A program made the position numbers and the translations under genes. Positions 1 through 64,000 of a DNA stretch of 64,000 bases are shown piece after piece. The notes under the pieces were generated by a model. It did no database searches, had not been told where the DNA came from, and saw only the letters and a list, made by a program, of their open reading frames with translations. Source of the DNA: Candidatus Zixiibacteriota bacterium (lineage in GTDB: Bacteria; Zixibacteria; MSB-5A5; JAABVY01; JAHJOQ01); contig JAHJOQ010000092.1 of assembly GCA_018820315.1 (NCBI GenBank), positions 6,591-70,590 of the forward strand. The letters are read 5' to 3'. The number at the start of each line of letters is the position of its first letter. Position 1 is the first letter of the stretch.

Positions 1-1857
1 GCCACTGGACTCCATGACTTGTCAATCATTGCTACCGATGAACTCGGTGCCTCTGCTGCATGCCATTTTGAAGTATTCGTGAATTCCACTGCTCCATATT
101 TCATCGGCTGCGGGGGCGACAGCTCAGCCGTAACGTCCGTGATAGGTGAGACCGTGCGCGGCTCACTACTGGCTTCGGACCCTGACAATTGTCCCGAGCC
201 TCTTTCTTATTCACTGATTTCGTTTGGAGGTCCCGGTCTGTTTGAGGTAGACTCGGCGACTGGAGAATGGTCCTGGCGCACACACTCTACCGATGATTTC
301 CTTGGTGATTTTGATGTAACGGTCGGTGTAACAGATGGCTTCAATTCGGAGACGTGCACGTTTACAATCACTGTGCTTCCGACTTTCGATATTTGGATCG
401 GCACAGACTTGATGCATCCTCAGGGGCAATACACCATAGTCCCGATCTATGTGTCAAATGAGTCCGACTACCTCGCTGGTTTTGATTTCCTCATTACATA
501 TGATGGCAAAATACTTAATTTCATAGATGCCGAAATTGGCGAAGGTTTGGGATCTGACGGATGCGGCTGGGAGTATTTCACGTACAGGTACGTAAGCCAA
601 TCTGAATGCGACGGCTGGTGTCCGGTTCATATGCTAAGATTCGTCGCTATGGCCGAAGCTGACTTGCAGCCTCCGTACCCTCTCTGCTACGGTGGCGATT
701 CGCTCGAACTTGTGAACATGAGATTTCTTGTCTCGGGCAGTGCCGACTTTCACTGCAAGTACACGCCCGTGAGCTTCTACTGGAACGACTGCGGTGACAA
801 TGGTGTGTCCAGTGTATCGGGTGATACGCTCTGGATCTCATCGAGTGTATACGTCTTTGACGCGACCGCCACGCCGACGTACATTGAAGTTACGGGAGCT
901 AAGGGCTATGGGGGACACAGCGGGATTCCAGACGTAGATTGCCTTGCGGGGAGTATCCATGGAGGTAGACCTGTGGAAGGCATAATCTACAGGGGTGGAG
1001 GTTTGAAAACGGAGTGCGTGGCTGATGTGGTCCTGTATGGCGATCTGAATCTCAATCGCGTTCCGAATGAGATCTCTGATCTTGTGCTGTATCTGAACTA
1101 CTTCATATTTGGCTTGCCGGTATTTGTCATCAACCCGGAAATTCAGATCGCAACTTCCGATGTTAATCAGGACGGTCGTGTCCTGACCTCCGGCGACGTT
1201 GTCTATATGGTCAGGATTATCGTGGGGGATATAACAGCACCATTGAAGCCGGATCAGGGTGGTGGAGAGATGTACATCGAGTGCCGTCCCCGCGATGAGA
1301 TTGTGGCTATCTGTGTGCGATCTGACGTCGATGTTGGTGCCTTGTTTCTGGAGTTCGATGTTGGCAGCAATGACGCGTCCCCTGTGCTGCTGGCGGACCA
1401 GATGGAAATGAAGTGGAATCTCGACAAGGGTAAACTCCGCGTTATGATCTACTCGATGTCGACTGCGCGGATTCCGGCCGGTGAAAGAGAATTGCTGCTG
1501 ATTGAAAGAGCCAAGACGCCGACAATCATGCAGGTTTCTGCCTCAGACTACTACGGCAATACAATTCAGACCGAGCTGGGCGCCTATGCCCGCGAGGAAA
1601 GCCTCAGGTTGATCGCAAATCGACCCAATCCGTTCAATCCCACTACAGAGATTTGCTTTTATACTCCCGCGTCGGCAGAGTGGTCGGTAGAGATATTCAA
1701 CATCATTGGACAGAAAGTCGACGAGCTTCGTGGCACTTGCGGAACTGGCCTGAATTTCGTATTATGGGATGCGGGCAGTCACCCATCGGGAGTCTATCTA
1801 TACAGGGTGGTGGTTGGAGAACAGTCAGCTAGTGGTAAGATGGTCCTAATGAAATGA
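1..1857 (+). CDS. 5-prime-partial secreted multidomain protein with two cohesin-like modules, an internal dockerin-like segment and a C-terminal Por/T9SS sorting domain
   Basis: The reading frame is open from nt 1 (the track uses an internal TTG at 19). Cohesin-like modules around aa 125-185 (YTIVPIYVSNESDYLAGFDFLITYDGKILNF) and aa 420-470 (GALFLEFDVGSNDASPVLLADQME...LRVMIYS). Dockerin-like segment LYGDLNLNRVPNEISDLVLYLNYFIFG...SDVNQDGRVLTSGDVVYMVRIIVG. The last ~80 aa (NPFNPTTEICFYTP...GVYLYRVVVGEQSASGKMVLMK) match the T9SS C-terminal-domain pattern. Confidence 0.55.
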   Translation, partial: ATGLHDLSIIATDELGASAACHFEVFVNSTAPYFIGCGGDSSAVTSVIGETVRGSLLASDPDNCPEPLSYSLISFGGPGLFEVDSATGEWSWRTHSTDDFLGDFDVTVGVTDGFNSETCTFTITVLPTFDIWIGTDLMHPQGQYTIVPIYVSNESDYLAGFDFLITYDGKILNFIDAEIGEGLGSDGCGWEYFTYRYVSQSECDGWCPVHMLRFVAMAEADLQPPYPLCYGGDSLELVNMRFLVSGSADFHCKYTPVSFYWNDCGDNGVSSVSGDTLWISSSVYVFDATATPTYIEVTGAKGYGGHSGIPDVDCLAGSIHGGRPVEGIIYRGGGLKTECVADVVLYGDLNLNRVPNEISDLVLYLNYFIFGLPVFVINPEIQIATSDVNQDGRVLTSGDVVYMVRIIVGDITAPLKPDQGGGEMYIECRPRDEIVAICVRSDVDVGALFLEFDVGSNDASPVLLADQMEMKWNLDKGKLRVMIYSMSTARIPAGERELLLIERAKTPTIMQVSASDYYGNTIQTELGAYAREESLRLIANRPNPFNPTTEICFYTPASAEWSVEIFNIIGQKVDELRGTCGTGLNFVLWDAGSHPSGVYLYRVVVGEQSASGKMVLMK

Positions 1858-2513
1858 GTACCTCAATTGCCTTCTTGCGATTCGAGAGGCCAGGGCTTCT
1901 GATCGCAGTCCCAGTTTTGATTTCACTACTTGCGGCGATGTCATTGATTCCGTGCGAGACAGCCTACGCCGAAGACCTCATCGTGCGCGCATCGGCCGAA
2001 TGCTGCAAACAGCACCCCAACTTCGAATCTGGCAGCAAAGCCGTCCTGATGGATGGTGAAAAGATTCTTGGCACCAGTCAGATTGAGAGTGAAGCACCGT
2101 TTAGGTTCAAAGATGTGGAGCCAGGGAAGTATGACTTATTAGTATTGGTTGTTGGATACTACCCCATCAAATTCTCGGGAGTTGAGATCGGAGAGGGTGG
2201 GGTTTACGATTTCGAGCTGATAGCTGATCTTAAACCGCTCACAGCAAACCTTCTGGAAGGGCAGATAGTCATTCGGTTCAAAAAGCAGTTGTCAGACGAC
2301 GAGATTCTAAAGCGTCTCGATAGCTGGAAACTTGGAGTTCAGCAGCTCTCTCGGATAGAGCCCGGCTCCAAACCACCGCAACACGTTATTGAAAGGATGT
2401 ATGGATACTCTGAGGTGAGAGCCTCATACGATCGGTCAAGGAAGCTGAGAGATATCATGTCCGATATCTTAAACGATCCCGCTGTGATCGAGTGCACACC
2501 GTTGTATTTCTGA
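1854..2513 (+). CDS. secreted hypothetical protein (signal peptide; carboxypeptidase-regulatory-like beta-sandwich segment)
   Basis: ATGA overlap with the upstream stop. N-terminal hydrophobic signal LLIAVPVLISLLAAMSLIPCETAYA. Segment KYDLLVLVVGYYPIKFSGVEIGEGGVYDFELIADLKP resembles the CarboxypepD_reg fold. Confidence 0.45.
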   Translation: MSTSIAFLRFERPGLLIAVPVLISLLAAMSLIPCETAYAEDLIVRASAECCKQHPNFESGSKAVLMDGEKILGTSQIESEAPFRFKDVEPGKYDLLVLVVGYYPIKFSGVEIGEGGVYDFELIADLKPLTANLLEGQIVIRFKKQLSDDEILKRLDSWKLGVQQLSRIEPGSKPPQHVIERMYGYSEVRASYDRSRKLRDIMSDILNDPAVIECTPLYF

Positions 2514-2600
2514 CACAGGATTTGGGCTAAGTACTGAACTTACGCGATCTGCCGCAGCCTTCACTCGTAGCGCGACAAAACATGACAAAGGGGTTTGGAG

Positions 2601-4172
2601 ATGTCTGATATCACGATTATTCGTGGGCGTGTTGTCACTGCATTCACTCTTGCTGTTGCATTGTGCGTTGCTCTTTGCATCACAGGTTACGCATCAGATA
2701 TGCCCGTCGGTATCACTATAAAGAAAGTGTCGACCTACCGCGCCGAACTGCTTTGGTTTTGCTCCAATATCAATGATTCTATTGCCGCACACGATGATGG
2801 GGGTTGGGAGGCGGCGGTCGCGGTCCGTCATGATGATCGGGACAATCGTGCCGCAGTCAAATTCTCGGATTTTTCGGTGCCGGTGTTTGTGACAGCGGGT
2901 TCAGCTTTCGTTCTGAACCTCGATCCTGATCCGTCCAATCCGGGTGACCCGTTGTCAACAATTGAGATATCGCTGCATCGGGATAATGCCGGTGTTCCGG
3001 GAGAGATGGTCTCCGGACCGGTGACAGTGGCGGCCTCGGGCGAATGGACAGGTGGCGGCGAGTGGGTCACTGCGAGTCTATCGTATTTGCACGACAACAG
3101 TGATCCTCTGTGGCTGCAGGTGAGATGGCCATCCTCTAATCCTTTCATGCCCAAACTTGGGGGAGATGGTGGAATGCCGACGTACAACTCTTATGTCGGA
3201 TACGCGACTGAAGGTGGGGATGTCTGGGTGCCGTACGGCGATTTCGAGATCATGTTGAGGCTGCATGTTCTCAACAACGGCAAGGACTCGCCGATTGCAC
3301 CAGATGAATCTGAAACAGACAGCTTCAGAGTATACTCTCGCGACAGGCTGCCTCTTTATCCGTGTGGGAGTCTCTTCGATACGTCAACTGCGGGATTTGT
3401 GCTGAACCAGCGTGTCATACCTTACAATATAGACAATTACTACTGTGTGACGGCCTGGCTGGATGGAGTGGAGAGCTCCCCCAGCGATATCGTACACATT
3501 GAGGGTTCGAGCGGGGCATCGGCGCCCGCAAGCATTACTCCTCGTCATATCGAGCTGGCAGTACCGCTCGGTTCCGACACGGTTGCATACATGGCAATCA
3601 AGAACAAGGGCTATGCGACACTGCAGTATCAGTACTCAGATGATCCTATGTTTGCGAAAGCTGCTGATGGCTTTCCGATGACAATTCTGAATGGCTCAGG
3701 ATTGATTTATCCGGGAAGGACAGATTCGATTGTATTCCTGATTGGTTCAGCGAACCTCGGCCTCGGTGACTATATGGAGGTCGGAAGCATCGGCTTCAGC
3801 GATTCACTCGAGGTTTATTCCCCGGAGGATGTGTCGGTCTACGTCGTTATCGATCAGCTCACTTCAGTCGATAATATCGATGAATTCGTCCCGCGATCAT
3901 GTTTCCTGCACCAAAATTCCCCTAACCCATTCAATGGCGAGACGGTGATTCTGTTGGAATCTCCGGCTCTTGTTACGGAGCCGCTGCTTCGGATAGTCGA
4001 TATCCTCGGAAGACGGGTCGCAGATATTGCACCCGCCCGGTCAATGTCTGGAGTCTCTTTGTTTGAGTGGGATGGATGTGATGGGAATGGCCACTTATGC
4101 CCCTCCGGTGTGTATTTCTATACCGTTTCAAATCTGAACACGACATGGCAGAAGATGCTCATGATCCGATAA
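2601..4172 (+). CDS. secreted protein with C-terminal Por/T9SS sorting domain
   Basis: ATG at 2601 preceded by AAAGGGG; the track start at 2595 is a TTG. Signal peptide VVTAFTLAVALCVALCITGYA. C-terminus NSPNPFNGETVILLESP...GVYFYTVSNLNTTWQKMLMIR matches the T9SS CTD pattern. Confidence 0.6.
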   Translation: MSDITIIRGRVVTAFTLAVALCVALCITGYASDMPVGITIKKVSTYRAELLWFCSNINDSIAAHDDGGWEAAVAVRHDDRDNRAAVKFSDFSVPVFVTAGSAFVLNLDPDPSNPGDPLSTIEISLHRDNAGVPGEMVSGPVTVAASGEWTGGGEWVTASLSYLHDNSDPLWLQVRWPSSNPFMPKLGGDGGMPTYNSYVGYATEGGDVWVPYGDFEIMLRLHVLNNGKDSPIAPDESETDSFRVYSRDRLPLYPCGSLFDTSTAGFVLNQRVIPYNIDNYYCVTAWLDGVESSPSDIVHIEGSSGASAPASITPRHIELAVPLGSDTVAYMAIKNKGYATLQYQYSDDPMFAKAADGFPMTILNGSGLIYPGRTDSIVFLIGSANLGLGDYMEVGSIGFSDSLEVYSPEDVSVYVVIDQLTSVDNIDEFVPRSCFLHQNSPNPFNGETVILLESPALVTEPLLRIVDILGRRVADIAPARSMSGVSLFEWDGCDGNGHLCPSGVYFYTVSNLNTTWQKMLMIR

Positions 4173-4243
4173 ACCTGTTCTCTCAAGCGAAGTTAACCGG
4201 GACAGAAGCGGATGCCCATCGACAAAATTATGCGTAATATGGC

Positions 4244-4273
4244 TTGACAATATGTGCTTATTCTCCTTATATT
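4244..4273 (+). promoter_or_regulatory. candidate sigma70-type promoter (TTGACA-N17-TTATAT) about 330 nt upstream of the giant dockerin gene
   Basis: TTGACA at 4244-4249 and TTATAT/TATATT at 4267-4273, inside an AT-rich 430-nt noncoding stretch. Confidence 0.3.
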
Positions 4274-4600
4274 ATGATCGTATCCTCCATTAGAGTTCTG
4301 ACAAAAAGAGTCACTATGTGTCCATTCTTGAATGGGTGTGTGAAATACATTTTCATCGTACCGAATCAATTGCTTAGAGGGACACGACTCGGTCAGAACA
4401 AAAAACTGGAGACGCGAGAGATTATGTCAGAATCGGCTCACTGGGACTATAAACAAAGCGGTACATGATGTAACATATTAATGAGAAGGAGGAAGGGTTG
4501 GAACACAAAGAAAAGCATGCGCACGACACCTCTTAATGCGACGACATCACGCCAATTACCAACAGGTTAATGTTTGAGATTCCTTAGGGAGGATTATTCC

Positions 4601-7600
4601 ATGAGAAAGAAATTATGTCTGTTAGCGGCCTGTCTGCTTATCGTCGCACTCTTCTGGGTGATAGCGATGGCTGCAGGCCCGAATCAGACTGCCACCGTTG
4701 TTTCGGGCTCGCAAACGGTTCAGATGGGGGAGGATATAAGCCGTGCGGCATGTACGATGACCCACAGCAGTCTGACGATCGGAGCATATTTCGGTGGCTT
4801 TGCACCCGGTATGCTCAATGTCAGCTATTTCAATCCAGCTGACTTTTGTGCTGCACCATATCCGTTTGAGATCACTGCTTTTTCGTTCCCCCTGTATGAT
4901 CCGGGCGGATTCGTTTGGCCGGTTTCTCTTGACGTCGTTGTTTTTGATGCCCCCGATTCGTGCGCAGGGCCGGGAGTCGAGCTCTGTCGGTTCACGGTTG
5001 TCTGTGATCAGGCGACATTTCAGTTCCCGAATGTGGGTGTGGCAGCATTCCCGGCGCCGTGCTGTGTGAATGGGCCATTCTTCATTGGTATCGAGTACAC
5101 GAATGGCGCGGTGGGATCAATTCCTTCGATATGCTATGATGACACCTCTCCACCAGAGGTCTGCATCAACTGGTTCTTCTATTCCGATGGTGCTTGGTAC
5201 GAGTGGTACGATATCTGGACGCCGCCAACACCCGGGTATCCGATGTTCTGGGTTGACGGTGAAACTGAGTCAGCAAACTGCGACCAGGGGCCGTGCGACT
5301 GGAATCCCGGCGATGAATACAAGATGCACTTCCCGCAGCCTCCAGATGAAGCTGGATGGGATGTGAATGCCACGTTCCCAGCTGTCATGGCCGATGACTT
5401 CGAATGTATCGAATCCGGATACATAAAAGACATCCACTTCTGGGGATCGTGGAAATTCGGCGCTACCGGTATAATCGATTCATTTGGTCTGTCACTCCAT
5501 TCCAACATAACTGAGCAAGAAAACCCAGACGGCTACAGCATGCCGGGCGACCTGCTCTGGTCATATGTAGCCACACTGTGGACTGAAGAGCCCATAATGG
5601 GCCAGTACATGGAAGGCTGGCTCGATCCGGTGACCGGTGAAGTTCTGCCTGACAATCATCAGGAGTACTTCCAGTACAATATTTGTCTCGATGAACCATA
5701 CTGGTTCTGGCAGGATGCCGGTACGATCTACTGGCTGGACATCACAGCGTACCTGGCAGACGGTTCTGCGGAGACCTGGGGATGGAAGACGTCTCTCGAA
5801 CATTTCATGGATGATGCCGTTTATATGGGCGGGGGTACATGCACTGCTCCCGATAACGGCACAGGGACAGTTGATCTGCCTGCGGACTGTCCATATGTTG
5901 ATGTTGATAGTCCCTTGATGATCATGGATGGACTTCCACCGGGCACTTCGATCATCTGTGATCCAACACTCGATGAGTACTATAATAAGCAAGAATATCC
6001 GGGTGGATCTCTCGGTGGTGATATTCACGAATTCGACGCTATGCTGACCCTTGAAATGACTGGTACAGGCGACCTTGCTGGATTTGTGAGACATATTTCG
6101 ATGGATGTCCATGTCGAAATTCACACCGGCCCCCGAAATCCGGGTGATCCTGTTCAGGCATTCGCGGCTGAACTCTGGTCGCTCTCCGGTCAAATAGTGG
6201 GCGATCCGGATTTCGACTATCTGGCAATCCAGGCTGGGTCAGCCTACGGCCTTCCGAGTCCCGGCCAGTTTGAGATCACCGATATTGGAGGCGGGCTTTA
6301 CCATATCGACAGCTTCTTCGATATCACATATCAGATTGACTTTGATGGAGCTCCCGGCTCGGTTCTGGATGCCATGTCTGGTTCTACAGTGGGCACGAGT
6401 CGCTGGATACAGGGTGGTGGCTCTGGTTGGAATGAGCTGCGCGAGCCTGTGTTTGAACAGAATTGGCTCGGCAATGCCTTCTGGGGAGAAATGTACCCGA
6501 CCGGTGAATTCATCGGCGGAGGCGAAAACGCATTTGGTGAAGGCTGGTTCTATTATCCAATGTATGATTGGTGGAACATCTGGTTCTACGACCATCCATA
6601 CGATCCGACCCGCTATAAAGAGGTTCACTTTGATGTCGAGTTTATTGAGACAATGCCGGGCGGGTTTGTGGAGTTTGCCTTGAATTGGTCGACTGATCAG
6701 TGGTCAATTGACCAACCGATAGGAGATAGCGCTCCGCCTCTTCCGGGCGTTGACGAGGACCTCTACATCGGCAGAGCCATCCTTTATGCCGGTCCGATTC
6801 CTCCTGGACCTATGCCGCTTGATTTTGTGATACCGGAATACAATCCGGAGTGGGTCTCAGTCGATGTCAGAGGCATAGGTTTCATGATTCCTCAGGGTAT
6901 CATATCTCACAGCTGCTCTGGATACAGTCTAAGTGGCGAGTCGCTTGACCTTGCCTTTGTGATTACTGGCGGACCGGAAGAACCGGTACCATATGATACA
7001 GTCGTGTGCGAGCCTCAGGGTGATCCGAATCCAACACATCCGGACACATACTGGTATGATGTTACTCCGACCATCTTTGGACGTTGCGACTTCCACGTGA
7101 TGGTGTTTGACAGTGTGCTGAGTCACTACAGCAACTTTGTCGAGCCTGTCAATTGGACCCACCAGTTACACAAGGTTGGTAACGATTGGTGGATGTCGTT
7201 CTGCAATCCGGGATGTACCGACGCCATATTCGCTACATTCAGATTCTCGTTCGACAATCCGTATGCCAGTGTCTGGGGTCATTGGAGAACTACGGCAGAT
7301 CCGGCGGGTCTCTGCGATCCATATGTCGGCGTAGTCGATTCGTCTGAGAATCACACTGCCGATATGGATGGCTATGGCTATAGAGTGCATGTGCCGTACT
7401 TCGAAGCTCCCGACGTCGATACCTGTACGTATTACAAGGAGCCTTTCGAGGACTATGCACCGTTTGGCATGCCTGACTTTGATCAGAAGCAGGCTGGTTG
7501 GTTGAGCCCATTCACGGGAGGCTGGAGCTATTGTGGTCCTGCTGCAGTTGCAAACTGCTTCTGGTGGTTTGATTCGAAGTTCGAAACAATTCCGATGGTA

Positions 7601-8548
7601 CCGCCTGCAATCAGCGATCATTACCCGCTAGTTTCGGCGTACGGTCCGTGGGACGATCACGATCCGAATAATGTGATACCGTTCATAAGTGCCTTGGGAA
7701 CAGCGCTGAATACCGATATGATGCCGCTCGGAGGAACAAACATCCATATGATGGCTTCCGGCGTTATCGATTGGCTGACCGCGATGGGACTCATTGCTAA
7801 TTATACGGTAACGCTGATGCCGGGTGATAATCCGATGATGTTCGAGTACATCATGGAAGAGGTGCTCATAAGCCAGGATGTCATTCTGCTACTCGGGTTC
7901 TGGGAGGATCTCGGTGCTCAGTGTAGCCGCATCGGCGGACACTATGTGACAGTTGCCGGTGTCTGCCCCGACGACTTCGGATTGTGTATCTCTGATCCAT
8001 ATTTTGATATGCATGAGGGTGAGCCACCCGCAGGTGCCGCGCACCCGGCTGGTGTACACAATGATGCGCAGTTCATTTCCGGGCCGCACGGTACAATCTT
8101 CCACGACAAGTACCTTGTGGGACCGGTCATGTGGCCGTGTCAGCCACCGTTTACGACAGAAGTGTATGGCTATCCGAATAACCCGATAGACATAATCAAC
8201 TTCGAATGGCTGAACGATGGTGACATCCCATCCGCAGGGTATCAGGGCGGTCCGATATTCACGCTTATCGAATATGCTCTGGTGATATGCCCGGTTGACT
8301 GTGATGCGTTGATTGGCGAAGCCGACAACAGCGGCGCGATTGACATCGACGATGTTGTCTACCTGATCGCATACATCTTCTCAGGTGGACCCGCTCCTGC
8401 GCCGTACTCAGTCGCATCGGGAGATGCCGATTGCTCCTGCGCGGTCGACATCGATGATGTAGTTTATCTGATTGCATACATATTCTCGGGTGGTCCAGCA
8501 CCTTGTACATGCGAGGAATGGGTAGCCGCCTGCGGAGCACTGCATTAG
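4601..8548 (+). CDS. giant secreted protein (1315 aa) with two C-terminal dockerin repeats; N-terminal 1200 aa of unknown function
   Basis: GGGAGG Shine-Dalgarno 8 nt before ATG 4601; the track start at 4574 is further upstream. Signal peptide MRKKLCLLAACLLIVALFWVIAMAA. Composition extremely rich in W/Y/F/P/G/D/C. C-terminus carries two IDIDDVVYLIAYIFSGGPAP repeats with flanking Cys. Confidence 0.7.
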   Translation: MRKKLCLLAACLLIVALFWVIAMAAGPNQTATVVSGSQTVQMGEDISRAACTMTHSSLTIGAYFGGFAPGMLNVSYFNPADFCAAPYPFEITAFSFPLYDPGGFVWPVSLDVVVFDAPDSCAGPGVELCRFTVVCDQATFQFPNVGVAAFPAPCCVNGPFFIGIEYTNGAVGSIPSICYDDTSPPEVCINWFFYSDGAWYEWYDIWTPPTPGYPMFWVDGETESANCDQGPCDWNPGDEYKMHFPQPPDEAGWDVNATFPAVMADDFECIESGYIKDIHFWGSWKFGATGIIDSFGLSLHSNITEQENPDGYSMPGDLLWSYVATLWTEEPIMGQYMEGWLDPVTGEVLPDNHQEYFQYNICLDEPYWFWQDAGTIYWLDITAYLADGSAETWGWKTSLEHFMDDAVYMGGGTCTAPDNGTGTVDLPADCPYVDVDSPLMIMDGLPPGTSIICDPTLDEYYNKQEYPGGSLGGDIHEFDAMLTLEMTGTGDLAGFVRHISMDVHVEIHTGPRNPGDPVQAFAAELWSLSGQIVGDPDFDYLAIQAGSAYGLPSPGQFEITDIGGGLYHIDSFFDITYQIDFDGAPGSVLDAMSGSTVGTSRWIQGGGSGWNELREPVFEQNWLGNAFWGEMYPTGEFIGGGENAFGEGWFYYPMYDWWNIWFYDHPYDPTRYKEVHFDVEFIETMPGGFVEFALNWSTDQWSIDQPIGDSAPPLPGVDEDLYIGRAILYAGPIPPGPMPLDFVIPEYNPEWVSVDVRGIGFMIPQGIISHSCSGYSLSGESLDLAFVITGGPEEPVPYDTVVCEPQGDPNPTHPDTYWYDVTPTIFGRCDFHVMVFDSVLSHYSNFVEPVNWTHQLHKVGNDWWMSFCNPGCTDAIFATFRFSFDNPYASVWGHWRTTADPAGLCDPYVGVVDSSENHTADMDGYGYRVHVPYFEAPDVDTCTYYKEPFEDYAPFGMPDFDQKQAGWLSPFTGGWSYCGPAAVANCFWWFDSKFETIPMVPPAISDHYPLVSAYGPWDDHDPNNVIPFISALGTALNTDMMPLGGTNIHMMASGVIDWLTAMGLIANYTVTLMPGDNPMMFEYIMEEVLISQDVILLLGFWEDLGAQCSRIGGHYVTVAGVCPDDFGLCISDPYFDMHEGEPPAGAAHPAGVHNDAQFISGPHGTIFHDKYLVGPVMWPCQPPFTTEVYGYPNNPIDIINFEWLNDGDIPSAGYQGGPIFTLIEYALVICPVDCDALIGEADNSGAIDIDDVVYLIAYIFSGGPAPAPYSVASGDADCSCAVDIDDVVYLIAYIFSGGPAPCTCEEWVAACGALH

Positions 8549-8579
8549 AACTGCAAACTCGAGTTATTTCGATGAAAAA

Positions 8580-8605
8580 GCACCGCCTTCGGGCGGTGCT
8601 TTTTC
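8580..8605 (+). terminator. rho-independent terminator
   Basis: GCACCGCC-TTCG-GGCGGTGC hairpin followed by TTTTT, directly after the stop at 8548. Confidence 0.8.
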
Positions 8606-8698
8606 ATATGTGATACGGCCCGATTAGATTTCTGTTGCGTCTTTAGTGCGGCTTATTTAGATTACTAATCAAATAGAGATTCTCAGGAGGTACTGTAA

Positions 8699-9448
8699 AT
8701 GTCAGGACACTCAAAATGGGCGACCATTAAGAGGAAGAAGGGCAAATTGGACGCCCAGCGTGGCCGGATGTTCACTAAGCTCATCAAAGAGATAACGGTG
8801 GCCGCCCGAGCCGGCGGTGGAGACCAGGAAGGCAATCCTAGATTAAGGACTGCAGTCGCCACGGCTAAAGCCGCCAACATGCCTCAGGATAACATCAAGA
8901 AGGCCATTCAAAAAGGCACCGGAGAGCTTCCGGGAGTCACATACGATGAAGTTTCGTACGAAGGCTACGGTCCGGGCGGAGTAGCGATTCTGCTTGAGGT
9001 CCTAACTGACAACAAGAATAGAACCGTGGCCGAAATCCGGCATGCGCTCACCAAACGGGGTGGAAACCTTGGTGAGACAGGATGTGTTGGCTGGATGTTC
9101 GAGAAGAAGGGCTTGGTCCAGGTTGAATCAAGCGCGGCTGACGAGGAGAAGCTCTTCGAAATAGCCCTGGAAGCGGGCGCTTCTGATATGTCCACCGAGG
9201 GGGATATCTTTGAGATTACCACACCGTTCGAGTCTTTCGAGGCGGTTCGATCTTCCATCGAGAATGCCGGAATTGCGATGGTGAACGCCGAAGTCACTAT
9301 GATTCCTCAGTCGACTGTCGAGCTCGATGAGAGCAAGGCAAACTCCATGCTCAAGTTGATGGAGGAGCTTGAGGATCATGATGATGTACAAAAGGTTTAT
9401 GCCAACTTCGATATCAGCGACGAGTTGATGGAGAAGCTCAGTGCCTGA
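8699..9448 (+). CDS. yebC: YebC/PmpR family DNA-binding transcriptional regulator
   Basis: [16 protein letters not shown]-terminus is the family hallmark. Full-length 249 aa. AGGAGG RBS. Confidence 0.9.
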
Positions 9449-9953
9449 TGAGGTCCTGATCCTCGGCATTGATCCAGCACTATCCGTAACTGGCTATGGA
9501 ATCATCGGTGTAAACGGTGACGATCTTCGGCTCATCTCCTACGGCGAAATACGGACAAACGACCGCAACGAACTTGCATACAGACTGCACAGGATCTATT
9601 CAGGAATCAGAGAAGTAGTCCAGAATCATCGACCATCACTGGCCGTGCTCGAGGAGGGCTTCTATTCCAAGAATGTCAAGATTGCTCTCGGATTGGGGCA
9701 GGCGCGAGGTGCTGCAATGGTAGCCTGCGCTGAATGTGGCCTTGAGGTAAAGCTTTTTGCAGCTCGCGAGATCAAACAGGCAGTTGCCGGGCGCGGCTCA
9801 GCTTCAAAAGAGCAGGTCGCATACATGGTCAAGGCCAGACTGCAGATCGAGGATGGCGTGATCGACAGTCTCGATATCACCGACAGCCTCGGTGCGGCGC
9901 TGTGCGCTGCCCAGAAGCTCGATATGGAGTCGCATGATGTACGAGTACATTAG
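9441..9953 (+). CDS. ruvC: crossover junction endodeoxyribonuclease RuvC
   Basis: [17 protein letters not shown]-terminus with the catalytic Asp context. 170 aa. GTG start overlapping the yebC stop. Confidence 0.88.
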
Positions 9954-10518
9954 CGGAAGACTCGCGCTCAAGCGGGCCAGCAATGTGGTCATCGATGTCG
10001 GAGGCGTTGGCTACCTGATTGCCGTTCCGCAATCGACCCTTCGTTCACTCCCCGATGTCGGCTCAGACGTCAGAGTCCTGACCCACTTTCATGTCACCGA
10101 CAGCGGTCAGCAGCTATTCGGGTTCCTGACAGAGGCTGAGAGAGACATCTTTAAGAATCTGATCAGTATATCCGGGATCGGTCCTAAGCTCGCGCTGACA
10201 GTCCTATCGGGTGTCTCGACGCATCAGTTTGCAGAGTTGCTGGCGGCGGATGATGTCGCTCATCTGACAGCGATTCCCGGCATTGGCAAAAAGACCGCCG
10301 CACGTATAATAGTCGAGCTTAAGAGTAAGCTTCCGCAATTGACAGCCACATCGGAGCAGGGCGTTGTGCCTGAGGAGGCAATTCTGGCGCTTCAGTCGCT
10401 TGGCTATTCCCAATACGAGGTCAAGAAAGTGATCGAGAAGCTGTCTTCGCAAATCGGCCGAGATAAACTCGCCCAACTATCGACAGAGGACTTCCTGAAG
10501 GCTGCGTTGAGCGCCTGA
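9934..10518 (+). CDS. ruvA: Holliday junction DNA helicase RuvA
   Basis: MYEYISGRL...VIDVGGVGYLI N-terminal OB domain. HhH motifs (ISGIGPKLAL, IPGIGKKTAARI). Start taken as ATG at 9934/9937 rather than the upstream GTG used by the track. Confidence 0.88.
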   Translation: MMYEYISGRLALKRASNVVIDVGGVGYLIAVPQSTLRSLPDVGSDVRVLTHFHVTDSGQQLFGFLTEAERDIFKNLISISGIGPKLALTVLSGVSTHQFAELLAADDVAHLTAIPGIGKKTAARIIVELKSKLPQLTATSEQGVVPEEAILALQSLGYSQYEVKKVIEKLSSQIGRDKLAQLSTEDFLKAALSA

Positions 10519-10629
10519 AGTCTGCATAGGTCTTCTGATGGTCTGCTATTCATTAAATCCTCATGGGTTCTGCCCTCCAAATCCTGATTTTAGTTGGTAT
10601 TTCCCGCTGTTTTTCGTAGAATATGTGCC

Positions 10630-11655
10630 ATGAGTTCAGAGCGACTGACAACACCCGACAAGATGACTAACGAGGTCGAGTTTGACGCGAGTCTTCGACC
10701 GAAGAAATTCGACGATTTTGTCGGCCAGCTCAAGCTGAAAGAGAATCTCAAAGTCTTTATTCAGGCCGCCATTGAGCGGGGTGACGCTCTCGATCATTCG
10801 CTCTTCTGCGGGCCCCCAGGTCTGGGAAAGACTACGCTCGCATACATTATGGGCGAGGAGCTCGGCGTCAAAGTCAAATCGACATCTGGTCCGGTGCTGG
10901 AGAAGGCTGCCGATCTTGCTGGTCTTTTGACAAATTTGAAAGATCGCGAGATTCTGTTCGTTGATGAAATCCACAGGCTCAGTCGCGTGGTCGAAGAGTA
11001 CTTATATCCGGCAATGGAAGACTTCTCCCTTGATATCATGATCGACAAGGGGCCGGCAGCACGGTCAGTGAAGTTGCCGCTCAAGCGGTTCACGTTGATA
11101 GGCGCTACCACAAGAGCCGGATTGCTCACATCACCTTTGCGAGATAGATTCGGCGTGGTCGGCAGACTAAACTACTACGACCCTGACGACCTCCAGAAGA
11201 TTCTCATCCGGTCAGCAGGAATACTCGGAATCGAGGTCGATGCCGCAGGCGCCTTCGAGATCGCACGCAGGTCGCGTGGCACACCTCGTGTTGCCAACAG
11301 GCTGTTGCGTCGAGTACGCGATTTCGCTCAGGTTGCCGGTGATGGCATTGTCACTGCCGAGATTGCAGAGAATGCGCTGTTGCGCCTCGACGTGGACGAT
11401 CTTGGCCTCGACGAGATGGATAAGAGGATTCTCGACGTGATAATCTGCAAATTCAATGGCGGACCGGTCGGTATCTCAACCGTAGCGGTAGCTGTCGCCG
11501 AAGAGCCGGGTACGATCGAGGAAGTCTACGAGCCATTTCTGATTCAGGAAGGTCTGCTGCAGCGAACGCCAAGAGGACGCGTCGCCACACAGAAGGCCTT
11601 CGAGCATCTAGGCATTACGAGAGCCGAGAGTGAATCACAAGGCGATCTTTTTTGA
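10630..11655 (+). CDS. ruvB: Holliday junction DNA helicase RuvB
   Basis: Walker [12 protein letters not shown]. Sensor and arginine-finger regions. RuvB C-terminal winged helix. Start at internal ATG (MSSERL). Confidence 0.93.
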
Positions 11656-11660
11656 ACCCT

Positions 11661-12197
11661 ATGAACATCCTGGTTCACATTTGCTGCGGACCGTGCGCTG
11701 TGCATCCATTTGAGAAGCTTATCGATGAAGGGCACCGGGTAGCAGGATACTGGTACAACCCGAATATCCATCCTTACAGAGAGTACAAAGAACGACTTGA
11801 AAGTTTGAAGAAGCTCGAAAGCCTTACAAGATTCGAGATGATTTACTTCGATAGTTACGATCTCGAGAAATATCTGGAGAGCGTTATGCCGGATCTCGAT
11901 CGACGCTGCATGCATTGCTATGACCTTCGTCTAATGCAAACCGCAACGTACGCAAAAGAAAATGGATTTGACGCGTTCAGTTCGACTCTGCTCGTGTCCC
12001 CATATCAGGACCAGGATTGGATACGTGATGTTGGCGCGGCCGTGCAGGAGAAGACTGGAGTGAGATTTCTCGATATAGACTTCACGCCCGGATTCCGCGA
12101 CGGTAAACAGAAGGCTTACGACATGGGACTCTACATGCAGAAATACTGCGGCTGCATTTTTTCAGAACGAGAAAGATACGAAAAGAAGAAGCCATGA
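11661..12197 (+). CDS. queH: epoxyqueuosine reductase QueH (DUF208)
   Basis: N-terminal ILVHICCGPC cysteine cluster and later CMHCYDLR and YCGCIF cysteines, typical of DUF208/QueH. Adjacent to queA. Confidence 0.6.
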   Translation: MNILVHICCGPCAVHPFEKLIDEGHRVAGYWYNPNIHPYREYKERLESLKKLESLTRFEMIYFDSYDLEKYLESVMPDLDRRCMHCYDLRLMQTATYAKENGFDAFSSTLLVSPYQDQDWIRDVGAAVQEKTGVRFLDIDFTPGFRDGKQKAYDMGLYMQKYCGCIFSERERYEKKKP

Positions 12198-12297
12198 GCC
12201 CGCTCTCATCTTCCGGAAAGATAGTCATCATTCCGATTGTCACCTCAATAATCCACAGTGCAATCGCGACCCTCATCCTGAATCTGATCGGTAGAAA

Positions 12298-13323
12298 ATG
12301 AAGGTTGCTGACTTCCATTATGATCTTCCGGAGCGCCTGATCGCGCGTTATCCAGCGAGGTCGCGGACCGGCTCGCGGTTGCTGATTCTTGACCGATCAA
12401 GTGGTCAGATAAGTCATCGTCGATTCCCGGACATTACCGGGTACCTGAAGGAGGGCGATGCCCTGATCGTCAATGATTCCAGGGTCTTCAAGGCGAGGCT
12501 GCATGGAGTCAAAGTCAAGACTGGTGGAGAGGTCGAGTTCCTTTGTCTGAACAGAGTGTCGGACCATACTTGGAAAGTGCTGTGCCGCCCCGCAAAGCGA
12601 ATCAGAATCGGATCTCGCGTGCGATTTGGAGAGAGTGGAGAGGCAGTTGTTATCGAAGATCTGCAGAGCGGTGAGCGAGTCGTGCAGTTCTCTGAGGACC
12701 CTCTCGGCATCTGCGAGCAGATCGGTGAGCTCCCTTTGCCCCCATATTTCAAACGATCCGCGGAGGAAAGCGATCTGGTGCGCTATCAAACGGTCTACAG
12801 CAAGCATTTGGGATCAGTAGCGGCTCCGACGGCGGGGCTTCATTTCACCGAGGGACTCCTCGATCGCATAAGCGAAACGGGTGTCGAGCTGGTAAAACTG
12901 ACCCTGCATGTCGGATGGGGTACATTCAGGCCGGTGACTGCTCAGGAGGCGAACGATCACAGAGTGGAAGAAGAGTGGTATTCGGTCGATGCAAAGGCCG
13001 CAGCGCAGATTCGAAGAACTCGCGACAATGGCGGGAGAATGGTCGTTGTCGGGACGACATCCACACGAGCGCTTGAGAGCTGGTGGCGTGATACATCTGG
13101 CGAATTATACGCTAGCTCCGGGCTGACTGACCTGTTCATATATCCCCCATATAGGTTTAATCTGGTTGACAAATTGGTCACGAATTTCCATCTTCCTAGG
13201 TCGAGCTTGCTGATGCTTGTTTCGGCGTTGGCAGGACGAGAAAACATCCTGAGATGCTACGGCGAGGCTGTGTCGAGGGATTACCGTTTCTACAGCTACG
13301 GCGATGCGATGTTGATTCTATGA
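12298..13323 (+). CDS. queA: S-adenosylmethionine:tRNA ribosyltransferase-isomerase QueA
   Basis: MKVADFHYDLPERLIARYP N-terminus, 341 aa, typical QueA length and motifs. Confidence 0.88.
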   Translation: MKVADFHYDLPERLIARYPARSRTGSRLLILDRSSGQISHRRFPDITGYLKEGDALIVNDSRVFKARLHGVKVKTGGEVEFLCLNRVSDHTWKVLCRPAKRIRIGSRVRFGESGEAVVIEDLQSGERVVQFSEDPLGICEQIGELPLPPYFKRSAEESDLVRYQTVYSKHLGSVAAPTAGLHFTEGLLDRISETGVELVKLTLHVGWGTFRPVTAQEANDHRVEEEWYSVDAKAAAQIRRTRDNGGRMVVVGTTSTRALESWWRDTSGELYASSGLTDLFIYPPYRFNLVDKLVTNFHLPRSSLLMLVSALAGRENILRCYGEAVSRDYRFYSYGDAMLIL

Positions 13324-14027
13324 AAACTACTGCAATAATTGCTGCTGCAGGAAGAAGTGCGAGGCTTCCGGGTGCTGTTCCAAAGCAGTTTCGGCCCGTG
13401 GCAGGCCGACCGGTTCTCGCGCATACATTGAAGAAGTTTGATCTCTGTCCGGATATCACTGACGTGATCGTGGTTGTAGCTGAGGATTACTTGTTGTATA
13501 CAAGCGATGCCGTGGTGGATCGGTATGAGATTTCCAAGGTCAGGAAAATCGTTCCCGGTAAGGAAACGAGGTTTGAATCGATTGCAGCCGTGCTGGAAAG
13601 CCTACCCGCAAGTTGTGAAATAGTGGTTATCCATGACGGTGTGCGGCCTATGGTGAGACCTGAAGTGATCTCCAGGGGCATTGCCGTCTGTCGCGATGAA
13701 TCAGCCGTTGTATGCGCGTTGCGGGCCACTGATGCTGTCAAGCGCGTCGAGAATAACTACATTCTTGCAACGTTGGACAAAGAGAGAATGTATCTGGCTC
13801 AGACTCCGCAGTTTTTTGAACGTGAGCTGATTCTCAATTCATACAGGAAGATCGCCGCATCGGGAGTCACTTTCAGTGATGACTCATATGTGGTTGAAGC
13901 TGCCGGCTACAAAGTACGGATTATCGATGGCGATGAGGCCAACATGAAGATAACAACTCCGAGGGACCTTGAATTAATGCGATTTCTTCTGGCATCGGAG
14001 GCGGAGGAATCAAATGCCGGAGTTTAG
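13320..14027 (+). CDS. ispD: 2-C-methyl-D-erythritol 4-phosphate cytidylyltransferase IspD
   Basis: MKTTAIIAAAGRSARLPGAVPKQF glycine-rich nucleotide-binding N-terminus. ATGA overlap with the queA stop. Confidence 0.82.
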   Translation: MKTTAIIAAAGRSARLPGAVPKQFRPVAGRPVLAHTLKKFDLCPDITDVIVVVAEDYLLYTSDAVVDRYEISKVRKIVPGKETRFESIAAVLESLPASCEIVVIHDGVRPMVRPEVISRGIAVCRDESAVVCALRATDAVKRVENNYILATLDKERMYLAQTPQFFERELILNSYRKIAASGVTFSDDSYVVEAAGYKVRIIDGDEANMKITTPRDLELMRFLLASEAEESNAGV

Positions 14028-14556
14028 GGTAGGATACGGTTTCGCCGCCCACAGGCTGGTCGAGGGGACGAAGCTCGTAATTGGAGGTCTGGAAATTGAT
14101 GTTCCTCTCAGCCTCGAAGGTGATTATGATGCCGATGTGTTGGTGCATTCAATCGTTGATGCTCTGCTCGGCGCGGCGAATCTGGGCGATATCAGAGAGA
14201 ATTTCCCTTCGACAGATTCCAAGTATGTTGGCATAGCGAGTCTCAGGTTGCTGGAGCTTGTGAAAATCAAGCTGTCGAATGGCGGTTATGAGATAGAGAA
14301 TATAGATGCCACTATCATAGCGGAATTGCCACAACTTCGCGACTTGCGAGAATATATGGCTTCAGCAATCGCGACTGAACTGGGAGTGGATCTATATCAA
14401 GTCTCTATCAAGTTGACATCGACGGATGGTCTTGGATGTACAGCCGGAGGCAAGGGAGCGGCTGCTGCGGCAGTAGTCTGTCTGCACGAGATTTCACCTG
14501 AGGATAAGGATGAAGAGAATGGTGTCGGCTCTGAGGAAGAGTTTGAGGATGAGTGA
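14014..14556 (+). CDS. ispF: 2-C-methyl-D-erythritol 2,4-cyclodiphosphate synthase IspF, with acidic C-terminal extension
   Basis: FRVGYGFAAHRL and DVLVHSIVDALLGAANLGDI zinc-site motifs. About 25-aa Asp/Glu-rich tail (PEDKDEENGVGSEEEFEDE). Confidence 0.85.
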   Translation: MPEFRVGYGFAAHRLVEGTKLVIGGLEIDVPLSLEGDYDADVLVHSIVDALLGAANLGDIRENFPSTDSKYVGIASLRLLELVKIKLSNGGYEIENIDATIIAELPQLRDLREYMASAIATELGVDLYQVSIKLTSTDGLGCTAGGKGAAAAAVVCLHEISPEDKDEENGVGSEEEFEDE

Positions 14557-15181
14557 ATTCCTTTCGCCGGGACATATAGACAATGTGATCAGGCTCGTAA
14601 CCGAGCACGGTACCGGCTGGATATTGCTTTTCGTATTTGTGTCGATGTTTATCGAGAACGTGTTCCCGCCCTACCCGGGGGATGCAGTGATTTTTGCGGC
14701 CGGGTTCATCAGCGGCTCCGGCAAGATGAGTGTTGTACCGCTGCTTATTCTGTCAATGATTGGGAGTATCGCATCGATTATGCTGCTGCATTATATCGGG
14801 CGGCGCTACGGAAGAGTTGTTTTCGAGAGTCGGCGGCTCAAATTTCTGAAGCCGGAAGCTCTTCCCAGGATAGAGACGTGGTTCGAAAAGTACGGCGACA
14901 CACTATTGGTTGCGTCGAGATTCCTTGCAGGGACACGGGCGCTGGTCGCATTCTCTGCCGGTGTTGGCAGGATCAGTTACTCCAGAATGGCCGTGCTTTC
15001 AGGCATCTCAGTTGTGATCTGGAATAGTCTGATAATCCTTTCTGCGTATTTTCTCAAGAGCAACTGGGAAGCGGTCTACGACATCCTTATGACTTACAAT
15101 CAGGTGATATTCGCAGTCATAGTAATAGCAGTCTGCACGTTCGTCATTTTCAAAATAGCGCGAAGGGTACGCTCCAAATGA
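14549..15181 (+). CDS. DedA/TVP38 family membrane protein
   Basis: Multiple TM helices and the SRFLAGTRALVAFSAG DedA signature region. ATG just before the ispF stop. Confidence 0.65.
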   Translation: MSEFLSPGHIDNVIRLVTEHGTGWILLFVFVSMFIENVFPPYPGDAVIFAAGFISGSGKMSVVPLLILSMIGSIASIMLLHYIGRRYGRVVFESRRLKFLKPEALPRIETWFEKYGDTLLVASRFLAGTRALVAFSAGVGRISYSRMAVLSGISVVIWNSLIILSAYFLKSNWEAVYDILMTYNQVIFAVIVIAVCTFVIFKIARRVRSK

Positions 15182-16209
15182 AAGTGCTTGTATTGCTCGG
15201 TGGACTCTCACCAGAACGGGATGTCTCTCTCGATTCGGGCAGCGCGGTGTGCGAAGCATTGAAGAACTCAGGGAATGATGTGATAGCGATAGACACAGGG
15301 GCGGGAGTACTAATTCCGGAAGCTCAATCTAAGAGCATCAAGGCCGCGGTTCGCCATGAGCCGCCCGCTGTAGCTGCGTTAACTGCACTTGACAAGAAGA
15401 GTACTCTGCGGACAATCAGGGAAACTGATCTGTCCGACATTGATGTGGTATTCATAGCACTGCATGGTGGCTCCGGCGAGAATGGTACTATCCAGGCTCT
15501 TCTCGACCTGGCTGGAATTCCTTACACGGGTTCAGGTGTTCTGGCGTCAGCTCTTGCGATGGACAAGGATGTCAGCAAGAAGATATTTGAGCGAGAGAAG
15601 ATTCCGACTCCGGACTGGACCATTGTCGAGTCAATCGACGGGGGAGACTACGTTAATTTCCTGAAACCAATCGCAGATCAATTTGGCTTTCCTGTCATAG
15701 TGAAGCCTGCCGATGGTGGTTCAACTGTCGGTCTGACACTTGTCAAGTCGGCTGATAAACTCAGCTCCGCGCTTCAGCTCGCCGGTGAACTCTCGCGCAA
15801 AATCATGGTTGAGAAATATATTGCGGGAAGGGAATTGACAGTGGGGATACTTCGCGGGAAGCCACTTCCGGTTGCGGAGATAATTGCATCTCACGAGCTT
15901 TATGATTATGAATGTAAGTATTTGCCGGGGATGTCTCAATATGTTGTCCCGGCTGAGATTGACAGCGCCCTGGCTGGGCGATTGCAGGAGTTGGGAGTTA
16001 AGGCCTTTCAGGCACTCGAATGCGCGGGTTATGCGAGAATCGATTTTCGCGTAGATGCGACGGGAGAACCGTATTGCCTCGAAGTGAATACACTGCCGGG
16101 GATGACATCTACTAGCCTGGTTCCCAAAGCAGCGAAGGCAGACGGAATCTCATTCGATAAACTCATAGAGATTATTTGTAATGATGCAATAGCGCGGTTC
16201 AGGAAGTGA
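15178..16209 (+). CDS. ddl: D-alanine--D-alanine ligase
   Basis: MKVLVLLGGLSPERDVSLDSG and ALHGGSGENGTIQALLDLAGIPYTGSG ATP-grasp motifs. 343 aa. Confidence 0.9.
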   Translation: MKVLVLLGGLSPERDVSLDSGSAVCEALKNSGNDVIAIDTGAGVLIPEAQSKSIKAAVRHEPPAVAALTALDKKSTLRTIRETDLSDIDVVFIALHGGSGENGTIQALLDLAGIPYTGSGVLASALAMDKDVSKKIFEREKIPTPDWTIVESIDGGDYVNFLKPIADQFGFPVIVKPADGGSTVGLTLVKSADKLSSALQLAGELSRKIMVEKYIAGRELTVGILRGKPLPVAEIIASHELYDYECKYLPGMSQYVVPAEIDSALAGRLQELGVKAFQALECAGYARIDFRVDATGEPYCLEVNTLPGMTSTSLVPKAAKADGISFDKLIEIICNDAIARFRK

Positions 16210-16323
16210 GAGCGAAGCCGTAATGACGAAATGTCGCAGCTCGTGTCGGAGCAGCCTCGCATCTGAATCGAGGATTAAGGAGACAAGAGAACACCTTATC
16301 ATATCAAGAAAAGTGGAGTCGAA

Positions 16324-17400
16324 ATGGACAAGACAGAACTTCTGCTGCAGGAACTGACTGATGCCTGTGGCGCACCGGGGCATGAGGCTGCGATCGCTGC
16401 AATAATGAAGAAGCACCTCGAGGCGGTGTCGGACGGAATCTCGTACGACAAGCTGGGTAGCATAATCGCAGAGAAGAAAGGGGCAACATCGGAACCACGA
16501 GTCATGATCGCCGGACACATGGATGAAGTCGGGTTTATCGTAGGTTCTATCACGAAATCAGGCTTTGTGAGGTTCCTGCCTCTCGGTGGCTGGTGGGGAC
16601 ATGTTGCTCTCGCTCAGAGGGTCACGATTCTGACCGCGAAGGGCCCTGTTGTCGGAGTGATCGGCTCAACGCCGCCACACATACTCGATCCTGAGGCGCG
16701 CAAGAAGGTGATCGAAATTGAGGATATGTTTATTGATGTGGGCGCCATGGATAATTACGATGTGCAGAAGAGGCTTGGTATCACTGTTGGCGATGTCATA
16801 GTACCGTACAGTCCGTTCACCATAATGAATCACAAGAAAATGTACCTTGCCAAGGCCTTTGATGACAGAGTCGGTTGTGCCATTGTAATTGAGACAATGG
16901 AGAAGCTCGCTAAAGTGAAGCATCCGAACACTATCTACGGAATAGGCACGGTCATGGAGGAAGTCGGTCTTCGCGGTGCGATCACGTCTGCGTGGGCATG
17001 TGACCCCGATGTCGCAATCGCTCTCGATGTCGGACCTGCGAAGGACACGCCGGGGATCAAGGGTGATAACGAGGAAAAGCTGGGAGGAGGAGCCGCAATT
17101 TTCGTTTATGATGCAGGGCTGATCCCGAATGTCAAGCTCAAAGAGCTGGTTATCGATACAGCGAAGAAAAACAAAATTCCGTACTGTCTGTCGACATTGC
17201 AGCGTGGAGCGACGGATGCCGGCCGGATTCACATGGTGAGGCAGGGCGTCCCATCGATCTGTATCGCTGTAAATACCCGATATATTCATGGTCACACGAG
17301 CATCATATATCGTCATGACTATCTCAACACGGTGAAGCTTGTTACTGAGGTGATCAAACGCCTTGATAAGAAGACGGTAAAGAGTCTGACGCAGCCGTAG
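16324..17400 (+). CDS. M42 family aminopeptidase (FrvX/glutamyl aminopeptidase-like)
   Basis: IAGHMDEVGFIV metal-binding motif and typical M42 length (358 aa). Confidence 0.72.
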   Translation: MDKTELLLQELTDACGAPGHEAAIAAIMKKHLEAVSDGISYDKLGSIIAEKKGATSEPRVMIAGHMDEVGFIVGSITKSGFVRFLPLGGWWGHVALAQRVTILTAKGPVVGVIGSTPPHILDPEARKKVIEIEDMFIDVGAMDNYDVQKRLGITVGDVIVPYSPFTIMNHKKMYLAKAFDDRVGCAIVIETMEKLAKVKHPNTIYGIGTVMEEVGLRGAITSAWACDPDVAIALDVGPAKDTPGIKGDNEEKLGGGAAIFVYDAGLIPNVKLKELVIDTAKKNKIPYCLSTLQRGATDAGRIHMVRQGVPSICIAVNTRYIHGHTSIIYRHDYLNTVKLVTEVIKRLDKKTVKSLTQP

Positions 17401-17499
17401 ATTTCTGAACTCTCGGCTCGGATTTGCCGTATATGTGCATAAGTGAGAGTCTAATGGCCTGGCGTTCTTTCATTGTTGATTACCCGAAGGGATTTTGAG

Positions 17500-18897
17500 A
17501 TGGGACTGCAATTCTTTAATACGCTTACACGTCAGAAAGAGGTTTTTGAGCCTATTGTGGATGGACAGGTTAAAATGTACACGTGCGGCCCGACTGTCTA
17601 CGACTTCGCTCATATAGGCAATTTTCGTGCATATATGTTTGAGGACCTTCTGAAGCGGTATCTCAGATACAAGGGCTACAAAGTGACCCAGATCATGAAC
17701 CTTACCGACATCGATGACAAGACAATCAGGGGATCGCAGAAGGAAAACATATCGCTGGATGAGTACACAGCACGCTACAAGAAGGCGTTTTTCGAGGATC
17801 TGGATTCACTGAAGATTGATCGCGCTGATAAGTATCCCGAAGCGACCCGTCATATCGACGAGATGGTCGCAATGATCAAGGTGCTTCTGGACAAGGGATA
17901 CGCCTACGAGACTGATGGCTCCATTTATTTCAAGATATCGCAGTTCAAGAACTACGGGCAATTGTCGCATATGGACATGGCCCAGCTCAAGGTCGGAGCA
18001 CGAGTCGCCGACGACGAGTATGAGAAGGAGCAGATATCCGATTTTGCGCTCTGGAAGGGCTGGGACGAAGCGGACGGACCGGTGTTCTGGGAAACTGAAA
18101 TAGGCAAGGGACGTCCCGGATGGCACTTGGAATGCTCTGCCATGTCTGTCAAGTACCTCGGGAATCACTTCGATATTCATTGCGGCGGTGTCGACAATAT
18201 CTTTCCGCATCACGAGAATGAGATAGCGCAGACACAGGCGGCAACCGGGGAGAAGTTCGTCAACTACTGGCTGCACAACGGGTATCTGCTCGTTGAAGGT
18301 CGGAAAATGTCGAAGTCATTCGACAACTTCTACACGCTCAGACAGATTCTAGATAAGGGTTACACGGCATGCGCCGTCAGATACCTGCTGATGGCGACGC
18401 ACTATCGTCAGCAGCTGAACTTCACTTTTGACGGACTCGAATCCGCTAAGGGCGGTATCGAGAGACTCTGGGATTTCATGAAGCTGGTGAAGTCGATCAG
18501 TGGTGGGGAGTCGAATCCAGCTGTGGATGATTGTATCAGCAGAGCAGCTGCGAAATTCGAAGAGGCGCTTGATGATGACTTGAATATATCCCCTGCACTG
18601 GCGGCAGTGTTTGATTTCGTCAGGGATATCAACCGCCTGATACATGAGAAGGCAATATCGGCTGCCGACGGAGCGAAAGCTCTTGAAGTCATGCAACGGT
18701 TTGACACGGTGCTCGGAGTCATTCAGAAGGATGAGGATGACATCGACAGCGAGATGGAAGATCTGATCAGCAAGAGAAATGATGCTCGCAAGAACAGAGA
18801 TTTCGCTGAGGCAGATAGGATTCGTGACGACCTTCTCGCAAGGGGTATTGTCCTGGAAGATACCGCCGGTGGAACGAAGTGGAAGAGGAAGCTCTAA
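17500..18897 (+). CDS. cysS: cysteine--tRNA ligase
   Basis: YTCGPTVYDFAHIGNFRAY (HIGH region) and KMSKSFDNF (KMSKS). Start at internal ATG (MGLQFFNTLTRQKEVF). Confidence 0.93.
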   Translation: MGLQFFNTLTRQKEVFEPIVDGQVKMYTCGPTVYDFAHIGNFRAYMFEDLLKRYLRYKGYKVTQIMNLTDIDDKTIRGSQKENISLDEYTARYKKAFFEDLDSLKIDRADKYPEATRHIDEMVAMIKVLLDKGYAYETDGSIYFKISQFKNYGQLSHMDMAQLKVGARVADDEYEKEQISDFALWKGWDEADGPVFWETEIGKGRPGWHLECSAMSVKYLGNHFDIHCGGVDNIFPHHENEIAQTQAATGEKFVNYWLHNGYLLVEGRKMSKSFDNFYTLRQILDKGYTACAVRYLLMATHYRQQLNFTFDGLESAKGGIERLWDFMKLVKSISGGESNPAVDDCISRAAAKFEEALDDDLNISPALAAVFDFVRDINRLIHEKAISAADGAKALEVMQRFDTVLGVIQKDEDDIDSEMEDLISKRNDARKNRDFAEADRIRDDLLARGIVLEDTAGGTKWKRKL

Positions 18898-18940
18898 GCG
18901 CTGCCAAGGCGATTAGACCGCGCAGTCTGCATCCGCGTTG

Positions 18941-20155
18941 CTAACGCAGTTGCCGTCTCTGTCTGAATAGTCCTGGCAGGTACATTAGACTGCTTACAGC
19001 TGATATTAGCACGAAAGGCATGACCGGGAGGAGATATCTCGGGGTAGTGTGCGTGAAGAAGAACAGAAGCGTGAAGCTCAGCGGCGGATAGAGCAGGAGC
19101 AGGCGTGTTCCTGCGGGCAGCCTGAAGAGCCCGACGAAGGCGAGCAGCAGAATAGCACCTGCGGCTAAGTGAGTGAGGATACGCAATGGAGGAGTCTCAA
19201 GAAAATGTCTCGTACCCGGAATGAATGACCATACCCACGCAATCCTGCGAACGCCTCTCCAAACAAACTTAATTGGGTCCTTTAGAATATTCTTGAAGGC
19301 CGTCGAGTACATCTCTGTCTCGCTGAAAGATTGCTCCTGTTCACCTGCGCCGATATACAGCAGTGAATCCCTCGATTGCTGACTATCCTCAGATGAAGCA
19401 AACAGCAGGTTTCCGGCCCCGCTTGGAGGGAGTGGCGTGAAACGATCACAGGACTGATAGTTCCTGATTGCCCACGGCAGCAAGGCAATAACAAGGCCGA
19501 CTGCAACGAGAGCAAGATTCTTGAGTCTTCGTTTCCAGCCTGTTTTGGCGGCAACAATCGGTAACCAGATGAGGCCAACCATGGACACGACTATCGGCCT
19601 TGTTAAAACTGCTAAACCGAGGAGAGCGCCAGCGATGAGGAGCCGCCTCCAGGAATTCTGCGAGAGCGCGGATTGAAACGCCCACATGAACAGCAGCATC
19701 AGGAAGATCGTCATCATCTCCGAGAGTATGAGTCCGGCGTTAACCCACAGAGGTACATACAATGATAGTACCAATGCTGCAATCAGAATGAACCGGCTAC
19801 CATGGATTCTGCGGTATATGAGAAGAGCCAAAGCGAAGGAGATCAGTCCAAGAATAGCCTGAGCCATCCTGACAACCATGAAATGCTCTCCGAGGCTCCA
19901 ATACATGACGGTCAGAAACAGAGGGTAGATTGGTTGCAGCGCTCTCGATGGGGTGACACCATCATACGAGTAGATTCCAGTCAGGTCCAGATTCTCTGCT
20001 ATTCGCATATACTGAAGTGCATCGCCTCTAAGAGTGTCGTCGATGAGAACGATGCCGCAAACCTCTATCAAGAGTACTAGCAGAAGGCCTACGAGTAGAG
20101 CTCCATTATACTTGGTCAGTATCCACAAATTGCATCTCCGTCTACAAATGTCCAA
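18941..20155 (-). CDS. polytopic membrane glycosyltransferase (ArnT/PMT family 39-like)
   Basis: About 11 predicted TM helices with an N-terminal loop architecture typical of GT-C mannosyl/arabinosyl transferases. No specific motif confirmed. Confidence 0.45.
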   Translation of the reverse strand: MDICRRRCNLWILTKYNGALLVGLLLVLLIEVCGIVLIDDTLRGDALQYMRIAENLDLTGIYSYDGVTPSRALQPIYPLFLTVMYWSLGEHFMVVRMAQAILGLISFALALLIYRRIHGSRFILIAALVLSLYVPLWVNAGLILSEMMTIFLMLLFMWAFQSALSQNSWRRLLIAGALLGLAVLTRPIVVSMVGLIWLPIVAAKTGWKRRLKNLALVAVGLVIALLPWAIRNYQSCDRFTPLPPSGAGNLLFASSEDSQQSRDSLLYIGAGEQEQSFSETEMYSTAFKNILKDPIKFVWRGVRRIAWVWSFIPGTRHFLETPPLRILTHLAAGAILLLAFVGLFRLPAGTRLLLLYPPLSFTLLFFFTHTTPRYLLPVMPFVLISAVSSLMYLPGLFRQRRQLR

Positions 20156-20208
20156 ACTTGGTTAACCCGAGAATGCGCACAGTGCCGCATGTACAGTGAT
20201 TGACTATG

Positions 20209-20237
20209 CAAAAAGGGCGTCGCTTCCAGACGCCCTT
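20209..20237 (-). terminator. rho-independent terminator closing the minus-strand T6SS locus
   Basis: The minus strand reads GGGCGTC-TGGAAGC-GACGCCC followed by TTTTT, about 25 nt after the stop of 20262..20795. Confidence 0.7.
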
Positions 20238-20261
20238 CATATCTAGTACTTATCGAGCGGT

Positions 20262-20795
20262 TCACTCACTGGTCAGTTTCACAGTCTCGACAGTTTTCGT
20301 GGTGTAGACTGCATCCCGGTCGATTTCACCATTGCCGCCACTGATCAGAAAGCCAAGCCCAAGCAGCCATGAAATAAACTTCTTGCTCTTGCCTTTGTTT
20401 TCGAGCTTGCCTGCAAGTTTGATCGGGGCTCCGTCAGTCGCCTTGAATGCTCCCTCAGCCAACAAACTGACAAATGCGACTTCGATGTAGCCCGGTTTGC
20501 CTCGCTTGCCGTTCTTCTGCACTTTCGTAACAACGGCTCTGCTGGAGGCTCCCTCGGCGACAATAGTGCTGTCATCAACGACTATCGCCTCTGCAAGAGC
20601 GAGTACCAGGGAATCACCTTTCTCCAGATTTTCTGACGATATCCTATCATCACTGACAAACCTGAGCTTGACTTCAGTGTCCTTTATAACCCTGACCGTG
20701 ATTCCAGCGTCTGCGCTGGGCACGAAGAAGGCTGCTGAGAACAGGAAAAGCAGAACTGCCGAAAAAACAAGTCTTGTGATCGTTACCATTTTCAT
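20262..20795 (-). CDS. periplasmic/secreted hypothetical protein (cleavable signal peptide, no Cys) at the distal end of the T6SS locus
   Basis: MKMVTITRLVFSAVLLFLFSAAFFVPSADA signal peptide. No lipobox. Lys-rich C-terminal amphipathic segment. Confidence 0.5.
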   Translation of the reverse strand: MKMVTITRLVFSAVLLFLFSAAFFVPSADAGITVRVIKDTEVKLRFVSDDRISSENLEKGDSLVLALAEAIVVDDSTIVAEGASSRAVVTKVQKNGKRGKPGYIEVAFVSLLAEGAFKATDGAPIKLAGKLENKGKSKKFISWLLGLGFLISGGNGEIDRDAVYTTKTVETVKLTSE

Positions 20796-20828
20796 ATTTA
20801 TGTCCCTCCGTACGTGTGAGATTGATTC

Positions 20829-23024
20829 CTATTCGAGTACCGGAAGTCTATCACCGAGGCTTGGATTGAATTGAATCTTGACACTCTTTCCGAGATTGTC
20901 GAAGACCACGCCCTTCTCCATATCAAACAGTGAGTACTTGTCATCCAGAAGAGCAATGTCGCTAGGATCCTTGCCTCTGTCGCAATTCTTGTCGGCGGCA
21001 CAGAAAACTATGTGAATGTCATCTCCTATCTTCCATTCCAGTTCCCCAGTATCACCCTGGAAAGTCTCTCCCAACTTTTCCCACTGCGGAGCCTTCCCGT
21101 CATCGGTGACTTCGATGTAGAGCGCACCCTGATCCGGAACAGTGACAACTTTGTAATTGAATGTCTGTCGTTTTTTGGACCAGTTCTTTGCCGCGCTCAG
21201 ATAGCGACTCACCTTGGCAGCGTCACTGGAACCGAGCTGCCCCTGCAGATCCTGAAGAGTCCTCACGGCGTCGTCTAAGCGGTATCCTGGTTCATTGTTC
21301 CCGTTTATCACGTCAACAAGGTCCTCAAGCTTAGATCCAGCCTGTCTTGACTCCACCACGCGTACCTTGGTCACTTTCAGAGCCTGCAGCGCACCCATCA
21401 GGGCTACTTCGCCCTTGCTCAGTTCGCCCTCGAAATATGTCTTGTCCGATTCGATCTGCTCGGTGATTTGCGATAGAGGGAGAGTGTCGGCTTTAGCATT
21501 GATATAGATCTTGAACAGGCTCCAGTACCATAGCGATCGATCACTTCTTTTGAAAAGAACGGAACTTGAGTCACCCGTATGAAACTCTGCGAGATCGCCT
21601 TCCAGCGCGATATGATTCTCGTTGAGCTTGGGGATGGTATCCTTCGGATTCGCTGTCGGCCACTGTGATGAATCTGCCACGACCGCCGCGAAACGATTTA
21701 TCGCACCATCAAGCTTCTCTATGGCATCCCGGATATTGAAGTTTCTGTAAGTCTCCGATATCGTTCTTGCCACGGGCGAGAACTTCGGAAACAGCCACTT
21801 CACCGTGAGTGCTCTCGAATACCGATCGAACTTGCTTATTATGAGTGGACGCTCCTTGTCAGTGACACTCAGATACTGGCCGGAGTGTCCTTCAAGTATG
21901 TTGTCTTCAACCTTCGTTGTCTGCGGAAGCAGGAACTGGAAGTGATACAGATTCGGAATCGAATACAGCACAATCCATAGGATGCTGACAGTGACGACAA
22001 ATCTCGTAAATTTGCGAACTCTGGTGATCGCCCGGTTCCTCATTACCGATTTCAGCATCCAGTAGAACGGTTCCTGCAGACCGACCGGTCTGAGTATCCT
22101 CGGAGGCTTGTAAATCGACCGTCCGACATCAGTGCCGACCTTCTCCGGCGATTGCCCGGTGCATGAGAGGAAGAAGACCTGGAAATTAAGCGTTCTTCGG
22201 ACGATGATCTTAAGGAACTCCTTCATCTTGACCAGAATAGTTCTGACCGATCCTGCCCATTCGGAATTTGACGCGATTTTGTTGCTGCTGAGAACTTTGT
22301 CGAGAAAAACTTCAAATTCCTCAGAGAAGAACTGCTCGTCTTCGGGGCGTACAAGTACTGTCTGGCTCTCACCTGTGAAGCCGGGGAGGACGTCCGCTTT
22401 TGTGATCACGAGCGCAACCGGAATTGGCATCTGAGAACTTAGAGGTGCCAATCGTTCCAGCATTGTGATGAAGGAGGCGACATGCGCCTGGCTTTCCAAT
22501 TCTGCGCCGAGCAGCTTGGGATCATAGAAAAACATGATGCCGTGGGCACCATCCATGAAGTCGATGACCTTCTCTTTGAGTTCACCGCCTTCCCTGATGG
22601 AGACCGCTTTGCCTTCGTAGTCATATGTCACTACAGATAGCTTCTCATCGCGATCGAGGATAGCGTTGAATTGAAGCAGTCTCTCACCTTCGGTAGGATC
22701 GGGAAACTTCTGATCGCCTCGCATGTCAACTATCGTTCCGACGGCTGAAGTGCTGCCGAGACCCCAGATGTGCCTGTAGTTGACAAGGAATTCGCTTGCT
22801 GTAGCGCTGTCTGTCACCGATATCTGAAGGTTCTTCGATACCTTGCTGTCCTCATGCAGCGTAGTGAAATAAACGGATTTGCCCGAATTTGTGTGACCAT
22901 AAACGCCGATTCGGATTCCTGAAGGCCATTTGTACTTGGCTACCGGGGCAGGCCCCTTCTTCCTGGAGGAGGCTTTGAATATCTTCTTGAAGAACTTGAA
23001 TACTTTGGTAGCTGCTTTTATCAT
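20829..23024 (-). CDS. T6SS membrane-complex candidate: N-terminal P-loop GTPase-like domain, single central TM, about 370-aa periplasmic domain (TssM/IcmF-like, shortened)
   Basis: G1 GHTNSGKS at aa 43-50 and G4-like ITKAD. TM FTRFVVTVSILWIVLYSIPNLY near aa 335. Position next to the TssL-like gene at the end of the T6SS core operon. Confidence 0.4.
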   Translation of the reverse strand: MIKAATKVFKFFKKIFKASSRKKGPAPVAKYKWPSGIRIGVYGHTNSGKSVYFTTLHEDSKVSKNLQISVTDSATASEFLVNYRHIWGLGSTSAVGTIVDMRGDQKFPDPTEGERLLQFNAILDRDEKLSVVTYDYEGKAVSIREGGELKEKVIDFMDGAHGIMFFYDPKLLGAELESQAHVASFITMLERLAPLSSQMPIPVALVITKADVLPGFTGESQTVLVRPEDEQFFSEEFEVFLDKVLSSNKIASNSEWAGSVRTILVKMKEFLKIIVRRTLNFQVFFLSCTGQSPEKVGTDVGRSIYKPPRILRPVGLQEPFYWMLKSVMRNRAITRVRKFTRFVVTVSILWIVLYSIPNLYHFQFLLPQTTKVEDNILEGHSGQYLSVTDKERPLIISKFDRYSRALTVKWLFPKFSPVARTISETYRNFNIRDAIEKLDGAINRFAAVVADSSQWPTANPKDTIPKLNENHIALEGDLAEFHTGDSSSVLFKRSDRSLWYWSLFKIYINAKADTLPLSQITEQIESDKTYFEGELSKGEVALMGALQALKVTKVRVVESRQAGSKLEDLVDVINGNNEPGYRLDDAVRTLQDLQGQLGSSDAAKVSRYLSAAKNWSKKRQTFNYKVVTVPDQGALYIEVTDDGKAPQWEKLGETFQGDTGELEWKIGDDIHIVFCAADKNCDRGKDPSDIALLDDKYSLFDMEKGVVFDNLGKSVKIQFNPSLGDRLPVLE

Positions 23025-23063
23025 GGTATGTTCACGGCACCGGATTTAGGGTCTCTGTCCGTG

Positions 23064-23987
23064 TTATCCTCCGATTCCTTCCTCTACATTCGTGGCTCTT
23101 TCTCTGAGTTGCTCAAGCTTGGTGTCGGTATATGTACTCCAGAGAACGGGAACAGCTACTGCAGCAAGAAGAAAGAGTATGATGATCATCGAGTAAAACA
23201 AATATGCCGGCTTGCGCTGCGAGATAATCAATCTCAGGTAACGTCCACTCAGGAACGCTCCTTTGATCTTACGGAACAGCTCACCGAACCAGCCAGCAAC
23301 TCGTGCCCAGAAATCGCCTTTCTTCAGGTAACCCCACTCCGACAACAACTGCTTAAAGAGTCTATTCTTCGAACCGAGCTTCGTGAATGAATCGATCCTC
23401 AGCAGGTGAAACTCGAGGGATGCTCTGTCCTTAAGGAGATCCTCACCGAGTTCCTGGCGTCGCCGAGCAAGCTCAAGAAACTTCATCGGATCGCTCATCG
23501 AATTGAATGCCTCAGGCGTGAGGTCGCCTCTCAGGCGCTTGCCGAAGGTGTTAAGGAATCGGGCTATCTCCCGCAGGAAAAATGCGTTTAACTGATAGTT
23601 GTCTTTAAGGCTTCCCGGTTTGCAGAGCATGGGTACGAGGTGATTCTCGAAGAATGGCACATCCTGCTTCACGGCTCTGAGCCCGCGGCAATGCGAATAG
23701 GCTTGATTCGAACGGCCGTCAGTATCCGCCTCAGACTCGAAGTACGTGATAAGTATCTGGACTGCAAACTGCCTGAGGTCCGATGTTGTCAGAGGATTCT
23801 CTCGCACCCGGTCAAGCAGAAAGTAATCAAGCTCGACAGCCTGGTCGCGCTGCTGACGAAGCGGCTGGAAGACAGTATAGACACCGTTGTAGGTCTGAAA
23901 GAACGCTTCAGTCTTGAAGCTCGAGTACTTAGTCTCGTAAGTGTTGATGTATTTAAATAAGTCTTCTACGTAGTTCTTCATTTTCAT
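23064..23987 (-). CDS. T6SS membrane-complex candidate: cytoplasmic domain with single C-terminal TM anchor (TssL/DotU-like architecture)
   Basis: 307 aa, soluble about 260-aa N-terminal domain. Then YLFYSMIIILFLLAAVAVPVLW TM and a short tail, as in tail-anchored TssL. Placed directly after tssK. Confidence 0.4.
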   Translation of the reverse strand: MKMKNYVEDLFKYINTYETKYSSFKTEAFFQTYNGVYTVFQPLRQQRDQAVELDYFLLDRVRENPLTTSDLRQFAVQILITYFESEADTDGRSNQAYSHCRGLRAVKQDVPFFENHLVPMLCKPGSLKDNYQLNAFFLREIARFLNTFGKRLRGDLTPEAFNSMSDPMKFLELARRRQELGEDLLKDRASLEFHLLRIDSFTKLGSKNRLFKQLLSEWGYLKKGDFWARVAGWFGELFRKIKGAFLSGRYLRLIISQRKPAYLFYSMIIILFLLAAVAVPVLWSTYTDTKLEQLRERATNVEEGIGG

Positions 23988-24009
23988 GGCTTCCTTGCCT
24001 GGTCAATTG

Positions 24010-25458
24010 TCAGACTGCATATATCATAAGATCAAGCTTGCCGAGTCCGGAGAACTTCTTCGGATCGCCAACTCCCCTAAATATCAAAGTAACCTTGTTC
24101 ACAGATGGCGACTGGAGCATATCCTGCGGCCGCAGCGCGACCTTCGCGCCGAAGGTGACAGCGTCAACCTTAACCGGATCTGTCTCGCCCAAGCCTCTGG
24201 CCTCATTGACTCCGAACCTGACCTGCATATTGGTCCATTCCGCTGTGCTGAACAAGTCTTTGGACATCAGAACGACTGTGTCCGAAACAGCCTGAGGATT
24301 CTCGATGTTTATCAGCAGGTAGCTGAGCTCTCCAACCTGTTCCAGATTGCACGACTGGAATGGGACCAGTCTGTATGTACGGTTGTTATATGTCAGGCTG
24401 TCTTCAGCGGAGGCCTCTCTTCCAAGTTCATCTTTCCTGATCTGAGCCAAGAAGCCAAGCACGCCCCGGAGATCGCTCAGGATTGAGTCGATCATGCCCA
24501 CCTGGTCCCTGATATTCTGGTGGTCGTACTCAGAAAGCAGAAATGAGTCTATCGCAGCCATGAACCTGCCTACGTCAGTGCTTCGCTCCTTCGTGAAGTG
24601 CTTCTCGTTCAGATAGTCCTTCAGGCCGGGCTGTAGATTTAAAAGAGTAGCGAGAACACGGAACAGACTCTTGAAATGAACCACCATGCTGAGCGGGTGC
24701 GATGCGTTCCTGCCAAGTACGAAGCTGTCGAGAGTAGAGGAAATGTGATATGCCATCAAGAAGACAGTATCCTTGAATGCTGCCTGAAGATCAGTCTTCT
24801 CGCCAGCGAGTAATCCCTCAGTCGTTATAGCTGCAAAGGCTCGAGACGACAGTGAGAGCAGACTCTCAAGCCTGTTGCGGAAGTCCGTTGCGGTCTTAAG
24901 CAAATTTTCGTCGGCATTGATCGTCACACAAGGCGGACAATATCCAACGGAGAAGTGTGCTTCTGATCCCGTAACCTTTAGTTCAGCAACCTGCACGAAC
25001 ATACTTTCGGGCATATTCGGCCTTTTCCCCAAATGAAGGCCATATCCTGCCGCCAAATAGGGCATCCTCGGGATCTCCTCCTCAGGATCAGGATCTCCAA
25101 CCTCTCGCTTCTCCGATGGCTTTACGCTGATGTAAACCGGCATTGGACCGTCCGTTAGATCAGTCTCCGCCTTCAAGCTCAGTTTCTCTGACTCGCTGAT
25201 GTCAATATAGCTGCCATTCGGAGTCAGTGCCTGACAGCGCGTAATGGTGACTCGCAGTTTGTCGCCACTGGCCATCATATCAATGCTCAGTGCAGGCTTG
25301 CCAGACAGTGACTTCCGTACCAAGCCGTAGCTGTCGGCAACATCGAGATTGTGCCAGCGTGCTAGATCTTCAAAGTAGCTTTCCTGGTCCTTGAGATGCT
25401 GCTGGGTTATCAGCATCCCATCCTTCCAGTTTACAGAATATAACTTCAAGTCACTCAT
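24010..25458 (-). CDS. tssK: type VI secretion system baseplate subunit TssK
   Basis: N-terminus KLYSVNWKDGMLITQQHLKDQE matches the TssK shoulder-domain signature (W.EGM.L.PQHF). 482 aa. Sits between tssG and the TssL-like gene. Confidence 0.62.
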   Translation of the reverse strand: MSDLKLYSVNWKDGMLITQQHLKDQESYFEDLARWHNLDVADSYGLVRKSLSGKPALSIDMMASGDKLRVTITRCQALTPNGSYIDISESEKLSLKAETDLTDGPMPVYISVKPSEKREVGDPDPEEEIPRMPYLAAGYGLHLGKRPNMPESMFVQVAELKVTGSEAHFSVGYCPPCVTINADENLLKTATDFRNRLESLLSLSSRAFAAITTEGLLAGEKTDLQAAFKDTVFLMAYHISSTLDSFVLGRNASHPLSMVVHFKSLFRVLATLLNLQPGLKDYLNEKHFTKERSTDVGRFMAAIDSFLLSEYDHQNIRDQVGMIDSILSDLRGVLGFLAQIRKDELGREASAEDSLTYNNRTYRLVPFQSCNLEQVGELSYLLINIENPQAVSDTVVLMSKDLFSTAEWTNMQVRFGVNEARGLGETDPVKVDAVTFGAKVALRPQDMLQSPSVNKVTLIFRGVGDPKKFSGLGKLDLMIYAV

Positions 25459-25528
25459 GGCATTGCCTCTATCGTTAATCCGAAAATTTACTGATGCTCA
25501 TAGAAGATGTCAAGGTTAATATCTCATG

Positions 25529-26437
25529 CTATACATAACTGGAATAGCCGAGATAACCACAATCTGCTTTTCTCCCGATCTGCATACGTTTTTGCTCGCC
25601 CATAACTTTTATTTGGCTGACAAGATTGCTTGGCATGCACAGGTCGAGCGCTCTTTCCACTTTTTCTCTTATACGCCCACCCGGCACAAACTCGCCGATG
25701 TCTTCAGTCTTCACATCTCTGATGATGACGTCATAGGCAGAATCGCACTCTGAAAATGACCGTCCCACGAGCGAGTTCACCGCGAGTCTGCTCTCTGCCG
25801 ACCCAAGACTGAAACAAATCCCTCTCGCTATTTCAAATGTTGATGACACGTTCTCGATGATTTGACACTCATATCCGGCCAGATGCGTGAGAACCTTCTC
25901 GACCAACTCAGCATTGCCTGCCCAATGATGGTACATGGGGAGAAGAGTGAACCAAAACATAAGCTCCGAAAATGAACCTGAATGTCGATCGGAATCAAAG
26001 TCGAATAACTTGAGAAAGCGGTGAAGATGCTCCTCTTCGACAAAACTAAGGCTGAATGTGAGAGCATCTCTCTTCGCAATGGACGTGTATCTTATCACCG
26101 AAGCATCAAAAGGTGCCATCAGTTTCCGGGATTGCATATCCCAATCGTCGGTGCGGGCAGTGGAGCCACTGAGTCCGTAAAAGAACTGATACGGCATATA
26201 ATCAACTGCACTATTGTAGCCTATCATCAGGACAATTTTGGAGCCAGGCCCGACTGGAGTTCCCGCCGAAGGATTCTGTTCAATAACTTCGCCCTTGTAG
26301 TTTTCGTACTCGCCGACAGCAAGTATATCTACACTGCGGATATCAATGCAGGTCTTGCCGAGAATGTTGAGAGCAGTGGCGAAGTGAAGCGGGTGCCGTC
26401 TACTGCAGAGCTCAGGCATTATCATTTCATCGGTCAT
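25529..26437 (-). CDS. tssG: T6SS baseplate subunit TssG-like (gp7/gp53-like), assigned mainly by size and position
   Basis: 302 aa. 4-nt overlap with the upstream tssF-like gene. Canonical tssE-F-G order. Confidence 0.4.
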   Translation of the reverse strand: MTDEMIMPELCSRRHPLHFATALNILGKTCIDIRSVDILAVGEYENYKGEVIEQNPSAGTPVGPGSKIVLMIGYNSAVDYMPYQFFYGLSGSTARTDDWDMQSRKLMAPFDASVIRYTSIAKRDALTFSLSFVEEEHLHRFLKLFDFDSDRHSGSFSELMFWFTLLPMYHHWAGNAELVEKVLTHLAGYECQIIENVSSTFEIARGICFSLGSAESRLAVNSLVGRSFSECDSAYDVIIRDVKTEDIGEFVPGGRIREKVERALDLCMPSNLVSQIKVMGEQKRMQIGRKADCGYLGYSSYV

Positions 26438-28104
26438 TGACGAGTGATCTCCACTTTGTACTGGGTGTTCACCGGCGACTTGGCCTTAAGGAAACTCGTC
26501 AGCCTAATGCGAAGCAACGCCACCTCATCTTCCGATAGAAAGTCATCCGCCTTCACGGTGGCGGTAACCGCTATACATCGGCGGACACCGCGTTTGGTTC
26601 TCTCCGTAGAGTTGCGGCACTCGGCCTTCTGTATTCTCGGATCGAATGTTCTCGTCCAGGCCGAGATCTCTTTGAAATTGACTGCGCGATCACGACTGCG
26701 CAACCTTCCAGTTGCTTCGATCATGATCTGCTCCGCAGTCTTAGCCGGAACGCCCCCTCGGGTGGGGAGGATGTTCGTCACAGCCGTCAGTCCGGGATGC
26801 TTCTCGTAAAGCTCATCAATCTTGCCCGCCTCTATCCCGTTCGCCCTGTTCTCCGCAGTTACAGAGTAGTTGACGGTAAGTGAATCGGGAGGGGGTTCGA
26901 AGAAGGGTGAGAAATCGAACCAGAGAACTTGACGATCTTCCCGCTCTTCGATTGAATAAACACGCGGCGACTTCTCCGTCTGGACCTCGTAGCTGGGTAG
27001 ATATGTCCTGCCGGAAGAATCAGTCACTTCCACGATTTCGAGCACACTTGAACTGCGATCCGGAAGTTCTATCTCGACAAGCATGTTACCGCCTGTATGT
27101 TTGAAAAGCGTCAGTTCGTTTTTGTTTGTTGCGACGAAGCAATTGAACCTGATTCCGAAACGAGATGTCAATTTGCCCCTGTCGCCCCCTTCGGGAAGAT
27201 CAAGCCTCATCCAGAAGAGGTCCTTTTCCGATGCAGTGATCTCGATTCCATTCTTGAACATCAAATCAGCTATCTCGCGATTCGCAGGACCCCTTTCCCA
27301 CGCCGACACAAAGCTCTCGGTAGGAATCACAAAGCTGTCTTCGAGGGGACTGTACAGGTCACCGCTGGAGCGCAGCCCACCCCAATCCGGAGTGGATTCA
27401 TCATCGTATCTGAAGATATCTTCGATGGATGTCTCCAGCCCAGGGCAGAATCGATTCACGGTGGAAAACGCTCCAGACTCCATACCGGGACACCAGTATG
27501 ACCATCGTAGCTGCCTGAGTACTTCGGATGATCCGTTCAGATATATTAGTGAGTCCTTGAAATCGGAAGCGATGCCCGAGTATTCGATCGCAACATAAAT
27601 CCGGTCGGCTACAATCGATGAAGCGGAGCCTGCTTTGTGCCCAGCCTGCGAGACAGGGGGGAGATCTTCGCAGACATCCTTCAGCTCGTCACCGTATCGT
27701 AACAGGACATGCCTAACCTTTGCGGACATTAGTTTCTCTGTCCGATGCGGCGAAAAGAAGAATGTCTCGCCCCCATCGCGTTTTTCTCTGTAAATGAAAA
27801 GCGTCCGAGGATCGACTTCGACAGTCGGATCGGTCAATTCACAGCTCATGATCGTGAATGCCGGCACTGGCCAGCGCTTACATTCCGGGAACAGGGATCT
27901 GATCAGTGAGCTCTTGGCGACTTCCCAGACCGACATTACCCGATCTTCGATTCTCTCCAGTTGATGCGCTTGCATCTGGAGTAGCATTCGCAGGATCGGG
28001 TCCAACCGCTCCGATGACTCAGGAACGTCGGGATTCCACTTCCGGAGTTCCCGATGCATCTCTGCAAAAATCTCATCTTTGTTTCTCGATTTCTCAGTCT
28101 TCAT
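26434..28104 (-). CDS. tssF: T6SS baseplate subunit TssF-like (gp6/baseplate-J-like), assigned by size and position
   Basis: 556 aa, immediately downstream of gp25-like tssE and upstream of the tssG-like gene. Confidence 0.42.
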   Translation of the reverse strand: MKTEKSRNKDEIFAEMHRELRKWNPDVPESSERLDPILRMLLQMQAHQLERIEDRVMSVWEVAKSSLIRSLFPECKRWPVPAFTIMSCELTDPTVEVDPRTLFIYREKRDGGETFFFSPHRTEKLMSAKVRHVLLRYGDELKDVCEDLPPVSQAGHKAGSASSIVADRIYVAIEYSGIASDFKDSLIYLNGSSEVLRQLRWSYWCPGMESGAFSTVNRFCPGLETSIEDIFRYDDESTPDWGGLRSSGDLYSPLEDSFVIPTESFVSAWERGPANREIADLMFKNGIEITASEKDLFWMRLDLPEGGDRGKLTSRFGIRFNCFVATNKNELTLFKHTGGNMLVEIELPDRSSSVLEIVEVTDSSGRTYLPSYEVQTEKSPRVYSIEEREDRQVLWFDFSPFFEPPPDSLTVNYSVTAENRANGIEAGKIDELYEKHPGLTAVTNILPTRGGVPAKTAEQIMIEATGRLRSRDRAVNFKEISAWTRTFDPRIQKAECRNSTERTKRGVRRCIAVTATVKADDFLSEDEVALLRIRLTSFLKAKSPVNTQYKVEITRQ

Positions 28105-28127
28105 CGCGAATAGCTTTCGTCCAGAGC

Positions 28128-28502
28128 CTAACCAATCACAAAGGTGCCCTCAAACTTCTTCTCTTCATCGTTATCACGGTAGCTGCCGGAGACTTTGATT
28201 GCAAGTCCTATTGGATGTGAGTTCGACCCCTCCACATTTGCGAAAGAGACCGACACATTGTAGAGCATTTTCTGGGATCGGTCAATTGCATTGCGTAGAC
28301 CTGCTCTGATATCGGATTTGTTGGCGGTATAGAGGTCGGAATATTCTTTGTCCCAAATTTCGCAGCCGTATCCCGGATCGAATGGTATTGAGCCGACTCT
28401 TGTGGAAAGAATCAGCCCGATAGAGTATCTTATTGATTCATCGAGCGCCGCTCTGGAGAGATAGCCCTCTCTCAGTACCAGAGGTAGTGACAGGTATTCC
28501 AT
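28128..28502 (-). CDS. tssE: T6SS baseplate wedge protein TssE (GPW/gp25 family)
   Basis: ESIRYSIGLILSTRVGSIPFDPGYGCEIWD matches the gp25 lysozyme-like core motif. 124 aa. Confidence 0.7.
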   Translation of the reverse strand: MEYLSLPLVLREGYLSRAALDESIRYSIGLILSTRVGSIPFDPGYGCEIWDKEYSDLYTANKSDIRAGLRNAIDRSQKMLYNVSVSFANVEGSNSHPIGLAIKVSGSYRDNDEEKKFEGTFVIG

Positions 28503-28512
28503 TGAGTAGTCA

Positions 28513-30231
28513 TCAGTTCAGTTTTATTGGATTGCCCTTAACATTCACCATTGCACCTTCTGCGTCGAAGGTCCCGGATGCCTTGCTCTCGAAATTAGCC
28601 GAAGCCTGAAGCTTCATATTGGCGCTGGATTTCATTTCGAGATCGGTTCCTGCCTCGACAGTGACCTTCTCGTCAGTTTTCAGCTTTATATTCTTGCCCT
28701 CGATCGAAATGTCACCATCTATGCTCTTAATTGTTATACTCGGTCCATCCATGGTTAGAATTATCTGATTGGCGCCATCAGGCGACGTTATTTCTATAGA
28801 CTCCTTGCCCGATTCATCATTGAATATAATCTCGTTTCCTGACTTTGTCGTGAACAGCTTGATTAGATTCTCTTCACTATTCGCTTTCGAATGTGGAGCG
28901 CCCTCGGAATTGTAAACCGAGCCGACCACCACTGGCCTCGATGGATCGCCGAATTCGAAGCCGACAAGGACTTCGTCATTGAGTTCCGGTATCCAGAAGG
29001 ATCCCCGATCTGAGCCAGCGTGCATTGTGGCATAACGCACCCAAGGTGTTTCATCGGAACCGCTCCAGGGAAACTTCACCTTTATTCGACCGAGCATATC
29101 CGGGTCATGGTTGTTGACAACGATTGCTGGCTGTAATTGAGTAATTTGGGGAGCCTTTCGGGACATGCCGGGAAAAGCCAGATCAAGAGGAGTGCATATG
29201 AATGTATTATGGTACTTCCCACTTTCATCAAAAATATGCTTTACGCCCTTGACCCAATAAGGTCGGTTAATCAGATCAGCCATCTCTCTGACAGTGATGG
29301 TATGACCGACCGCAACAGTCGGCATGATCGACTGTCCCTGGCAATTAATCATCCTGCCCATAGCGCTGGAACGAGCCGTCGTGAGAACCTGATCCAGCGA
29401 TCTTGAATCCGAAACCACAGGGGATTCTACAAAGCTGGGACTATCATATACTTGTGCCGAGGCAGTGGGGGAGAGGTCGGAGAGATCGGAGAGAGCGGCG
29501 GTCCTTGAGATAGATGAGGAATCATTGGAATAGCTTCTCGTCTGCTCATAGTTGTATACGGTCGACTTGAATTCCATTTGCTGAGTGCCGACGCCAAGCG
29601 CGAAGGCTCCAAGCGTCTGCCTCCATATCAGATCTTCATTCTCACGGCTGGAGGCTTCGATCAGTTTGAACTCTCCGCCATCATAATGAGCGAACTTGCC
29701 ATCTACACAGGCAAGCCTTTGGATGAAATCCCAGTCTGTTTCGCGGTATTGTACAACGAAGTTCAGGGTCCTGGCTGATGATTCCATATTTCCAACCGTT
29801 ATGGGATAGCCTCTGACCAATGCACCGATTATATCGCTTGCTGAGATTTCGTGATACAGTGCATTGCGCTTGCAGTCTTCCATCGCAATCGTCGGGCTGT
29901 GCGCCGTCACAATCACTCTGTTTAGCCCATCTATGCTGTTGTCAAGGCTGACTTCGGTGACAACTCCAATAAATTCGAGTTCCTTGGAGGCGTCGACCGT
30001 GCCACCAGTCGGAGATATTGTTACTGCGATGGATTGACCGAGGAAGTTTGTATATGTGCTCGGATCGTCAAAGTCAGCGGTGGCAGCCGTACGAGCGACT
30101 CTCTTGATTGTTACTTTTAGTACGTGATGGTCATTAATGGATTGGTTTAATTCAACCCCGGATATGAGATGGCGAATTTCGTTACCGGCGATTCTGATTT
30201 GGCAGTCAGCTGGGGTTTCGAGTACAGGCAT
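28513..30231 (-). CDS. vgrG: T6SS spike protein VgrG (TssI; gp27/gp5-like)
   Basis: Conserved gp5 OB-fold block HAGSDRGSFWIPELNDEVLVGFEFGDPSRPVVVGSVYN. 572 aa. C-terminal beta-helix-like repeats (SITIKSIDGDISIEGKNIKL...). Confidence 0.8.
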   Translation of the reverse strand: MPVLETPADCQIRIAGNEIRHLISGVELNQSINDHHVLKVTIKRVARTAATADFDDPSTYTNFLGQSIAVTISPTGGTVDASKELEFIGVVTEVSLDNSIDGLNRVIVTAHSPTIAMEDCKRNALYHEISASDIIGALVRGYPITVGNMESSARTLNFVVQYRETDWDFIQRLACVDGKFAHYDGGEFKLIEASSRENEDLIWRQTLGAFALGVGTQQMEFKSTVYNYEQTRSYSNDSSSISRTAALSDLSDLSPTASAQVYDSPSFVESPVVSDSRSLDQVLTTARSSAMGRMINCQGQSIMPTVAVGHTITVREMADLINRPYWVKGVKHIFDESGKYHNTFICTPLDLAFPGMSRKAPQITQLQPAIVVNNHDPDMLGRIKVKFPWSGSDETPWVRYATMHAGSDRGSFWIPELNDEVLVGFEFGDPSRPVVVGSVYNSEGAPHSKANSEENLIKLFTTKSGNEIIFNDESGKESIEITSPDGANQIILTMDGPSITIKSIDGDISIEGKNIKLKTDEKVTVEAGTDLEMKSSANMKLQASANFESKASGTFDAEGAMVNVKGNPIKLN

Positions 30232-30302
30232 ATGAACCTTTATTCAGATAATTGTCAGCCGGGCAGGGGATGTCCTCCTGCCCGGGCATAATCGAAAGAA
30301 AC

Positions 30303-30707
30303 TTATTCTTCCCAGCGGTTATCTATCGTCGCGTCACCGATCGTAAGGTCATGACAAGATATCTCGAAGTACTCGTGAATCTGGTCATCAGGACTGTTCT
30401 TGACGTGAGGGATCATCTCGATGTACTCCGTAATGAACCCCTCGTTCCACGTCAGCTCCTTCATCATCGCATCTGTTGGATTCTTGAAGGTCACCTTGCC
30501 GGCCTTCCAGTTTGGTGCGCTCGAATCCATTGCCCAACGAGCAATGTCTGACGTCTCGTCTGATTCTCTTCTGACCTTGATTGTGCCGGCATGAGCGCGG
30601 TCTGATGGACGGCCAGTTTCATCCTTGGCTGTGTACAGCCTGTAGCTGACCTCATAGACGTTCTTGTAGACGACGCCGTCGATTTCGAGAGTCGGTCTCC
30701 GTGCCAT
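30303..30707 (-). CDS. hcp: T6SS tube protein Hcp (TssD), Bacteroidetes/T6SS-iii sequence type
   Basis: LEIDGVVYKNVYEVSYRLY...GRPSDRAHAGTIKVRRESDETSD follows the pattern of FCB-type Hcp (L.IDG..Y...GRPS...GG.I...ES.E.S). 134 aa. Confidence 0.68.
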   Translation of the reverse strand: MARRPTLEIDGVVYKNVYEVSYRLYTAKDETGRPSDRAHAGTIKVRRESDETSDIARWAMDSSAPNWKAGKVTFKNPTDAMMKELTWNEGFITEYIEMIPHVKNSPDDQIHEYFEISCHDLTIGDATIDNRWEE

Positions 30708-30817
30708 AGTTTCTCTCCTTAGAATTCATTAGTGTTATGTTTCGCAACAAAACCTTAACATCCTGTTCCTGGCAGCAACAACTACCCTGACAGGAAGCTA
30801 TCTTGACTCACATTGGC

Positions 30818-32245
30818 TTACTTATCCTTTACGCTCGTCTGGTCATCCTGATTCCAGGCAGTGAACTCGATATTGAATGTCCTCGCTGGATATTTCGGAT
30901 TGAGCGCGACCTTAATATCGATCTCCTGACGCTTGCGCATCTCTTCATCAGCAAATATCTCGACGCGATAATCCTGAAGAATATTGTCACCGCCGCTAAT
31001 CGCTTTCATAAATTTGTCGATGTCGCGACGCATAGTGTCGACAAATTTCTGATCGATCACGGAGAACGTCTGTTTGTTCAGGTAATTGCGCAGAGTCTTA
31101 TACACATAATCGTATGTGCGACGAATGGAGTAGACGTTGAACGTCTCCTTGCTGAACAGTGTCGCGGCACCCATAGAAACTGCCGTGCCTTCAAAGCTGA
31201 CCATCGGGTTGACGCCTTTTTCATTTATCTTGCTGGCATCCGGCTGATTCGCCTTGAACCTCAGATACTTCGCATCGGCAATCTTCCCATGCTTGAAACC
31301 TGCCATCGGCTGCTGCATGCCGACTGTTGTGTCACCCTGGTACATCTTGCCGGCGACTGACGCTGACGGTGGTATCCACATGTCCTCGTCTTCGTACTGG
31401 TTCTGCTCGCGAGCCAGAAGGTAGTTCGCGAACACCGATACATACTGCTTGTAGTTGTCGATTCCGGGAAGGTTGGCGTAGTTTGGATCGTCGAGCATGT
31501 CCATGACTTCCTCGACACTCTCCAGATTGGGGAGGTCAGTCATGATGTGCAGCTTGTTCGGGAGACCGAGCTGTCGCGCGACGGTGTCAATGTTTTCGAC
31601 ACTGCCGAGATAACCGGGGATCACGGCCATCGAGAAGCAGTCTTTGATACTCCACTCGCGATAGAGATCGGCGACAGCTTTCGACAATTCCTCGAATTTC
31701 TCCTTGTCATCGGGATCGACCAGTTCCTCTCCGCTGACATTGGCGAAGTAGGCATTGACCTTCTCGTCCGGTTCCTGCTGGGCATTTGCGAAGAACTTGT
31801 CAATAGCGCGATAGGTCGTCTCAAGTTCGCGTGACTCCCTGTGCACTTTCTTCATATTCTTTTCGAGATTCGCCTCGAGCTTGGTAGACTGCTCATTAAG
31901 GCTCTTGCGGATGGTCTCGATATTTTCTTCCTTCGCGAAATTGTCTATCCAGATTCGCAGGCGCTCGGCGAGAAGTTTCCGTTGAGTTTCGAAGTCCTTC
32001 TTGGTCAGGAATTCTTTGCGCTGAAAGTCCTTCTTCGGATCGAGCCATTCTACGCCCCGAACGAGATCGCCATCAGTGGTCTTGAATGACGGAAGCAGTC
32101 CTGCCAGCTTCTTGAAATCACCGAATGTATCCCCCAGTATCGCCGCAAATTCCTCATCCGATACTTTCTCGACTTCGAGTGCTGGCTTTGCCGCGGCCGC
32201 CTCAGCAGCCTCTGCCTGTGGTTCCAATTTCTCTTCTTCACCCAT
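30818..32245 (-). CDS. tssC: T6SS contractile sheath large subunit TssC (VipB-like)
   Basis: 475 aa, acidic N-terminus. Immediately downstream of the tssB-like gene and upstream of hcp. Confidence 0.58.
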   Translation of the reverse strand: MGEEEKLEPQAEAAEAAAAKPALEVEKVSDEEFAAILGDTFGDFKKLAGLLPSFKTTDGDLVRGVEWLDPKKDFQRKEFLTKKDFETQRKLLAERLRIWIDNFAKEENIETIRKSLNEQSTKLEANLEKNMKKVHRESRELETTYRAIDKFFANAQQEPDEKVNAYFANVSGEELVDPDDKEKFEELSKAVADLYREWSIKDCFSMAVIPGYLGSVENIDTVARQLGLPNKLHIMTDLPNLESVEEVMDMLDDPNYANLPGIDNYKQYVSVFANYLLAREQNQYEDEDMWIPPSASVAGKMYQGDTTVGMQQPMAGFKHGKIADAKYLRFKANQPDASKINEKGVNPMVSFEGTAVSMGAATLFSKETFNVYSIRRTYDYVYKTLRNYLNKQTFSVIDQKFVDTMRRDIDKFMKAISGGDNILQDYRVEIFADEEMRKRQEIDIKVALNPKYPARTFNIEFTAWNQDDQTSVKDK

Positions 32246-32261
32246 CTATCTTCACCTCTTT

Positions 32262-32702
32262 CTATTCGCTCAAAAGATCGATGTAGTAAGCCATGACTTT
32301 CAGAAGAGCTTCTTTCTTGTCACTGTCCTGAAGGATCTTCTGCAGGGATTTGTTCTTCTTAAGCTGCTTGTCGAGATCGGACATCATCTCTTTGCTGTAA
32401 TATGTTTTCTGGAGATGCTCATTTTTCTCGATGAGTTCCTTGGACGTGAAATCTTTCATCGCCCGGATATCAAAGTCGCCGTTGACAGGCTCGCCGTCGG
32501 CAGTCTCCATCTCCACTGAGAAAGACGGCTGGAATTTCTCAAAGACTTCTTTGAGGTTGTTGCATCTCTTCGGTGCTACGTCGGCTTCCTCGCTGTTGTT
32601 GAGTTTTGCCGCGTACAACATCTTGTTGGAAGGGAGAAGTTCGACCGGGATAGAATCATCCCGTTGGATCTTCTCGGTCGCTCCCAAAATGAACTTCGCC
32701 AT
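32262..32702 (-). CDS. tssB: T6SS contractile sheath small subunit TssB (VipA-like)
   Basis: 146 aa. Architecture and C-terminal helical segment (FTSKELIEKNEHLQK...KEALLKVMAYYIDLL) resemble VipA. Adjacent to tssC. Confidence 0.55.
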   Translation of the reverse strand: MAKFILGATEKIQRDDSIPVELLPSNKMLYAAKLNNSEEADVAPKRCNNLKEVFEKFQPSFSVEMETADGEPVNGDFDIRAMKDFTSKELIEKNEHLQKTYYSKEMMSDLDKQLKKNKSLQKILQDSDKKEALLKVMAYYIDLLSE

Positions 32703-32733
32703 TTATCCCTCCAGGTTCGAAAGGAATGAACTG

Positions 32734-33831
32734 TTATTTACTTCTCTCAGTGGTGAACGTGTAGTTGTCGTCCTTTACTCCTATGTTAACACGATCTCCA
32801 GCTTTTATCTTACCGGTTATTATATCAACTGACAGTCTGTTGACGATATCTCGCTCAATGATTCTCTGGATCGGTCTTGCTCCGAGCTCGAATGTGTAAC
32901 CATCCTTCGCCAGTTTCGACTTCGCTTCCTTGCTGAGAGTGGCCTCGATATTCTGGTCAGATAGCATACCGCAGAGATTGTTGAATTCAAGACCCGCTAT
33001 CACTTCTACCTGCTCCGGCGTGAATGTGTGATAGATAATGATGTCATTGAGACGGTTCAGGAACTCCGGTCTGAATTTGCTGAAAAGGAAAGTGCGAACT
33101 TCATCCATATCGACATCGCGACCCTCTCTATCAGCATCCAGAATCTTGTCTGCGGCATAGTTCGACGTTAGTACGACGATCGTGTTGGAAAAGTCGACGG
33201 TTCGATTCTGTCCATCTGTCAGCCTGCCATCATCAAGAAGCTGCAACAGAACGTTAAAGACATCGGGGTGAGCTTTCTCGGTCTCATCAAAAAGCACGAT
33301 AGAGAACGGTTTCCGTCGCACCGCTTCCGTCAGAACACCTCCAGCCTCATATCCGACATATCCGGGCGGAGCGCCTATCAGCTTGGCGACAGAGTGCGAC
33401 TCCATAAATTCCGACATGTCGAGTCTAACCATTGCGTTCTTGTCGTCGAAGAGAAACTCCGCAAGCAGCTTTGGCAGATATGTCTTGCCGGTGCCGGTAG
33501 GTCCGAGAAACAAGAACGACCCGACTGGTCTGTTTGCAAGCTTCAGTCCAGCCCTTGCCTTGCGAATCGCATTGGCTATAGCTTCAATCGCCTTCTCCTG
33601 CCCGACGATTTTCCTGGACAGGAATGATTCCATATTGATCAGACGGTCTTTTTCTGCTGTCAACATCTTGGAGACAGGTATGCCGGTTCGGCGGGCGACG
33701 ACAGAAGCAACATCAGCGTCCTCAATTGTGCGCTCTATGGATTCAGCCACTTTCTTCAATGGCGCGAACTTCCTCACCTTCTCGTCGAAATCCTTCTTCA
33801 GGAGTTCAATGTTTGTGACATCTATAGGCAT
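32734..33831 (-). CDS. clpV: ClpV/ClpB-type AAA+ ATPase, C-terminal half (M-domain remainder + NBD2 + C-terminal small domain)
   Basis: VGQEKAIEAIANAIRKARAGL sensor block. Walker A GPTGTGKT. Walker B VLFDETEKAH. Sensor-2 region LDDGRLTDGQNRTVDFSNTIVVLTSN. Start ATG shares one A with the stop of the upstream half (TAATG). Confidence 0.8.
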   Translation of the reverse strand: MPIDVTNIELLKKDFDEKVRKFAPLKKVAESIERTIEDADVASVVARRTGIPVSKMLTAEKDRLINMESFLSRKIVGQEKAIEAIANAIRKARAGLKLANRPVGSFLFLGPTGTGKTYLPKLLAEFLFDDKNAMVRLDMSEFMESHSVAKLIGAPPGYVGYEAGGVLTEAVRRKPFSIVLFDETEKAHPDVFNVLLQLLDDGRLTDGQNRTVDFSNTIVVLTSNYAADKILDADREGRDVDMDEVRTFLFSKFRPEFLNRLNDIIIYHTFTPEQVEVIAGLEFNNLCGMLSDQNIEATLSKEAKSKLAKDGYTFELGARPIQRIIERDIVNRLSVDIITGKIKAGDRVNIGVKDDNYTFTTERSK

Positions 33832-35288
33832 TATTCCACCCCCTCAGAAGCTTCGACCCGATGTCCCCAGAATTCCTGAAGGCGATCGAAATTTCTGGAG
33901 AAGTCATCATACTTCTCCTGAAGTTCATCGAATTTCTCTTTCTCCTTGTCGGGATTCTTGCCTTCCAAAGCTTCTATTAGTCCTTTCAACTCAGCGATGT
34001 TGGTCTCGATCTCAACGACTCGAGTTTTGCTGAACTCTTCTTTGACCGCAAGCTCTGATGCAGATTCATCAACGAGGTCGAGGGCGATGTCAGGGAGGTT
34101 CCGTTCGCTGAGATATCGCATCGCATATCTTACTGAACCTGTTATAGCCTCATCCGTGAACGATATCTTGTGATGGTCCTCGTACTTCGCTATCACGCCC
34201 TTAACTATCCTTACAGCGTCATCGAAATTAGGCTGCTCGACTTTCACCCGCTCGAATCTCCTGTCGAGTGCCTTGTCTTTTTCGATGTACTTGGTGTATT
34301 CTTCCTCGGTGGTAGCACCGATCAGCCGCATATGGCCGCGCGCGAGGGCCGGCTTGATGAGGTTTGCCGCATCCATGCCGCCCGATACGTTACCAGCACC
34401 TACCAACGTGTGGATTTCATCGATGAACAGGATAATCTTGCCACCGGATTTGACAACTTCGCTGACTAATGACTTGAATCGCTCTTCGAATTCGCCCTTG
34501 TACTTCGCACCCGCAACGAGCGATCCCATGTCGACAGCCATGACTTTAACATTCTGGAGGGCTTTCGGAACCTCGTTAGCGATGACCGCCTGAGCAAAGC
34601 CTTCGACAATAGCGCTCTTACCGACTCCTGCACCGCCTACCAGTGAGGGGCTATTTTTTCTGCGCCTCAGAAGAATCTGGATCAGCTGCTGAAGCTCCTT
34701 TTCGCGGCCGATCATCGGGTCGAATTCGCCTGCAGCCGCCTGGTTAGTCATGTCGATACAATACTTGAGCGTGCCTGCGATTTCTTTCTTACCTTGCGCC
34801 TCGGCGCCTGTCCCGGACAAAGCAGCACCTGCCGTTGCGATCTCCTCAACAGACTTGGTGTCTGCTATTGCTCGATAGATATCTTCTTTCTTGATATCGA
34901 CCTTTTCACGCACATAAGGGGAGAGGCCCGACTTCGGATCGAATACTGCTATGAAAATGTGCTCGGGCTCAACAAGAGGATCGAACAGCTTAGCTTTCTC
35001 TTCCAGAGCATCGGTCAAAGTATCCTGCACGGCAGGGGAGACTGTCTGGTTCTCTTTGGTCGATGACCTCTTCGGAATCTCTTTCAGGTGCTCCTCCGCG
35101 ATCGCTTCGATGAATGCGACACTCTTGCCAAGCTGATTCAGTATCGACTCGACTTCAGAGGAATCATGTCGAATCGTCGCGATAAGGAGGTGTTCGACGT
35201 AGATTTCCGGGTGCTTGAATGATGCTGCTACTTCACGGGCGACTCGAATTACCGCCCGGGAATCAGCCGAATAACTTGCGATATCCAT
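33831..35288 (-). CDS. clpV: ClpV/ClpB-type AAA+ ATPase, N-terminal half (Clp_N domain + NBD1 + start of coiled-coil M-domain)
   Basis: Clp N-domain repeats. NBD1 Walker A LVGGAGVGKSAIVEG. Walker B ILFIDEIHTLVGAG. C-terminal coiled coil ending at a TAA that overlaps the next ATG. Confidence 0.8.
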   Translation of the reverse strand: MDIASYSADSRAVIRVAREVAASFKHPEIYVEHLLIATIRHDSSEVESILNQLGKSVAFIEAIAEEHLKEIPKRSSTKENQTVSPAVQDTLTDALEEKAKLFDPLVEPEHIFIAVFDPKSGLSPYVREKVDIKKEDIYRAIADTKSVEEIATAGAALSGTGAEAQGKKEIAGTLKYCIDMTNQAAAGEFDPMIGREKELQQLIQILLRRRKNSPSLVGGAGVGKSAIVEGFAQAVIANEVPKALQNVKVMAVDMGSLVAGAKYKGEFEERFKSLVSEVVKSGGKIILFIDEIHTLVGAGNVSGGMDAANLIKPALARGHMRLIGATTEEEYTKYIEKDKALDRRFERVKVEQPNFDDAVRIVKGVIAKYEDHHKISFTDEAITGSVRYAMRYLSERNLPDIALDLVDESASELAVKEEFSKTRVVEIETNIAELKGLIEALEGKNPDKEKEKFDELQEKYDDFSRNFDRLQEFWGHRVEASEGVE

Positions 35289-35459
35289 ATTAGACTATAG
35301 CACTCCATGCTTCTAGTTCGATATTCCGCAGTTGTATCAGCCCCGTAGATGCATCTCTGCGCTCAAAGTGTCTGTCTGACGACCGAACCGATAATAGCGT
35401 TATATAAATCCTATGTCAAGAGCTTTTATGACCCAACATAGGGCATTCCAGGCCTTCCG

Positions 35460-36665
35460 TTACTTCGGCGCAAATCTATCGGACTCAATGTAATTCACAG
35501 TTTCGCTGTCTATCTCAATGCCATCAGTGTAGGTCACCCTAGCCAGAGAGAGTCTCCTGAACGTTCCGTTTGAAATGACCAGGTAGTCAGAGAATTCGCA
35601 GTCGCTGATCGCCACGCCAGTCATCTGTGCTCCCTCGAAGTTCGCACCTGATATCTTGCAGCTGGTAATCTCTCCACCAGATCCGAAAACTGACTCTACG
35701 CAATAGAGATACGCGAGATTGCTGTTGCGTAGGGTGAGGCTATCGACCTTGGAAATGTAGATTTTCGGCTCCGACATCTTCTCGCAACTGTCGATCGTGA
35801 GCAGCTGGCAGTCAGAGTTGACGATGTTGAGGCCATTGAAACCGCTGCATCCGAGGATGATCAACTGCTGGATCTTCGCTTTTCCAAAGGAGATGCTCTT
35901 GCTTTCGCATTTTTCAAACAGGAGCTTCTTTATAGTGCTTTCACCGAAGCTGCCTGACATGATGTTCGACTCAGAAATCTTTAGATCGTCGATTTTGGCA
36001 TTGCCGAATACAACGAGTTCCAACTTGCCGTCAATGATCTCAGTCAAGTCGAATCTGGCATGATAGAGACTTGTGTTGTGCCAATCTGGTTTGATTAGCT
36101 TGGTGTTAATGAACTCTGCCCTGGTGTATATACCGGAATCATCGGCGCAATTGCTAAATGTGCATTTTCTGAAGGCTGCATCACTTAGCTTTGCTCTAAC
36201 GCTTCGGCAGTCTGTGAAAGAACAGTTGTTGAATGTGCTCTGTTCAAAAGATACACCTCCGAATTCACACTCAATAAAACGGACATCCGTGAACTGGGAA
36301 TTCGAGAAGTCGTCGGAGGCGAACTTGACATTTCTGAACTCCGAATTTGTGATCCGGGCTTCCCTGCCCGCGACATTCTTAAATCCAATGTTCTTCAACG
36401 ATGACTGATTAAGCACGATGCCGGATATGTCCAGTTCCTCAATCAGCTTATCCTCGACGTGCCACCCCAACTGACCGACTTCGGCATTGAATTTCTCAAT
36501 GTCTTTGAGATCACTTTTTTCCTTGTCGCTTAATTCGGACGTCATACAGGAAACTCCTCCCAGGCTGATCATGACCACGAATACGAGCCATATCCGCAAG
36601 GGCTTAACGGTATTTCTCAAATCGCCTTCTCCACTCATAGTCGGGTATTTCGGCTCGGTCCACAT
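35460..36665 (-). CDS. pentapeptide-repeat protein with N-terminal signal/anchor (TagAB-like T6SS accessory candidate)
   Basis: Long runs of A(D/N)LxX-type pentapeptide repeats across aa 90-390. N-terminal hydrophobic segment LRIWLVFVVMISLGGVSC. Confidence 0.72.
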   Translation of the reverse strand: MWTEPKYPTMSGEGDLRNTVKPLRIWLVFVVMISLGGVSCMTSELSDKEKSDLKDIEKFNAEVGQLGWHVEDKLIEELDISGIVLNQSSLKNIGFKNVAGREARITNSEFRNVKFASDDFSNSQFTDVRFIECEFGGVSFEQSTFNNCSFTDCRSVRAKLSDAAFRKCTFSNCADDSGIYTRAEFINTKLIKPDWHNTSLYHARFDLTEIIDGKLELVVFGNAKIDDLKISESNIMSGSFGESTIKKLLFEKCESKSISFGKAKIQQLIILGCSGFNGLNIVNSDCQLLTIDSCEKMSEPKIYISKVDSLTLRNSNLAYLYCVESVFGSGGEITSCKISGANFEGAQMTGVAISDCEFSDYLVISNGTFRRLSLARVTYTDGIEIDSETVNYIESDRFAPK

Positions 36666-39600
36666 CTCTTTCGATTGTATACACTTTGTGAGTGTCAGTT
36701 CCGAATATCCCTCCGCCAGAGGTGTCCGAGTCTATCTGAATCTCGAAGTTCCACCTGCTGTCGAAATCGTAATGGGAAACGAGAGGGCTTCTCTGATTGA
36801 ACTTTATCGACATGAAGATTGATCGCTCGTTGTTGCCGGCAACGAAATTGAAGAACGTCTGCGCATCCCTGCCGCGCGGTATTATCCATCGGCTTGAGCC
36901 GTCATATTGCATCTGAATCTTTTTCCACTCTCCATCGGCGGCATAGACATAAATCACAATGTCTTCCAAATTCACTAAATTGCGTACATGCTGGAAAATA
37001 ACCAATCTGAATCTGTAGTCGACCGTCCCGCGATGTTCGTCGCGGATGAGGAACTTGTCCGATTCGAATGTCTCAAGGACTCGATCATGGTGACCGATTG
37101 TCGGGTTATTTTCAAGTATGTCATAATAGTCAACTGCTACCGCTATTCGCGGCTTTGTAGCCGCCTTGACAGGCTCCATCCTCTCGACATCACCCGCTGA
37201 ATCGAAGCAGATCTTCGAACCTGCCGAGTGGTCACTTCCCACGCCGTTGAACTCGCCTGCCTTGTTGAGTCTCGGATGCGGCCCTGCGGAGTCTGACACT
37301 ATCACTATGGGAGTGACTCGCCTGCCGGTAGCTCTAAGCGCAGGATAATCTGAGAAATCGTAGTAGCTGGTTTTCACCGAATTGTCACCGCTGTAATCTA
37401 GTCGGTTAATGGTGTAGAAGCCTCTTCGATGCGAATGCCCCGTCAATACGACCTGTATGGTGCGGCGAGTGACAAGATGTTCTTCATAGAGCGGCTGTCT
37501 GTTGGTCTCGAATGTCCCCTGATCATGATCGTCTGCATCCCAGTATGTGTCGAATTCCACATCTCCCTCTTCAGCAGTGCTCATGGGGATGCTTTCGAGA
37601 TAGCTGACAAATGTGAAGTGGCTTGTGAATATGATCTTCTTCTGATCTTCGATTGCGCGGTTCAACAGTGCAAGCTGAGTGTCGGTCACTGGATCATCGG
37701 CTCTCGGAAGATGGCCGAAGCCCTGATCTATTCCGGGGAAATCTAGCACATCTTCCTCATCTCCCCACGCCATTCCGACAAGGTTTTGGTCAGGAAATCC
37801 TGAAGCGAAATCAGAGAAAGGAGTGAACACAGTATAGAACCACTGAAGTTTCTCGTAATGGAACGTACCCATTTCCTTGACTACCCCATAAGTCTCTCCG
37901 AATGCGAGTGTCGCTTCATAGATGGTCAGATTGTGATCCGCAGCGATGCCGGGATTGGCACGGACCCATGCGACTCGAGGAGAGATACCGTATGGCAGCG
38001 CATACGCATCGTGATTTCCTGTGACAACGTAAACGGGCTTCTGATATCTCTTGTAGAAATAGACTATGAGCGTATATAGGGCGATAGCGTCAACATAATC
38101 CTGATATCTTGATTCGTATGAATCGTCGAGGGCAACCTGATCCCAAATCTGCTTAACCGTTCTACTTGTCCTGTCCGGATAGAGCATTTTGTTGAAATCA
38201 ATGAGATCTCCTGTAAGCATGAGCGCGTGGATCCCAGGATCACTTCCTACGCGGTCAAGCAGGGACTTTATGATGCGCGTGGAGACTCCAATCATAGAAC
38301 CTATTTTGGGAGAATCCTCCAGCGGGATTTCTTCCTCAGCGACAATCAGCGTCACTTGAACCTGCTGTGGCGAGTTGTTCGCCTCCGCAGATGAGATCGT
38401 AATCGAAGACTGATATGTGCCTGGTTCCCTGCCGCTGGCATTGGTGGAAATGAGAGCTGAATTTGGATTGTCGGATGTAGTAACGCCCGATGCAGGACTG
38501 ATGCTTACCCAGTCATCATCTGGAGCTGCAGTCCAATTCAGTGTGTCGCCTCCGGTATTGACTATGGTGACCGATTGAGGTCCTGTGTCGGCACCGCCCG
38601 GATGTGCAACAATCGCAACCGACTCGGGAGAAACGTGAAGGTGCGGAGGATTCTCAGTCTGTGGTGGCGGAGAGGAGGGAGGCACGACGATCTCCTCTCC
38701 CGGATATATCAGATCGGGATCGCCGCTTCTGAGACGCTGCGAATTCGGGATACCTGTTCCGCCGTCATAGTGCCAGAGCTGCTGCCATGTCATGCCATAG
38801 CGTGAGGCAATCTTGGAAAGCCAGTCGCCGCTCACAATGACATAGATGTCATATGTCGGGGCGGGAGAGGGGGGAGACTGAGAATCAGATTGAGTCTCCG
38901 ATGGTGTCTCAGATGATGGCGGTGCGCCTTCGGATGGCTGCGCTGCGACCGTCTCAAATGGATACTCAATGACCCTTGCTTCGCATCTGGACAATACGGT
39001 CTGCCTTGCGGCAAGGTGAATGTCTGTCAGATGTCCCATGTTCAAGTATGGTGGGCATTGCTCGTAATAGACCACAGGATGATAGGCCTGAATAGGGTTC
39101 ATCAGATCCGCTTCTGTGTGGTCAACATCATCTTCAGTTAATCTATAGCAGTACTGTCCACCCTCGATTATATTGGGACCATTCATATTTCGGAGAACAG
39201 TTCTTATTTGATCATCCTGAATCTCGTTTGATGTAATCTTTCCCGGTTCGACGCGATTTAGAGTATGTGTTGGAACGACACCCGGTCCGGATGCGGGAGC
39301 AGCACCGGCGGATGTTATCTCATGCCAGGTCTGATCATGCGGATAGAGCCAGAATAGATTATTAACACCGTTGGCGAGCAGATTAGTGTGTCTGATGGAG
39401 ACGCAGTACAACTGCGTGTACGCCGCGTCACGAAGCATCTGAAGGGATTGGCTGTCAAGAACCCCTTTGAATCTGGTGTCAGTGGCTATGACATTTTCAT
39501 CTAAGACTATACTGCGGAAAGATATTTCAACCGACCCATCCAATTGCGAAAGAGGATTAACTGAGAAACTTTTGGCCGGATCAAGGCCTCCGGTGATCTT

Positions 39601-39786
39601 TATCTGATAATCGATGTTGTCATTGGATAGTGTATAACCGTCATTTAGGAGTATTAGCAATTCAATATCCCGGGGACTCTGCGTGCCCACGACTACCTGC
39701 GGGGTTAGCAGCGACGGATATAATATCATTGCGGGAATGGCATAAATTACATCGTGACGTCTTCCGGTTGTACCTTGTGGACTCAT
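36604..39786 (-). CDS. large multidomain protein (1060 aa): N-terminal domain, Pro/Ser-rich linker, LysM peptidoglycan-binding domain, Ig-like domain, calcineurin-like metallophosphoesterase domain
   Basis: LysM: YDIYVIVSGDWLSKIASRYGMTWQQLW...LIYPGEEIVVP. MPP motifs: ALMLTGDLID, YVVTGNHDAY, VLTGHSHRRG. Confidence 0.6.
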   Translation of the reverse strand: MSPQGTTGRRHDVIYAIPAMILYPSLLTPQVVVGTQSPRDIELLILLNDGYTLSNDNIDYQIKITGGLDPAKSFSVNPLSQLDGSVEISFRSIVLDENVIATDTRFKGVLDSQSLQMLRDAAYTQLYCVSIRHTNLLANGVNNLFWLYPHDQTWHEITSAGAAPASGPGVVPTHTLNRVEPGKITSNEIQDDQIRTVLRNMNGPNIIEGGQYCYRLTEDDVDHTEADLMNPIQAYHPVVYYEQCPPYLNMGHLTDIHLAARQTVLSRCEARVIEYPFETVAAQPSEGAPPSSETPSETQSDSQSPPSPAPTYDIYVIVSGDWLSKIASRYGMTWQQLWHYDGGTGIPNSQRLRSGDPDLIYPGEEIVVPPSSPPPQTENPPHLHVSPESVAIVAHPGGADTGPQSVTIVNTGGDTLNWTAAPDDDWVSISPASGVTTSDNPNSALISTNASGREPGTYQSSITISSAEANNSPQQVQVTLIVAEEEIPLEDSPKIGSMIGVSTRIIKSLLDRVGSDPGIHALMLTGDLIDFNKMLYPDRTSRTVKQIWDQVALDDSYESRYQDYVDAIALYTLIVYFYKRYQKPVYVVTGNHDAYALPYGISPRVAWVRANPGIAADHNLTIYEATLAFGETYGVVKEMGTFHYEKLQWFYTVFTPFSDFASGFPDQNLVGMAWGDEEDVLDFPGIDQGFGHLPRADDPVTDTQLALLNRAIEDQKKIIFTSHFTFVSYLESIPMSTAEEGDVEFDTYWDADDHDQGTFETNRQPLYEEHLVTRRTIQVVLTGHSHRRGFYTINRLDYSGDNSVKTSYYDFSDYPALRATGRRVTPIVIVSDSAGPHPRLNKAGEFNGVGSDHSAGSKICFDSAGDVERMEPVKAATKPRIAVAVDYYDILENNPTIGHHDRVLETFESDKFLIRDEHRGTVDYRFRLVIFQHVRNLVNLEDIVIYVYAADGEWKKIQMQYDGSSRWIIPRGRDAQTFFNFVAGNNERSIFMSIKFNQRSPLVSHYDFDSRWNFEIQIDSDTSGGGIFGTDTHKVYTIERDVDRAEIPDYEWRRRFEKYR

Positions 39787-39810
39787 GCTGACAACACCGT
39801 GCGCATTTGG

Positions 39811-40677
39811 TCAGTTCTCTCTTTCAACTTCAATGGAGCATCTTCCGGGCGGAACATCTTCCTCCCTCGCAGTGCCATCTCCGCCAAATGTACCTCGTCG
39901 CTGGCTTCCGTCAGCAAGATGGAGAATGTAGCTCTCGTTTCCGGTATAGTTGAGAACTCTGATCTCAATCCAATCCTTGAAGATCAATAACCCCGATTCT
40001 TGCTCCCGCCCATACTCAATATCATTGAGCTTGATCGTGAAGAAGTACTCCGGGGAATTGTAATTGCGACCGTACTCCTGCATCTCTTCTTCTGTCGGAA
40101 TTTCGTCAGTATCTTCGTGATATTCGTATTCCCATTCCTGTTCGATTTTATCATCGATCACTTCAGCCCTCAGCTCAGTGATCTTGTCATGAGCACTGTC
40201 GCGATCATATTCATAGATGGTAAGCATCACCTCGGTATGGGGGCGAACATTCCTCACATCGGCTGAGAGTGTGAGCGTGTCGCCTCTGCGAGCCTCGCTC
40301 TGACTCCATCTCATGTTCGAAATCTCCGGAGGAGGCACAACGGGTATTCTGTCCGATTCACCGTCCAGTCCGTTGTCTGGAAGCTTGACCTCGAAGTATA
40401 TCTGATCGTCTATTTCGGTGTCTTCCGGGATCTCGAATTCGCCGTCGTAAACGTTGTTGCTGATTGTGGCGCTGATCTTGCCAAGATTCTCGCCATTCTC
40501 GCTCTTACCTTTGATCTTGATCTTAGCGCCGTTACCGACGAACGCCGTCCCAATCGTGAAGCCGGCAGTCTGACCTGCAATAGCCGCGCCCCGTTTCCAG
40601 ACCGCATAGATCAGCGACGAATCGAGCTCGATCTCGTGTTCTTCGTCGGTGCTTTTGTTGAAAGTCAGATCAGGCAT
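39811..40677 (-). CDS. hypothetical acidic protein (288 aa) in T6SS accessory region
   Basis: Long ORF with good coding periodicity, co-oriented and tightly packed with neighbours. No recognisable motif. Confidence 0.4.
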   Translation of the reverse strand: MPDLTFNKSTDEEHEIELDSSLIYAVWKRGAAIAGQTAGFTIGTAFVGNGAKIKIKGKSENGENLGKISATISNNVYDGEFEIPEDTEIDDQIYFEVKLPDNGLDGESDRIPVVPPPEISNMRWSQSEARRGDTLTLSADVRNVRPHTEVMLTIYEYDRDSAHDKITELRAEVIDDKIEQEWEYEYHEDTDEIPTEEEMQEYGRNYNSPEYFFTIKLNDIEYGREQESGLLIFKDWIEIRVLNYTGNESYILHLADGSQRRGTFGGDGTAREEDVPPGRCSIEVEREN

Positions 40678-41116
40678 CGTCTACTTCTGCAATTTCGTAC
40701 GTTCCGGGTACGAGGGCTTCGATCAGTTTCATCATTCCGACGCCGACAGTCTTCAATGTCTTCTTCGAAAACTCACCGGAAAATGTGAACCCGATTCCGT
40801 CTTTTATCACAAAGACATATTTGTGGATAGCTTGTACTCCGCCGGATGGTGTCCACCTATAGACGAATTCGTGCGCCTGATTGCCTCGATCGAGAGTGAT
40901 AGCTTCATCTTTGAGAACATCAACTCCTTGAAGAGTCGATTTTATCGGATCGATCCACTCCTTCGCGAAGTCGGCAACATCGAGATGTTGAAGCTGTCTG
41001 TTCAGCACAAGTGTCACCTGATGTGCAGTCTCGCCGTCGCTCGGTCCTCGAAAATGATAAACGGTTTGATCTTCCCAGCCACGGGGAATGTCCAGCTTGA
41101 AAATAGTCTCACTCAT
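40670..41116 (-). CDS. hypothetical small cytoplasmic protein (148 aa); adaptor/chaperone or immunity candidate
   Basis: Co-oriented, 8-nt overlap with the downstream gene. Compact alpha/beta-like composition. No signal peptide. Confidence 0.4.
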   Translation of the reverse strand: MSETIFKLDIPRGWEDQTVYHFRGPSDGETAHQVTLVLNRQLQHLDVADFAKEWIDPIKSTLQGVDVLKDEAITLDRGNQAHEFVYRWTPSGGVQAIHKYVFVIKDGIGFTFSGEFSKKTLKTVGVGMMKLIEALVPGTYEIAEVDDA

Positions 41117-41118
41117 AG

Positions 41119-42027
41119 TTACTTCTCTAATGACCTGATGAAGCGTTCCGCCTCTTTAACTTGTCCTTCACTATATATCAGAAACTCATCTGTTTCGAAC
41201 GAGAAGGGTCTGTCATACCATACAGCGATAAGATTGATTGCTGCGTCGCATACACGGGCGAACTCCGGGTCCGCTTCGGGATGGCCGATGTCATACGCAT
41301 CTGAAGTATCGGCGAGGGCTGGGAGGAGACGTGAAGCGAGTCGCTTATCACTTATGTATTCCAGAGCAAGAATGACATCATAGCGACCCTCAAGAGGGGG
41401 AGTATCGATCTGAGACGCAAATTCATTCTTGAATTCCTCGTCGCCAAGCCTGGCCATGGCCAGTTTGATCTGTTTTCCCACGTTTGCATCGTCTTCCTGA
41501 TCAAGTTGTTTCCGGAGAGGCTTCATCGCACTCGCATCATCGATTCTACCGATCAATCGAGCTACGCCGCCCCTCACCACCGCATCTGTGTTGCTTAGGT
41601 TTGCTATCAAACCCTGCAGGATAGCACTGCTGATGCGAGAGCGGATGGACTGCAGAGCCGACGCGCGGACTTGAGCATCTTTGTCCCACAGGGCTTCGAC
41701 CAGAACAGTCGGGACACTCTCATCGTCGGTGAGCACCACGCAACTGAGAGCAAGCTCTCTGGTCTCGGGGTTCTCATTCTTAAGCAGCTCCAATAAGACC
41801 GGCATTGCAGGTGAACCGATCTCCTCGGCCTGGAGGAGTGCGTCATCGCTATCTTCCAGAACGGCTTTTCTAAGGCTATCGAGTTCCACTTTGTGTTCCC
41901 CTCTGCTTCTTTGCTGATCTCGGCCACCACATGCGATGTGGACGGCAACTACCAACGTCAGCACCAAGAGATACCAAGTGCTGACTCTCACGAATTTCAT
42001 CCTGTTCCTGCTGTGCCTATCAATCAA
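41119..42027 (-). CDS. HEAT/PBS-lyase repeat protein with N-terminal signal anchor (periplasmic; immunity-protein candidate)
   Basis: N-terminal TM VSTWYLLVLTLVVAVHIA. Repeated HEAT-like helical pairs (PETRELALSCVVL..., DAVVRGGVARLIGRI..., GKQIKLAMARLGD). 4-nt overlap with the upstream effector gene. Confidence 0.55.
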   Translation of the reverse strand: MIDRHSRNRMKFVRVSTWYLLVLTLVVAVHIACGGRDQQRSRGEHKVELDSLRKAVLEDSDDALLQAEEIGSPAMPVLLELLKNENPETRELALSCVVLTDDESVPTVLVEALWDKDAQVRASALQSIRSRISSAILQGLIANLSNTDAVVRGGVARLIGRIDDASAMKPLRKQLDQEDDANVGKQIKLAMARLGDEEFKNEFASQIDTPPLEGRYDVILALEYISDKRLASRLLPALADTSDAYDIGHPEADPEFARVCDAAINLIAVWYDRPFSFETDEFLIYSEGQVKEAERFIRSLEK

Positions 42028-43733
42028 GGATTCCTGTAAAAACTGGCTGACGACGCATGCCTCCGCGCATTATGACATTCATTGTCAGTTCGATCCGCTG
42101 GATTGTCTCTAATACTGATATCTGCGCCCTTATTCCGATTACCGTACCCGACGTTATGGCACCATCGATCACCCGCTCGCGACTGAAAAGGCCAGAGACC
42201 GTACATAAGTCTCTTGAGTGACCAGAAATCGGTCTTCTTGTGTGCAGAGTCGGGATCATCCTCTGAATGCGCAAGCGACGGATTTCTGAATCCATTTGCG
42301 AGCGCCATAGCATGGCCAAGTTCATGGGCGAGTGTCCTACCGATTTCGACCGCAGTCGAATTGAAGGCTCCACCCGTGCTGGCAAGGGCAATCCCCACGA
42401 GAGGCCAATTTCGATATCGCTTTGTCGAGTAGGTGATTCCGAATGCACCCTCTATATTTCGCACTACATACAGATTCAGTTTATTATCCTCAGTGGCGTG
42501 TCCCTCGGAGTCATTCGTCGTCATGATCGTGCGATATTCGGCATTTACCGATCCCCACGTTATGATGCCGGATCGCGACAGTGTCACAGCTTTTTCACGC
42601 CAGGCTGCAGTTCTGAATCTGACTCCGATTGGCCAGAGAATTTCGTTCGCAACGGCGATAGCATCATTGATCAGTGCCTGATTCCCGACTGGCGCCATTG
42701 CGCCGGTGTAATGAACACCACCCGTATCGTGGTCGGAGCCGTTTATTGTCAACCAATAGGGGCGAATAGTCTTGACTATCAGGGGAAGCACAACCACCTG
42801 AAGCGAAGCAATTTCTATTCGCTCCCGACCGCGCTTGAATTTGATCTTGACCGATGTGCTTCTCGGAACCGCTCCGCTGGGAGTCTTGGTCCGAAGCTGA
42901 AGTATGATTTCCCTGCCTGTCGGCAAAGGGTCGGGTGACACTACTTCCACGAGGGCAGTGTCCTCACTTTCCGCCATCAGTGACGTATTGCTTGCGAGGC
43001 ACTCTCTGGTCAGCTTGAGACGAAACGGCGTCTCGCGTGCCATCGTCACAACTGGCCCCTCCAAGTCAATATTGGCACATTTAGTTTCTATGAATCCTCT
43101 GACATCCGGTTCGGGAGCTCTGCCCCAGGGGCGTCCGGATGTAACCGTTGCATCAGTGTTCGACGGTGCCCTTTCGAATCGAACCAGCGAACGACGAATA
43201 ATGAAGACGTCATCAGTCGTATTGTCATCATCGGTAACCGAGTTCAATCTGGTTCGTGTTGTATTCCTGGCAATGCCGTCTGTTCTCAATCCGGTATCAG
43301 CCTGAAATCTCAGAATGGCTTCTTCCGATGCCTTGCCGAAGGTGCCGTCGACTTTGCCCGTGTAGTAACCGAGAAGCTGCAGTCTGCGTTGTATACCGGC
43401 CTGCATGGTGCCGTGCCCCACGCCTGAGTTTGCATTGCAATCGCCGAGAGTATCCCAGGCTGCCAGACAGATATCTTCGCCTGGGGCAGGTTCATTGATC
43501 TCACCATGTAGCTGCTTGACGACATAAGTTGTGCCGAGGACCGTCAATCGAGCGGTTCCGCCTTGGGCGATGCGCAGACCATAGTAGCCGTTGCCTTGCG
43601 GCCTGACCGGCGTATCCGAACCTTCAAGTGTGGCATCGCCACCATTGATAATGCTGTCGGCGTCGACGCCGGGTACTTTCTGAAAGCTTAGCAGCACATC
43701 AGCGGTCGTTGCCTCAACTTCCTGGTGACACAT
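42024..43733 (-). CDS. T6SS effector candidate: peptidoglycan-binding domain (PG_binding_1) + C-terminal HExxH zinc metallopeptidase domain, no signal peptide
   Basis: IQRRLQLLGYYTGKVDGTFGKASEEAILRFQADTGLRTDGI matches the PG-binding repeat. RTLAHELGHAMAL is a zincin HExxH site. Located immediately downstream of the PAAR gene. Confidence 0.62.
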   Translation of the reverse strand: MCHQEVEATTADVLLSFQKVPGVDADSIINGGDATLEGSDTPVRPQGNGYYGLRIAQGGTARLTVLGTTYVVKQLHGEINEPAPGEDICLAAWDTLGDCNANSGVGHGTMQAGIQRRLQLLGYYTGKVDGTFGKASEEAILRFQADTGLRTDGIARNTTRTRLNSVTDDDNTTDDVFIIRRSLVRFERAPSNTDATVTSGRPWGRAPEPDVRGFIETKCANIDLEGPVVTMARETPFRLKLTRECLASNTSLMAESEDTALVEVVSPDPLPTGREIILQLRTKTPSGAVPRSTSVKIKFKRGRERIEIASLQVVVLPLIVKTIRPYWLTINGSDHDTGGVHYTGAMAPVGNQALINDAIAVANEILWPIGVRFRTAAWREKAVTLSRSGIITWGSVNAEYRTIMTTNDSEGHATEDNKLNLYVVRNIEGAFGITYSTKRYRNWPLVGIALASTGGAFNSTAVEIGRTLAHELGHAMALANGFRNPSLAHSEDDPDSAHKKTDFWSLKRLMYGLWPFQSRAGDRWCHNVGYGNRNKGADISIRDNPADRTDNECHNARRHASSASFYRNP

Positions 43734-43740
43734 GAATCAG

Positions 43741-44916
43741 TTACCTCGGGAGTCTTCTCGCTCCTGACAAGTTGGGGAATTCGACTCGACTCTGTTCGGG
43801 CGGGATGTTCGCTTCAATTGCCTCGCCGTTACTGTCAAGAGTCCCTCTGCGGACCTCGCCGTTTGCGAAACGCACCACATAGGCCTCGGATGCGATCGGA
43901 TTTCCATTTTCGTCTTTCAGCACTATCTTGAGGCTGTCGCTGATCTGGAGCATGCCTGAACGGGCCCGGCAGCTTCCGACATCAACGATGAAGTAGAATC
44001 GCGGAAAGGCGTAGCTCTGCGTGCGAGATCTGCCGAGAGTCGGATCACCCGTCCTACCTCTGTAACGAAATGTCCACTCGGCCTCGACGTTGTCGCCGCT
44101 CGATTCAGCTTCGACCGCATCCACAAGCTCATCCGCAGCAGATGCATTCTTCTTGAATATCTGGAACACGGCCGCTGTACCCGATTCGAAGCCCGATATC
44201 CCAGCCTGCAGGGTGACCGCCTCACCGACTCTGGCCGTAGTGGCTGACCATGTGGCGCTGGTTACGGCTCTGACCGAGACTTCATAGCTGCCTTCCTGCA
44301 CGCCGCTCTGTCTGATTCTGCCTGCAAGTGCGCCTTCGGTTGTCTCGCCATCGGGGGATGTCACAGAATATCTGGCTCCCGTGATTGGTCGCCCTCCACC
44401 ATCAACGAAATTAACATCGAGATAATGCTGCTCTTCTACCTCCGCCTCGTCGGAGGTGCCCTCGCTCTGCCCGCCGCCTGCCTGGCCGCCTCCACCGCCG
44501 CCGCCCCCGCCGCCATTGCCGATCAAAACATTTGGGCTGCCGATTATTATCTTCGCCTTGTTTGTCGGAGGTTTCTGAAATGCTGTGCCTGGAGGTGTAG
44601 GGATATGTGGGGGAGTATTCGATGCCTGGCTGTCGACAGTTGCCGCTGGCAAGCCCTCGATTTTGACCGACGAGCTCAGTCCGCTGTCGAGCATTCCCAT
44701 GAATGGATGTGGCAGGGGAGTAGGTACTGGACCGCCGGGGGTCGGTACCATGACGATATGAACGTCGACACCGACGACTTGATCATTCTGCTTGGCAGCA
44801 GGCATATTGTTGATCAGAACTGTCACCGCTGTACCGATTACCGTACCGACCGGCATGTCAGTCGGATCGTTGCAGGTCATCGCCGTGTCGCCCATTCTTG
44901 CGGCAGGTTTTCCCAT
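43741..44916 (-). CDS. PAAR-domain spike-tip protein with Gly-rich linker and about 220-aa C-terminal extension
   Basis: MGKPAARMGDTAMTC...VIGTAVTVLINNMPAAKQNDQV contains literal PAAR motifs. Poly-Gly linker GGGGGGGGGGGQAGGG. Start taken at internal ATG 44916; the track uses TTG 44943. Confidence 0.72.
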   Translation of the reverse strand: MGKPAARMGDTAMTCNDPTDMPVGTVIGTAVTVLINNMPAAKQNDQVVGVDVHIVMVPTPGGPVPTPLPHPFMGMLDSGLSSSVKIEGLPAATVDSQASNTPPHIPTPPGTAFQKPPTNKAKIIIGSPNVLIGNGGGGGGGGGGQAGGGQSEGTSDEAEVEEQHYLDVNFVDGGGRPITGARYSVTSPDGETTEGALAGRIRQSGVQEGSYEVSVRAVTSATWSATTARVGEAVTLQAGISGFESGTAAVFQIFKKNASAADELVDAVEAESSGDNVEAEWTFRYRGRTGDPTLGRSRTQSYAFPRFYFIVDVGSCRARSGMLQISDSLKIVLKDENGNPIASEAYVVRFANGEVRRGTLDSNGEAIEANIPPEQSRVEFPNLSGARRLPR

Positions 44917-45029
44917 GGTTCCCCGGAGTTGTCTCTCGTTCAATCAACGGCAGAAAAGTTAAGAATGTTTGCGGCAGGAGTCAACAAATAGTTGTCAGGG
45001 GTGTTTCACCATTTGTGCTCAGATTCGAC

Positions 45030-45057
45030 TTGACAGTGCCGACAGCGTAAGTATAAT
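45030..45057 (+). promoter_or_regulatory. consensus sigma70-type promoter (TTGACA-N16-TATAAT) for tRNA-Thr
   Basis: Perfect -35 and -10 hexamers ending about 20 nt before the tRNA 5-prime end. Confidence 0.65.
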
Positions 45058-45076
45058 AGCTGGGCAAATAGTTTGG

Positions 45077-45149
45077 GCCGGCGTAACTCAGATGGTAGAG
45101 TAGCTGATTTGTAATCAGCCTGTCGGGGGTTCAAGTCCCTTCGCCGGCT
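45077..45149 (+). tRNA. tRNA-Thr (anticodon UGU)
   Basis: Hand-folded cloverleaf: acceptor GCCGGCG/CGCCGGC, D-arm ACTC-AGATGGTA-GAGT, anticodon arm GCTGA-TTTGTAA-TCAGC, T-arm GGGGG-TTCAAGT-CCCTT. No encoded CCA. Confidence 0.7.
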
Positions 45150-45311
45150 CTTTTGACTGCCTGTGACTTCCCTGCATCAGATCAGACAGCAACTGGATTC
45201 TTAGTCCATCGCTTTTGGATGTTCTTCGGCGCGAGAGGACTTACTCCGACCACAAGATGGTCTATGCGAAAGAGTCCGCGCCATCACTTGGGTTGAACCA
45301 TTCTTAAGTTA

Positions 45312-45339
45312 TTGACAATATTGAGATTTGTGGTAAATT
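45312..45339 (+). promoter_or_regulatory. candidate promoter (TTGACA-N16-TGgTAAATT extended -10) upstream of the C10 peptidase gene
   Basis: TTGACA at 45312-45317; TG-n-TAAATT at 45331-45339. Confidence 0.4.
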
Positions 45340-45409
45340 ATCGCAAGTGGGATAATATACTCGACTAAAGTAGATCGCAATAATCCTGTATATGAGAGGA
45401 GCTTCAAAT

Positions 45410-47530
45410 ATGGTCTCCAGCAACTTCGCACCAGCAACCCCGCCAAAGAGACGTGAACTCCAAAATCTCAGCATCATCTCTTGTATCCTATTTTGCATTC
45501 TTACAGTCACAATAACTCCGGTGGCCAACGCCGAACGCGCGGCACCATCTGAAATGCAGCAAGTCTGCCAAAACTGGATTACGGAAATAACGTATTCCCA
45601 TGGCTCGTGGGCAGGGGGGACAGCTCCATCGATTAGCTCCGTCGATGACATTCTGATGAATGACACGCTGCTTGCGCATGTGTACGCCATAGAGCCGTCA
45701 GGCTATGTCATAGTGCCTGTTCTCAAAGAGTTGCCACCTGTAAAAGCCTACTCTACAGTGTCGAGCTTCAATCCGAAAGACGCCGATGGATTCGCTGCGA
45801 TGATTCGCGAGGTGCTGGAGCATCATGCGCGGCTATTCGTGAATACCTACGGCAGCCTTGATGTGTCGCAATCCGGAATGGACACGGAATTATTCGGTGA
45901 AGCAAATGGGGCGGAGTGGACGCGTCTGAACGTGGATACCGATATATTCGCATCGAGCCTGGAGAGCTCCAGCCGAGCTCCGATGGAAACCCTTGGTCCG
46001 TTGGTGACCACGAGTTGGCATCAGGGGAGCCCATACAACTTGTTCTGTCCCGATGGTGACGGTGGCAGATGCATAGTAGGCTGTGTGGCGACAGCATCAG
46101 CGCAGATTCTCGCTTACTGGCAGTGGCCCTCATCTGGTTCCGGAAGCTCGAGCTACTACTGGAGCGGCGACAATTCTTGCGGCGGCAGCACACCCGGTCA
46201 CACTCTGGGGGTCGACTACTCTGATCTCTATGACTGGAACAATGTTGTTGATGTCTGCGGTAGTAGCTGCACGCAGGCGCAGAAAGAGGCCGTCGCTGAG
46301 ATTTGCTATGAAGTCGGCGTTGCATTCGAGATGGATTATGGCAAATGCGCCTCAGGAGCTTACACTGCCGATGCTCAGATGGTTTTTCCGACATACTTCA
46401 GATTTGACTCAGGTGTTTCCCGTCAGAATCGCTCTTCCCATACACCCAGTTCCTGGTTTGCGCTGATTGGCGAAGAGATTTCCGCGGGAAGGCCGATACA
46501 ATACAGAATCAACACTCATTCGATCGTCTGCGACGGCTGGCAAACGGTCGGCGAAACGAAGCAGTACCACATGAATTATGGATGGGCCGATAGCCATACA
46601 GCATGGTACTCGATCGACAACCTCTACTGCAATTGGAGCGGGTGCGATCCGATGGTCGAATACGCTATTATCGGCATTCAGCCGGAGCCCGACTCAGACA
46701 GCGACGGCTTGCTCAATTCCGATGACAATTGCCCGACTGAATATAACCCTGATCAGACGGATACTGACGGCGACGGACTCGGCGATGTCTGCGATAACTG
46801 CATGAACGACCCGAATCCTTCACAGGGAGATGTGGATGGCGACGGCATGGGCAACGTCTGCGATCCCGATGCCGACGATGACGGCATTCTCAACGAGGCC
46901 GACAACTGCGATCTCGTAATCAATCCGGCTCAGCAGGATGGCGACGGCGACGATGTCGGCGACGCATGCGATAATTGCCTTGAAGTTCAAAACCCATATC
47001 AGTACGACGAGAATTTCGACGGTGTCGGTGACGCCTGCGATGGCGAGATGCATATTCAGAGTTACATCCTGCCGGACGGCTATCTGGGTCAGCCTTATTC
47101 ATATCAATTCTGGGCGGTTGGTGGAGTGGAACCTTATACGTGGACCAAGGTTTCCGGCCAGCCTCCTTATGGTACCATATTCCAGGCTGGTGAAATCGGC
47201 ACGATCACCGGCACTCCATCGTGGCCGGGGGAGAGCTACTTACAGGTGGCGATGCAGGATTCTGATACTCCGCCAAACTACGATACCGTAGCGATCAGTA
47301 TATCTATTTACGAACTGCAGTTTCTCTGTGGCGACGCCGACAATAACTTAGCTGTCGACATTGACGATGTCGTCCATCTCGTGTCATATGTCTTCTCAGG
47401 AGGTTCGTCTCCCGATCCTGTTGAGATTGCGGATGTCGACTGTAGCGATGGTGTCGACATTGACGACATAGTGTATCTTGTAGAGTACATATTCTCTGGC
47501 GGCGCGGAGCCTTGCGCAGGCTGTCCATAG
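45410..47530 (+). CDS. secreted peptidase C10 (streptopain family) with thrombospondin type-3 Ca-binding repeats and C-terminal dockerin pair
   Basis: [12 protein letters not shown]...[17 protein letters not shown] (catalytic Cys block), HSIVCDGW (His block) and YHMNYGWAD align block-for-block with SpeB. DxDxDG TSP3 repeats ([29 protein letters not shown]...). Terminal [16 protein letters not shown] / [22 protein letters not shown] precedes ATG 45410; the track start is 45392. Confidence 0.82.
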
Positions 47531-47607
47531 TCTCCCTGCCCTGCGAAGGCCTGCAAATGTGACTATTGATCGGGCGGCTCATTTCAATGAGACCGGAGGA
47601 ATACAAC

Positions 47608-49245
47608 ATGATCAAGTCGAGAGTTGTGACTCTGTTTTTCCTGACTCAGTTTATTGAAATCATTCTTCTGTCGAGTGGGCTCTATGCTCAGCAGAGCACG
47701 TCCGGACCCGAACCATTGCCGGGAACCGACCCGGGACTGCGACCTCCGACGCGATCGCAAGTTGTTATAACAGGTGTACCAGCCTATATATGGCATCATG
47801 GCTGCGGACCTACGGCTGTCGGAATGGTAGTCGGTTTCTGGGATGGCAATGGTTTCTCTGATCTTGTAGAGGGGGACGCGAGCACGATGACGTCGGATGT
47901 GCGGGCAATGATTGCCGACGACAGCGATTATCCCGGTTGTGGTCAAAGTTGGTACGATCACTATCAGGATTACTCATGTCCGATAGATAATGGATCGAAC
48001 ATCGTTCCGGATCGATCCGAATCTGGTGGTGCACATGTGGACAATTGTGTGGCTGACTTCATGCACACGTCAATGAGTAGCTACTGGAACGCATATGGAT
48101 GGAGCTGGTTTGGCGATGATAATCTCGGTTTCGTTGAATATGTCGACCTGGTGCTGCCGGAGGCAAACCCTTATGCGCAATCGGACATGTATGAAGATTT
48201 AACCTTCGATGATTACAAAGAGGAAATCGATAGCAGGCGACCTGTTGTTCTGCTGGTCGACACTGACGGGGACGGCGGAACCGATCACTTCGTGACTGGA
48301 ATCGGATATGACGAAGGCACCTTGAACTACTATGGCATATACGACACATGGGATTATCAGGTCCACTGGTATCGATGGCGACCACTTGCACCCGGCAACT
48401 CCTGGGGGATTTTCGGACTGACGACCTTTGGACTCGATGTCATTTGTGTCGACAGTGATAGCGATGGTTTCGGCGATCCGGGCTATCCTGATAACACGTG
48501 CCCGGAAGACAATTGTCCTTCTGATTTTAATTTTGATCAGGCAGATACAGATAGCGACGGGCTGGGTGATGTATGCGACCCAGACATTGATGATGACTCA
48601 GTCCCCAACGAAGAGGACAACTGTCCCTACACTGTGAATCCGTCTCAGCTCGACGATGACGGTGATGCAATCGGCAACATCTGTGACAATTGTCCCGACA
48701 CGTATAATCCGGAGCAATATGACGAGAATTCCGACGGAACGGGCGACGCATGCGATGGGGATCTTCACATTCAAAGCTACGAACTTCCGGACTGCACAGT
48801 CAATGAGCCTTATTTCTACCAGTTTTGGGCGGTAGGAGGAGTGGAGCCTTACTACTGGCAAAAAATAGGTGGCCAGCCGCCATATGGTTGTGTGTTCACC
48901 GGTGGTCAGGTAGGTACTATCACTGGCACGCCGACATGGGTTGGTGACTACTACCTGATCATTGCGCTGGCTGACTCAGATTCGCCCCCGAACTCTGATA
49001 CGATCGCGGTGTCAGTCTCGGTTATCGAACCTCCTAGGCCGTGCGGCGATGTTACCGGCGAAGGTGGCGTCGATATAGATGACGTTGTTTATCTTATCGC
49101 CTATATTTTCCTGGGTGGTTCAGCCCCCGATCCGCTGGAAATAGGAGATGTAGATTGCAGCGGGCAGATTGACATTGATGATGTTGTTTATATGATAGCT
49201 TACATATTTACTGGTGGACCGGCGCCGTGCGCCGACTGCGAATGA
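47608..49245 (+). CDS. secreted papain-like cysteine peptidase-domain protein (C10/C39-like) with TSP3 repeats and C-terminal dockerin pair; paralog of the upstream gene
   Basis: GGAGGA RBS before ATG 47608. Signal peptide. HHGCGPTAVGM Cys block and HFVTGIGYD His block. TSP3 repeats and terminal region co-linear with 45410..47530. Confidence 0.45.
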   Translation: MIKSRVVTLFFLTQFIEIILLSSGLYAQQSTSGPEPLPGTDPGLRPPTRSQVVITGVPAYIWHHGCGPTAVGMVVGFWDGNGFSDLVEGDASTMTSDVRAMIADDSDYPGCGQSWYDHYQDYSCPIDNGSNIVPDRSESGGAHVDNCVADFMHTSMSSYWNAYGWSWFGDDNLGFVEYVDLVLPEANPYAQSDMYEDLTFDDYKEEIDSRRPVVLLVDTDGDGGTDHFVTGIGYDEGTLNYYGIYDTWDYQVHWYRWRPLAPGNSWGIFGLTTFGLDVICVDSDSDGFGDPGYPDNTCPEDNCPSDFNFDQADTDSDGLGDVCDPDIDDDSVPNEEDNCPYTVNPSQLDDDGDAIGNICDNCPDTYNPEQYDENSDGTGDACDGDLHIQSYELPDCTVNEPYFYQFWAVGGVEPYYWQKIGGQPPYGCVFTGGQVGTITGTPTWVGDYYLIIALADSDSPPNSDTIAVSVSVIEPPRPCGDVTGEGGVDIDDVVYLIAYIFLGGSAPDPLEIGDVDCSGQIDIDDVVYMIAYIFTGGPAPCADCE

Positions 49246-50102
49246 GGGACGAAGTTAAGCAGATTATCATCATCTCGGATGGTACCGGTAAAACGGCCAA
49301 GAGGCTGATGGACGCAGTCCTCTCCCAGTACTCCGGTCACGAAGGGGAATTCCGGCTTGGAAAGATATACAGCTCGGCCAGAACAAGAGAGCAGCTCGAC
49401 AATATCCTCGATGAGATTCCTGATGGGTGCCTTGTCATTTTCTCGATTATCTCCTCCGATGTCTGGACTTACCTGCATGACCGCCTTCACGATGAACAGA
49501 TATTGCACATTAATATTCTCGAACCTATGCTCAGCACAATGGAGAAGTTTCTCGGCCTCCATCCCGAGTACAAACCGGGACTGCTTCATATCATAGATGA
49601 CAGCTACTACAACAAGATTGATGCAATCGGGTATACTGTCGAACACGATGACGGTCTTGGGCACCAGCTCGGTGAAGCCGATCTGGTTATCATCGGACCA
49701 TCGAGAACCTGCAAAACACCTATTAGCATGTACCTGGCATGCAATGAGGGACTGAAGGTCGCCAACATTCCGATTTTCCCCAACGATCAAATGAAGAGCA
49801 GGTTGCTCAAGAGGCTCGAAGAGATAGAGAGTTGCAGGATTTTCGGCGTTACCATGAATCCTGATGTTCTCGTATTTGTGAGAGAAGACAGGGCGGAGTT
49901 TTTTGGCGGCAGCGAGGCAGGCAAGGCGGCGCTTGATGTCTACCGGGACACATCGTATGTGCGGCAGGAGATCACATATCTGAGGAATCTCTGCAGCAGT
50001 CAAGGTTGGCAGGTCGTCGATGTAACGCGAAGAGCGATAGAGGAAATCTCCAACGAAATCATGCACAGGTTGAAGGCTGATTGCGGGTCGTCCCGTCGCT
50101 GA
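49242..50102 (+). CDS. pyruvate, phosphate dikinase / PEP synthetase regulatory protein (PSRP, kinase/pyrophosphorylase, DUF299)
   Basis: IIIISDGTGKTA N-terminal motif and P-loop-like IIGPSRTCKTP. About 286 aa. ATGA overlap with the upstream stop. Confidence 0.78.
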   Translation: MRDEVKQIIIISDGTGKTAKRLMDAVLSQYSGHEGEFRLGKIYSSARTREQLDNILDEIPDGCLVIFSIISSDVWTYLHDRLHDEQILHINILEPMLSTMEKFLGLHPEYKPGLLHIIDDSYYNKIDAIGYTVEHDDGLGHQLGEADLVIIGPSRTCKTPISMYLACNEGLKVANIPIFPNDQMKSRLLKRLEEIESCRIFGVTMNPDVLVFVREDRAEFFGGSEAGKAALDVYRDTSYVRQEITYLRNLCSSQGWQVVDVTRRAIEEISNEIMHRLKADCGSSRR

Positions 50103-50356
50103 AATGAGGATGAGGACAACGGTCCCCACCTGCACATTCTCATTGACTGCAACTCTGGAGTCGCTATATTAAGAATGGTACTGCATCCCGTCATTACTTC
50201 ATTGGCGGAGCACATCGATATAGCAGCATTTTCGAATAATCGGAGGTAAGTGCATCAAGAGTACGATACCTTCCACCGGCTCACATCAAAAGGCTCTCAT
50301 ACATACATTTCCGGCCGACACAAGCATTGTAACACAATCTGGAAGAGAGGCAGTCC

Positions 50357-53032
50357 ATGAAACCAACCGATGCCAGAATTAGCTTCATCTCTGCAGCAGT
50401 GCTGACACTTATGTTGCTCTGCGCCGGTACAAGCGTGCTTCAATCGGGCGAACTGTCCGGAGCGAGATCCGCCTCGGCCGATCCGATCTGGATCTACGAC
50501 TCTGATCTCACTGTAACTCACGTCGAAACCGCCGATCTTAACGCTGACAATATCAAAGATGTTATCGCCAGTGAGTACAGTTCCGATTACTACGGAACGC
50601 CCTCACGGGTGCTCGCCATTGATGGCGCTACCGGCGATACGATTTGGTCGTATTTGATTCAGGATGGTATCCGATCGATGACAATCGGTGATCTCAATAA
50701 TGACGGCGTCGCGGATGTTGTGTTGGGCGCCTCCTACAACGCGACCGGTACACCCGATGGACAGATTCATGCGCTCGATGGCAAGGATGGTGCAGTGATC
50801 TTCACCTGTCCTATCGGCGCAACAATCGAAGATGTTGTGATCGGCAATTTTACCGGCGATGAGAATATGGATGTGGTCGCCGCCAGCTTTGATGATTATG
50901 TCTACGCTGTCGATGGAGAAAGCGGCGCCCTGCTCTGGAGCAACGAAATTGGCAGCATGTTTGTCAATGCGGTCGCCGCCGCAGATGTCAACAACGATAA
51001 CATCGATGATGTAGCTTATGCTCATGAGTACTTAGCGGGATACGACAATTATTACGGCATGCTTGATGGCACCGACGGTTCTGATATCTGGGCCGATACA
51101 GTGCCGTATGTCGTTGTAGATGTATTGCTCGCGGATGTCGACGGAGATTCGGACATCGAATTGATCGTAGGAGGAATCTACAGCGACGATCATGCTGAGC
51201 TGTTTGTGCGTGATGCTGCGAAAGGCGATCTCGAATGGTCATACAATCTCGGCAGTGTCGAGCATGTGAATGGAAATATTCTAATCGAAACTCATGATGT
51301 TGATCAGGACACTGACCTCGATATAGTCGTTGGTCTGTATCTTGGGCCGAGTCCCATGCTGGCATTCGACGGCTCCGGACCGACTGCCATGTGGGTAGCT
51401 GATCCTATTGGAGTGAACACTCGCGATATGACTTTTGGCGATTTCACGGGTGACTACAATCTCGAAATCGCCGTCGCAGGTGGCGACAGGGTGGTGGTGC
51501 TGAAGGCTGATGGTGGTGAGGAGCTTTACTATTATGCTGTCGGAGGATCGATGTACAGTGTCGCAACAGGCGATTTCGATGACGACGGCGTGACGGACAT
51601 CGCAGCCGGGGGCGGTGCTGATTTCACCGGCACTCCGCCCAACCCTCTGAAATCAGTCTGGGCACTCAAGACAGTCGTCTCCACGGTTAAATGGGAATTC
51701 GATTTCGGCAGCTACGGAAATGCGATAGCGATGGGTGATCTAAATGGCGACGGTTGCGACGATGTCGTAGGTGTCTGCTCGAGCACCCGGGAGGCATGGG
51801 CTATCGACGGCGACAAAGGGACCGAACTTTGGCATTGGCAGGCGTCTGATAACTTGTTCTGCGTCACAATTGATGACTTTGACGGCAATGGTCTCGGTGA
51901 TGTCGCTGTCGGCGGCTACGACAATATTGTCACAGCACTCAACGGAGAGACAGGGTTGGTGCTGTGGCAGTTTGTGGACGCGACCGATGATTACTACCGC
52001 AAATGCCTGAAATCCGCAGACTTGAATGGCGACGGCAACTTCGATGTGATCGCCGGTAATGAAGATAACTTCATCTATGCGATAAATGGCGAAAGCGGAG
52101 GATCGCTCTGGTCCTACGATTGCGGATCGGATGCCACGGACGTGATAGTTATGCAAATGAATGGCACAGGACCGCTGGATGTGATCGCAACAGTGGGCAG
52201 TGGGAAAGTAGTCGTTGTCGACGGTTCCGATGGCTCGGAGCTTTGGACGTTTGATGGTCCCGCCGGATTAGAGCACCTTGCCGATCACAACATGCTCGAT
52301 TTTCCAGCGGAATCATTCTTCGATGTCTTCTGTGCTGTGACACCATCTGGCACAAAAGGCGTCATAAAGGTGAACTCAGAGAGTCACGATCAGGATTGGT
52401 TTACGCCTCTCGCTATCGGCTCCAACACGCACGGTATGTGGTGCGATGATGTCAATGACGACGGAGTTGCAGACGTGGCAGTAAACGGTGGGACAACAGC
52501 GAGCTACGTGACACTTCTCGATGGAGTCACCGGAGAGATTCTCTGGGACTTCCCGACGGGAGGAGAAGTCAATACGGTCGTAATCTACGATGTTAATCTC
52601 GACGGACTAAATGAAGTAATCGCCGGATCCGACGATCAGAATGTCTACGCACTGAACGGTCAAACAGGCGAGCTCATCTGGAATTATAGCACGGCAGATG
52701 ACGTGATTCATGTCCTGGTCGGCGATGTCGACTGTGACGGCAGACCGAATATTGCATGTGTGACGTTCGGCAGTGATGGGGTCATCTATGCCTTCGAATC
52801 GCTTGCCCCCATCGGTCCGTCATATGTCTGCGGCGATGCTGACGGCAGCGAAGCGGTAGATATCGACGACGTCGTATTTCTGATAACATATATATTCGCA
52901 AGCGGACCAGCGCCCGATCCACTCGATTCTGGAGAAGTCGACTGCACTGGAGCTATTGATATCGATGATGTAGTTTACTTGATAGCGTACATATTTGCGA
53001 GCGGCCCCGCGCCGTGCGCGAATTGCCTGTAG
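50357..53032 (+). CDS. secreted FG-GAP/VCBS-repeat beta-propeller protein with C-terminal dockerin pair
   Basis: Signal peptide. More than 12 repeats of the DxNxDGxxD(V/I) type (DLNNDGVADVVLGA, DVNNDNIDDVAY, DLNGDGCDDVVG...). Terminal DIDDVVFLITYIFASGPAP / DIDDVVYLIAYIFASGPAPC. Confidence 0.6.
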   Translation: MKPTDARISFISAAVLTLMLLCAGTSVLQSGELSGARSASADPIWIYDSDLTVTHVETADLNADNIKDVIASEYSSDYYGTPSRVLAIDGATGDTIWSYLIQDGIRSMTIGDLNNDGVADVVLGASYNATGTPDGQIHALDGKDGAVIFTCPIGATIEDVVIGNFTGDENMDVVAASFDDYVYAVDGESGALLWSNEIGSMFVNAVAAADVNNDNIDDVAYAHEYLAGYDNYYGMLDGTDGSDIWADTVPYVVVDVLLADVDGDSDIELIVGGIYSDDHAELFVRDAAKGDLEWSYNLGSVEHVNGNILIETHDVDQDTDLDIVVGLYLGPSPMLAFDGSGPTAMWVADPIGVNTRDMTFGDFTGDYNLEIAVAGGDRVVVLKADGGEELYYYAVGGSMYSVATGDFDDDGVTDIAAGGGADFTGTPPNPLKSVWALKTVVSTVKWEFDFGSYGNAIAMGDLNGDGCDDVVGVCSSTREAWAIDGDKGTELWHWQASDNLFCVTIDDFDGNGLGDVAVGGYDNIVTALNGETGLVLWQFVDATDDYYRKCLKSADLNGDGNFDVIAGNEDNFIYAINGESGGSLWSYDCGSDATDVIVMQMNGTGPLDVIATVGSGKVVVVDGSDGSELWTFDGPAGLEHLADHNMLDFPAESFFDVFCAVTPSGTKGVIKVNSESHDQDWFTPLAIGSNTHGMWCDDVNDDGVADVAVNGGTTASYVTLLDGVTGEILWDFPTGGEVNTVVIYDVNLDGLNEVIAGSDDQNVYALNGQTGELIWNYSTADDVIHVLVGDVDCDGRPNIACVTFGSDGVIYAFESLAPIGPSYVCGDADGSEAVDIDDVVFLITYIFASGPAPDPLDSGEVDCTGAIDIDDVVYLIAYIFASGPAPCANCL

Positions 53033-53057
53033 TAGGGTGTTTTACGAGGGGGAATAT

Positions 53058-53093
53058 GGTGGCCTGCTCTCGCAGCGGGCCACCTTCTGTTTC
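53058..53093 (+). terminator. rho-independent terminator after the FG-GAP gene
   Basis: GGTGGCCTGC...GCAGCGGGCCACC hairpin followed by TTCTGTTTC. Confidence 0.6.
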
Positions 53094-53115
53094 AATAAGC
53101 AGGGTTAAAAACAGC

Positions 53116-53143
53116 TTGCATCGACCGAAAAAGCGTATATATT
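53116..53143 (+). promoter_or_regulatory. candidate promoter (TTGCAT-N16-TATATT) for tRNA-Tyr
   Basis: Hexamers located 14-40 nt upstream of the tRNA 5-prime end. Confidence 0.45.
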
Positions 53144-53156
53144 GTCGCCTCGACAT

Positions 53157-53238
53157 GGAGGGGTTCCCGAGTGGCCAAAGGGAACAGACTGTAAATCTGT
53201 CGTCAACGACTTCGGAGGTTCGAATCCTCCCCCCTCCA
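53157..53238 (+). tRNA. tRNA-Tyr (anticodon GUA), class II with long variable arm
   Basis: GGAGGGGTTCCCGAGTGGCCAAAGGGAACAGACTGTAAATCTGT...GGAGGTTCGAATCCTCCCCCCTCCA is near-identical in architecture to bacterial tRNA-Tyr. Anticodon loop CTGTAAA. Confidence 0.88.
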
Positions 53239-53244
53239 TATGAT

Positions 53245-53273
53245 CCAGACGGTAATGACTGTCTGGCTTTTTT
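53245..53273 (+). terminator. rho-independent terminator after tRNA-Tyr
   Basis: CCAGACGG-TAATGA-CTGTCTGG hairpin followed by CTTTTTT. Confidence 0.7.
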
Positions 53274-53691
53274 GTCTCGGCGTGAATTCTCCAATCGTCC
53301 GGCACCGGGAGTTGCTTTCTTACTGCATATTTCCTTGACAACACCTCAAGAATGCAATGATTTCAAATAAGGTTGCATGCACAGTACAAATCGAGTGAAA
53401 AGAGAATACGATTGGTTCGGCAAAAGTCACTCAGCCTGAGTTAAAGCGTGCCTGAAGCTACCGTATTCTCGCGGCATTCCAGTGCTGTTCAGGTTTGAAG
53501 ATCACTGTTCGCTCTGAGAACAGGTATTTGTTGCTGTTGCTGATCTCTTGATTTAGTGCGACAGCACCTATCCTTCCAAACGGCAACCCCTTGTCAATTG
53601 ATGCATTTCATCCCCGCAAACAGCACGCGATTTGCTCTATGATTAGGTACAACCTGAGAGGCTGAAACACAGCCTGAAAGGAGATCATAAC

Positions 53692-55158
53692 ATGAATAGG
53701 CATACGCTGATTTTTGCAGGAGTCCTCCTGCTGATATTAGGCGCGAGCTGTGGTCATGAACAGCTTCCAACGAACTCAACCGATGCTTTCTCACAGGGGG
53801 CGGGGATAGGATCGGACGACTCTTCACAAAGCCTTGAGATCATTTCGGCCAAACTCAACTTCTTTGTTGTCGTGCCTAATGGCCAACCAGTCTACCTCCA
53901 TCGAATCGAGGAAGCCTGGGATCCTGCAACAGTGAGCTGGAATACGTTTGCAGGGGCATACAGTTTGGATGTCGAAGGTTCGGTAACGGTTGCGGCAGGG
54001 GGATGGCACTCTGCGGATATTACCGGTCTTGTGCAAGGCTGGACAATGGATTCTGTCTCGAATCACGGCGTTCTGCTTGAGCAGTCTGCTCCGGCTGGAG
54101 CTCCGGTTGCCATGCACAGCAGCGAAAAAGTCGGCTTCTCTCCGTTTATCGAGATATGCTATGCGACCATGGGCAGCATGATCTGTGATACTGTCATGCC
54201 GTCAGGCGATGCCTTCATTGATCAGGCGCTGCCCGACGCGTCAACAGGCAGCAACCAGATACTCCTTCTCGGAAAGATGATGATGCCAAATGCGGAGAAG
54301 CAGGCACTTCTCCAGTTCAATATGCCGGACATGGTCTACGACGTCGAATACTCATCCATCAACGGCGTTGTGTGGGAGGATGACGATCAGGACGGCATTC
54401 TTGACCCGGGCGAAACTGGAATCTCAGGGATTCGCGTCAACCTATATGATTGTCAGGACGTTCTTCTTGACAGCACTCTGTCCAACCAGTCTGGATCATA
54501 CAAATACGATAGCCTGCTGGCAGGCGGTTTTGTTGTGGAATTCATGGCGCCGTCTGGCTACTTCTTCAGCCCGCAGGATCAGGGGCCGAGTGATGTTATA
54601 GACAGTGACGTTGATCCGTCAACGGGGCGCACGGAATGCTTCGCGCTTGGCGAAGGGGAAGATGCACTGAATTGGTCTGCCGGATTATACGCTCCGGTGT
54701 TGATTGACTCCGGGTGTACGCGACCATTGGCTTATTGGAAGAGACTCGTCGGTGGTCTACAGGTTAGCAACATCTCGTCGCTTCTCCCGATATGGCTTGG
54801 GGCCAACATCGGTTCCAGCAGCATATGTGTTGAGGATGCTCGGGATGTCTTTGATGTGCTTAGGATGAGAACTTATGGTTCGCCCTGGAATGGCATCACG
54901 AGACTGTACGCGCAATTGCTTGTAACAAAGCTGAACATTGCCTCAGGTGCATTACCTGACGAGGTTGAAACCGAGATGAAGAACGCTGATGCGTTCCTCG
55001 CACTGAACTCCTGGTCCGATTGGAGAGGTCTCGACAGGCAGAAAAAGTACATGGTCATAAAGTGGATATGGAAATTCCAGAGATACAACAACGGTGTCAT
55101 TGGACCTGGCCGCTGCGGTCAGGTAGGGAATTCACTTGAGGATGAAGCCAGCCGCTGA
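53692..55158 (+). CDS. secreted hypothetical protein with SdrD-B/Cna-B-like Ca-binding beta-sandwich domain
   Basis: Signal peptide LIFAGVLLLILGASC. Segment INGVVWEDDDQDGILDPGETGISGIRVNLYD...SGSYKYDSL is SdrD B-like. Confidence 0.5.
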   Translation: MNRHTLIFAGVLLLILGASCGHEQLPTNSTDAFSQGAGIGSDDSSQSLEIISAKLNFFVVVPNGQPVYLHRIEEAWDPATVSWNTFAGAYSLDVEGSVTVAAGGWHSADITGLVQGWTMDSVSNHGVLLEQSAPAGAPVAMHSSEKVGFSPFIEICYATMGSMICDTVMPSGDAFIDQALPDASTGSNQILLLGKMMMPNAEKQALLQFNMPDMVYDVEYSSINGVVWEDDDQDGILDPGETGISGIRVNLYDCQDVLLDSTLSNQSGSYKYDSLLAGGFVVEFMAPSGYFFSPQDQGPSDVIDSDVDPSTGRTECFALGEGEDALNWSAGLYAPVLIDSGCTRPLAYWKRLVGGLQVSNISSLLPIWLGANIGSSSICVEDARDVFDVLRMRTYGSPWNGITRLYAQLLVTKLNIASGALPDEVETEMKNADAFLALNSWSDWRGLDRQKKYMVIKWIWKFQRYNNGVIGPGRCGQVGNSLEDEASR

Positions 55159-55473
55159 GCTGGAAGTGACCGGAGAACTACTTACGGCAGGTTCCGATGT
55201 CGGTGATACCGATATCGAGCCTGCACTTTGAGTGATTACAGGAGCTTTGCTCCAGTGAGATGACCCCATACTGTGTTCTGATCCCAGATCCCTGCTGATA
55301 ATTTTCTACTGAGTTCCCCAAGAAAATTCTGGAACCGTGGAATATCTTCAATGTAGAAATATATTCGAAGACTATGAACACATGCGCATGAAGGCAAGAT
55401 CAAAAAAACTCTTGATTTTCTAACAGCGATTTCATAAAGTAGCAATTCAAAGATATCAGATTTTGTAAGATAT

Positions 55474-56415
55474 ATGATTGAGATAAAGAATCTATCCAAA
55501 TACTACGGCGACTTTCCCGCTGTCGATGATATCTCATTCGAGGTACCCAAAGGACAGATACTCGGATTCCTGGGTCCGAACGGCGCGGGCAAGACGACGA
55601 CAGTCCGTGTGGTGACGGGATTTCTTCCTCCGACCTACGGAACTGTGCTCGTTGATGGTTACGATATCTCATCCGATTCAATAGAAGTCCGCAAACGCAT
55701 CGGATATCTGCCGGAGAATACGCCGCTTTATACCGAAATGAATGTCATCGACTACCTTAAGTTCATCGTTGATATGCGCAAAGATGGCATCTCCCGACCG
55801 GGCAAGCGGATAAAGCAGGTCGTAGAGCAGTGTGGACTTGGTGATGTCACGTACAAGGATATCGGTGAACTCTCCAAAGGCTTCCGCCAGAGAGTCGGCA
55901 TTGCGCAGGCGATGGTACACGATCCGCCGATTCTCATCCTCGATGAGCCGACGGCAGGGCTCGATCCGAATCAGATTGTCGAGATTCGCAGACTTATCAA
56001 AGATCTCGGTCGAGAAAAGACGGTTATACTCTGTTCGCATATACTTCCCGAAGTGGAGGCGACGTGCGCTCGTGTTGTAATCATTCATAATGGCAAGATT
56101 GCGGCTGATGGCAGTCCTAAGGAGCTGCAGGCGTCATCGGAAGGGAAGGGGACTGTTTACATACAGATCAAGGGCGCCGGTCCGGAACTAACACAGAAGC
56201 TGGAGAGTGTCCCCGGCGTAGAGCGAGTGACGGATGCCCGGAACATTGGAGAGAACATCTCTGATTTCACTTTGGAAGTCTTCAAAGGCGCTGATCCGCG
56301 CGAAGATCTGTTTAGGCTTTGCGTGCACAACAATCTCGTGTTGCTGGAGATGAACCGGCGCGAGATTTCACTGGAAGATGTGTTCCATGCTCTGACAAAA
56401 GCGGAGGGCATGTAG
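55474..56415 (+). CDS. gldA: ABC transporter ATP-binding protein (GldA-like, ABC-2 family)
   Basis: Walker A GPNGAGKTT. Signature LSKGFRQRVGIAQA. Walker B ILILDEPTAGLD. H-loop. Confidence 0.7.
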   Translation: MIEIKNLSKYYGDFPAVDDISFEVPKGQILGFLGPNGAGKTTTVRVVTGFLPPTYGTVLVDGYDISSDSIEVRKRIGYLPENTPLYTEMNVIDYLKFIVDMRKDGISRPGKRIKQVVEQCGLGDVTYKDIGELSKGFRQRVGIAQAMVHDPPILILDEPTAGLDPNQIVEIRRLIKDLGREKTVILCSHILPEVEATCARVVIIHNGKIAADGSPKELQASSEGKGTVYIQIKGAGPELTQKLESVPGVERVTDARNIGENISDFTLEVFKGADPREDLFRLCVHNNLVLLEMNRREISLEDVFHALTKAEGM

Positions 56416-57126
56416 ATGTCGAATATCTGGGTGCTTACACGTCGCGAACTGAAAGCATATTTCAGTTCACCGATTGCATATATCATAATGACTCTCTTTC
56501 TGCTGTTCTCTGCGTGGTTTTTCGCGTCATCACTTTTTCTTGCAAACACTGCAGATCTGAGAAGTCTTTTCTCCGGCGCGAGGATGCTGTTGCTCTTTTT
56601 CGTACCGGCATTAGCGATGCGGATGCTTGCGGAGGAGAAACGCTCAGGAACGATTGAGATTCTCTCGACCATGCCACTGAAAGACTGGCAGCTTGTGCTC
56701 GGCAAGTTCATTCCGTCATTCCTGCTGATATCGATCACGCTGCTTCTGACACTTGTTCACTATATCACGCTGGTCATTCTCGGGAATCCCGATTTTGGCG
56801 CGTCATTCGGCGGGTACGTGGGGATGTTCTTCATGTCGGGAGTCTATCTGTCGATTGGCCTATTCACGTCGAGCTTAACGAAGAATCAGATCGTGGCATT
56901 CATCACAGCATTCGTGATTATATTTGTTCTCTTTCTGCTCGATAAGATCGTAATCTTCATGCCGAGCTATGTCGCGACCATCTTCGAGTTCCTTTCGACC
57001 GACTATCACTACGAGAATATAGCACGAGGCGTTATTGATAGCCGCGATGTGATCTACTACGTGTCGTTGATTTTCTTTTTCCTGTTCCTGACGGTCAAGT
57101 CGCTTGAAACGAGGAAGTGGAAGTAG
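56416..57126 (+). CDS. gldF: ABC-2 family permease (GldF-like)
   Basis: Six predicted TM helices, immediately after the ATPase gene. Confidence 0.6.
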   Translation: MSNIWVLTRRELKAYFSSPIAYIIMTLFLLFSAWFFASSLFLANTADLRSLFSGARMLLLFFVPALAMRMLAEEKRSGTIEILSTMPLKDWQLVLGKFIPSFLLISITLLLTLVHYITLVILGNPDFGASFGGYVGMFFMSGVYLSIGLFTSSLTKNQIVAFITAFVIIFVLFLLDKIVIFMPSYVATIFEFLSTDYHYENIARGVIDSRDVIYYVSLIFFFLFLTVKSLETRKWK

Positions 57127-57127
57127 T

Positions 57128-58717
57128 ATGGCTACGGGAGTTAAGAAAGGCGCGACCGCGAGCACGACGATAATCATCGTTGTTGGGTGCCTGGTTTTCG
57201 CGAATCTGATTTCAGTCAATCTGTTCACGCGCGCGGATCTGACGGACAGCGGAATATACTCACTGTCAGAAGCCTCGAAAGAGCTGGTCCACAATCTTAC
57301 GGACCGTGTTGTCATTAAATGCTACTTCACCGAGGATCTGCCGCCGCCCTATAACCAGAACGCTCGTTACCTCAAGGATCAGCTTGCGGAATATCGCGCA
57401 TATTCCGGCGGCAAGCTTCAGGTCGAGTTTGTCGATCCCGCTCAGACTGACAGGGAGCAGGAAGCTCAGCAATATCGTATACCTCCGGTTCAGGTGAACG
57501 CCTACGAGAGCGACCGTCTTGAGATCAAGAAGGTCTATATGGGAATGGTCTTCCTGTATGAAGACCGGACAGAGGTGTTGCCGGTGCTTCAATCGACTGC
57601 CGGGCTCGAATACGAGATTTCTCGCACTATCCGCAAAATTACATCGGCTTCGATGCCTCGGATCGCATTTGTCACAGGTCATGGGGAGTCAGACTTGCAG
57701 CAGACTCTCAAGAATATTAATCAGGTTTTGTCCCGAGAGTATATCATCACTCCGCTTGACCTGGCGAATCAAACTGAAATACAGAGCAATATCGACGCCG
57801 TTCTGATTGTGTCGCCTAAGGCGGCATTCAGCGAGTGGGAGCTGTTTCTTCTCGACCAATACCTGATGAAGGGGGGCAAGGTCGGATTCTTCATCGATAA
57901 ATTCAATTGCGATATACAGAACAATAGCTCGACTCCTATTTCAACCGGACTGGGTGACCTGCTCAGAAAGTATGGCGTAGGAATCAACGATGACCTGGTC
58001 TTGGATGCACTATGTGCGAGGATAGGGGTGCAGCAGCAGACTGGGTTCTTCCGCATCCAGAACCAGGTGGAGTTTAGATATTTCCCGCGCGTCACCGATT
58101 TTCAAGAGGAGAATGTGATCGTAAAGGGCTTCGACGGCCTCACGTTCACATTCATCAGTTCGCTTGACACTGCCGTCGCCGTTCCACAGGGTGTTCAGAG
58201 AGAGATTCTTGCCTGGTCATCCGAGCTGTCTGCAGCAGAAAAGGATCCATTCAATTTCGATCCGTTCAGAGAGTTTGGACGCGCCGATCTTGACCGTCAG
58301 CACATTCCGCTTGTCGCGGCTATGACGGGGCAATTCCCGAGCTATTTCTCTGGTATGGGGATACCGATGTATACCGGGACCGATACAACGTTTAATCCTG
58401 CGACAGTCGTGAAAGTTGACTCATCGATGACCACAAGAATGATCGTCGTTGGTGATGGCGATTTTGCTGAGGATCGAAATATGAGTTCGCAGAGCAATCT
58501 GGTCTTCTTCATGAACGTCGTCGACTGGCTATCTCAGGACGAAGGCCTCATTTCGATTCGATCCAAGCAGGTCGCGAGCCGTCCGCTCGATGAGATTTCC
58601 AGCGGTTGGAAACGCGTTATCAAGTATTCCAATATCCTGGCCATGCCAATTCTGGTGATCATGTTTGGCGTGATTCGGTGGCGGATTCGCAAATCGAACA
58701 AGAAGAGGCGACTCTGA
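57128..58717 (+). CDS. gldG: GldG-like ABC-transporter auxiliary component (N-terminal TM, large extracytoplasmic domain, C-terminal TM)
   Basis: About 530 aa. TM at N-terminus and near the C-terminus (ILAMPILVIMFGVIRW). Conserved gldA-gldF-gldG order. Confidence 0.55.
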   Translation: MATGVKKGATASTTIIIVVGCLVFANLISVNLFTRADLTDSGIYSLSEASKELVHNLTDRVVIKCYFTEDLPPPYNQNARYLKDQLAEYRAYSGGKLQVEFVDPAQTDREQEAQQYRIPPVQVNAYESDRLEIKKVYMGMVFLYEDRTEVLPVLQSTAGLEYEISRTIRKITSASMPRIAFVTGHGESDLQQTLKNINQVLSREYIITPLDLANQTEIQSNIDAVLIVSPKAAFSEWELFLLDQYLMKGGKVGFFIDKFNCDIQNNSSTPISTGLGDLLRKYGVGINDDLVLDALCARIGVQQQTGFFRIQNQVEFRYFPRVTDFQEENVIVKGFDGLTFTFISSLDTAVAVPQGVQREILAWSSELSAAEKDPFNFDPFREFGRADLDRQHIPLVAAMTGQFPSYFSGMGIPMYTGTDTTFNPATVVKVDSSMTTRMIVVGDGDFAEDRNMSSQSNLVFFMNVVDWLSQDEGLISIRSKQVASRPLDEISSGWKRVIKYSNILAMPILVIMFGVIRWRIRKSNKKRRL

Positions 58718-59661
58718 TGAAGAAGCAGTATCTCTCGATACTTATTCTTATCGTTTTGGTTGCGGCGTACTTCGCGGTGCAGCACCGGGAAACATCAATC
58801 ATTGGTCCAAAAGGCTCTTCAGAGTTTCTCGACATCGATACTGCGACAGTAAACAAGATTTCCATGCGAAGACTCGGAGCCGCGGTGACTTTGACGCGGG
58901 CGGCGGGCATCTGGTATGTCGCACGGGATGAGAATGCGTATAAGGCGGATGCAAGTGCCATAAACCAGATTGTGACTGCGATTGCGGATGTTCAGGTAGG
59001 TAATGTGATCTCCGACAATCCTGGCAATCAGATCAAATTCCAGGTTGATACACTGACTGGCTCGACGGTCGAGCTGTACTCCGGAGACAGGTTGGTTGCG
59101 GGGTTGGTCGTCGGGAAGATGTCGAGTGACTTTGGGCACACATATGTGCGAAGGATAGGGAGTGAAAACGTCTACCTTGCAACGGGGATGTTGACGCACC
59201 AATTCACCAGAGCACCGGACGACTGGCGAGATCATACGGTCATTGAGGTTCCTCAGGATGACGTCGTCTCGATAGAAATCAAGTCTGGAAAAGAGCATTA
59301 TCAGGTAGTTCGAAGCGACTCAATATGGCAGTTATCGAGATTCCCATTCAGCGAAACAATTGATGGCGATCAGGACAGGATTGGTAGGCTATTGAGCACG
59401 GTCTGTCAGCTTGATGCGAGCGGCTTCGCAACCCCCTACGATACAACAGAGTATGATTTTGCCGATGTGCAGTCGATCTGGTCGATCACTTTAAGTGATG
59501 GTTCAGCTACGCTGCTCGAAGCCGCTGTTCCGATAGGGGATAGCAAACGGCATTTTATGAGAGTTTCGGGCGACGAAACGATATTTATATTGCCTGATAA
59601 CGTTTGGAGTGAGATCGCGAAAAGTATCGATGATCTCCTTCCAGACGAAAAAAACAGTTGA
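58717..59661 (+). CDS. DUF4340-like protein (commonly found downstream of gldG)
   Basis: TGATG overlap with the gldG stop. N-terminal TM MKKQYLSILILIVLVAAYFA. About 315 aa. Confidence 0.4.
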   Translation: MKKQYLSILILIVLVAAYFAVQHRETSIIGPKGSSEFLDIDTATVNKISMRRLGAAVTLTRAAGIWYVARDENAYKADASAINQIVTAIADVQVGNVISDNPGNQIKFQVDTLTGSTVELYSGDRLVAGLVVGKMSSDFGHTYVRRIGSENVYLATGMLTHQFTRAPDDWRDHTVIEVPQDDVVSIEIKSGKEHYQVVRSDSIWQLSRFPFSETIDGDQDRIGRLLSTVCQLDASGFATPYDTTEYDFADVQSIWSITLSDGSATLLEAAVPIGDSKRHFMRVSGDETIFILPDNVWSEIAKSIDDLLPDEKNS

Positions 59662-59852
59662 CAAGTTCGTCTCCATTTTGTATTGATGCTAAAGCCCTTC
59701 ATACACAGCCCTCTTATCAGGCGGTCGGTGAATCATAGATTTCCGACCGCTATTGTTTTTGCCACGCTTAATATTGAGTATACACGAGTCACTGTTTCTA
59801 CCCACTATAGTCACTCGTCCTATCGATCAGTCAATCTGCTCGATGGGTCGGC

Positions 59853-60491
59853 ATGGAATCGCTACTTTCCATCATGAAGAAGATCATTTCGCTCTTAAAG
59901 AAAAACTACGCACAGGCATGTTGCACGTTGCAGCATGCATCGCCGCTTACGTTGCTGATATCTACCATACTATCAGCGCAGGCAACCGACAAATCGGTCA
60001 ATGCGGTCACCCCTGACTTGTTCAGGAGATTCCCCGATGCAGAGTCTTTTGCCAAGGCGCGGCTGGCATCAATTGAAAAGATTATCAAGCCGCTGGGACT
60101 GTACAAAAACAAGGCAAAGTCTATACGCAACTGTTGCAGAATACTACTCGATGAATTCGGTGGTGAAGTCCCGCGCACGATGGCTGAGCTTGTACGCCTA
60201 CCGGGTGTCGGGCGCAAGACTGCGAATGTTGTTCTCGGGAATGCGTTCGGAATCGAAGAAGGGATTTGCGTTGACACTCATGTCGGAAGGCTTTCTCGAA
60301 GGATCGGACTTTCCGAGTCGAAAGACCCTGCAGATGTAGAGCAAGACTTGATGAAGAAGGTGCCAAGACCAGACTGGACAATCATTTCACACTTGTTGAT
60401 TGCGCATGGTCGCGCGGTTTGTGACGCGCGAAAACCTGACTGCGAGAACTGCTTCCTGAAGAAGCCATGCCCAAGGAAAGGCGTGGAGTAA
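59853..60491 (+). CDS. nth: endonuclease III (DNA glycosylase/AP lyase)
   Basis: HhH-GPD LVRLPGVGRKTANVVLGNAFG with catalytic Lys/Asp context. C-terminal 4Fe-4S ligand set CDARKPDCENCFLKKPC. Confidence 0.9.
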   Translation: MESLLSIMKKIISLLKKNYAQACCTLQHASPLTLLISTILSAQATDKSVNAVTPDLFRRFPDAESFAKARLASIEKIIKPLGLYKNKAKSIRNCCRILLDEFGGEVPRTMAELVRLPGVGRKTANVVLGNAFGIEEGICVDTHVGRLSRRIGLSESKDPADVEQDLMKKVPRPDWTIISHLLIAHGRAVCDARKPDCENCFLKKPCPRKGVE

Positions 60492-60495
60492 CAGC

Positions 60496-62052
60496 CTAAT
60501 CCCCCCCAAACACAAACGCGGTGAATTTCTGAATTTGGGCGCCCGTTTTCCAGGCGTCGGTGGGAAGGCCCGCCTTGCGGCATGTCTGTGCGAGAAATGT
60601 CTCACGGTCCCATCCGTAGTCTGTTGCAACCTGCGGAAGGAGCAACCCGCGCCGTCCCATGTGCGAGATCATCAACCCGTCGCGTCCAACTGTAATATCG
60701 TTCACGTCCTCGACATCCACTAACGGAGTCAAGACCGATATCTCCAGATCGATCTTGTCGAGTTCTTGCTTTGACAAGGGATTGAAACGGGGGTCGCGCA
60801 ATGCTGCGCTGACTGCACATTCCGATACGCACTCTTTTAGTGGCACAATTGCCTCGGTATACCCGATGCAACCCCGCAACTGCCCATTAATTGTGATAGT
60901 CACAAACGCCGCCCCCGGCTCGGCCAGTTTCCCGGAGAGATTGTCGAGCGCCGGTCTGTCGCCGTTGTTCACTGCAGCCTCTATTGACTGACGCGCAAGT
61001 TTCAACAGTGCGTGTTGCTCAGACTTGCTCAGATACTCTTCTGTCTCATTCTTTTCTGACTTCTGAGGCTTTGTTTCCACTTCGTCCTCCCTGTATATCA
61101 CAGCCGAGACATAACCGACAACACTTGTGGGATCGCCTGAAGATGTTCCCGAATCGTCGTACTTGAGAATTCTCACACCGGTCAGTCCAAGCCTCTCACA
61201 GGCGATCAGCACTGCCGCAGTCGGCCCACCGCCGCACATCTTGGCGGCGTCGGTCTGTAATTTCGACGCCAGCGTTTCGCCCTTCATATTCTGTATCAAC
61301 GAAATGCAGTAATTATCATATTGCTCAGCTGTTTCGCGTGGATAATAATGTGAGAGATCAGTCGAAACTACAAGCAGGATGTCATCGCGACCACGGAGCA
61401 CATTTGATAGCGCATCGGCCAGCGCTTTGATCGTAGTCTCAGACTGATATCCCATCTCGATGGGCACGATCTTGAATCTACCGAGTACTCGCTGCAGGAA
61501 CGGCACCTGAACCTCGATCGAATGCTCCTGGCGATGTTCTTCTGTGCCGGGATATATGGCGCTGCTCTCGTTGCAGAGTCTGTCTGCCAGTTCTGCGTCT
61601 ATCTCGACGTCGCCGAGCGGCGTACGCCACTTTCCCTCATTATATACGGCGCATCCGTCGAAGCCAACCCTGTGGGATGGTCCAATGATTATGATTGTCG
61701 AGTAGTCGAGACCCTTTAATAATTTGTAGCCGTATGCGGCGGTCGGTCCGGAATATATGTAACCCGCATGAGGCGAAATCAACGCAGCGGGACGACCGAC
61801 ATCTGACGGCACGGTGGCGAGTGCGATCATCGAATCGACAGTACTTGCCAACACAGCAGGATTGCCCGGATAGAATACGCCGGCGAATTGGGGGATTCGA
61901 ATGCTGCCGGCGAACAAACACCCGACGAAAATCAGCAGAATAGCTGCCGCAATTTCAGAAGACCATCCAAATTTCATTTGTTCGAGCTGTCCAAAGCGTA
62001 TAATATAGAGTAAGAGTGTTATACCAATGTCTATGGAAATATCTGTAATCAC
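60496..62052 (-). CDS. fusion protein: AmmeMemoRadiSam system protein B (Memo-like dioxygenase fold) + AMMECR1 domain (system protein A)
   Basis: N-terminal TM, then the Memo-like block AALISPHAGYIYSGPTAAYGY. C-terminal AMMECR1 block GAAFVTITINGQLRGCIGYTEAI...GLLLPQVA. Confidence 0.68.
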   Translation of the reverse strand: MITDISIDIGITLLLYIIRFGQLEQMKFGWSSEIAAAILLIFVGCLFAGSIRIPQFAGVFYPGNPAVLASTVDSMIALATVPSDVGRPAALISPHAGYIYSGPTAAYGYKLLKGLDYSTIIIIGPSHRVGFDGCAVYNEGKWRTPLGDVEIDAELADRLCNESSAIYPGTEEHRQEHSIEVQVPFLQRVLGRFKIVPIEMGYQSETTIKALADALSNVLRGRDDILLVVSTDLSHYYPRETAEQYDNYCISLIQNMKGETLASKLQTDAAKMCGGGPTAAVLIACERLGLTGVRILKYDDSGTSSGDPTSVVGYVSAVIYREDEVETKPQKSEKNETEEYLSKSEQHALLKLARQSIEAAVNNGDRPALDNLSGKLAEPGAAFVTITINGQLRGCIGYTEAIVPLKECVSECAVSAALRDPRFNPLSKQELDKIDLEISVLTPLVDVEDVNDITVGRDGLMISHMGRRGLLLPQVATDYGWDRETFLAQTCRKAGLPTDAWKTGAQIQKFTAFVFGGD

Positions 62053-62949
62053 ATGTCAAAAAGCAAGGTAGTTCTGGTCAAGTCGAAATCGCTCAGTTCA
62101 GGAGGAGCTGGCGATCAACGTATCTTGGGGACAATGCTCTCCAAAGGGCTCTCCGTTTTGTATGACGGGATAGATTCTGTGGACGCATGGAGAAAGCTCA
62201 GCGATTCTACCGGCAGGGTTGGGATGAAGACGAATTGTGTATCCGGAAGGAACATGTCAACTTCAGTCGAATTGGCGACGGCTCTTGCGGAAAAGCTTGT
62301 CGCTGCAGGAAAGGCGGAGCGTGACATAATCATTTGGGATAGGCAGAACAGAGAACTCGAATCGGCCGGATACTCCCTGAATTATGCCAAGAATGGTGTC
62401 AGATGTTTTGGAACAGATACGCGCGATGTCGGGTATGCAAGCTCTTTTCACACGAATGGCAAGGTTGCCAGCATGGTGACAAACATCCTCGAAATTGAGT
62501 GTGATCATCTGATTAATGTTCCGATCCTCAAGGATCACTCTCTGGCGGGCGTATCGGGTGCGATGAAAAATCTTTACGGCGCAATTCACAATCCGAACAA
62601 GTATCATGACAACAATTGCGATCCGTATGTAGCCGAATTGAGTGCGCTGCCGATTATCAGGAGCAAATCGTCACTCATCGTGACCGATATGACGCGTGTG
62701 CAGTATCACGGTGGACCCGGATTCAGGGGCTCGTATGTTGTGAAGTATGGAGCGGTGATTATGTCGTTTGATGCTGTTGCAATTGATGCTATCGGAGGGA
62801 CGATCCTCGACCGGCTTCGCATTGAGAACGACATGCATACTCTGGCGGAGTCCGGTCGGCCGGCAAAGTGGCTCATCACTGCGGAGATGCTCGGTCTCGG
62901 CAACTCCGATCCTGCAAATATCGAACTGATTGTGATTGAGGTCGATTGA
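62053..62949 (+). CDS. DUF362 domain protein
   Basis: KVVLVKS...RVGMKTNCVSG...TSVELATALAEKLVAAGKAERDIIIWD follows the DUF362 N-terminal pattern (V.IVK...VLLKPN...HP.VV.A......G...IVGD). Confidence 0.5.
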   Translation: MSKSKVVLVKSKSLSSGGAGDQRILGTMLSKGLSVLYDGIDSVDAWRKLSDSTGRVGMKTNCVSGRNMSTSVELATALAEKLVAAGKAERDIIIWDRQNRELESAGYSLNYAKNGVRCFGTDTRDVGYASSFHTNGKVASMVTNILEIECDHLINVPILKDHSLAGVSGAMKNLYGAIHNPNKYHDNNCDPYVAELSALPIIRSKSSLIVTDMTRVQYHGGPGFRGSYVVKYGAVIMSFDAVAIDAIGGTILDRLRIENDMHTLAESGRPAKWLITAEMLGLGNSDPANIELIVIEVD

Positions 62950-62953
62950 TTCC

Positions 62954-64000
62954 ATGAGACGGAGATCATTCATCAAGAGAGTAGGCGCGACAGCGGGTCT
63001 GATGTGTGCCGGAGGCCATATCTGCGATGTGATCTGTGGTTCACTGGAAAATGCGTACGCATTCGGTTATACAGACTCTCTTTCTGACGTCGAAGCGCGG
63101 TATTATAAGAAATTGGAAGAAGATATTATCCAGTGCCAACTCTGTCCGCGCGAGTGCACGGTATCTGATGTTGAACGGGGGTTCTGCGGAGTGCGCGAGA
63201 ATCAGAAAGGCGTTTACAAGACGCTCGTCTACAACCGCGCCTGTTCAATGAACATTGACCCTATCGAGAAGAAGCCTCTGTTCCATTTTCGGCCCGGTAC
63301 GACTGCGTTCTCCATAGCCACTGCCGGATGCAACGTTAACTGCAAGTTCTGCCAGAACTGGAATATCTCGCAGGTTAGGCCGGAGCAAGTGCAGAATATC
63401 GAATTGACATCTGACGAGATAGCCGCCGAGTGCATCGAGCGAAATATCCCGACCGTGGCGTACACTTACTCCGAGCCGGTGATCTTCTACGAGTATATGT
63501 ACGATACCGCCGTCAGGACGCGCCGGGACAAGATCAGGAATGTCGTCATTACCGGCGGGTATATCAATGAGAAACCGCTGCTTGAGTTGCTGGAGGTCGT
63601 GGACGCGGTCAAGGTCGATCTCAAGTCGTTCTCAGAACAGTATTATAAAGATATCGTGAATGGTGAGCTGAAGCCGGTTCTCGAAAGCATAAAGCTGATT
63701 CACAAGAACGGAAAATGGCTGGAGCTTGTCTATCTTGTCGTGCCAACTCTCAATGACTCAGATGAAGAATTTCGCAATCTATGTCGCTGGGTCAGGGACG
63801 AATTGTCGCCCGATGTCCCGATTCACTTCACTCGATTTCATCCGACATATCTGATGACGAACCTTCCGCCTACACCGGTTGAGACGCTCGAGCGTGCATT
63901 CGCCATCGCTCAAGACGAAGGTTTGAACTTTCCATATGTCGGCAATGTGCCGGGCAATAAGGGCGAGAATACTCGCTGTCCGAAGTGCGGTGATGTCGTG
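62954..64000 (+). CDS. AmmeMemoRadiSam system radical SAM enzyme (3-prime partial) with twin-arginine-type N-terminal signal
   Basis: MRRRSFIKRVGATAGLMCAGG Tat-like motif. CNVNCKFCQNW CxxxCxxC radical SAM cluster motif. Frame open to the window end. Not in the ORF track because no stop lies within the window. Confidence 0.72.
   Translation, partial: MRRRSFIKRVGATAGLMCAGGHICDVICGSLENAYAFGYTDSLSDVEARYYKKLEEDIIQCQLCPRECTVSDVERGFCGVRENQKGVYKTLVYNRACSMNIDPIEKKPLFHFRPGTTAFSIATAGCNVNCKFCQNWNISQVRPEQVQNIELTSDEIAAECIERNIPTVAYTYSEPVIFYEYMYDTAVRTRRDKIRNVVITGGYINEKPLLELLEVVDAVKVDLKSFSEQYYKDIVNGELKPVLESIKLIHKNGKWLELVYLVVPTLNDSDEEFRNLCRWVRDELSPDVPIHFTRFHPTYLMTNLPPTPVETLERAFAIAQDEGLNFPYVGNVPGNKGENTRCPKCGDVV

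Follow-up and report, generated by a model that had tools for sequence, protein, structure and literature searches.

A cysteine-bearing, type-I-like dockerin module at the C-termini of secreted Zixibacteria proteins, with a divergent cohesin as candidate partner

What is the module of about 70 residues that ends four genes in 64,000 nucleotides of Candidatus Zixiibacteriota DNA (the whole stretch analysed, here called the window), and what might it dock to? The original prediction placed this module at the C-termini of the genes ending at 8548, 47530, 49245 and 53032, and all four copies were confirmed, on the + strand and with these ends. A six-frame regular-expression scan of the 64-kb window found eight copies of the repeat core (V/I)D(I)DD(V/I)V.L(I/V).Y(I/V)F, two per gene at the extreme C-termini, and no further copy elsewhere. 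The features of this part of the analysis were as follows.

4601-8548, + strand: secreted DUF7901 protein of 1315 aa (Pfam DUF7901 1.5e-42); module at 8288-8548, repeat cores at 8339-8380 and 8444-8485.
8699-9448: YebC gene.
45392-47530, + strand: Peptidase_C10 (streptopain-like) protein with TSP3 repeats, a He_PIG-like Ig domain and a C-terminal dockerin (Pfam Peptidase_C10 5.5e-47, TSP_3 3.7e-9).
47327-47530, + strand: dockerin module of gene 45392-47530 (the flagged copy), stop codon included; repeat cores at 47354-47395 and 47453-47494.
47608-49245, + strand: secreted C39-like papain-fold peptidase with a TSP3, Ig and dockerin cassette (Pfam Peptidase_C39_2 5.5e-8, TSP_3 1.5e-11); module at 49042-49245.
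50357-53032, + strand: secreted FG-GAP/PQQ-type beta-propeller protein (Pfam FG-GAP_3 2.2e-23, PQQ_2 9e-27); module at 52829-53032, repeat cores at 52856-52897 and 52955-52996.

In gene 45392-47530, the Cys646 codon opened at position 47327 and the stop codon closed at position 47530. The product of this gene is presumably secreted, given the signal peptide suggested by a hydrophobic N-terminal segment read by eye. The true starts of the genes ending at 8548 and 49245 are likely to be 4601 and 47608, respectively, and the 1315-aa gene was also called, in identical form, in three other assemblies. The module consisted of two near-identical repeats, and the earlier term “double-dockerin” was thus a misnomer for one dockerin made of two repeats. 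The four proteins had also been described as unrelated, but genes 45392-47530 and 47608-49245 were related through a common C-terminal cassette of about 290 aa (48% identical, E 8e-97), which contained the TSP3 repeats, the He_PIG Ig domain and the dockerin. The proposed formula for the module captured the overall pattern, but the spacer after “DC” was three residues instead of four and that after the second “GG” was three instead of two. In the 8548 gene, no Cys was found directly before loop 1 (CPVDCDALIGEAD in place of CGD), and loop 2 contained an extra Cys. The module of this gene had a longer tail variant, PCTCEEWVAACGALH, and the same tail type was seen again in the relatives P0127, P0129, P0146, P0161, P0170, P0247 and P0267.

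All eight of the 12-residue loops, one in each repeat, carried oxygen side chains at positions 1, 3, 5, 9 and 12, as predicted for Ca-binding loops; the residues read from the sequence were D/E at position 1, D/T at position 3, S/N/T/E at position 5, and D at positions 9 and 12 in 8/8 loops. The two repeats of the 8548 gene were identical in protein over 19 residues (DIDDVVYLIAYIFSGGPAP), while 10 of the 19 codons differed synonymously and the nucleotide identity was 74%. These synonymous differences supported the earlier proposal of an old duplication kept under purifying selection. Pairwise nucleotide identity among the eight repeats was only 48-80%, so that they were neither recent copies nor an assembly artefact. 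Together with the identical genes in independent assemblies and the thousands of family members, this range ruled out chance, low complexity and assembly artefact as explanations of the module.

The identification of the module with a type I dockerin, which had been read from the loops, was supported by the predicted fold, by profile comparison with PDB sequences, by the Pfam scores of relatives and by their NCBI annotation. The AF2 model of the module (pLDDT 93.3, pTM 0.82) contained helices at residues 18-30, 38-41 (short) and 51-63, and helices 18-30 and 51-63 were each preceded by a loop. When the model was compared with the PDB using Foldseek, the 32 best matches were all dockerins, with query-normalised TM-scores of 0.48-0.80 (most of them 0.6-0.8) and an rmsd of 1.5-3.5 Å, except for the weakest match at 5.4 Å. 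Dockerins also made up 22 of the 23 matches of the family profile to PDB sequences (best E 3e-4), with both repeats spanned. The dockerin HMM scan gave a mixed result for the copies in the window. Against the Pfam Dockerin_1 (PF00404) gathering threshold of 22.9 bits, the isolated module of 47608-49245 passed at 23.1 bits (the whole protein reached only 16.6 bits), the module of 50357-53032 scored 13.5 bits, and no match was found for those of 4601-8548 and 45392-47530. Close relatives with SISD replacing DIDD scored 43-61 bits, 21 of the 52 surveyed family members passed Dockerin_1 at 1e-4, and relatives were annotated by NCBI as “dockerin type I domain-containing protein”. Many tags are missed by routine annotation because their scores lie at or below the Pfam cut-off. 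The evidence supports a type-I-like dockerin with two F-hand repeats, each consisting of a 12-residue loop that would bind Ca2+ and a following helix. The modules also drew weak Pfam matches to the DncV-like_NTFase, TnpW and EF-hand models; these were sub-threshold, covered about 20-30 residues and were set aside as noise or generic EF-loop similarity; NCBIfam MtsC matches fell on the TSP3 repeats and were far under the cut-off (112 vs 350 bits).

The family to which the module belongs is large. The search gave 40,003 cluster representatives at E<=1e-3, 13,932 at E<=1e-10 and 553 at E<=1e-30, and species-representative genomes, mostly Zixibacteria MAGs, contained at least 600 module stretches, 577 of which were confirmed. 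A single MAG supplied 15 of the 79 best loci. Across 52 members, 61 Pfam families were matched, with the peptidases C10, C1, C25, M14, S8 and C39-like in the lead and with FG-GAP, beta-helix, TSP3 and He_PIG among the other cargo domains. Single proteins contained as many as 9-12 dockerin stretches in tandem (P0121, P0125). Dockerin and T9SS C-terminal domain (CTD) occurred in one protein in P0130, P0141, P0164, P0171, P0221 and P0248, among many relatives, and in these proteins the dockerin itself would be the anchored part. From these distributions, the candidate division Zixibacteria appears to attach the module as a general C-terminal tag to its secreted proteins, chiefly proteases, beta-propellers and Ig/TSP3 proteins, and one dockerin subtype appears to have expanded to tens of copies per genome in an uncultured sediment phylum. 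A literature search pairing Zixibacteria with dockerin found nothing.

The position of the module would also suit a C-terminal sorting or secretion signal that is read, and perhaps cleaved, by a dedicated export or anchoring machine, comparable to T9SS CTD, PEP-CTERM or MYXO-CTERM. The module was consistently located at the extreme C-terminus (20 residues or fewer from the stop codon in 47 of 48 strict matches; most members had 0-1 residues beyond the last Cys) and was attached to many unrelated secreted cargos. A diderm needs a route across the outer membrane, and in the tagged proteins, which lacked a T9SS CTD, no recognised signal for this crossing was found. However, in relatives the module was internal and followed by a genuine T9SS CTD, or was repeated in the tandem arrays. 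None of the four modules matched the T9SS CTD models (TIGR04183 / PF18962), and the modelled fold was helical instead of a beta-sandwich. The tails ended in PCxxC(x) and had no hydrophobic segment, transmembrane helix or basic tail of the kind found in the exosortase/rhombosortase-type signals (PEP-CTERM, MYXO-CTERM, GlyGly-CTERM). A sorting signal was thus considered very improbable.

The conserved flanking cysteines noted in the original prediction were borne out across the family. C1 was present in 111/123 members, C2 in 120/124, C3 in 120/124 and C4 in 114/116 (90-98%). In 349 C-terminal modules, the most frequent patterns were CCCC (256), -CC- (36) and C-C- (17), and the number of cysteines was even in 318 of the 349 (91%), compared with 65% expected under independence. 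C4 was present in 258 of the 262 modules with both C1 and C2 and in 26 of the 87 others. This conservation and the parity of the counts point to two disulfides, and the four cysteines most likely form two such bonds that would staple the C-terminal tail. C1 was located at position -1 from the conserved Gly, and position -1 in dockerins is a clasp position that touches C-terminal residues (Slutzki et al. 2013, PMC3821032). In the pairing scheme that we consider most likely, the residue before loop 1 would be bonded to the C-terminus as a covalent version of the dockerin “clasp”, and position 4 of loop 2 would be bonded to the Cys after the GGPxP turn. This scheme was derived from the co-occurrence of the cysteines and from reasoning on the canonical dockerin topology, and the two-Cys variants did not wholly fit it or any other single scheme. 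A canonical dockerin has its N-terminus at one end and loop 2 at the other, so that a tail stapling both must fold back to the middle of the molecule.

Instead of forming disulfides, the four cysteines might coordinate a metal, for instance Zn2+, or remain in the reduced state, because the lineage occurs mostly in anoxic sediments, where extracellular disulfides would be unfavourable. The C-terminal CxxC has the classical spacing of a metal knuckle, and the source MAGs apparently came from sediment and subsurface samples. Against this, the common two-Cys variants and the prevalence of even counts indicated independent pairs, not one tetrahedral site, and the tail spacing varied among members (CxxC, Cx8-9C, CxCx7C) in a way that a fixed metal site would not tolerate. 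Metal-bound or reduced cysteines therefore seem quite improbable, and a disulfide-stapled tail is retained below.

If the module is a dockerin, a cohesin should be its partner. The original prediction named the gene at 1-1857 as the sole cohesin candidate in the window, and this claim held, with a divergent cohesin at 394-942.

1-1857, + strand: candidate anchoring protein, cut by the 5' end of the window, 713 aa in full (full length from L001:1018-3159).
394-942, + strand: divergent cohesin domain, from the family profile against PDB sequences; sole match to the cohesin family HMM in the window.
1021-1230, + strand: fifth dockerin-like module, internal, without cysteines and more divergent (phmmer: 3ul4_B type I dockerin, E 0.0014).
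1609-1857, + strand: T9SS C-terminal sorting domain (TIGR04183 31.0 bits, cut-off 23; Por_Secre_tail 21 bits).

The domains of this protein ran from a Big_9 Ig-like domain through the divergent cohesin, a Cys-free dockerin and a beta domain to a T9SS type A sorting domain, and the phmmer match of the fifth dockerin covered residues 438-507 of the full-length 713-aa protein. The region 1-8548 was a same-strand run of genes ending in the dockerin-tagged gene. Gene 2595-4172 also passed TIGR04183, at 26.7 bits against the cut-off of 23.

The cohesin at 394-942 scored 14.8-16.9 bits and did not reach the Pfam Cohesin (PF00963) threshold of 24.1 bits. A single-sequence search with the region retrieved only three homologues, and a profile of five sequences gave weak PDB matches (E 0.3-0.5). 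The family search, which could reach only relatives with short exact words in common, yielded 32 proteins, and the resulting 33-sequence profile matched cohesins and dockerins in 49 of 49 PDB matches (among them the cohesins 3kcp_A, 1.4e-5, and 3ul4_A, 2.1e-4). Pfam Cohesin was matched at E<=0.01 by 21 of the 33 family members (best E 5.5e-6), and the relative P0296 carried a precomputed PF00963 match. The AF2 model of the region was all-beta and of low confidence (pLDDT 49.4, pTM 0.53; 4-row alignment); the 50 best Foldseek matches of this low-confidence model were all cohesins, with target-normalised TM-scores of 0.23-0.58 (0.4-0.58 for most single-cohesin chains). Most members of the family were proteins of about 292 aa that had a signal peptide and joined a cohesin to a Cys-bracketed dockerin. 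As judged from the profile and Pfam matches, the region 394-942 belongs to a cohesin family, and cohesin-bearing proteins exist in the module's own organism and lineage. At L054, in a different MAG, a homologous protein with dockerin, beta domain and T9SS CTD adjoined a Cys-dockerin gene. Regions of P0144 and P0150 that looked like cohesins by eye were not counted since local HMM searches failed to detect them.

Many non-cellulosomal dockerins are suspected of having no cohesin partner. The module could likewise be a dockerin fold that works without a cohesin, either by aiding folding or stability in a Ca2+-dependent manner or by binding some other ligand, such as a polysaccharide, a component of the S-layer or outer membrane, or a further dockerin. 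In these searches, cohesins were rare, with the 32 proteins set against the 13,932 dockerin clusters at E<=1e-10; a cohesin of the 394-942 family lay within 6 kb at only one of the 79 best dockerin loci (L055); and no cohesin turned up when ten proteins with a dockerin or T9SS domain were scanned with Pfam. From the first two of these figures, the family of 394-942 may not be the main partner of the module. The tandem arrays in single proteins and the dockerins that are themselves T9SS-anchored in several relatives also fit a function without cohesin. However, the cohesin family was present in the same lineage, was fused directly to a Cys-bracketed dockerin in the ~292-aa proteins, and was represented in the window itself, in the same-strand run that closes with a dockerin-tagged gene. 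The helix surface was extremely conserved in both repeats across unrelated cargo, which argues for one common protein partner. A dockerin without any cohesin is thus regarded as unlikely.

We consider it fairly probable that the module is a type-I-like dockerin that serves as a general docking tag for a cohesin on secreted Zixibacteria proteins and is stapled by disulfides. After export, the module would fold around two Ca2+ ions, its C-terminal tail would be held by the two disulfides, and it would plug into divergent cohesins, both that on the T9SS-anchored surface protein encoded at 1-1857 and those on the ~292-aa secreted cohesin-dockerin adaptors. Since the two repeats are nearly identical, the binding surface may be symmetric and usable in two modes, as in classical type I dockerins. 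The cargo would then be held in a cell-associated, cellulosome-like and mostly proteolytic assembly; its cell-surface location and the specificity of its docking are inferred. A distinctly improbable extension is that the Cys-dockerin and the Cys-rich cohesin form a self-assembling lattice, in which the ~292-aa proteins would polymerise head-to-tail, T9SS-attached cohesins and dockerins would be the anchors, dozens of proteases would be displayed, and one of the conserved thiols, in loop 2 or in the terminal CxxC, might exchange disulfides with the cohesin and so lock the complex covalently. Such a lattice, if real, would give a diderm a protein-degrading equivalent of the cellulosome.

The standard case of modular protein assembly outside the cell is the dockerin-cohesin pair, which is also in wide use in synthetic biology. 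The system described here is of this known kind and not a new one, and the module is a Cys-bearing variant of the dockerin. It provides a testable model for the organisation of extracellular protein degradation by Zixibacteria, would extend cellulosome-like assembly to another diderm lineage, and offers a compact docking module, possibly stabilised covalently, for engineering.

The closest comparison is with the type I dockerins of clostridial and ruminococcal cellulosomes (PF00404; 1OHZ, 2VN6, 4UYQ, and 5LXV chain B), which also consist of two F-hand repeats of about 22 residues with 12-residue Ca loops. The predicted three-helix fold of the module resembled theirs (TM 0.7-0.8, rmsd 1.6-2.0 Å). 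They also shared the C-terminal position on secreted enzymes, the near-symmetric repeats associated with the dual binding mode, and cohesin-bearing proteins in the same genome. In the profile alignment, the R. flavefaciens dockerin 5LXV_B likewise had a Cys at position 4 of loop 2. Unlike the cellulosomal dockerins, the Zixibacteria module had four conserved cysteines and an invariant F-x-G-G-x-x-P turn after each helix, and loop positions 10-11 were I-D instead of S-T or A-L. It occupied the very last residues of the protein, it occurs in an FCB-group diderm, and its copies in the window lay at or under the Dockerin_1 cut-off. The cargo was mainly peptidases and propellers, whereas that of cellulosomes is glycoside hydrolases. 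R. flavefaciens ScaC (PDB 5LXV chain A) is an adaptor scaffoldin that combines one cohesin with one dockerin. The same layout of small secreted proteins with a single cohesin and a dockerin was seen in the ~292-aa Zixibacteria family, but the cohesin of this family was divergent and carried insertions as well as conserved cysteines (CGWEYFTY, DCGDN). The NCBIfam model NF041540, “GC-type dockerin domain-anchored protein”, matched the isolated modules weakly (21.8, 17.5 and 17.2 bits, model positions 1-61 of 67); none reached the cut-off of 29 bits and one of the four gave no match. A literature search found no paper using the term “GC-type dockerin”.

The dockerin clasp offers a second comparison. 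Contacts between C-terminal residues and those at -1 to -3, ahead of the first Ca loop, stabilise the Ca-bound fold and cohesin binding (PMC3821032). In the Zixibacteria module, C1 lay at -1 and C3/C4 in the C-terminal tail; whereas clasps described so far rely on non-covalent contacts (aromatic stacking, hydrophobic or electrostatic), this one would be a disulfide. A precedent is the cellulosome-like system proposed for Ca. Stygibacter of the Cloacimonadota (Williams et al. 2021, PMC8542988). There, enzymes with signal peptides, among them S8 and gingipain-like C25 peptidases, carry C-terminal dockerins, and a cohesin protein with a T9SS-type C-terminal domain was proposed as the cell anchor of the complex. 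The phylum differs, and the passages of that paper on dockerins and cohesins do not mention cysteines. The Ca. Stygibacter scaffoldin described there is a protein of 3,755 aa with tandem cohesins and CBMs, whereas the protein in the Zixibacteria window has a single divergent cohesin and its own dockerin, and the Zixibacteria lineage has many single-cohesin/dockerin proteins of about 292 aa. The two systems are alike in that both belong to uncultured, FCB-group-related lineages and combine dockerin-tagged enzymes with a cohesin protein that carries a T9SS CTD.

The ORF listing gave four plus-strand genes with ends at 8548, 47530, 49245 and 53032, and a six-frame scan found exactly eight copies of the repeat core in the 64-kb window, two per gene and all C-terminal, with none in the rest of the window. 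This bore out the original prediction that four genes end in one module.

4601-8548, plus strand: DUF7901 protein (the 8548 gene)
45392-47530, plus strand: Peptidase_C10 protein
47327-47530, plus strand: flagged module, from the Cys646 codon to the stop codon of gene 45392-47530
47608-49245, plus strand: C39-like protein
50357-53032, plus strand: FG-GAP/PQQ propeller protein

The aligned modules had a mean column identity of 68% and 28 invariant positions, the four cysteines among them. The predicted consensus was right as a pattern, except that two spacers were each off by one and that the 8548 gene deviated at both the head (CPVDCDALIGEAD) and the tail (PCTCEEWVAACGALH) of the module. The description of the proteins as unrelated held for genes 50357-53032 and 4601-8548, which have the module alone in common, but not for 45392-47530 and 47608-49245, which were paralogous over a C-terminal cassette of about 290 residues (48% identity, E 8e-97) in which the dockerin comes after TSP3 repeats and an Ig-like He_PIG domain. 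The repeats of the 8548 gene shared the 19-residue string DIDDVVYLIAYIFSGGPAP with synonymous differences at 10 of 19 codons, as had been noticed, and the eight repeats were 48-80% identical as nucleotides. Such divergence indicates an old duplication under purifying selection, as was first proposed. Chance or an assembly artefact as the source of the module was excluded by the repeat divergence and by recurrence of the genes in three independent assemblies of near-identical genomes. Identical copies of the window YebC protein were found in GCA_043823925.1, GCA_018830545.1 and one ENA metagenome contig.

Homology and fold both supported the interpretation of the module as a dockerin: the structure model, Foldseek and the PDB profile search agreed. 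The AlphaFold2 model, computed from a 124-sequence alignment, had a pLDDT of 93.3 and a pTM of 0.82, with helices at 18-30, 38-41 and 51-63. When the model was compared with the PDB by Foldseek, dockerins alone filled the top 32 places (8X39, 4UYQ_B, 5LXV_B, 2VN6_B and 1OHZ_B among them), with TM-scores of 0.48-0.80 (most 0.6-0.8) and rmsd of 1.5-3.5 Å (weakest 5.4 Å); type I dockerins of cellulosomes gave 0.7-0.8 and 1.6-2.0 Å. Dockerins made up 22 of the 23 matches of the family profile to all PDB sequences, with both repeats covered. The oxygen ligands at positions 1, 3, 5, 9 and 12 were kept in all eight loops, consistent with the type-I-dockerin-like loops predicted. A dockerin HMM scan, the suggested check, gave a mixed result: with Pfam Dockerin_1 (cut-off 22.9 bits), the isolated module of gene 47608-49245 scored 23.1 bits and gene 50357-53032 only 13.5 bits, and the modules of genes 4601-8548 and 45392-47530 had no match. 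The NCBIfam ‘GC-type dockerin’ model scored 17-22 bits, below its cut-off of 29. Close relatives with S-I-S-D for D-I-D-D reached 43-61 bits on Dockerin_1, and some relatives already bear the NCBI name ‘dockerin type I domain-containing protein’. That the module is instead a C-terminal sorting signal is very improbable, since it has no transmembrane segment or basic tail, matched no CTD model, has a helical fold, and lies internally in relatives, upstream of true CTDs.

Across 124 aligned homologues, each of the four cysteines was retained in 90-98%, at these places:

C1: directly ahead of the Gly-Asp opening loop 1
C2: position 4 of loop 2
C3: after the second F-x-G-G-P-x-P turn
C4: C-terminal residue or one residue away

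Among 349 non-redundant C-terminal modules, the patterns were CCCC (256), -CC- (36), C-C- (17), -CCC (11) and rarer ones. The number of cysteines was even in 318 of them (91%), against 65% expected under site independence, and C4 was present in 258 of the 262 modules with both C1 and C2 and in 26 of the 87 others; the modules are akin by descent, and a Fisher p-value on this co-occurrence is no true probability. The even count fits independent disulfide pairs, not a single four-ligand metal site. The prediction had allowed for disulfide or metal stabilisation, and it was the disulfide half that gained support. Metal binding, or four reduced thiols with no disulfides, is improbable, disfavoured by both the parity and the variable tail spacing. 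Three tail types recurred (PCxxC, PCDxDGDxxPDC and PCxCxxWxxxCG...), the last being that of the 8548 gene. Its long tail (window 8486-8548), PCxCEEWxxxCGxxx, is a recurrent third variant with extra cysteines, also found in relatives P0127, P0129, P0146, P0161, P0170, P0247 and P0267 and often paired with a second cysteine at loop-2 position 6. C1 occupies position -1 from the conserved Gly, and residues -1 to -3 were reported by Slutzki et al. to clasp the C-terminal residues, stabilising the Ca-bound fold and cohesin binding (PMC3821032). From the parity and the location of C1 at this known clasp position, we infer at sequence level one covalent clasp (C1-tail) and one staple (C2-tail). The C1 and C2 sites are near opposite ends in a canonical dockerin. 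A small subclass with one cysteine after each GGPxP turn (relatives P0135, P0140, P0143, P0155 and P0212) is a hint of contact between the two tails close to the pseudo-twofold axis, an arrangement in which, by this reasoning, C2 could pair with C3 and C1 with C4.

Of 1.84 billion cluster representatives searched with the family profile, 40,003 matched at E<=1e-3, 13,932 of them at E<=1e-10 and 553 at E<=1e-30, the weakest matches surely taking in ordinary dockerins. The pattern scan of species-representative genomes gave at least 600 matches, of which 577 were confirmed, and one MAG held 15 of the best 79 loci. Named homologues came nearly all from candidate division Zixibacteria (Candidatus Zixiibacteriota). 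The module lay almost always at the extreme end of the protein. Many Zixibacteria-type modules were also seen in several MAGs titled ‘uncultured Ignavibacteria bacterium’ (loci L007, L014, L020 and other CAZ*/CAY* loci), which reflects either loose title taxonomy or presence of the module in Ignavibacteria as well. In 52 tagged proteins scanned with Pfam, 61 families were present, led by peptidases (C10, C1, C25, M14, S8, C39-like and InhA-like), FG-GAP propellers, beta-helix proteins, TSP3 repeats and He_PIG domains; the 25 commonest listed included none of the glycoside hydrolases. Some relatives carried tandem module arrays with up to 9-12 matched stretches per protein, and in others a T9SS sorting domain came after one to four dockerins (together P0121, P0125, P0127, P0130, P0141, P0164, P0171, P0221 and P0248). 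The latter arrangement makes the dockerin the surface-anchored part in such relatives.

The candidate anchoring protein is encoded at the window's start, where four consecutive same-strand genes kept an identical order in three near-identical genomes:

1-1857, plus strand (incomplete in the window, 713 aa at full length): Big_9 Ig-like, cohesin-like (394-942), internal dockerin, beta domain and T9SS sorting domain
Second gene, plus strand: 219-aa protein with no Pfam match on record
2595-4172, plus strand: T9SS-CTD protein
4601-8548, plus strand: DUF7901 dockerin protein

The four genes may form a single operon that joins anchor to cargo. The T9SS sorting domain of gene 1-1857 scored 31.0 bits on TIGR04183 (cut-off 23), and the internal dockerin matched 3UL4_B (E 0.0014). 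This fifth dockerin-like module of the window (1021-1230, plus strand) is Cys-free with apparently one additional residue per loop, so that the window holds two dockerin types. The window copy reached only 14.8-16.9 bits on Pfam Cohesin (cut-off 24.1), and the AF2 model of the region, from four sequences, was poor (pLDDT 49); its 50 best Foldseek matches were all cohesins. A profile search confined to relatives with short exact words in common gave 32 homologues, most of about 292 aa with a signal peptide, a cohesin-like domain and a Cys-bracketed dockerin. The 33-sequence family profile matched 49 PDB sequences at E<=1, every one a cohesin or dockerin (cohesins 3KCP_A, 1.4e-5; 3UL4_A, 2.1e-4; 1G1K; 2VN5_A; NagJ cohesins), and at E<=0.01 Pfam Cohesin matched 21 and Dockerin_1 24 of the 33 members. 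Because of these PDB and Pfam matches, the region is, as judged from sequence, a divergent cohesin. Within the window the family HMM matched this ORF alone, in line with the claim that the window has no other canonical cohesin gene. The fusions of about 292 aa (P0275-P0300 and L055:5290-6207), whose cohesin has conserved cysteines of its own (CGWEYFTY, DCGDN), may serve as adaptors or may polymerise head to tail. At locus L054 of a different MAG, a protein homologous to the C-terminal half of the gene 1-1857 product is encoded upstream of another Cys-dockerin gene.

Immediately upstream of the dockerin genes, in divergent orientation, is a type VI secretion cluster (28513-44943, minus strand):

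28513-30231, minus strand: VgrG (Phage_GPD, Phage_base_V)
30818-32245, minus strand: TssC (2.5e-69)
32734-33831, minus strand: ClpV-like part (AAA_2, ClpB_D2-small)
33831-35288, minus strand: ClpV-like part (Clp_N, AAA, AAA_lid_9)
43741-44943, minus strand: PAAR protein

Further members of the cluster are a 1060-aa LysM/BACON/metallophosphatase protein, a pentapeptide-repeat protein and a HEAT-repeat protein. The ClpV-like ATPase (32734-35288) is apparently two adjacent ORFs meeting at 33831, explicable as a true split gene, a frameshift or an error in sequencing. On the downstream side, the dockerin genes are followed by a gene (53692-55158, plus strand) for a secreted protein that contains SdrD_B and CBM96 domains and lacks both a dockerin and a T9SS CTD.

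In the proposed mechanism, the C-terminal dockerin of secreted cargo would fold around two Ca2+ ions, disulfides would lock its tail, and the module would then bind cohesins, either on T9SS-anchored surface proteins or on small cohesin-dockerin adaptors, to form a cell-associated, mainly proteolytic assembly. Detectable cohesins were scarce, and this cohesin family may not be the main partner. The relatives with the dockerin as the anchored part also weigh against docking, as does the absence from the tagged proteins of a recognised signal for passage through the outer membrane. A dockerin fold with no cohesin partner seems unlikely. The kind of module is already known, since dockerins, non-cellulosomal ones included, have been described; in the literature searched we found no description of the four-cysteine stapled subtype with its parity rule, of massive Zixibacteria use on protease-rich cargo, or of the cohesin-dockerin family of about 292 aa. 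The closest published parallel is the inferred cellulosome-like system of Ca. Stygibacter (Cloacimonadota), in which S8 and C25 peptidases are dockerin-tagged and a cohesin scaffoldin carries a T9SS CTD (PMC8542988).

Follow-up and report, generated by a model that had tools for sequence, protein, structure and literature searches.

The region described here, positions 60496-64000 of a 64-kb stretch of DNA (the whole of which is called the window), holds the three AmmeMemoRadiSam components clustered within 3.5 kb. A Memo-AMMECR1 fusion (proteins B and A) is encoded on the minus strand and diverges from an operon on the plus strand, in which a DUF362 gene lies 4 nt upstream of the AmmeMemoRadiSam radical SAM enzyme (rSAM) and runs in the same direction. 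An earlier note on this DNA had assigned these families and placed a divergent DUF362 gene opposite the fusion gene; Pfam and NCBIfam matches bear out the assignments, and the DUF362 gene was found where the note had it. The features are located as follows.

60496..61977, minus strand: Memo-AMMECR1 fusion gene, 493 aa (Pfam/NCBIfam matches; NCBI gene calls)
60508..61005, minus strand: AMMECR1 domain, with LRGCIG motif (PF01871, E 3e-54, aa 350-515)
61099..61893, minus strand: Memo domain (PF01875, E 1e-70, aa 54-318 of the 518-aa open reading frame)
61903..61977, minus strand: predicted Sec-type/lipoprotein-like signal, MKFGWSSEIAAAILLIFVGCLFAGS, with lipobox-like FVGC (read from the sequence)
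61978..62052, no strand: divergent intergenic region of 75 nt between the fusion gene and DUF362
62053..62949, plus strand: DUF362 gene, 298 aa, no signal peptide (PF04015, 77.3 bits, threshold 24)
62954..64000, plus strand: AmmeMemoRadiSam radical SAM gene, residues 1-349 of 379 in the window (TIGR04337)
62954..63061, plus strand: predicted Tat signal peptide, aa 1-36 (TIGR01409)
63134..63187, plus strand: N-terminal cluster of Cys residues, C61-x2-C64-x3-C68...C78, putatively an auxiliary site for a metal or an Fe-S cluster (alignment)
63329..63352, plus strand: radical SAM CX3CX2C motif, C126, C130 and C133 (invariant in alignments)

The fusion had been described as a 518-aa protein with an N-terminal transmembrane (TM) segment. 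Both domains do lie on one open reading frame (60496..62052, minus strand), the longest form of which starts with a GTG at 62052 that abuts the DUF362 ATG and gives 518 aa. The length did not hold, however, as the start is likely the ATG at 61977, which yields 493 aa and is the NCBI call on two identical contigs as well as the start in an 89 % identical homologue (P0392). The hydrophobic N-terminal segment is real, but a Sec-type or lipoprotein-like signal fits it better than a plain TM helix. TIGR04336 (protein B) matched the fusion with 279.8 bits (cutoff 26) and TIGR04335 (protein A) with 186.6 bits (cutoff 99). The nearest solved structure to the Memo domain is human MEMO1, and those nearest to the AMMECR1 domain are the archaeal AMMECR1 homologues 1wsc, 1vaj and 1zq7. 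All 120 best fusion homologues include both domains; in 102 of them the Memo domain is preceded by a strongly hydrophobic N-terminal segment, and at least 23 have a lipobox-like Cys.

The 75-nt intergenic region is presumably the promoter region of both transcription units. A TATAAT is read on the plus strand near 62001, and a sigma-70-like match in this region (62027..62000, minus strand) scores no better than chance. Just beyond the window end the rSAM gene is followed by a gene whose product is a polytopic membrane protein that contains a spermidine-synthase-like (SpeE-like) domain, a domain type that binds SAM or decarboxylated SAM (dcSAM); no terminator was found between these two genes.

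The rSAM gene starts with the ATG at 62954 (MRRRSFIKRVGATAGL...) and its reading frame runs past the window end. It was completed, as the earlier note had proposed, from a 100 % identical protein of a Zixibacteria MAG (P0001) and from locus L001, giving a full length of 379 aa. TIGR04337 matched it with 356.1 bits (cutoff 220), the profile alignment running from residue 48 onward, so that all three AmmeMemoRadiSam families (TIGR04335, TIGR04336 and TIGR04337) are far above their cutoffs and, as in the canonical system, encoded by clustered genes. Canonical AmmeMemoRadiSam rSAMs are about 335 aa long and have no N-terminal extension, whereas the window rSAM carries a Tat signal. In alignments it keeps all Cys ligands and core motifs of the canonical members; in the N-terminal cluster three residues (C61, C64 and C78) show no variation, and C68 almost none, in exported and canonical members alike.

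By sequence, the closest solved structure to the rSAM is PflA (3c8f, E 2e-9), which is also the next-best NCBIfam match, and this likeness suggests a protein-directed, activase-like enzyme. PflA differs in that it is cytoplasmic, has about 245 aa and is without the N-terminal four-Cys and C-terminal CxxC...CxxC modules. Identity with the glycyl-radical activases of the PflA family was rejected, as TIGR02493 reached 64 bits against a cutoff of 232 and the locus has no glycyl-radical enzyme gene.

The twin-arginine-type signal that the earlier note had pointed out on the rSAM is supported by TIGR01409 (TAT_signal_seq), which matched the N-terminus with 17.7 bits (cutoff 16.7; motif RRRSFIK); two control N-termini, those of the fusion and DUF362, gave no match to this model. 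Pfam TAT_signal stayed under threshold in the window rSAM and gave sub-threshold matches in three of five orthologues tested. The signal, called like the TM segments by rules, is composed of the n-region MRRRSFIKR, the h-region VGATAGLMCAGG and a c-region ending in AYA before F (residues 34-37). In the AlphaFold model residues 1-42 have a pLDDT of 42-50, so there is no confidently folded domain there. An RR pair is found in 112 of the 120 best rSAM homologues; it is followed by a hydrophobic residue at +2 in 103, a hydrophobic residue at +3 in 109 and K or R at +4 in 95, and 97 have A-x-A and then F or L. The h-region has a median 10-residue Kyte-Doolittle hydropathy of 1.7 in the homologues. 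A leader that formed part of a conserved cytoplasmic domain with no Tat consensus would, as the earlier note pointed out, have spoken against a Tat signal; instead, the orthologues keep RR-x-F-L-K, and the stretch between it and A-x-A is variable and weakly hydrophobic. As the signal is conserved across the clade, it is not a chance match. The c-region (LENAYAF / LGGxQNAxAF) is conserved beyond the need of a plain signal peptide and could have a binding function, instead of or alongside a cleavage site.

The AlphaFold model of DUF362 (pLDDT 94.7) has a LarA-like fold: its top 14 Foldseek matches in the PDB are all of the LarA family, with probability 1.0 and a TM-score of about 0.5. A sequence search of DUF362 against solved structures gave no detectable match. 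LarA-family proteins are nickel-pincer nucleotide enzymes and, at about 420 aa, are longer than DUF362. DUF362 and the LarA lactate/malate racemase family are placed in one Pfam clan, CL0471 (PMC11770544). The invariant residues of DUF362 are K160-D161-H162, K172, H179, H185 and C189.

We surveyed 80 species-level genomes from more than 12 phyla, which contain 81 orthologous rSAM genes. Sixty-seven of these genes are Tat-type, eight are Sec-like, two have KR/RK variants and four are signal-less. Memo and AMMECR1 are fused at every surveyed locus that has them, and a crude rule flagged an export signal in 32 of the 35 fused genes. DUF362 lies immediately upstream of rSAM at 41 of the 80 loci; it is so placed for 42 of 68 Tat-type rSAM genes and for none of the eight Sec-type genes. 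Its own RRxFLK signal is present on 29 DUF362 copies, and the nine or ten copies without any signal are all from Zixibacteria and Aminicenantes-type loci. Copies with and without a signal stand at the same place in the gene order. The fusion and the DUF362 linkage, for which the earlier note had proposed such a survey, are thus both features of the whole clade. By sequence analysis DUF362 is a dedicated fourth component whose gene is translationally coupled to that of rSAM.

Among the 150 closest representatives of 50 %-identity clusters, 92 are canonical (starting with 'MKEALFY..CxLCP', with no extension), 26 have a Tat-signal extension and another 12 are long fusion proteins that have a signal or a TM segment. 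The window is not peculiar but a member of a large, phylogenetically broad subfamily defined by the same set of features, a large and apparently undescribed branch of the Memo/AMMECR1/radical-SAM system; in the literature searched we found no description of an exported AmmeMemoRadiSam variant. Compared with the canonical system, A and B are fused here, DUF362 and the membrane SpeE-like protein are added, and each component either bears an export signal or can borrow one. DUF362 and SpeE-like partners were absent at all three canonical loci with judgeable neighbourhoods, a small sample.

The SpeE-like gene adjoins rSAM in 58 % of the loci with enough flank. For 35 of 37 homologues of its product, a crude positive-inside analysis put the soluble domain on the side facing away from the cytoplasm; the count for the window's own protein was tied at 10:10. 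Further membrane partners are found in related loci. A NapH/NapG-like gene is present in 11 loci, and a DsbD_2 gene is adjacent to rSAM in six of the eight Sec-type loci and in none of the 74 others. Two relatives (P0265 and P0288) consist of one N-terminal TM, an FMN_bind domain that has the flavinylation motif D..SGAT, and rSAM, in this order and with no TM between FMN_bind and rSAM; the neighbour gene of P0265 encodes DsbD_2 plus Fer4_5. In other fusions rSAM is joined to a NapH-like domain (P0257 and P0275), to DsbD_2 (P0252 and P0272), to a signal and CBM_11 (P0251), to a signal and a beta-propeller (P0245), or to a signal, Memo and AMMECR1 (P0271).

These fused or adjacent FMN_bind (SGAT), NapH-like Fer4_5 and DsbD_2 domains resemble the flavinylated systems whose FMN_bind/NapH-like/DsbD-like architecture delivers electrons to extracytosolic reductases (Meheust et al. 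2021, PMC8238504). According to that paper, the FMN_bind domains that ApbE flavinylates lie outside the cytosol (PMC8238504); its main text makes no mention of radical SAM, Memo, AMMECR1 or DUF362. The window differs from those systems in having no conduit genes of its own; no NapH-like or DsbD-like gene was found within its 64 kb.

Taken at face value, the export signals on the components imply radical SAM chemistry in the cell envelope. We consider it likely, from gene content and signal predictions, that the AmmeMemoRadiSam system of this locus is an extracytoplasmic ('exported') variant. The envelope-associated role that the earlier note had raised as possible is strengthened, since the export signals, like the fusion and the linkage to DUF362, extend across the clade. 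The rSAM would take up its Fe-S clusters in the cytoplasm and then cross the membrane through Tat in the folded state. In Zixibacteria and Aminicenantes the signal-less DUF362 would leave the cytoplasm bound to rSAM as a 'hitchhiker' passenger, and in other phyla it would be exported by its own Tat signal. Hitchhiker export through Tat is known from the small and large subunits of [NiFe]-hydrogenases and from DmsAB. The window resembles these systems in that the gene of an RRxFLK Fe-S protein is co-transcribed and translationally coupled with that of a signal-less, probably cofactor-binding partner, DUF362, the putative passenger; it differs in its cargo, a radical SAM enzyme, a class not known among Tat substrates. 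The fusion protein would pass through Sec to the outer face of the inner membrane and be anchored there or set free; the components may then act jointly on an envelope-located substrate; alternatively, the PflA-like rSAM may activate or modify the Memo-AMMECR1 protein. Electrons would reach the periplasmic side through membrane conduits, for which the NapH/NapG-like polyferredoxins, DsbD_2/CcdA-like proteins and ApbE-type flavinylated FMN-binding domains of related loci are candidates, and for bringing or presenting the adenosyl-methionine cofactor there the best candidate is the SpeE-like membrane protein. That this whole arrangement is realised, with the complete rSAM machinery outside the cytoplasm, fed by conduits, supplied with SAM or dcSAM by the SpeE-like protein and modifying an envelope substrate, is a proposal we make only tentatively. 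We know of no SAM or low-potential reductant in the periplasm, of no SAM exporter, and of no precedent for the acquisition of Fe-S clusters outside the cytoplasm, which Sec-type orthologues would require.

It is unlikely, in our judgement, that the Tat-like peptide is instead a non-exporting remnant that binds a chaperone or tethers the enzyme, so that rSAM stays at the cytoplasmic face of the membrane and only Memo-AMMECR1 is outside. Vestigial Tat leaders that bind chaperones do exist (e.g. NarG and NarJ), and the unusual conservation of the c-region (QNAxAF / ENAYAF) across phyla would suit such a role. SAM and reductant are available at the cytoplasmic face, and export meets the chemical difficulty that no periplasmic SAM is known; the Fe-S clusters of NapH-type proteins are on the cytoplasmic side too, so the P0257 and P0275 fusions leave the side of rSAM unfixed. 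Remnant leaders, however, typically lose the RR pair, which is kept here in nearly all homologues; the window sequence passes the TIGR01409 cutoff, and the DUF362 partners bear independent canonical Tat signals. Moreover, rSAM stands directly behind an extracytosolic-type flavinylated domain with no intervening TM in P0265 and P0288, behind a Sec signal in one chain with Memo and AMMECR1 in P0271, and in fusion with CBM_11 and a beta-propeller elsewhere.

A reaction that precedes export is quite unlikely as well. Here rSAM would, for example, act in the cytoplasm to mature a residue or cofactor of DUF362 and afterwards serve mainly as its signal-bearing carrier, and periplasmic SAM would no longer be required. 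The translational coupling of signal-less DUF362 genes to Tat-bearing rSAM genes is consistent with this, as is the LarA-like fold, which suggests a bound organometallic or nucleotide cofactor in need of maturation. Yet DUF362 needs no carrier in most phyla, where it bears a Tat signal itself, and an adjacent DUF362 is missing at about half of the Tat-type loci. Dedicated conduits for electrons across the membrane, together with the FMN_bind fusions, speak for an rSAM that is reduced outside the cytoplasm and hence active there, and Memo-AMMECR1, which passes Sec unfolded, would meet rSAM only after export. It is very improbable that the signal is an artefact of a wrong start or a chance RR, with the true start of an ordinary cytoplasmic enzyme downstream, e.g. 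at Met17 (MCAGG...): some database calls do start at an internal Met (P0003, P0011, P0014 and others), but even these truncated calls begin within the same leader, whose protein sequence is conserved in orthologues of as little as about 47 % identity, with an invariant RR and a variable h-region, and a GAGG lies 11 nt upstream of the ATG at 62954.

Radical SAM enzymes depend on SAM, on an electron donor of low potential and on Fe-S clusters that are sensitive to oxygen, and to our knowledge they are regarded as strictly cytoplasmic. A broad clade with a conserved Tat signal, exported partners and transmembrane electron conduits challenges this view and raises the question of the route by which SAM reaches the periplasm. 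If the exported variant is as proposed, it would be the first radical SAM system of the periplasm, with adenosyl-methionine exported or presented across the membrane. Memo and AMMECR1 are conserved from archaea to humans and tied to human disease, and their biochemical function is a long-standing problem. An exported variant would narrow their candidate substrates to envelope molecules, and the LarA-fold DUF362, the SpeE-like membrane protein and the carbohydrate-binding and flavinylated fusions provide new clues to what they do. Natural fusions like P0265, which would be self-reducing enzymes, offer a simple handle for experiment.

The locus at 60496-64000 carries genes of AmmeMemoRadiSam, a known, computationally defined system, together with a DUF362 gene, and the parent contig (L001) continues beyond the window with a gene for a SpeE-like membrane protein:

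60496..62052, minus strand: Memo-AMMECR1 fusion ORF (PF01875/TIGR04336, 279.8 bits, then PF01871/TIGR04335, 186.6 bits)
62053..62949, plus strand: DUF362 gene, 298 aa (PF04015, 77 bits)
ATG 62954 to beyond the window end, plus strand: radical SAM enzyme gene (TIGR04337, 356 bits against a cutoff of 220)
L001:9187-11442: SpeE-like membrane protein, 752 aa, 46 nt past the radical SAM stop and just beyond window position 64000

Both domain models match within one minus-strand ORF, which bears out the earlier note's placement of Memo and AMMECR1 on one polypeptide, and the DUF362 gene indeed diverges from it on the opposite strand, one base past the most upstream start codon of the fusion ORF. The fusion most likely starts at ATG 61977 (493 aa, N-terminus MKFGWSSEIAAAILLIFVGCLFAGS), because the NCBI calls on two identical contigs and an 89 %-identical homologue agree on this codon; a divergent intergenic region of 75 nt is then left. 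Four nucleotides separate the DUF362 stop from the radical SAM ATG at 62954. The radical SAM ORF could be completed from P0001, an identical full-length protein of 379 aa from Zixibacteria MAGs, and in the window ORF the TIGR04337 alignment begins only at residue 48. Promoter and terminator scans of the locus gave matches no better than those in shuffled sequence, and no terminator-like site was found in the gap between the radical SAM and SpeE-like genes.

The radical SAM protein begins with MRRRSFIKR-VGATAGLMCAGG-HICDVICGSLENAYA, followed by F. In this leader the n-region is basic and holds RRxFIK, the h-region is weakly hydrophobic, and residues 34-36 form an A-x-A site. The twin-arginine-type signal proposed earlier was recovered by the NCBI TAT_signal_seq model (17.7 bits, cutoff 16.7), which did not match the N-termini of the fusion or DUF362. 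RR stands near the start of 112 of the 120 closest database homologues (58-100 % identity); in the other eight the annotated start falls within this leader. A hydrophobic residue follows the RR at +2 in 103 of these homologues and at +3 in 109, K or R stands at +4 in 95, and 97 have A-x-A then F or L ahead of the conserved core. The h-region is freely variable in sequence yet moderately hydrophobic (median 10-residue hydropathy 1.7). In the AlphaFold model residues 1-42 have a pLDDT of 42-50 and the barrel one of 80-97; since this pLDDT is low, the leader is not a confident folded domain, and a folded cytoplasmic domain at this position was rejected. The arginines thus do not belong to a conserved cytoplasmic N-terminal domain whose orthologues lack a Tat consensus, the finding that would have spoken against a signal. 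The c-region of the leader (window 62954-63061) is unusually conserved across phyla, reading LENAYAF here and LGG(I/L)QNA(C/Y)AF elsewhere; this exceeds what a cleavage site needs and may reflect a chaperone-binding or recognition element.

How widely this arrangement occurs was examined in a scan with one genome per species, which yielded 80 loci that were analysed by our own profile searches and rule-based signal calls, with neighbourhood clustering run with known genes masked, against antisense ORFs of high-GC loci. The loci span Zixibacteria, Aminicenantes, Acidobacteriota, Caldithrix/KSB1, Planctomycetota (including anammox lineages), Omnitrophota, Latescibacterota, Eisenbacteria, Poribacteria, WOR-3, Elusimicrobia, Thermodesulfobacteriota and others. 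By these calls, which like all localisation calls here are rule-based inferences from sequence, the 81 radical SAM genes in the loci divide into 67 Tat-type, eight with a Sec-like hydrophobic leader without RR, two with KR/RK and four leaderless, one of the last being cut at a contig edge and another a second, canonical-type paralogue. A search of 1.84 billion cluster representatives returned 1342 family members at E <= 1e-30. The 150 closest representatives include 92 canonical proteins, 26 with an extension and Tat signal and 12 with long N-terminal fusions, all of which open with a signal or TM segment. Canonical members are about 335 aa long, start with 'MKEALFY..CxLCP' and carry CX3CX2C at about residue 80. 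They have in common with the exported members the CX3CX2C cysteines, an N-terminal Cys cluster (C61, C64 and C78 invariant, C68 nearly so), C-terminal Cys residues (three invariant, a fourth nearly invariant) and a Y-x-E-P motif; it therefore appears that the two groups differ in location and not in chemistry. Four canonical genes were inspected, one of them on a contig of only 1.3 kb, and the three neighbourhoods that could be judged, a sample too small to generalise, had no Memo, AMMECR1, DUF362 or SpeE-like neighbours. In one Omnitrophota locus (L074:4673-7119) a canonical signal-less paralogue and a Tat-type paralogue lie side by side, so one genome can hold both cytoplasmic and exported versions. 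The window is an ordinary member of the exported variant, and the interest lies in the variant itself.

The linkages pointed out in the earlier note extend well beyond this genome. Memo and AMMECR1 are fused in every surveyed locus that has both (35 genes including that of the window), and both domains are found in all 120 best homologues of the fusion. A strongly hydrophobic segment precedes the Memo domain at the N-terminus in 102 of these 120; a lipobox-like Cys occurs in at least 23, commonly ahead of an acidic linker, and about eight are short, signal-less cytoplasmic fusions. The signal counts are rule-based, and a few of the 'Tat' calls for Memo fusions probably represent Sec signals whose n-region contains RR. 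A protein-directed, activase-like action of the radical SAM enzyme on the Memo-AMMECR1 protein is plausible by analogy, because PflA is its closest solved relative.

DUF362 lies on the same strand directly upstream of 42 of the 68 Tat-type radical SAM genes, which rules out its presence here as a coincidence of this genome, and it was never found beside the eight Sec-type orthologues. Of the DUF362 copies, 29 bear an RRxFLK signal themselves. Nine or ten copies, that of the window included, have none; all come from Zixibacteria or Aminicenantes-type loci, in which the DUF362 and radical SAM genes overlap or nearly touch. This is the distribution one would predict if DUF362 has to be exported in folded form, by means of a signal of its own or in a complex with the radical SAM enzyme. 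The AlphaFold model of DUF362 (pLDDT 94.7) gave high-probability matches only to LarA-family nickel-pincer racemases, and when the DUF362 profile was searched against PDB sequences, no solved structure gave a meaningful match. DUF362 shares a Pfam clan with the N-terminal domain of LarA (PMC11770544). Residues K59, N61, D161, H162, K172, N173, N180-P181-N182, Y184, H185, C189, P191 and D212 are invariant in the subfamily, which suggests a cofactor or metal site and not a 4-Cys cluster. In eight Acidobacteriota loci (L017, L018, L028, L029, L032, L033, L037 and L040) the Tat-type DUF362 directly upstream of the radical SAM gene is joined, a few kb from that gene, by a second and different DUF362 paralogue that has a TM anchor at its N-terminus; a DUF6599 lipoprotein gene recurs in these loci and in Aminicenantes loci.

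Candidate electron donors and fused domains were found around some of the radical SAM genes. A NapH/NapG-like membrane polyferredoxin is encoded just upstream in 11 loci, mostly of Acidobacteriota and often with the DUF6599 lipoprotein, and a DsbD_2/CcdA-like gene is adjacent in six of eight Sec-type loci (L061, L064, L071, L076, L078 and L079, from Omnitrophota and Elusimicrobia) and in none of the 74 others. Within the window, tblastn detected no NapH/NapG-like, DsbD_2 or SpeE-like gene, and for DUF6599 only one weak, irrelevant match. Among cluster representatives the radical SAM domain is fused to DsbD_2 (P0252, P0272), to DsbD_2, FMN_bind and Fer4_5 (P0256), to a TM segment, FMN_bind and a NapH-like domain (P0257, P0275), and to a signal with Memo and AMMECR1 in one chain (P0271), with a beta-propeller (P0245) or with CBM_11 (P0251), the last of which hints at a glycan-related substrate. 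P0265 and P0288 consist of a single N-terminal TM, FMN_bind with a D..SGAT flavinylation motif and the radical SAM domain, with no TM between the two domains. P0265 is encoded at L084:658-3785, and the start of its gene overlaps an upstream gene for DsbD_2 and Fer4_5, an arrangement that resembles a complete extracytosolic route for electrons to a radical SAM enzyme. ApbE-flavinylated FMN_bind domains, NapH-like and DsbD-like proteins have been described as extracytosolic electron-transfer modules in a survey whose main text says nothing of radical SAM, Memo, AMMECR1 or DUF362 (PMC8238504).

In the SpeE-like protein a central spermidine-synthase-like domain (PF01564; NF002956 and NF037959 match weakly) is flanked on each side by about 6-7 TM segments. 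Its homologues adjoin the radical SAM gene in 58 % of the loci with enough flanking sequence. By a crude positive-inside count the soluble domain faces away from the cytoplasm in 35 of 37 homologues; for the protein of the window organism the count is tied at 10:10.

The reading that the sequences support best is of a system that probably works outside the cytoplasm in its entirety, the radical SAM enzyme included. The enzyme would be loaded with its Fe-S clusters and then exported folded through Tat; in this organism DUF362 would leave with it as a passenger, and Sec would export the Memo-AMMECR1 fusion, which may be a lipoprotein. The proteins would come together on the outer side of the inner membrane, beside the SpeE-like protein, the only candidate we found that may bring or present an adenosyl-methionine compound there. 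That the leader is instead a non-exporting tether or chaperone-binding peptide would suit the conserved c-region and avoid the problem of SAM supply outside the cytoplasm, but it is unlikely given the retained RR pair, the signals carried by the partners and the fusions of the enzyme with FMN_bind, CBM and Memo. It is also rather improbable that the SAM chemistry precedes export, and a start-codon artefact or chance match as the origin of the leader is very improbable.

An exported AmmeMemoRadiSam system was not described in the literature searched, which included flavinylation with radical SAM and membrane spermidine synthase and lay apart from Burroughs et al. 2019, reportedly the key comparative paper on Memo and Memo-AMMECR1 systems; nor did that literature report radical SAM enzymes that are periplasmic or targeted to Tat, the export of AMMECR1 or Memo proteins, or a link to DUF362. 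The B/A fusions had already been labelled as such by database annotators.

Directly downstream of the fusion, on the opposite strand, is endonuclease III (window 59853-60491; TIGR01083, 253 bits), an ordinary housekeeping gene. The four-gene cluster at 55474-59661 (ABC ATPase, ABC-2 permease, GldG-like ABC_transp_aux and a DUF4340 protein) is similar to ABC exporters of the gliding-motility type and seems to have no connection with the exported system.
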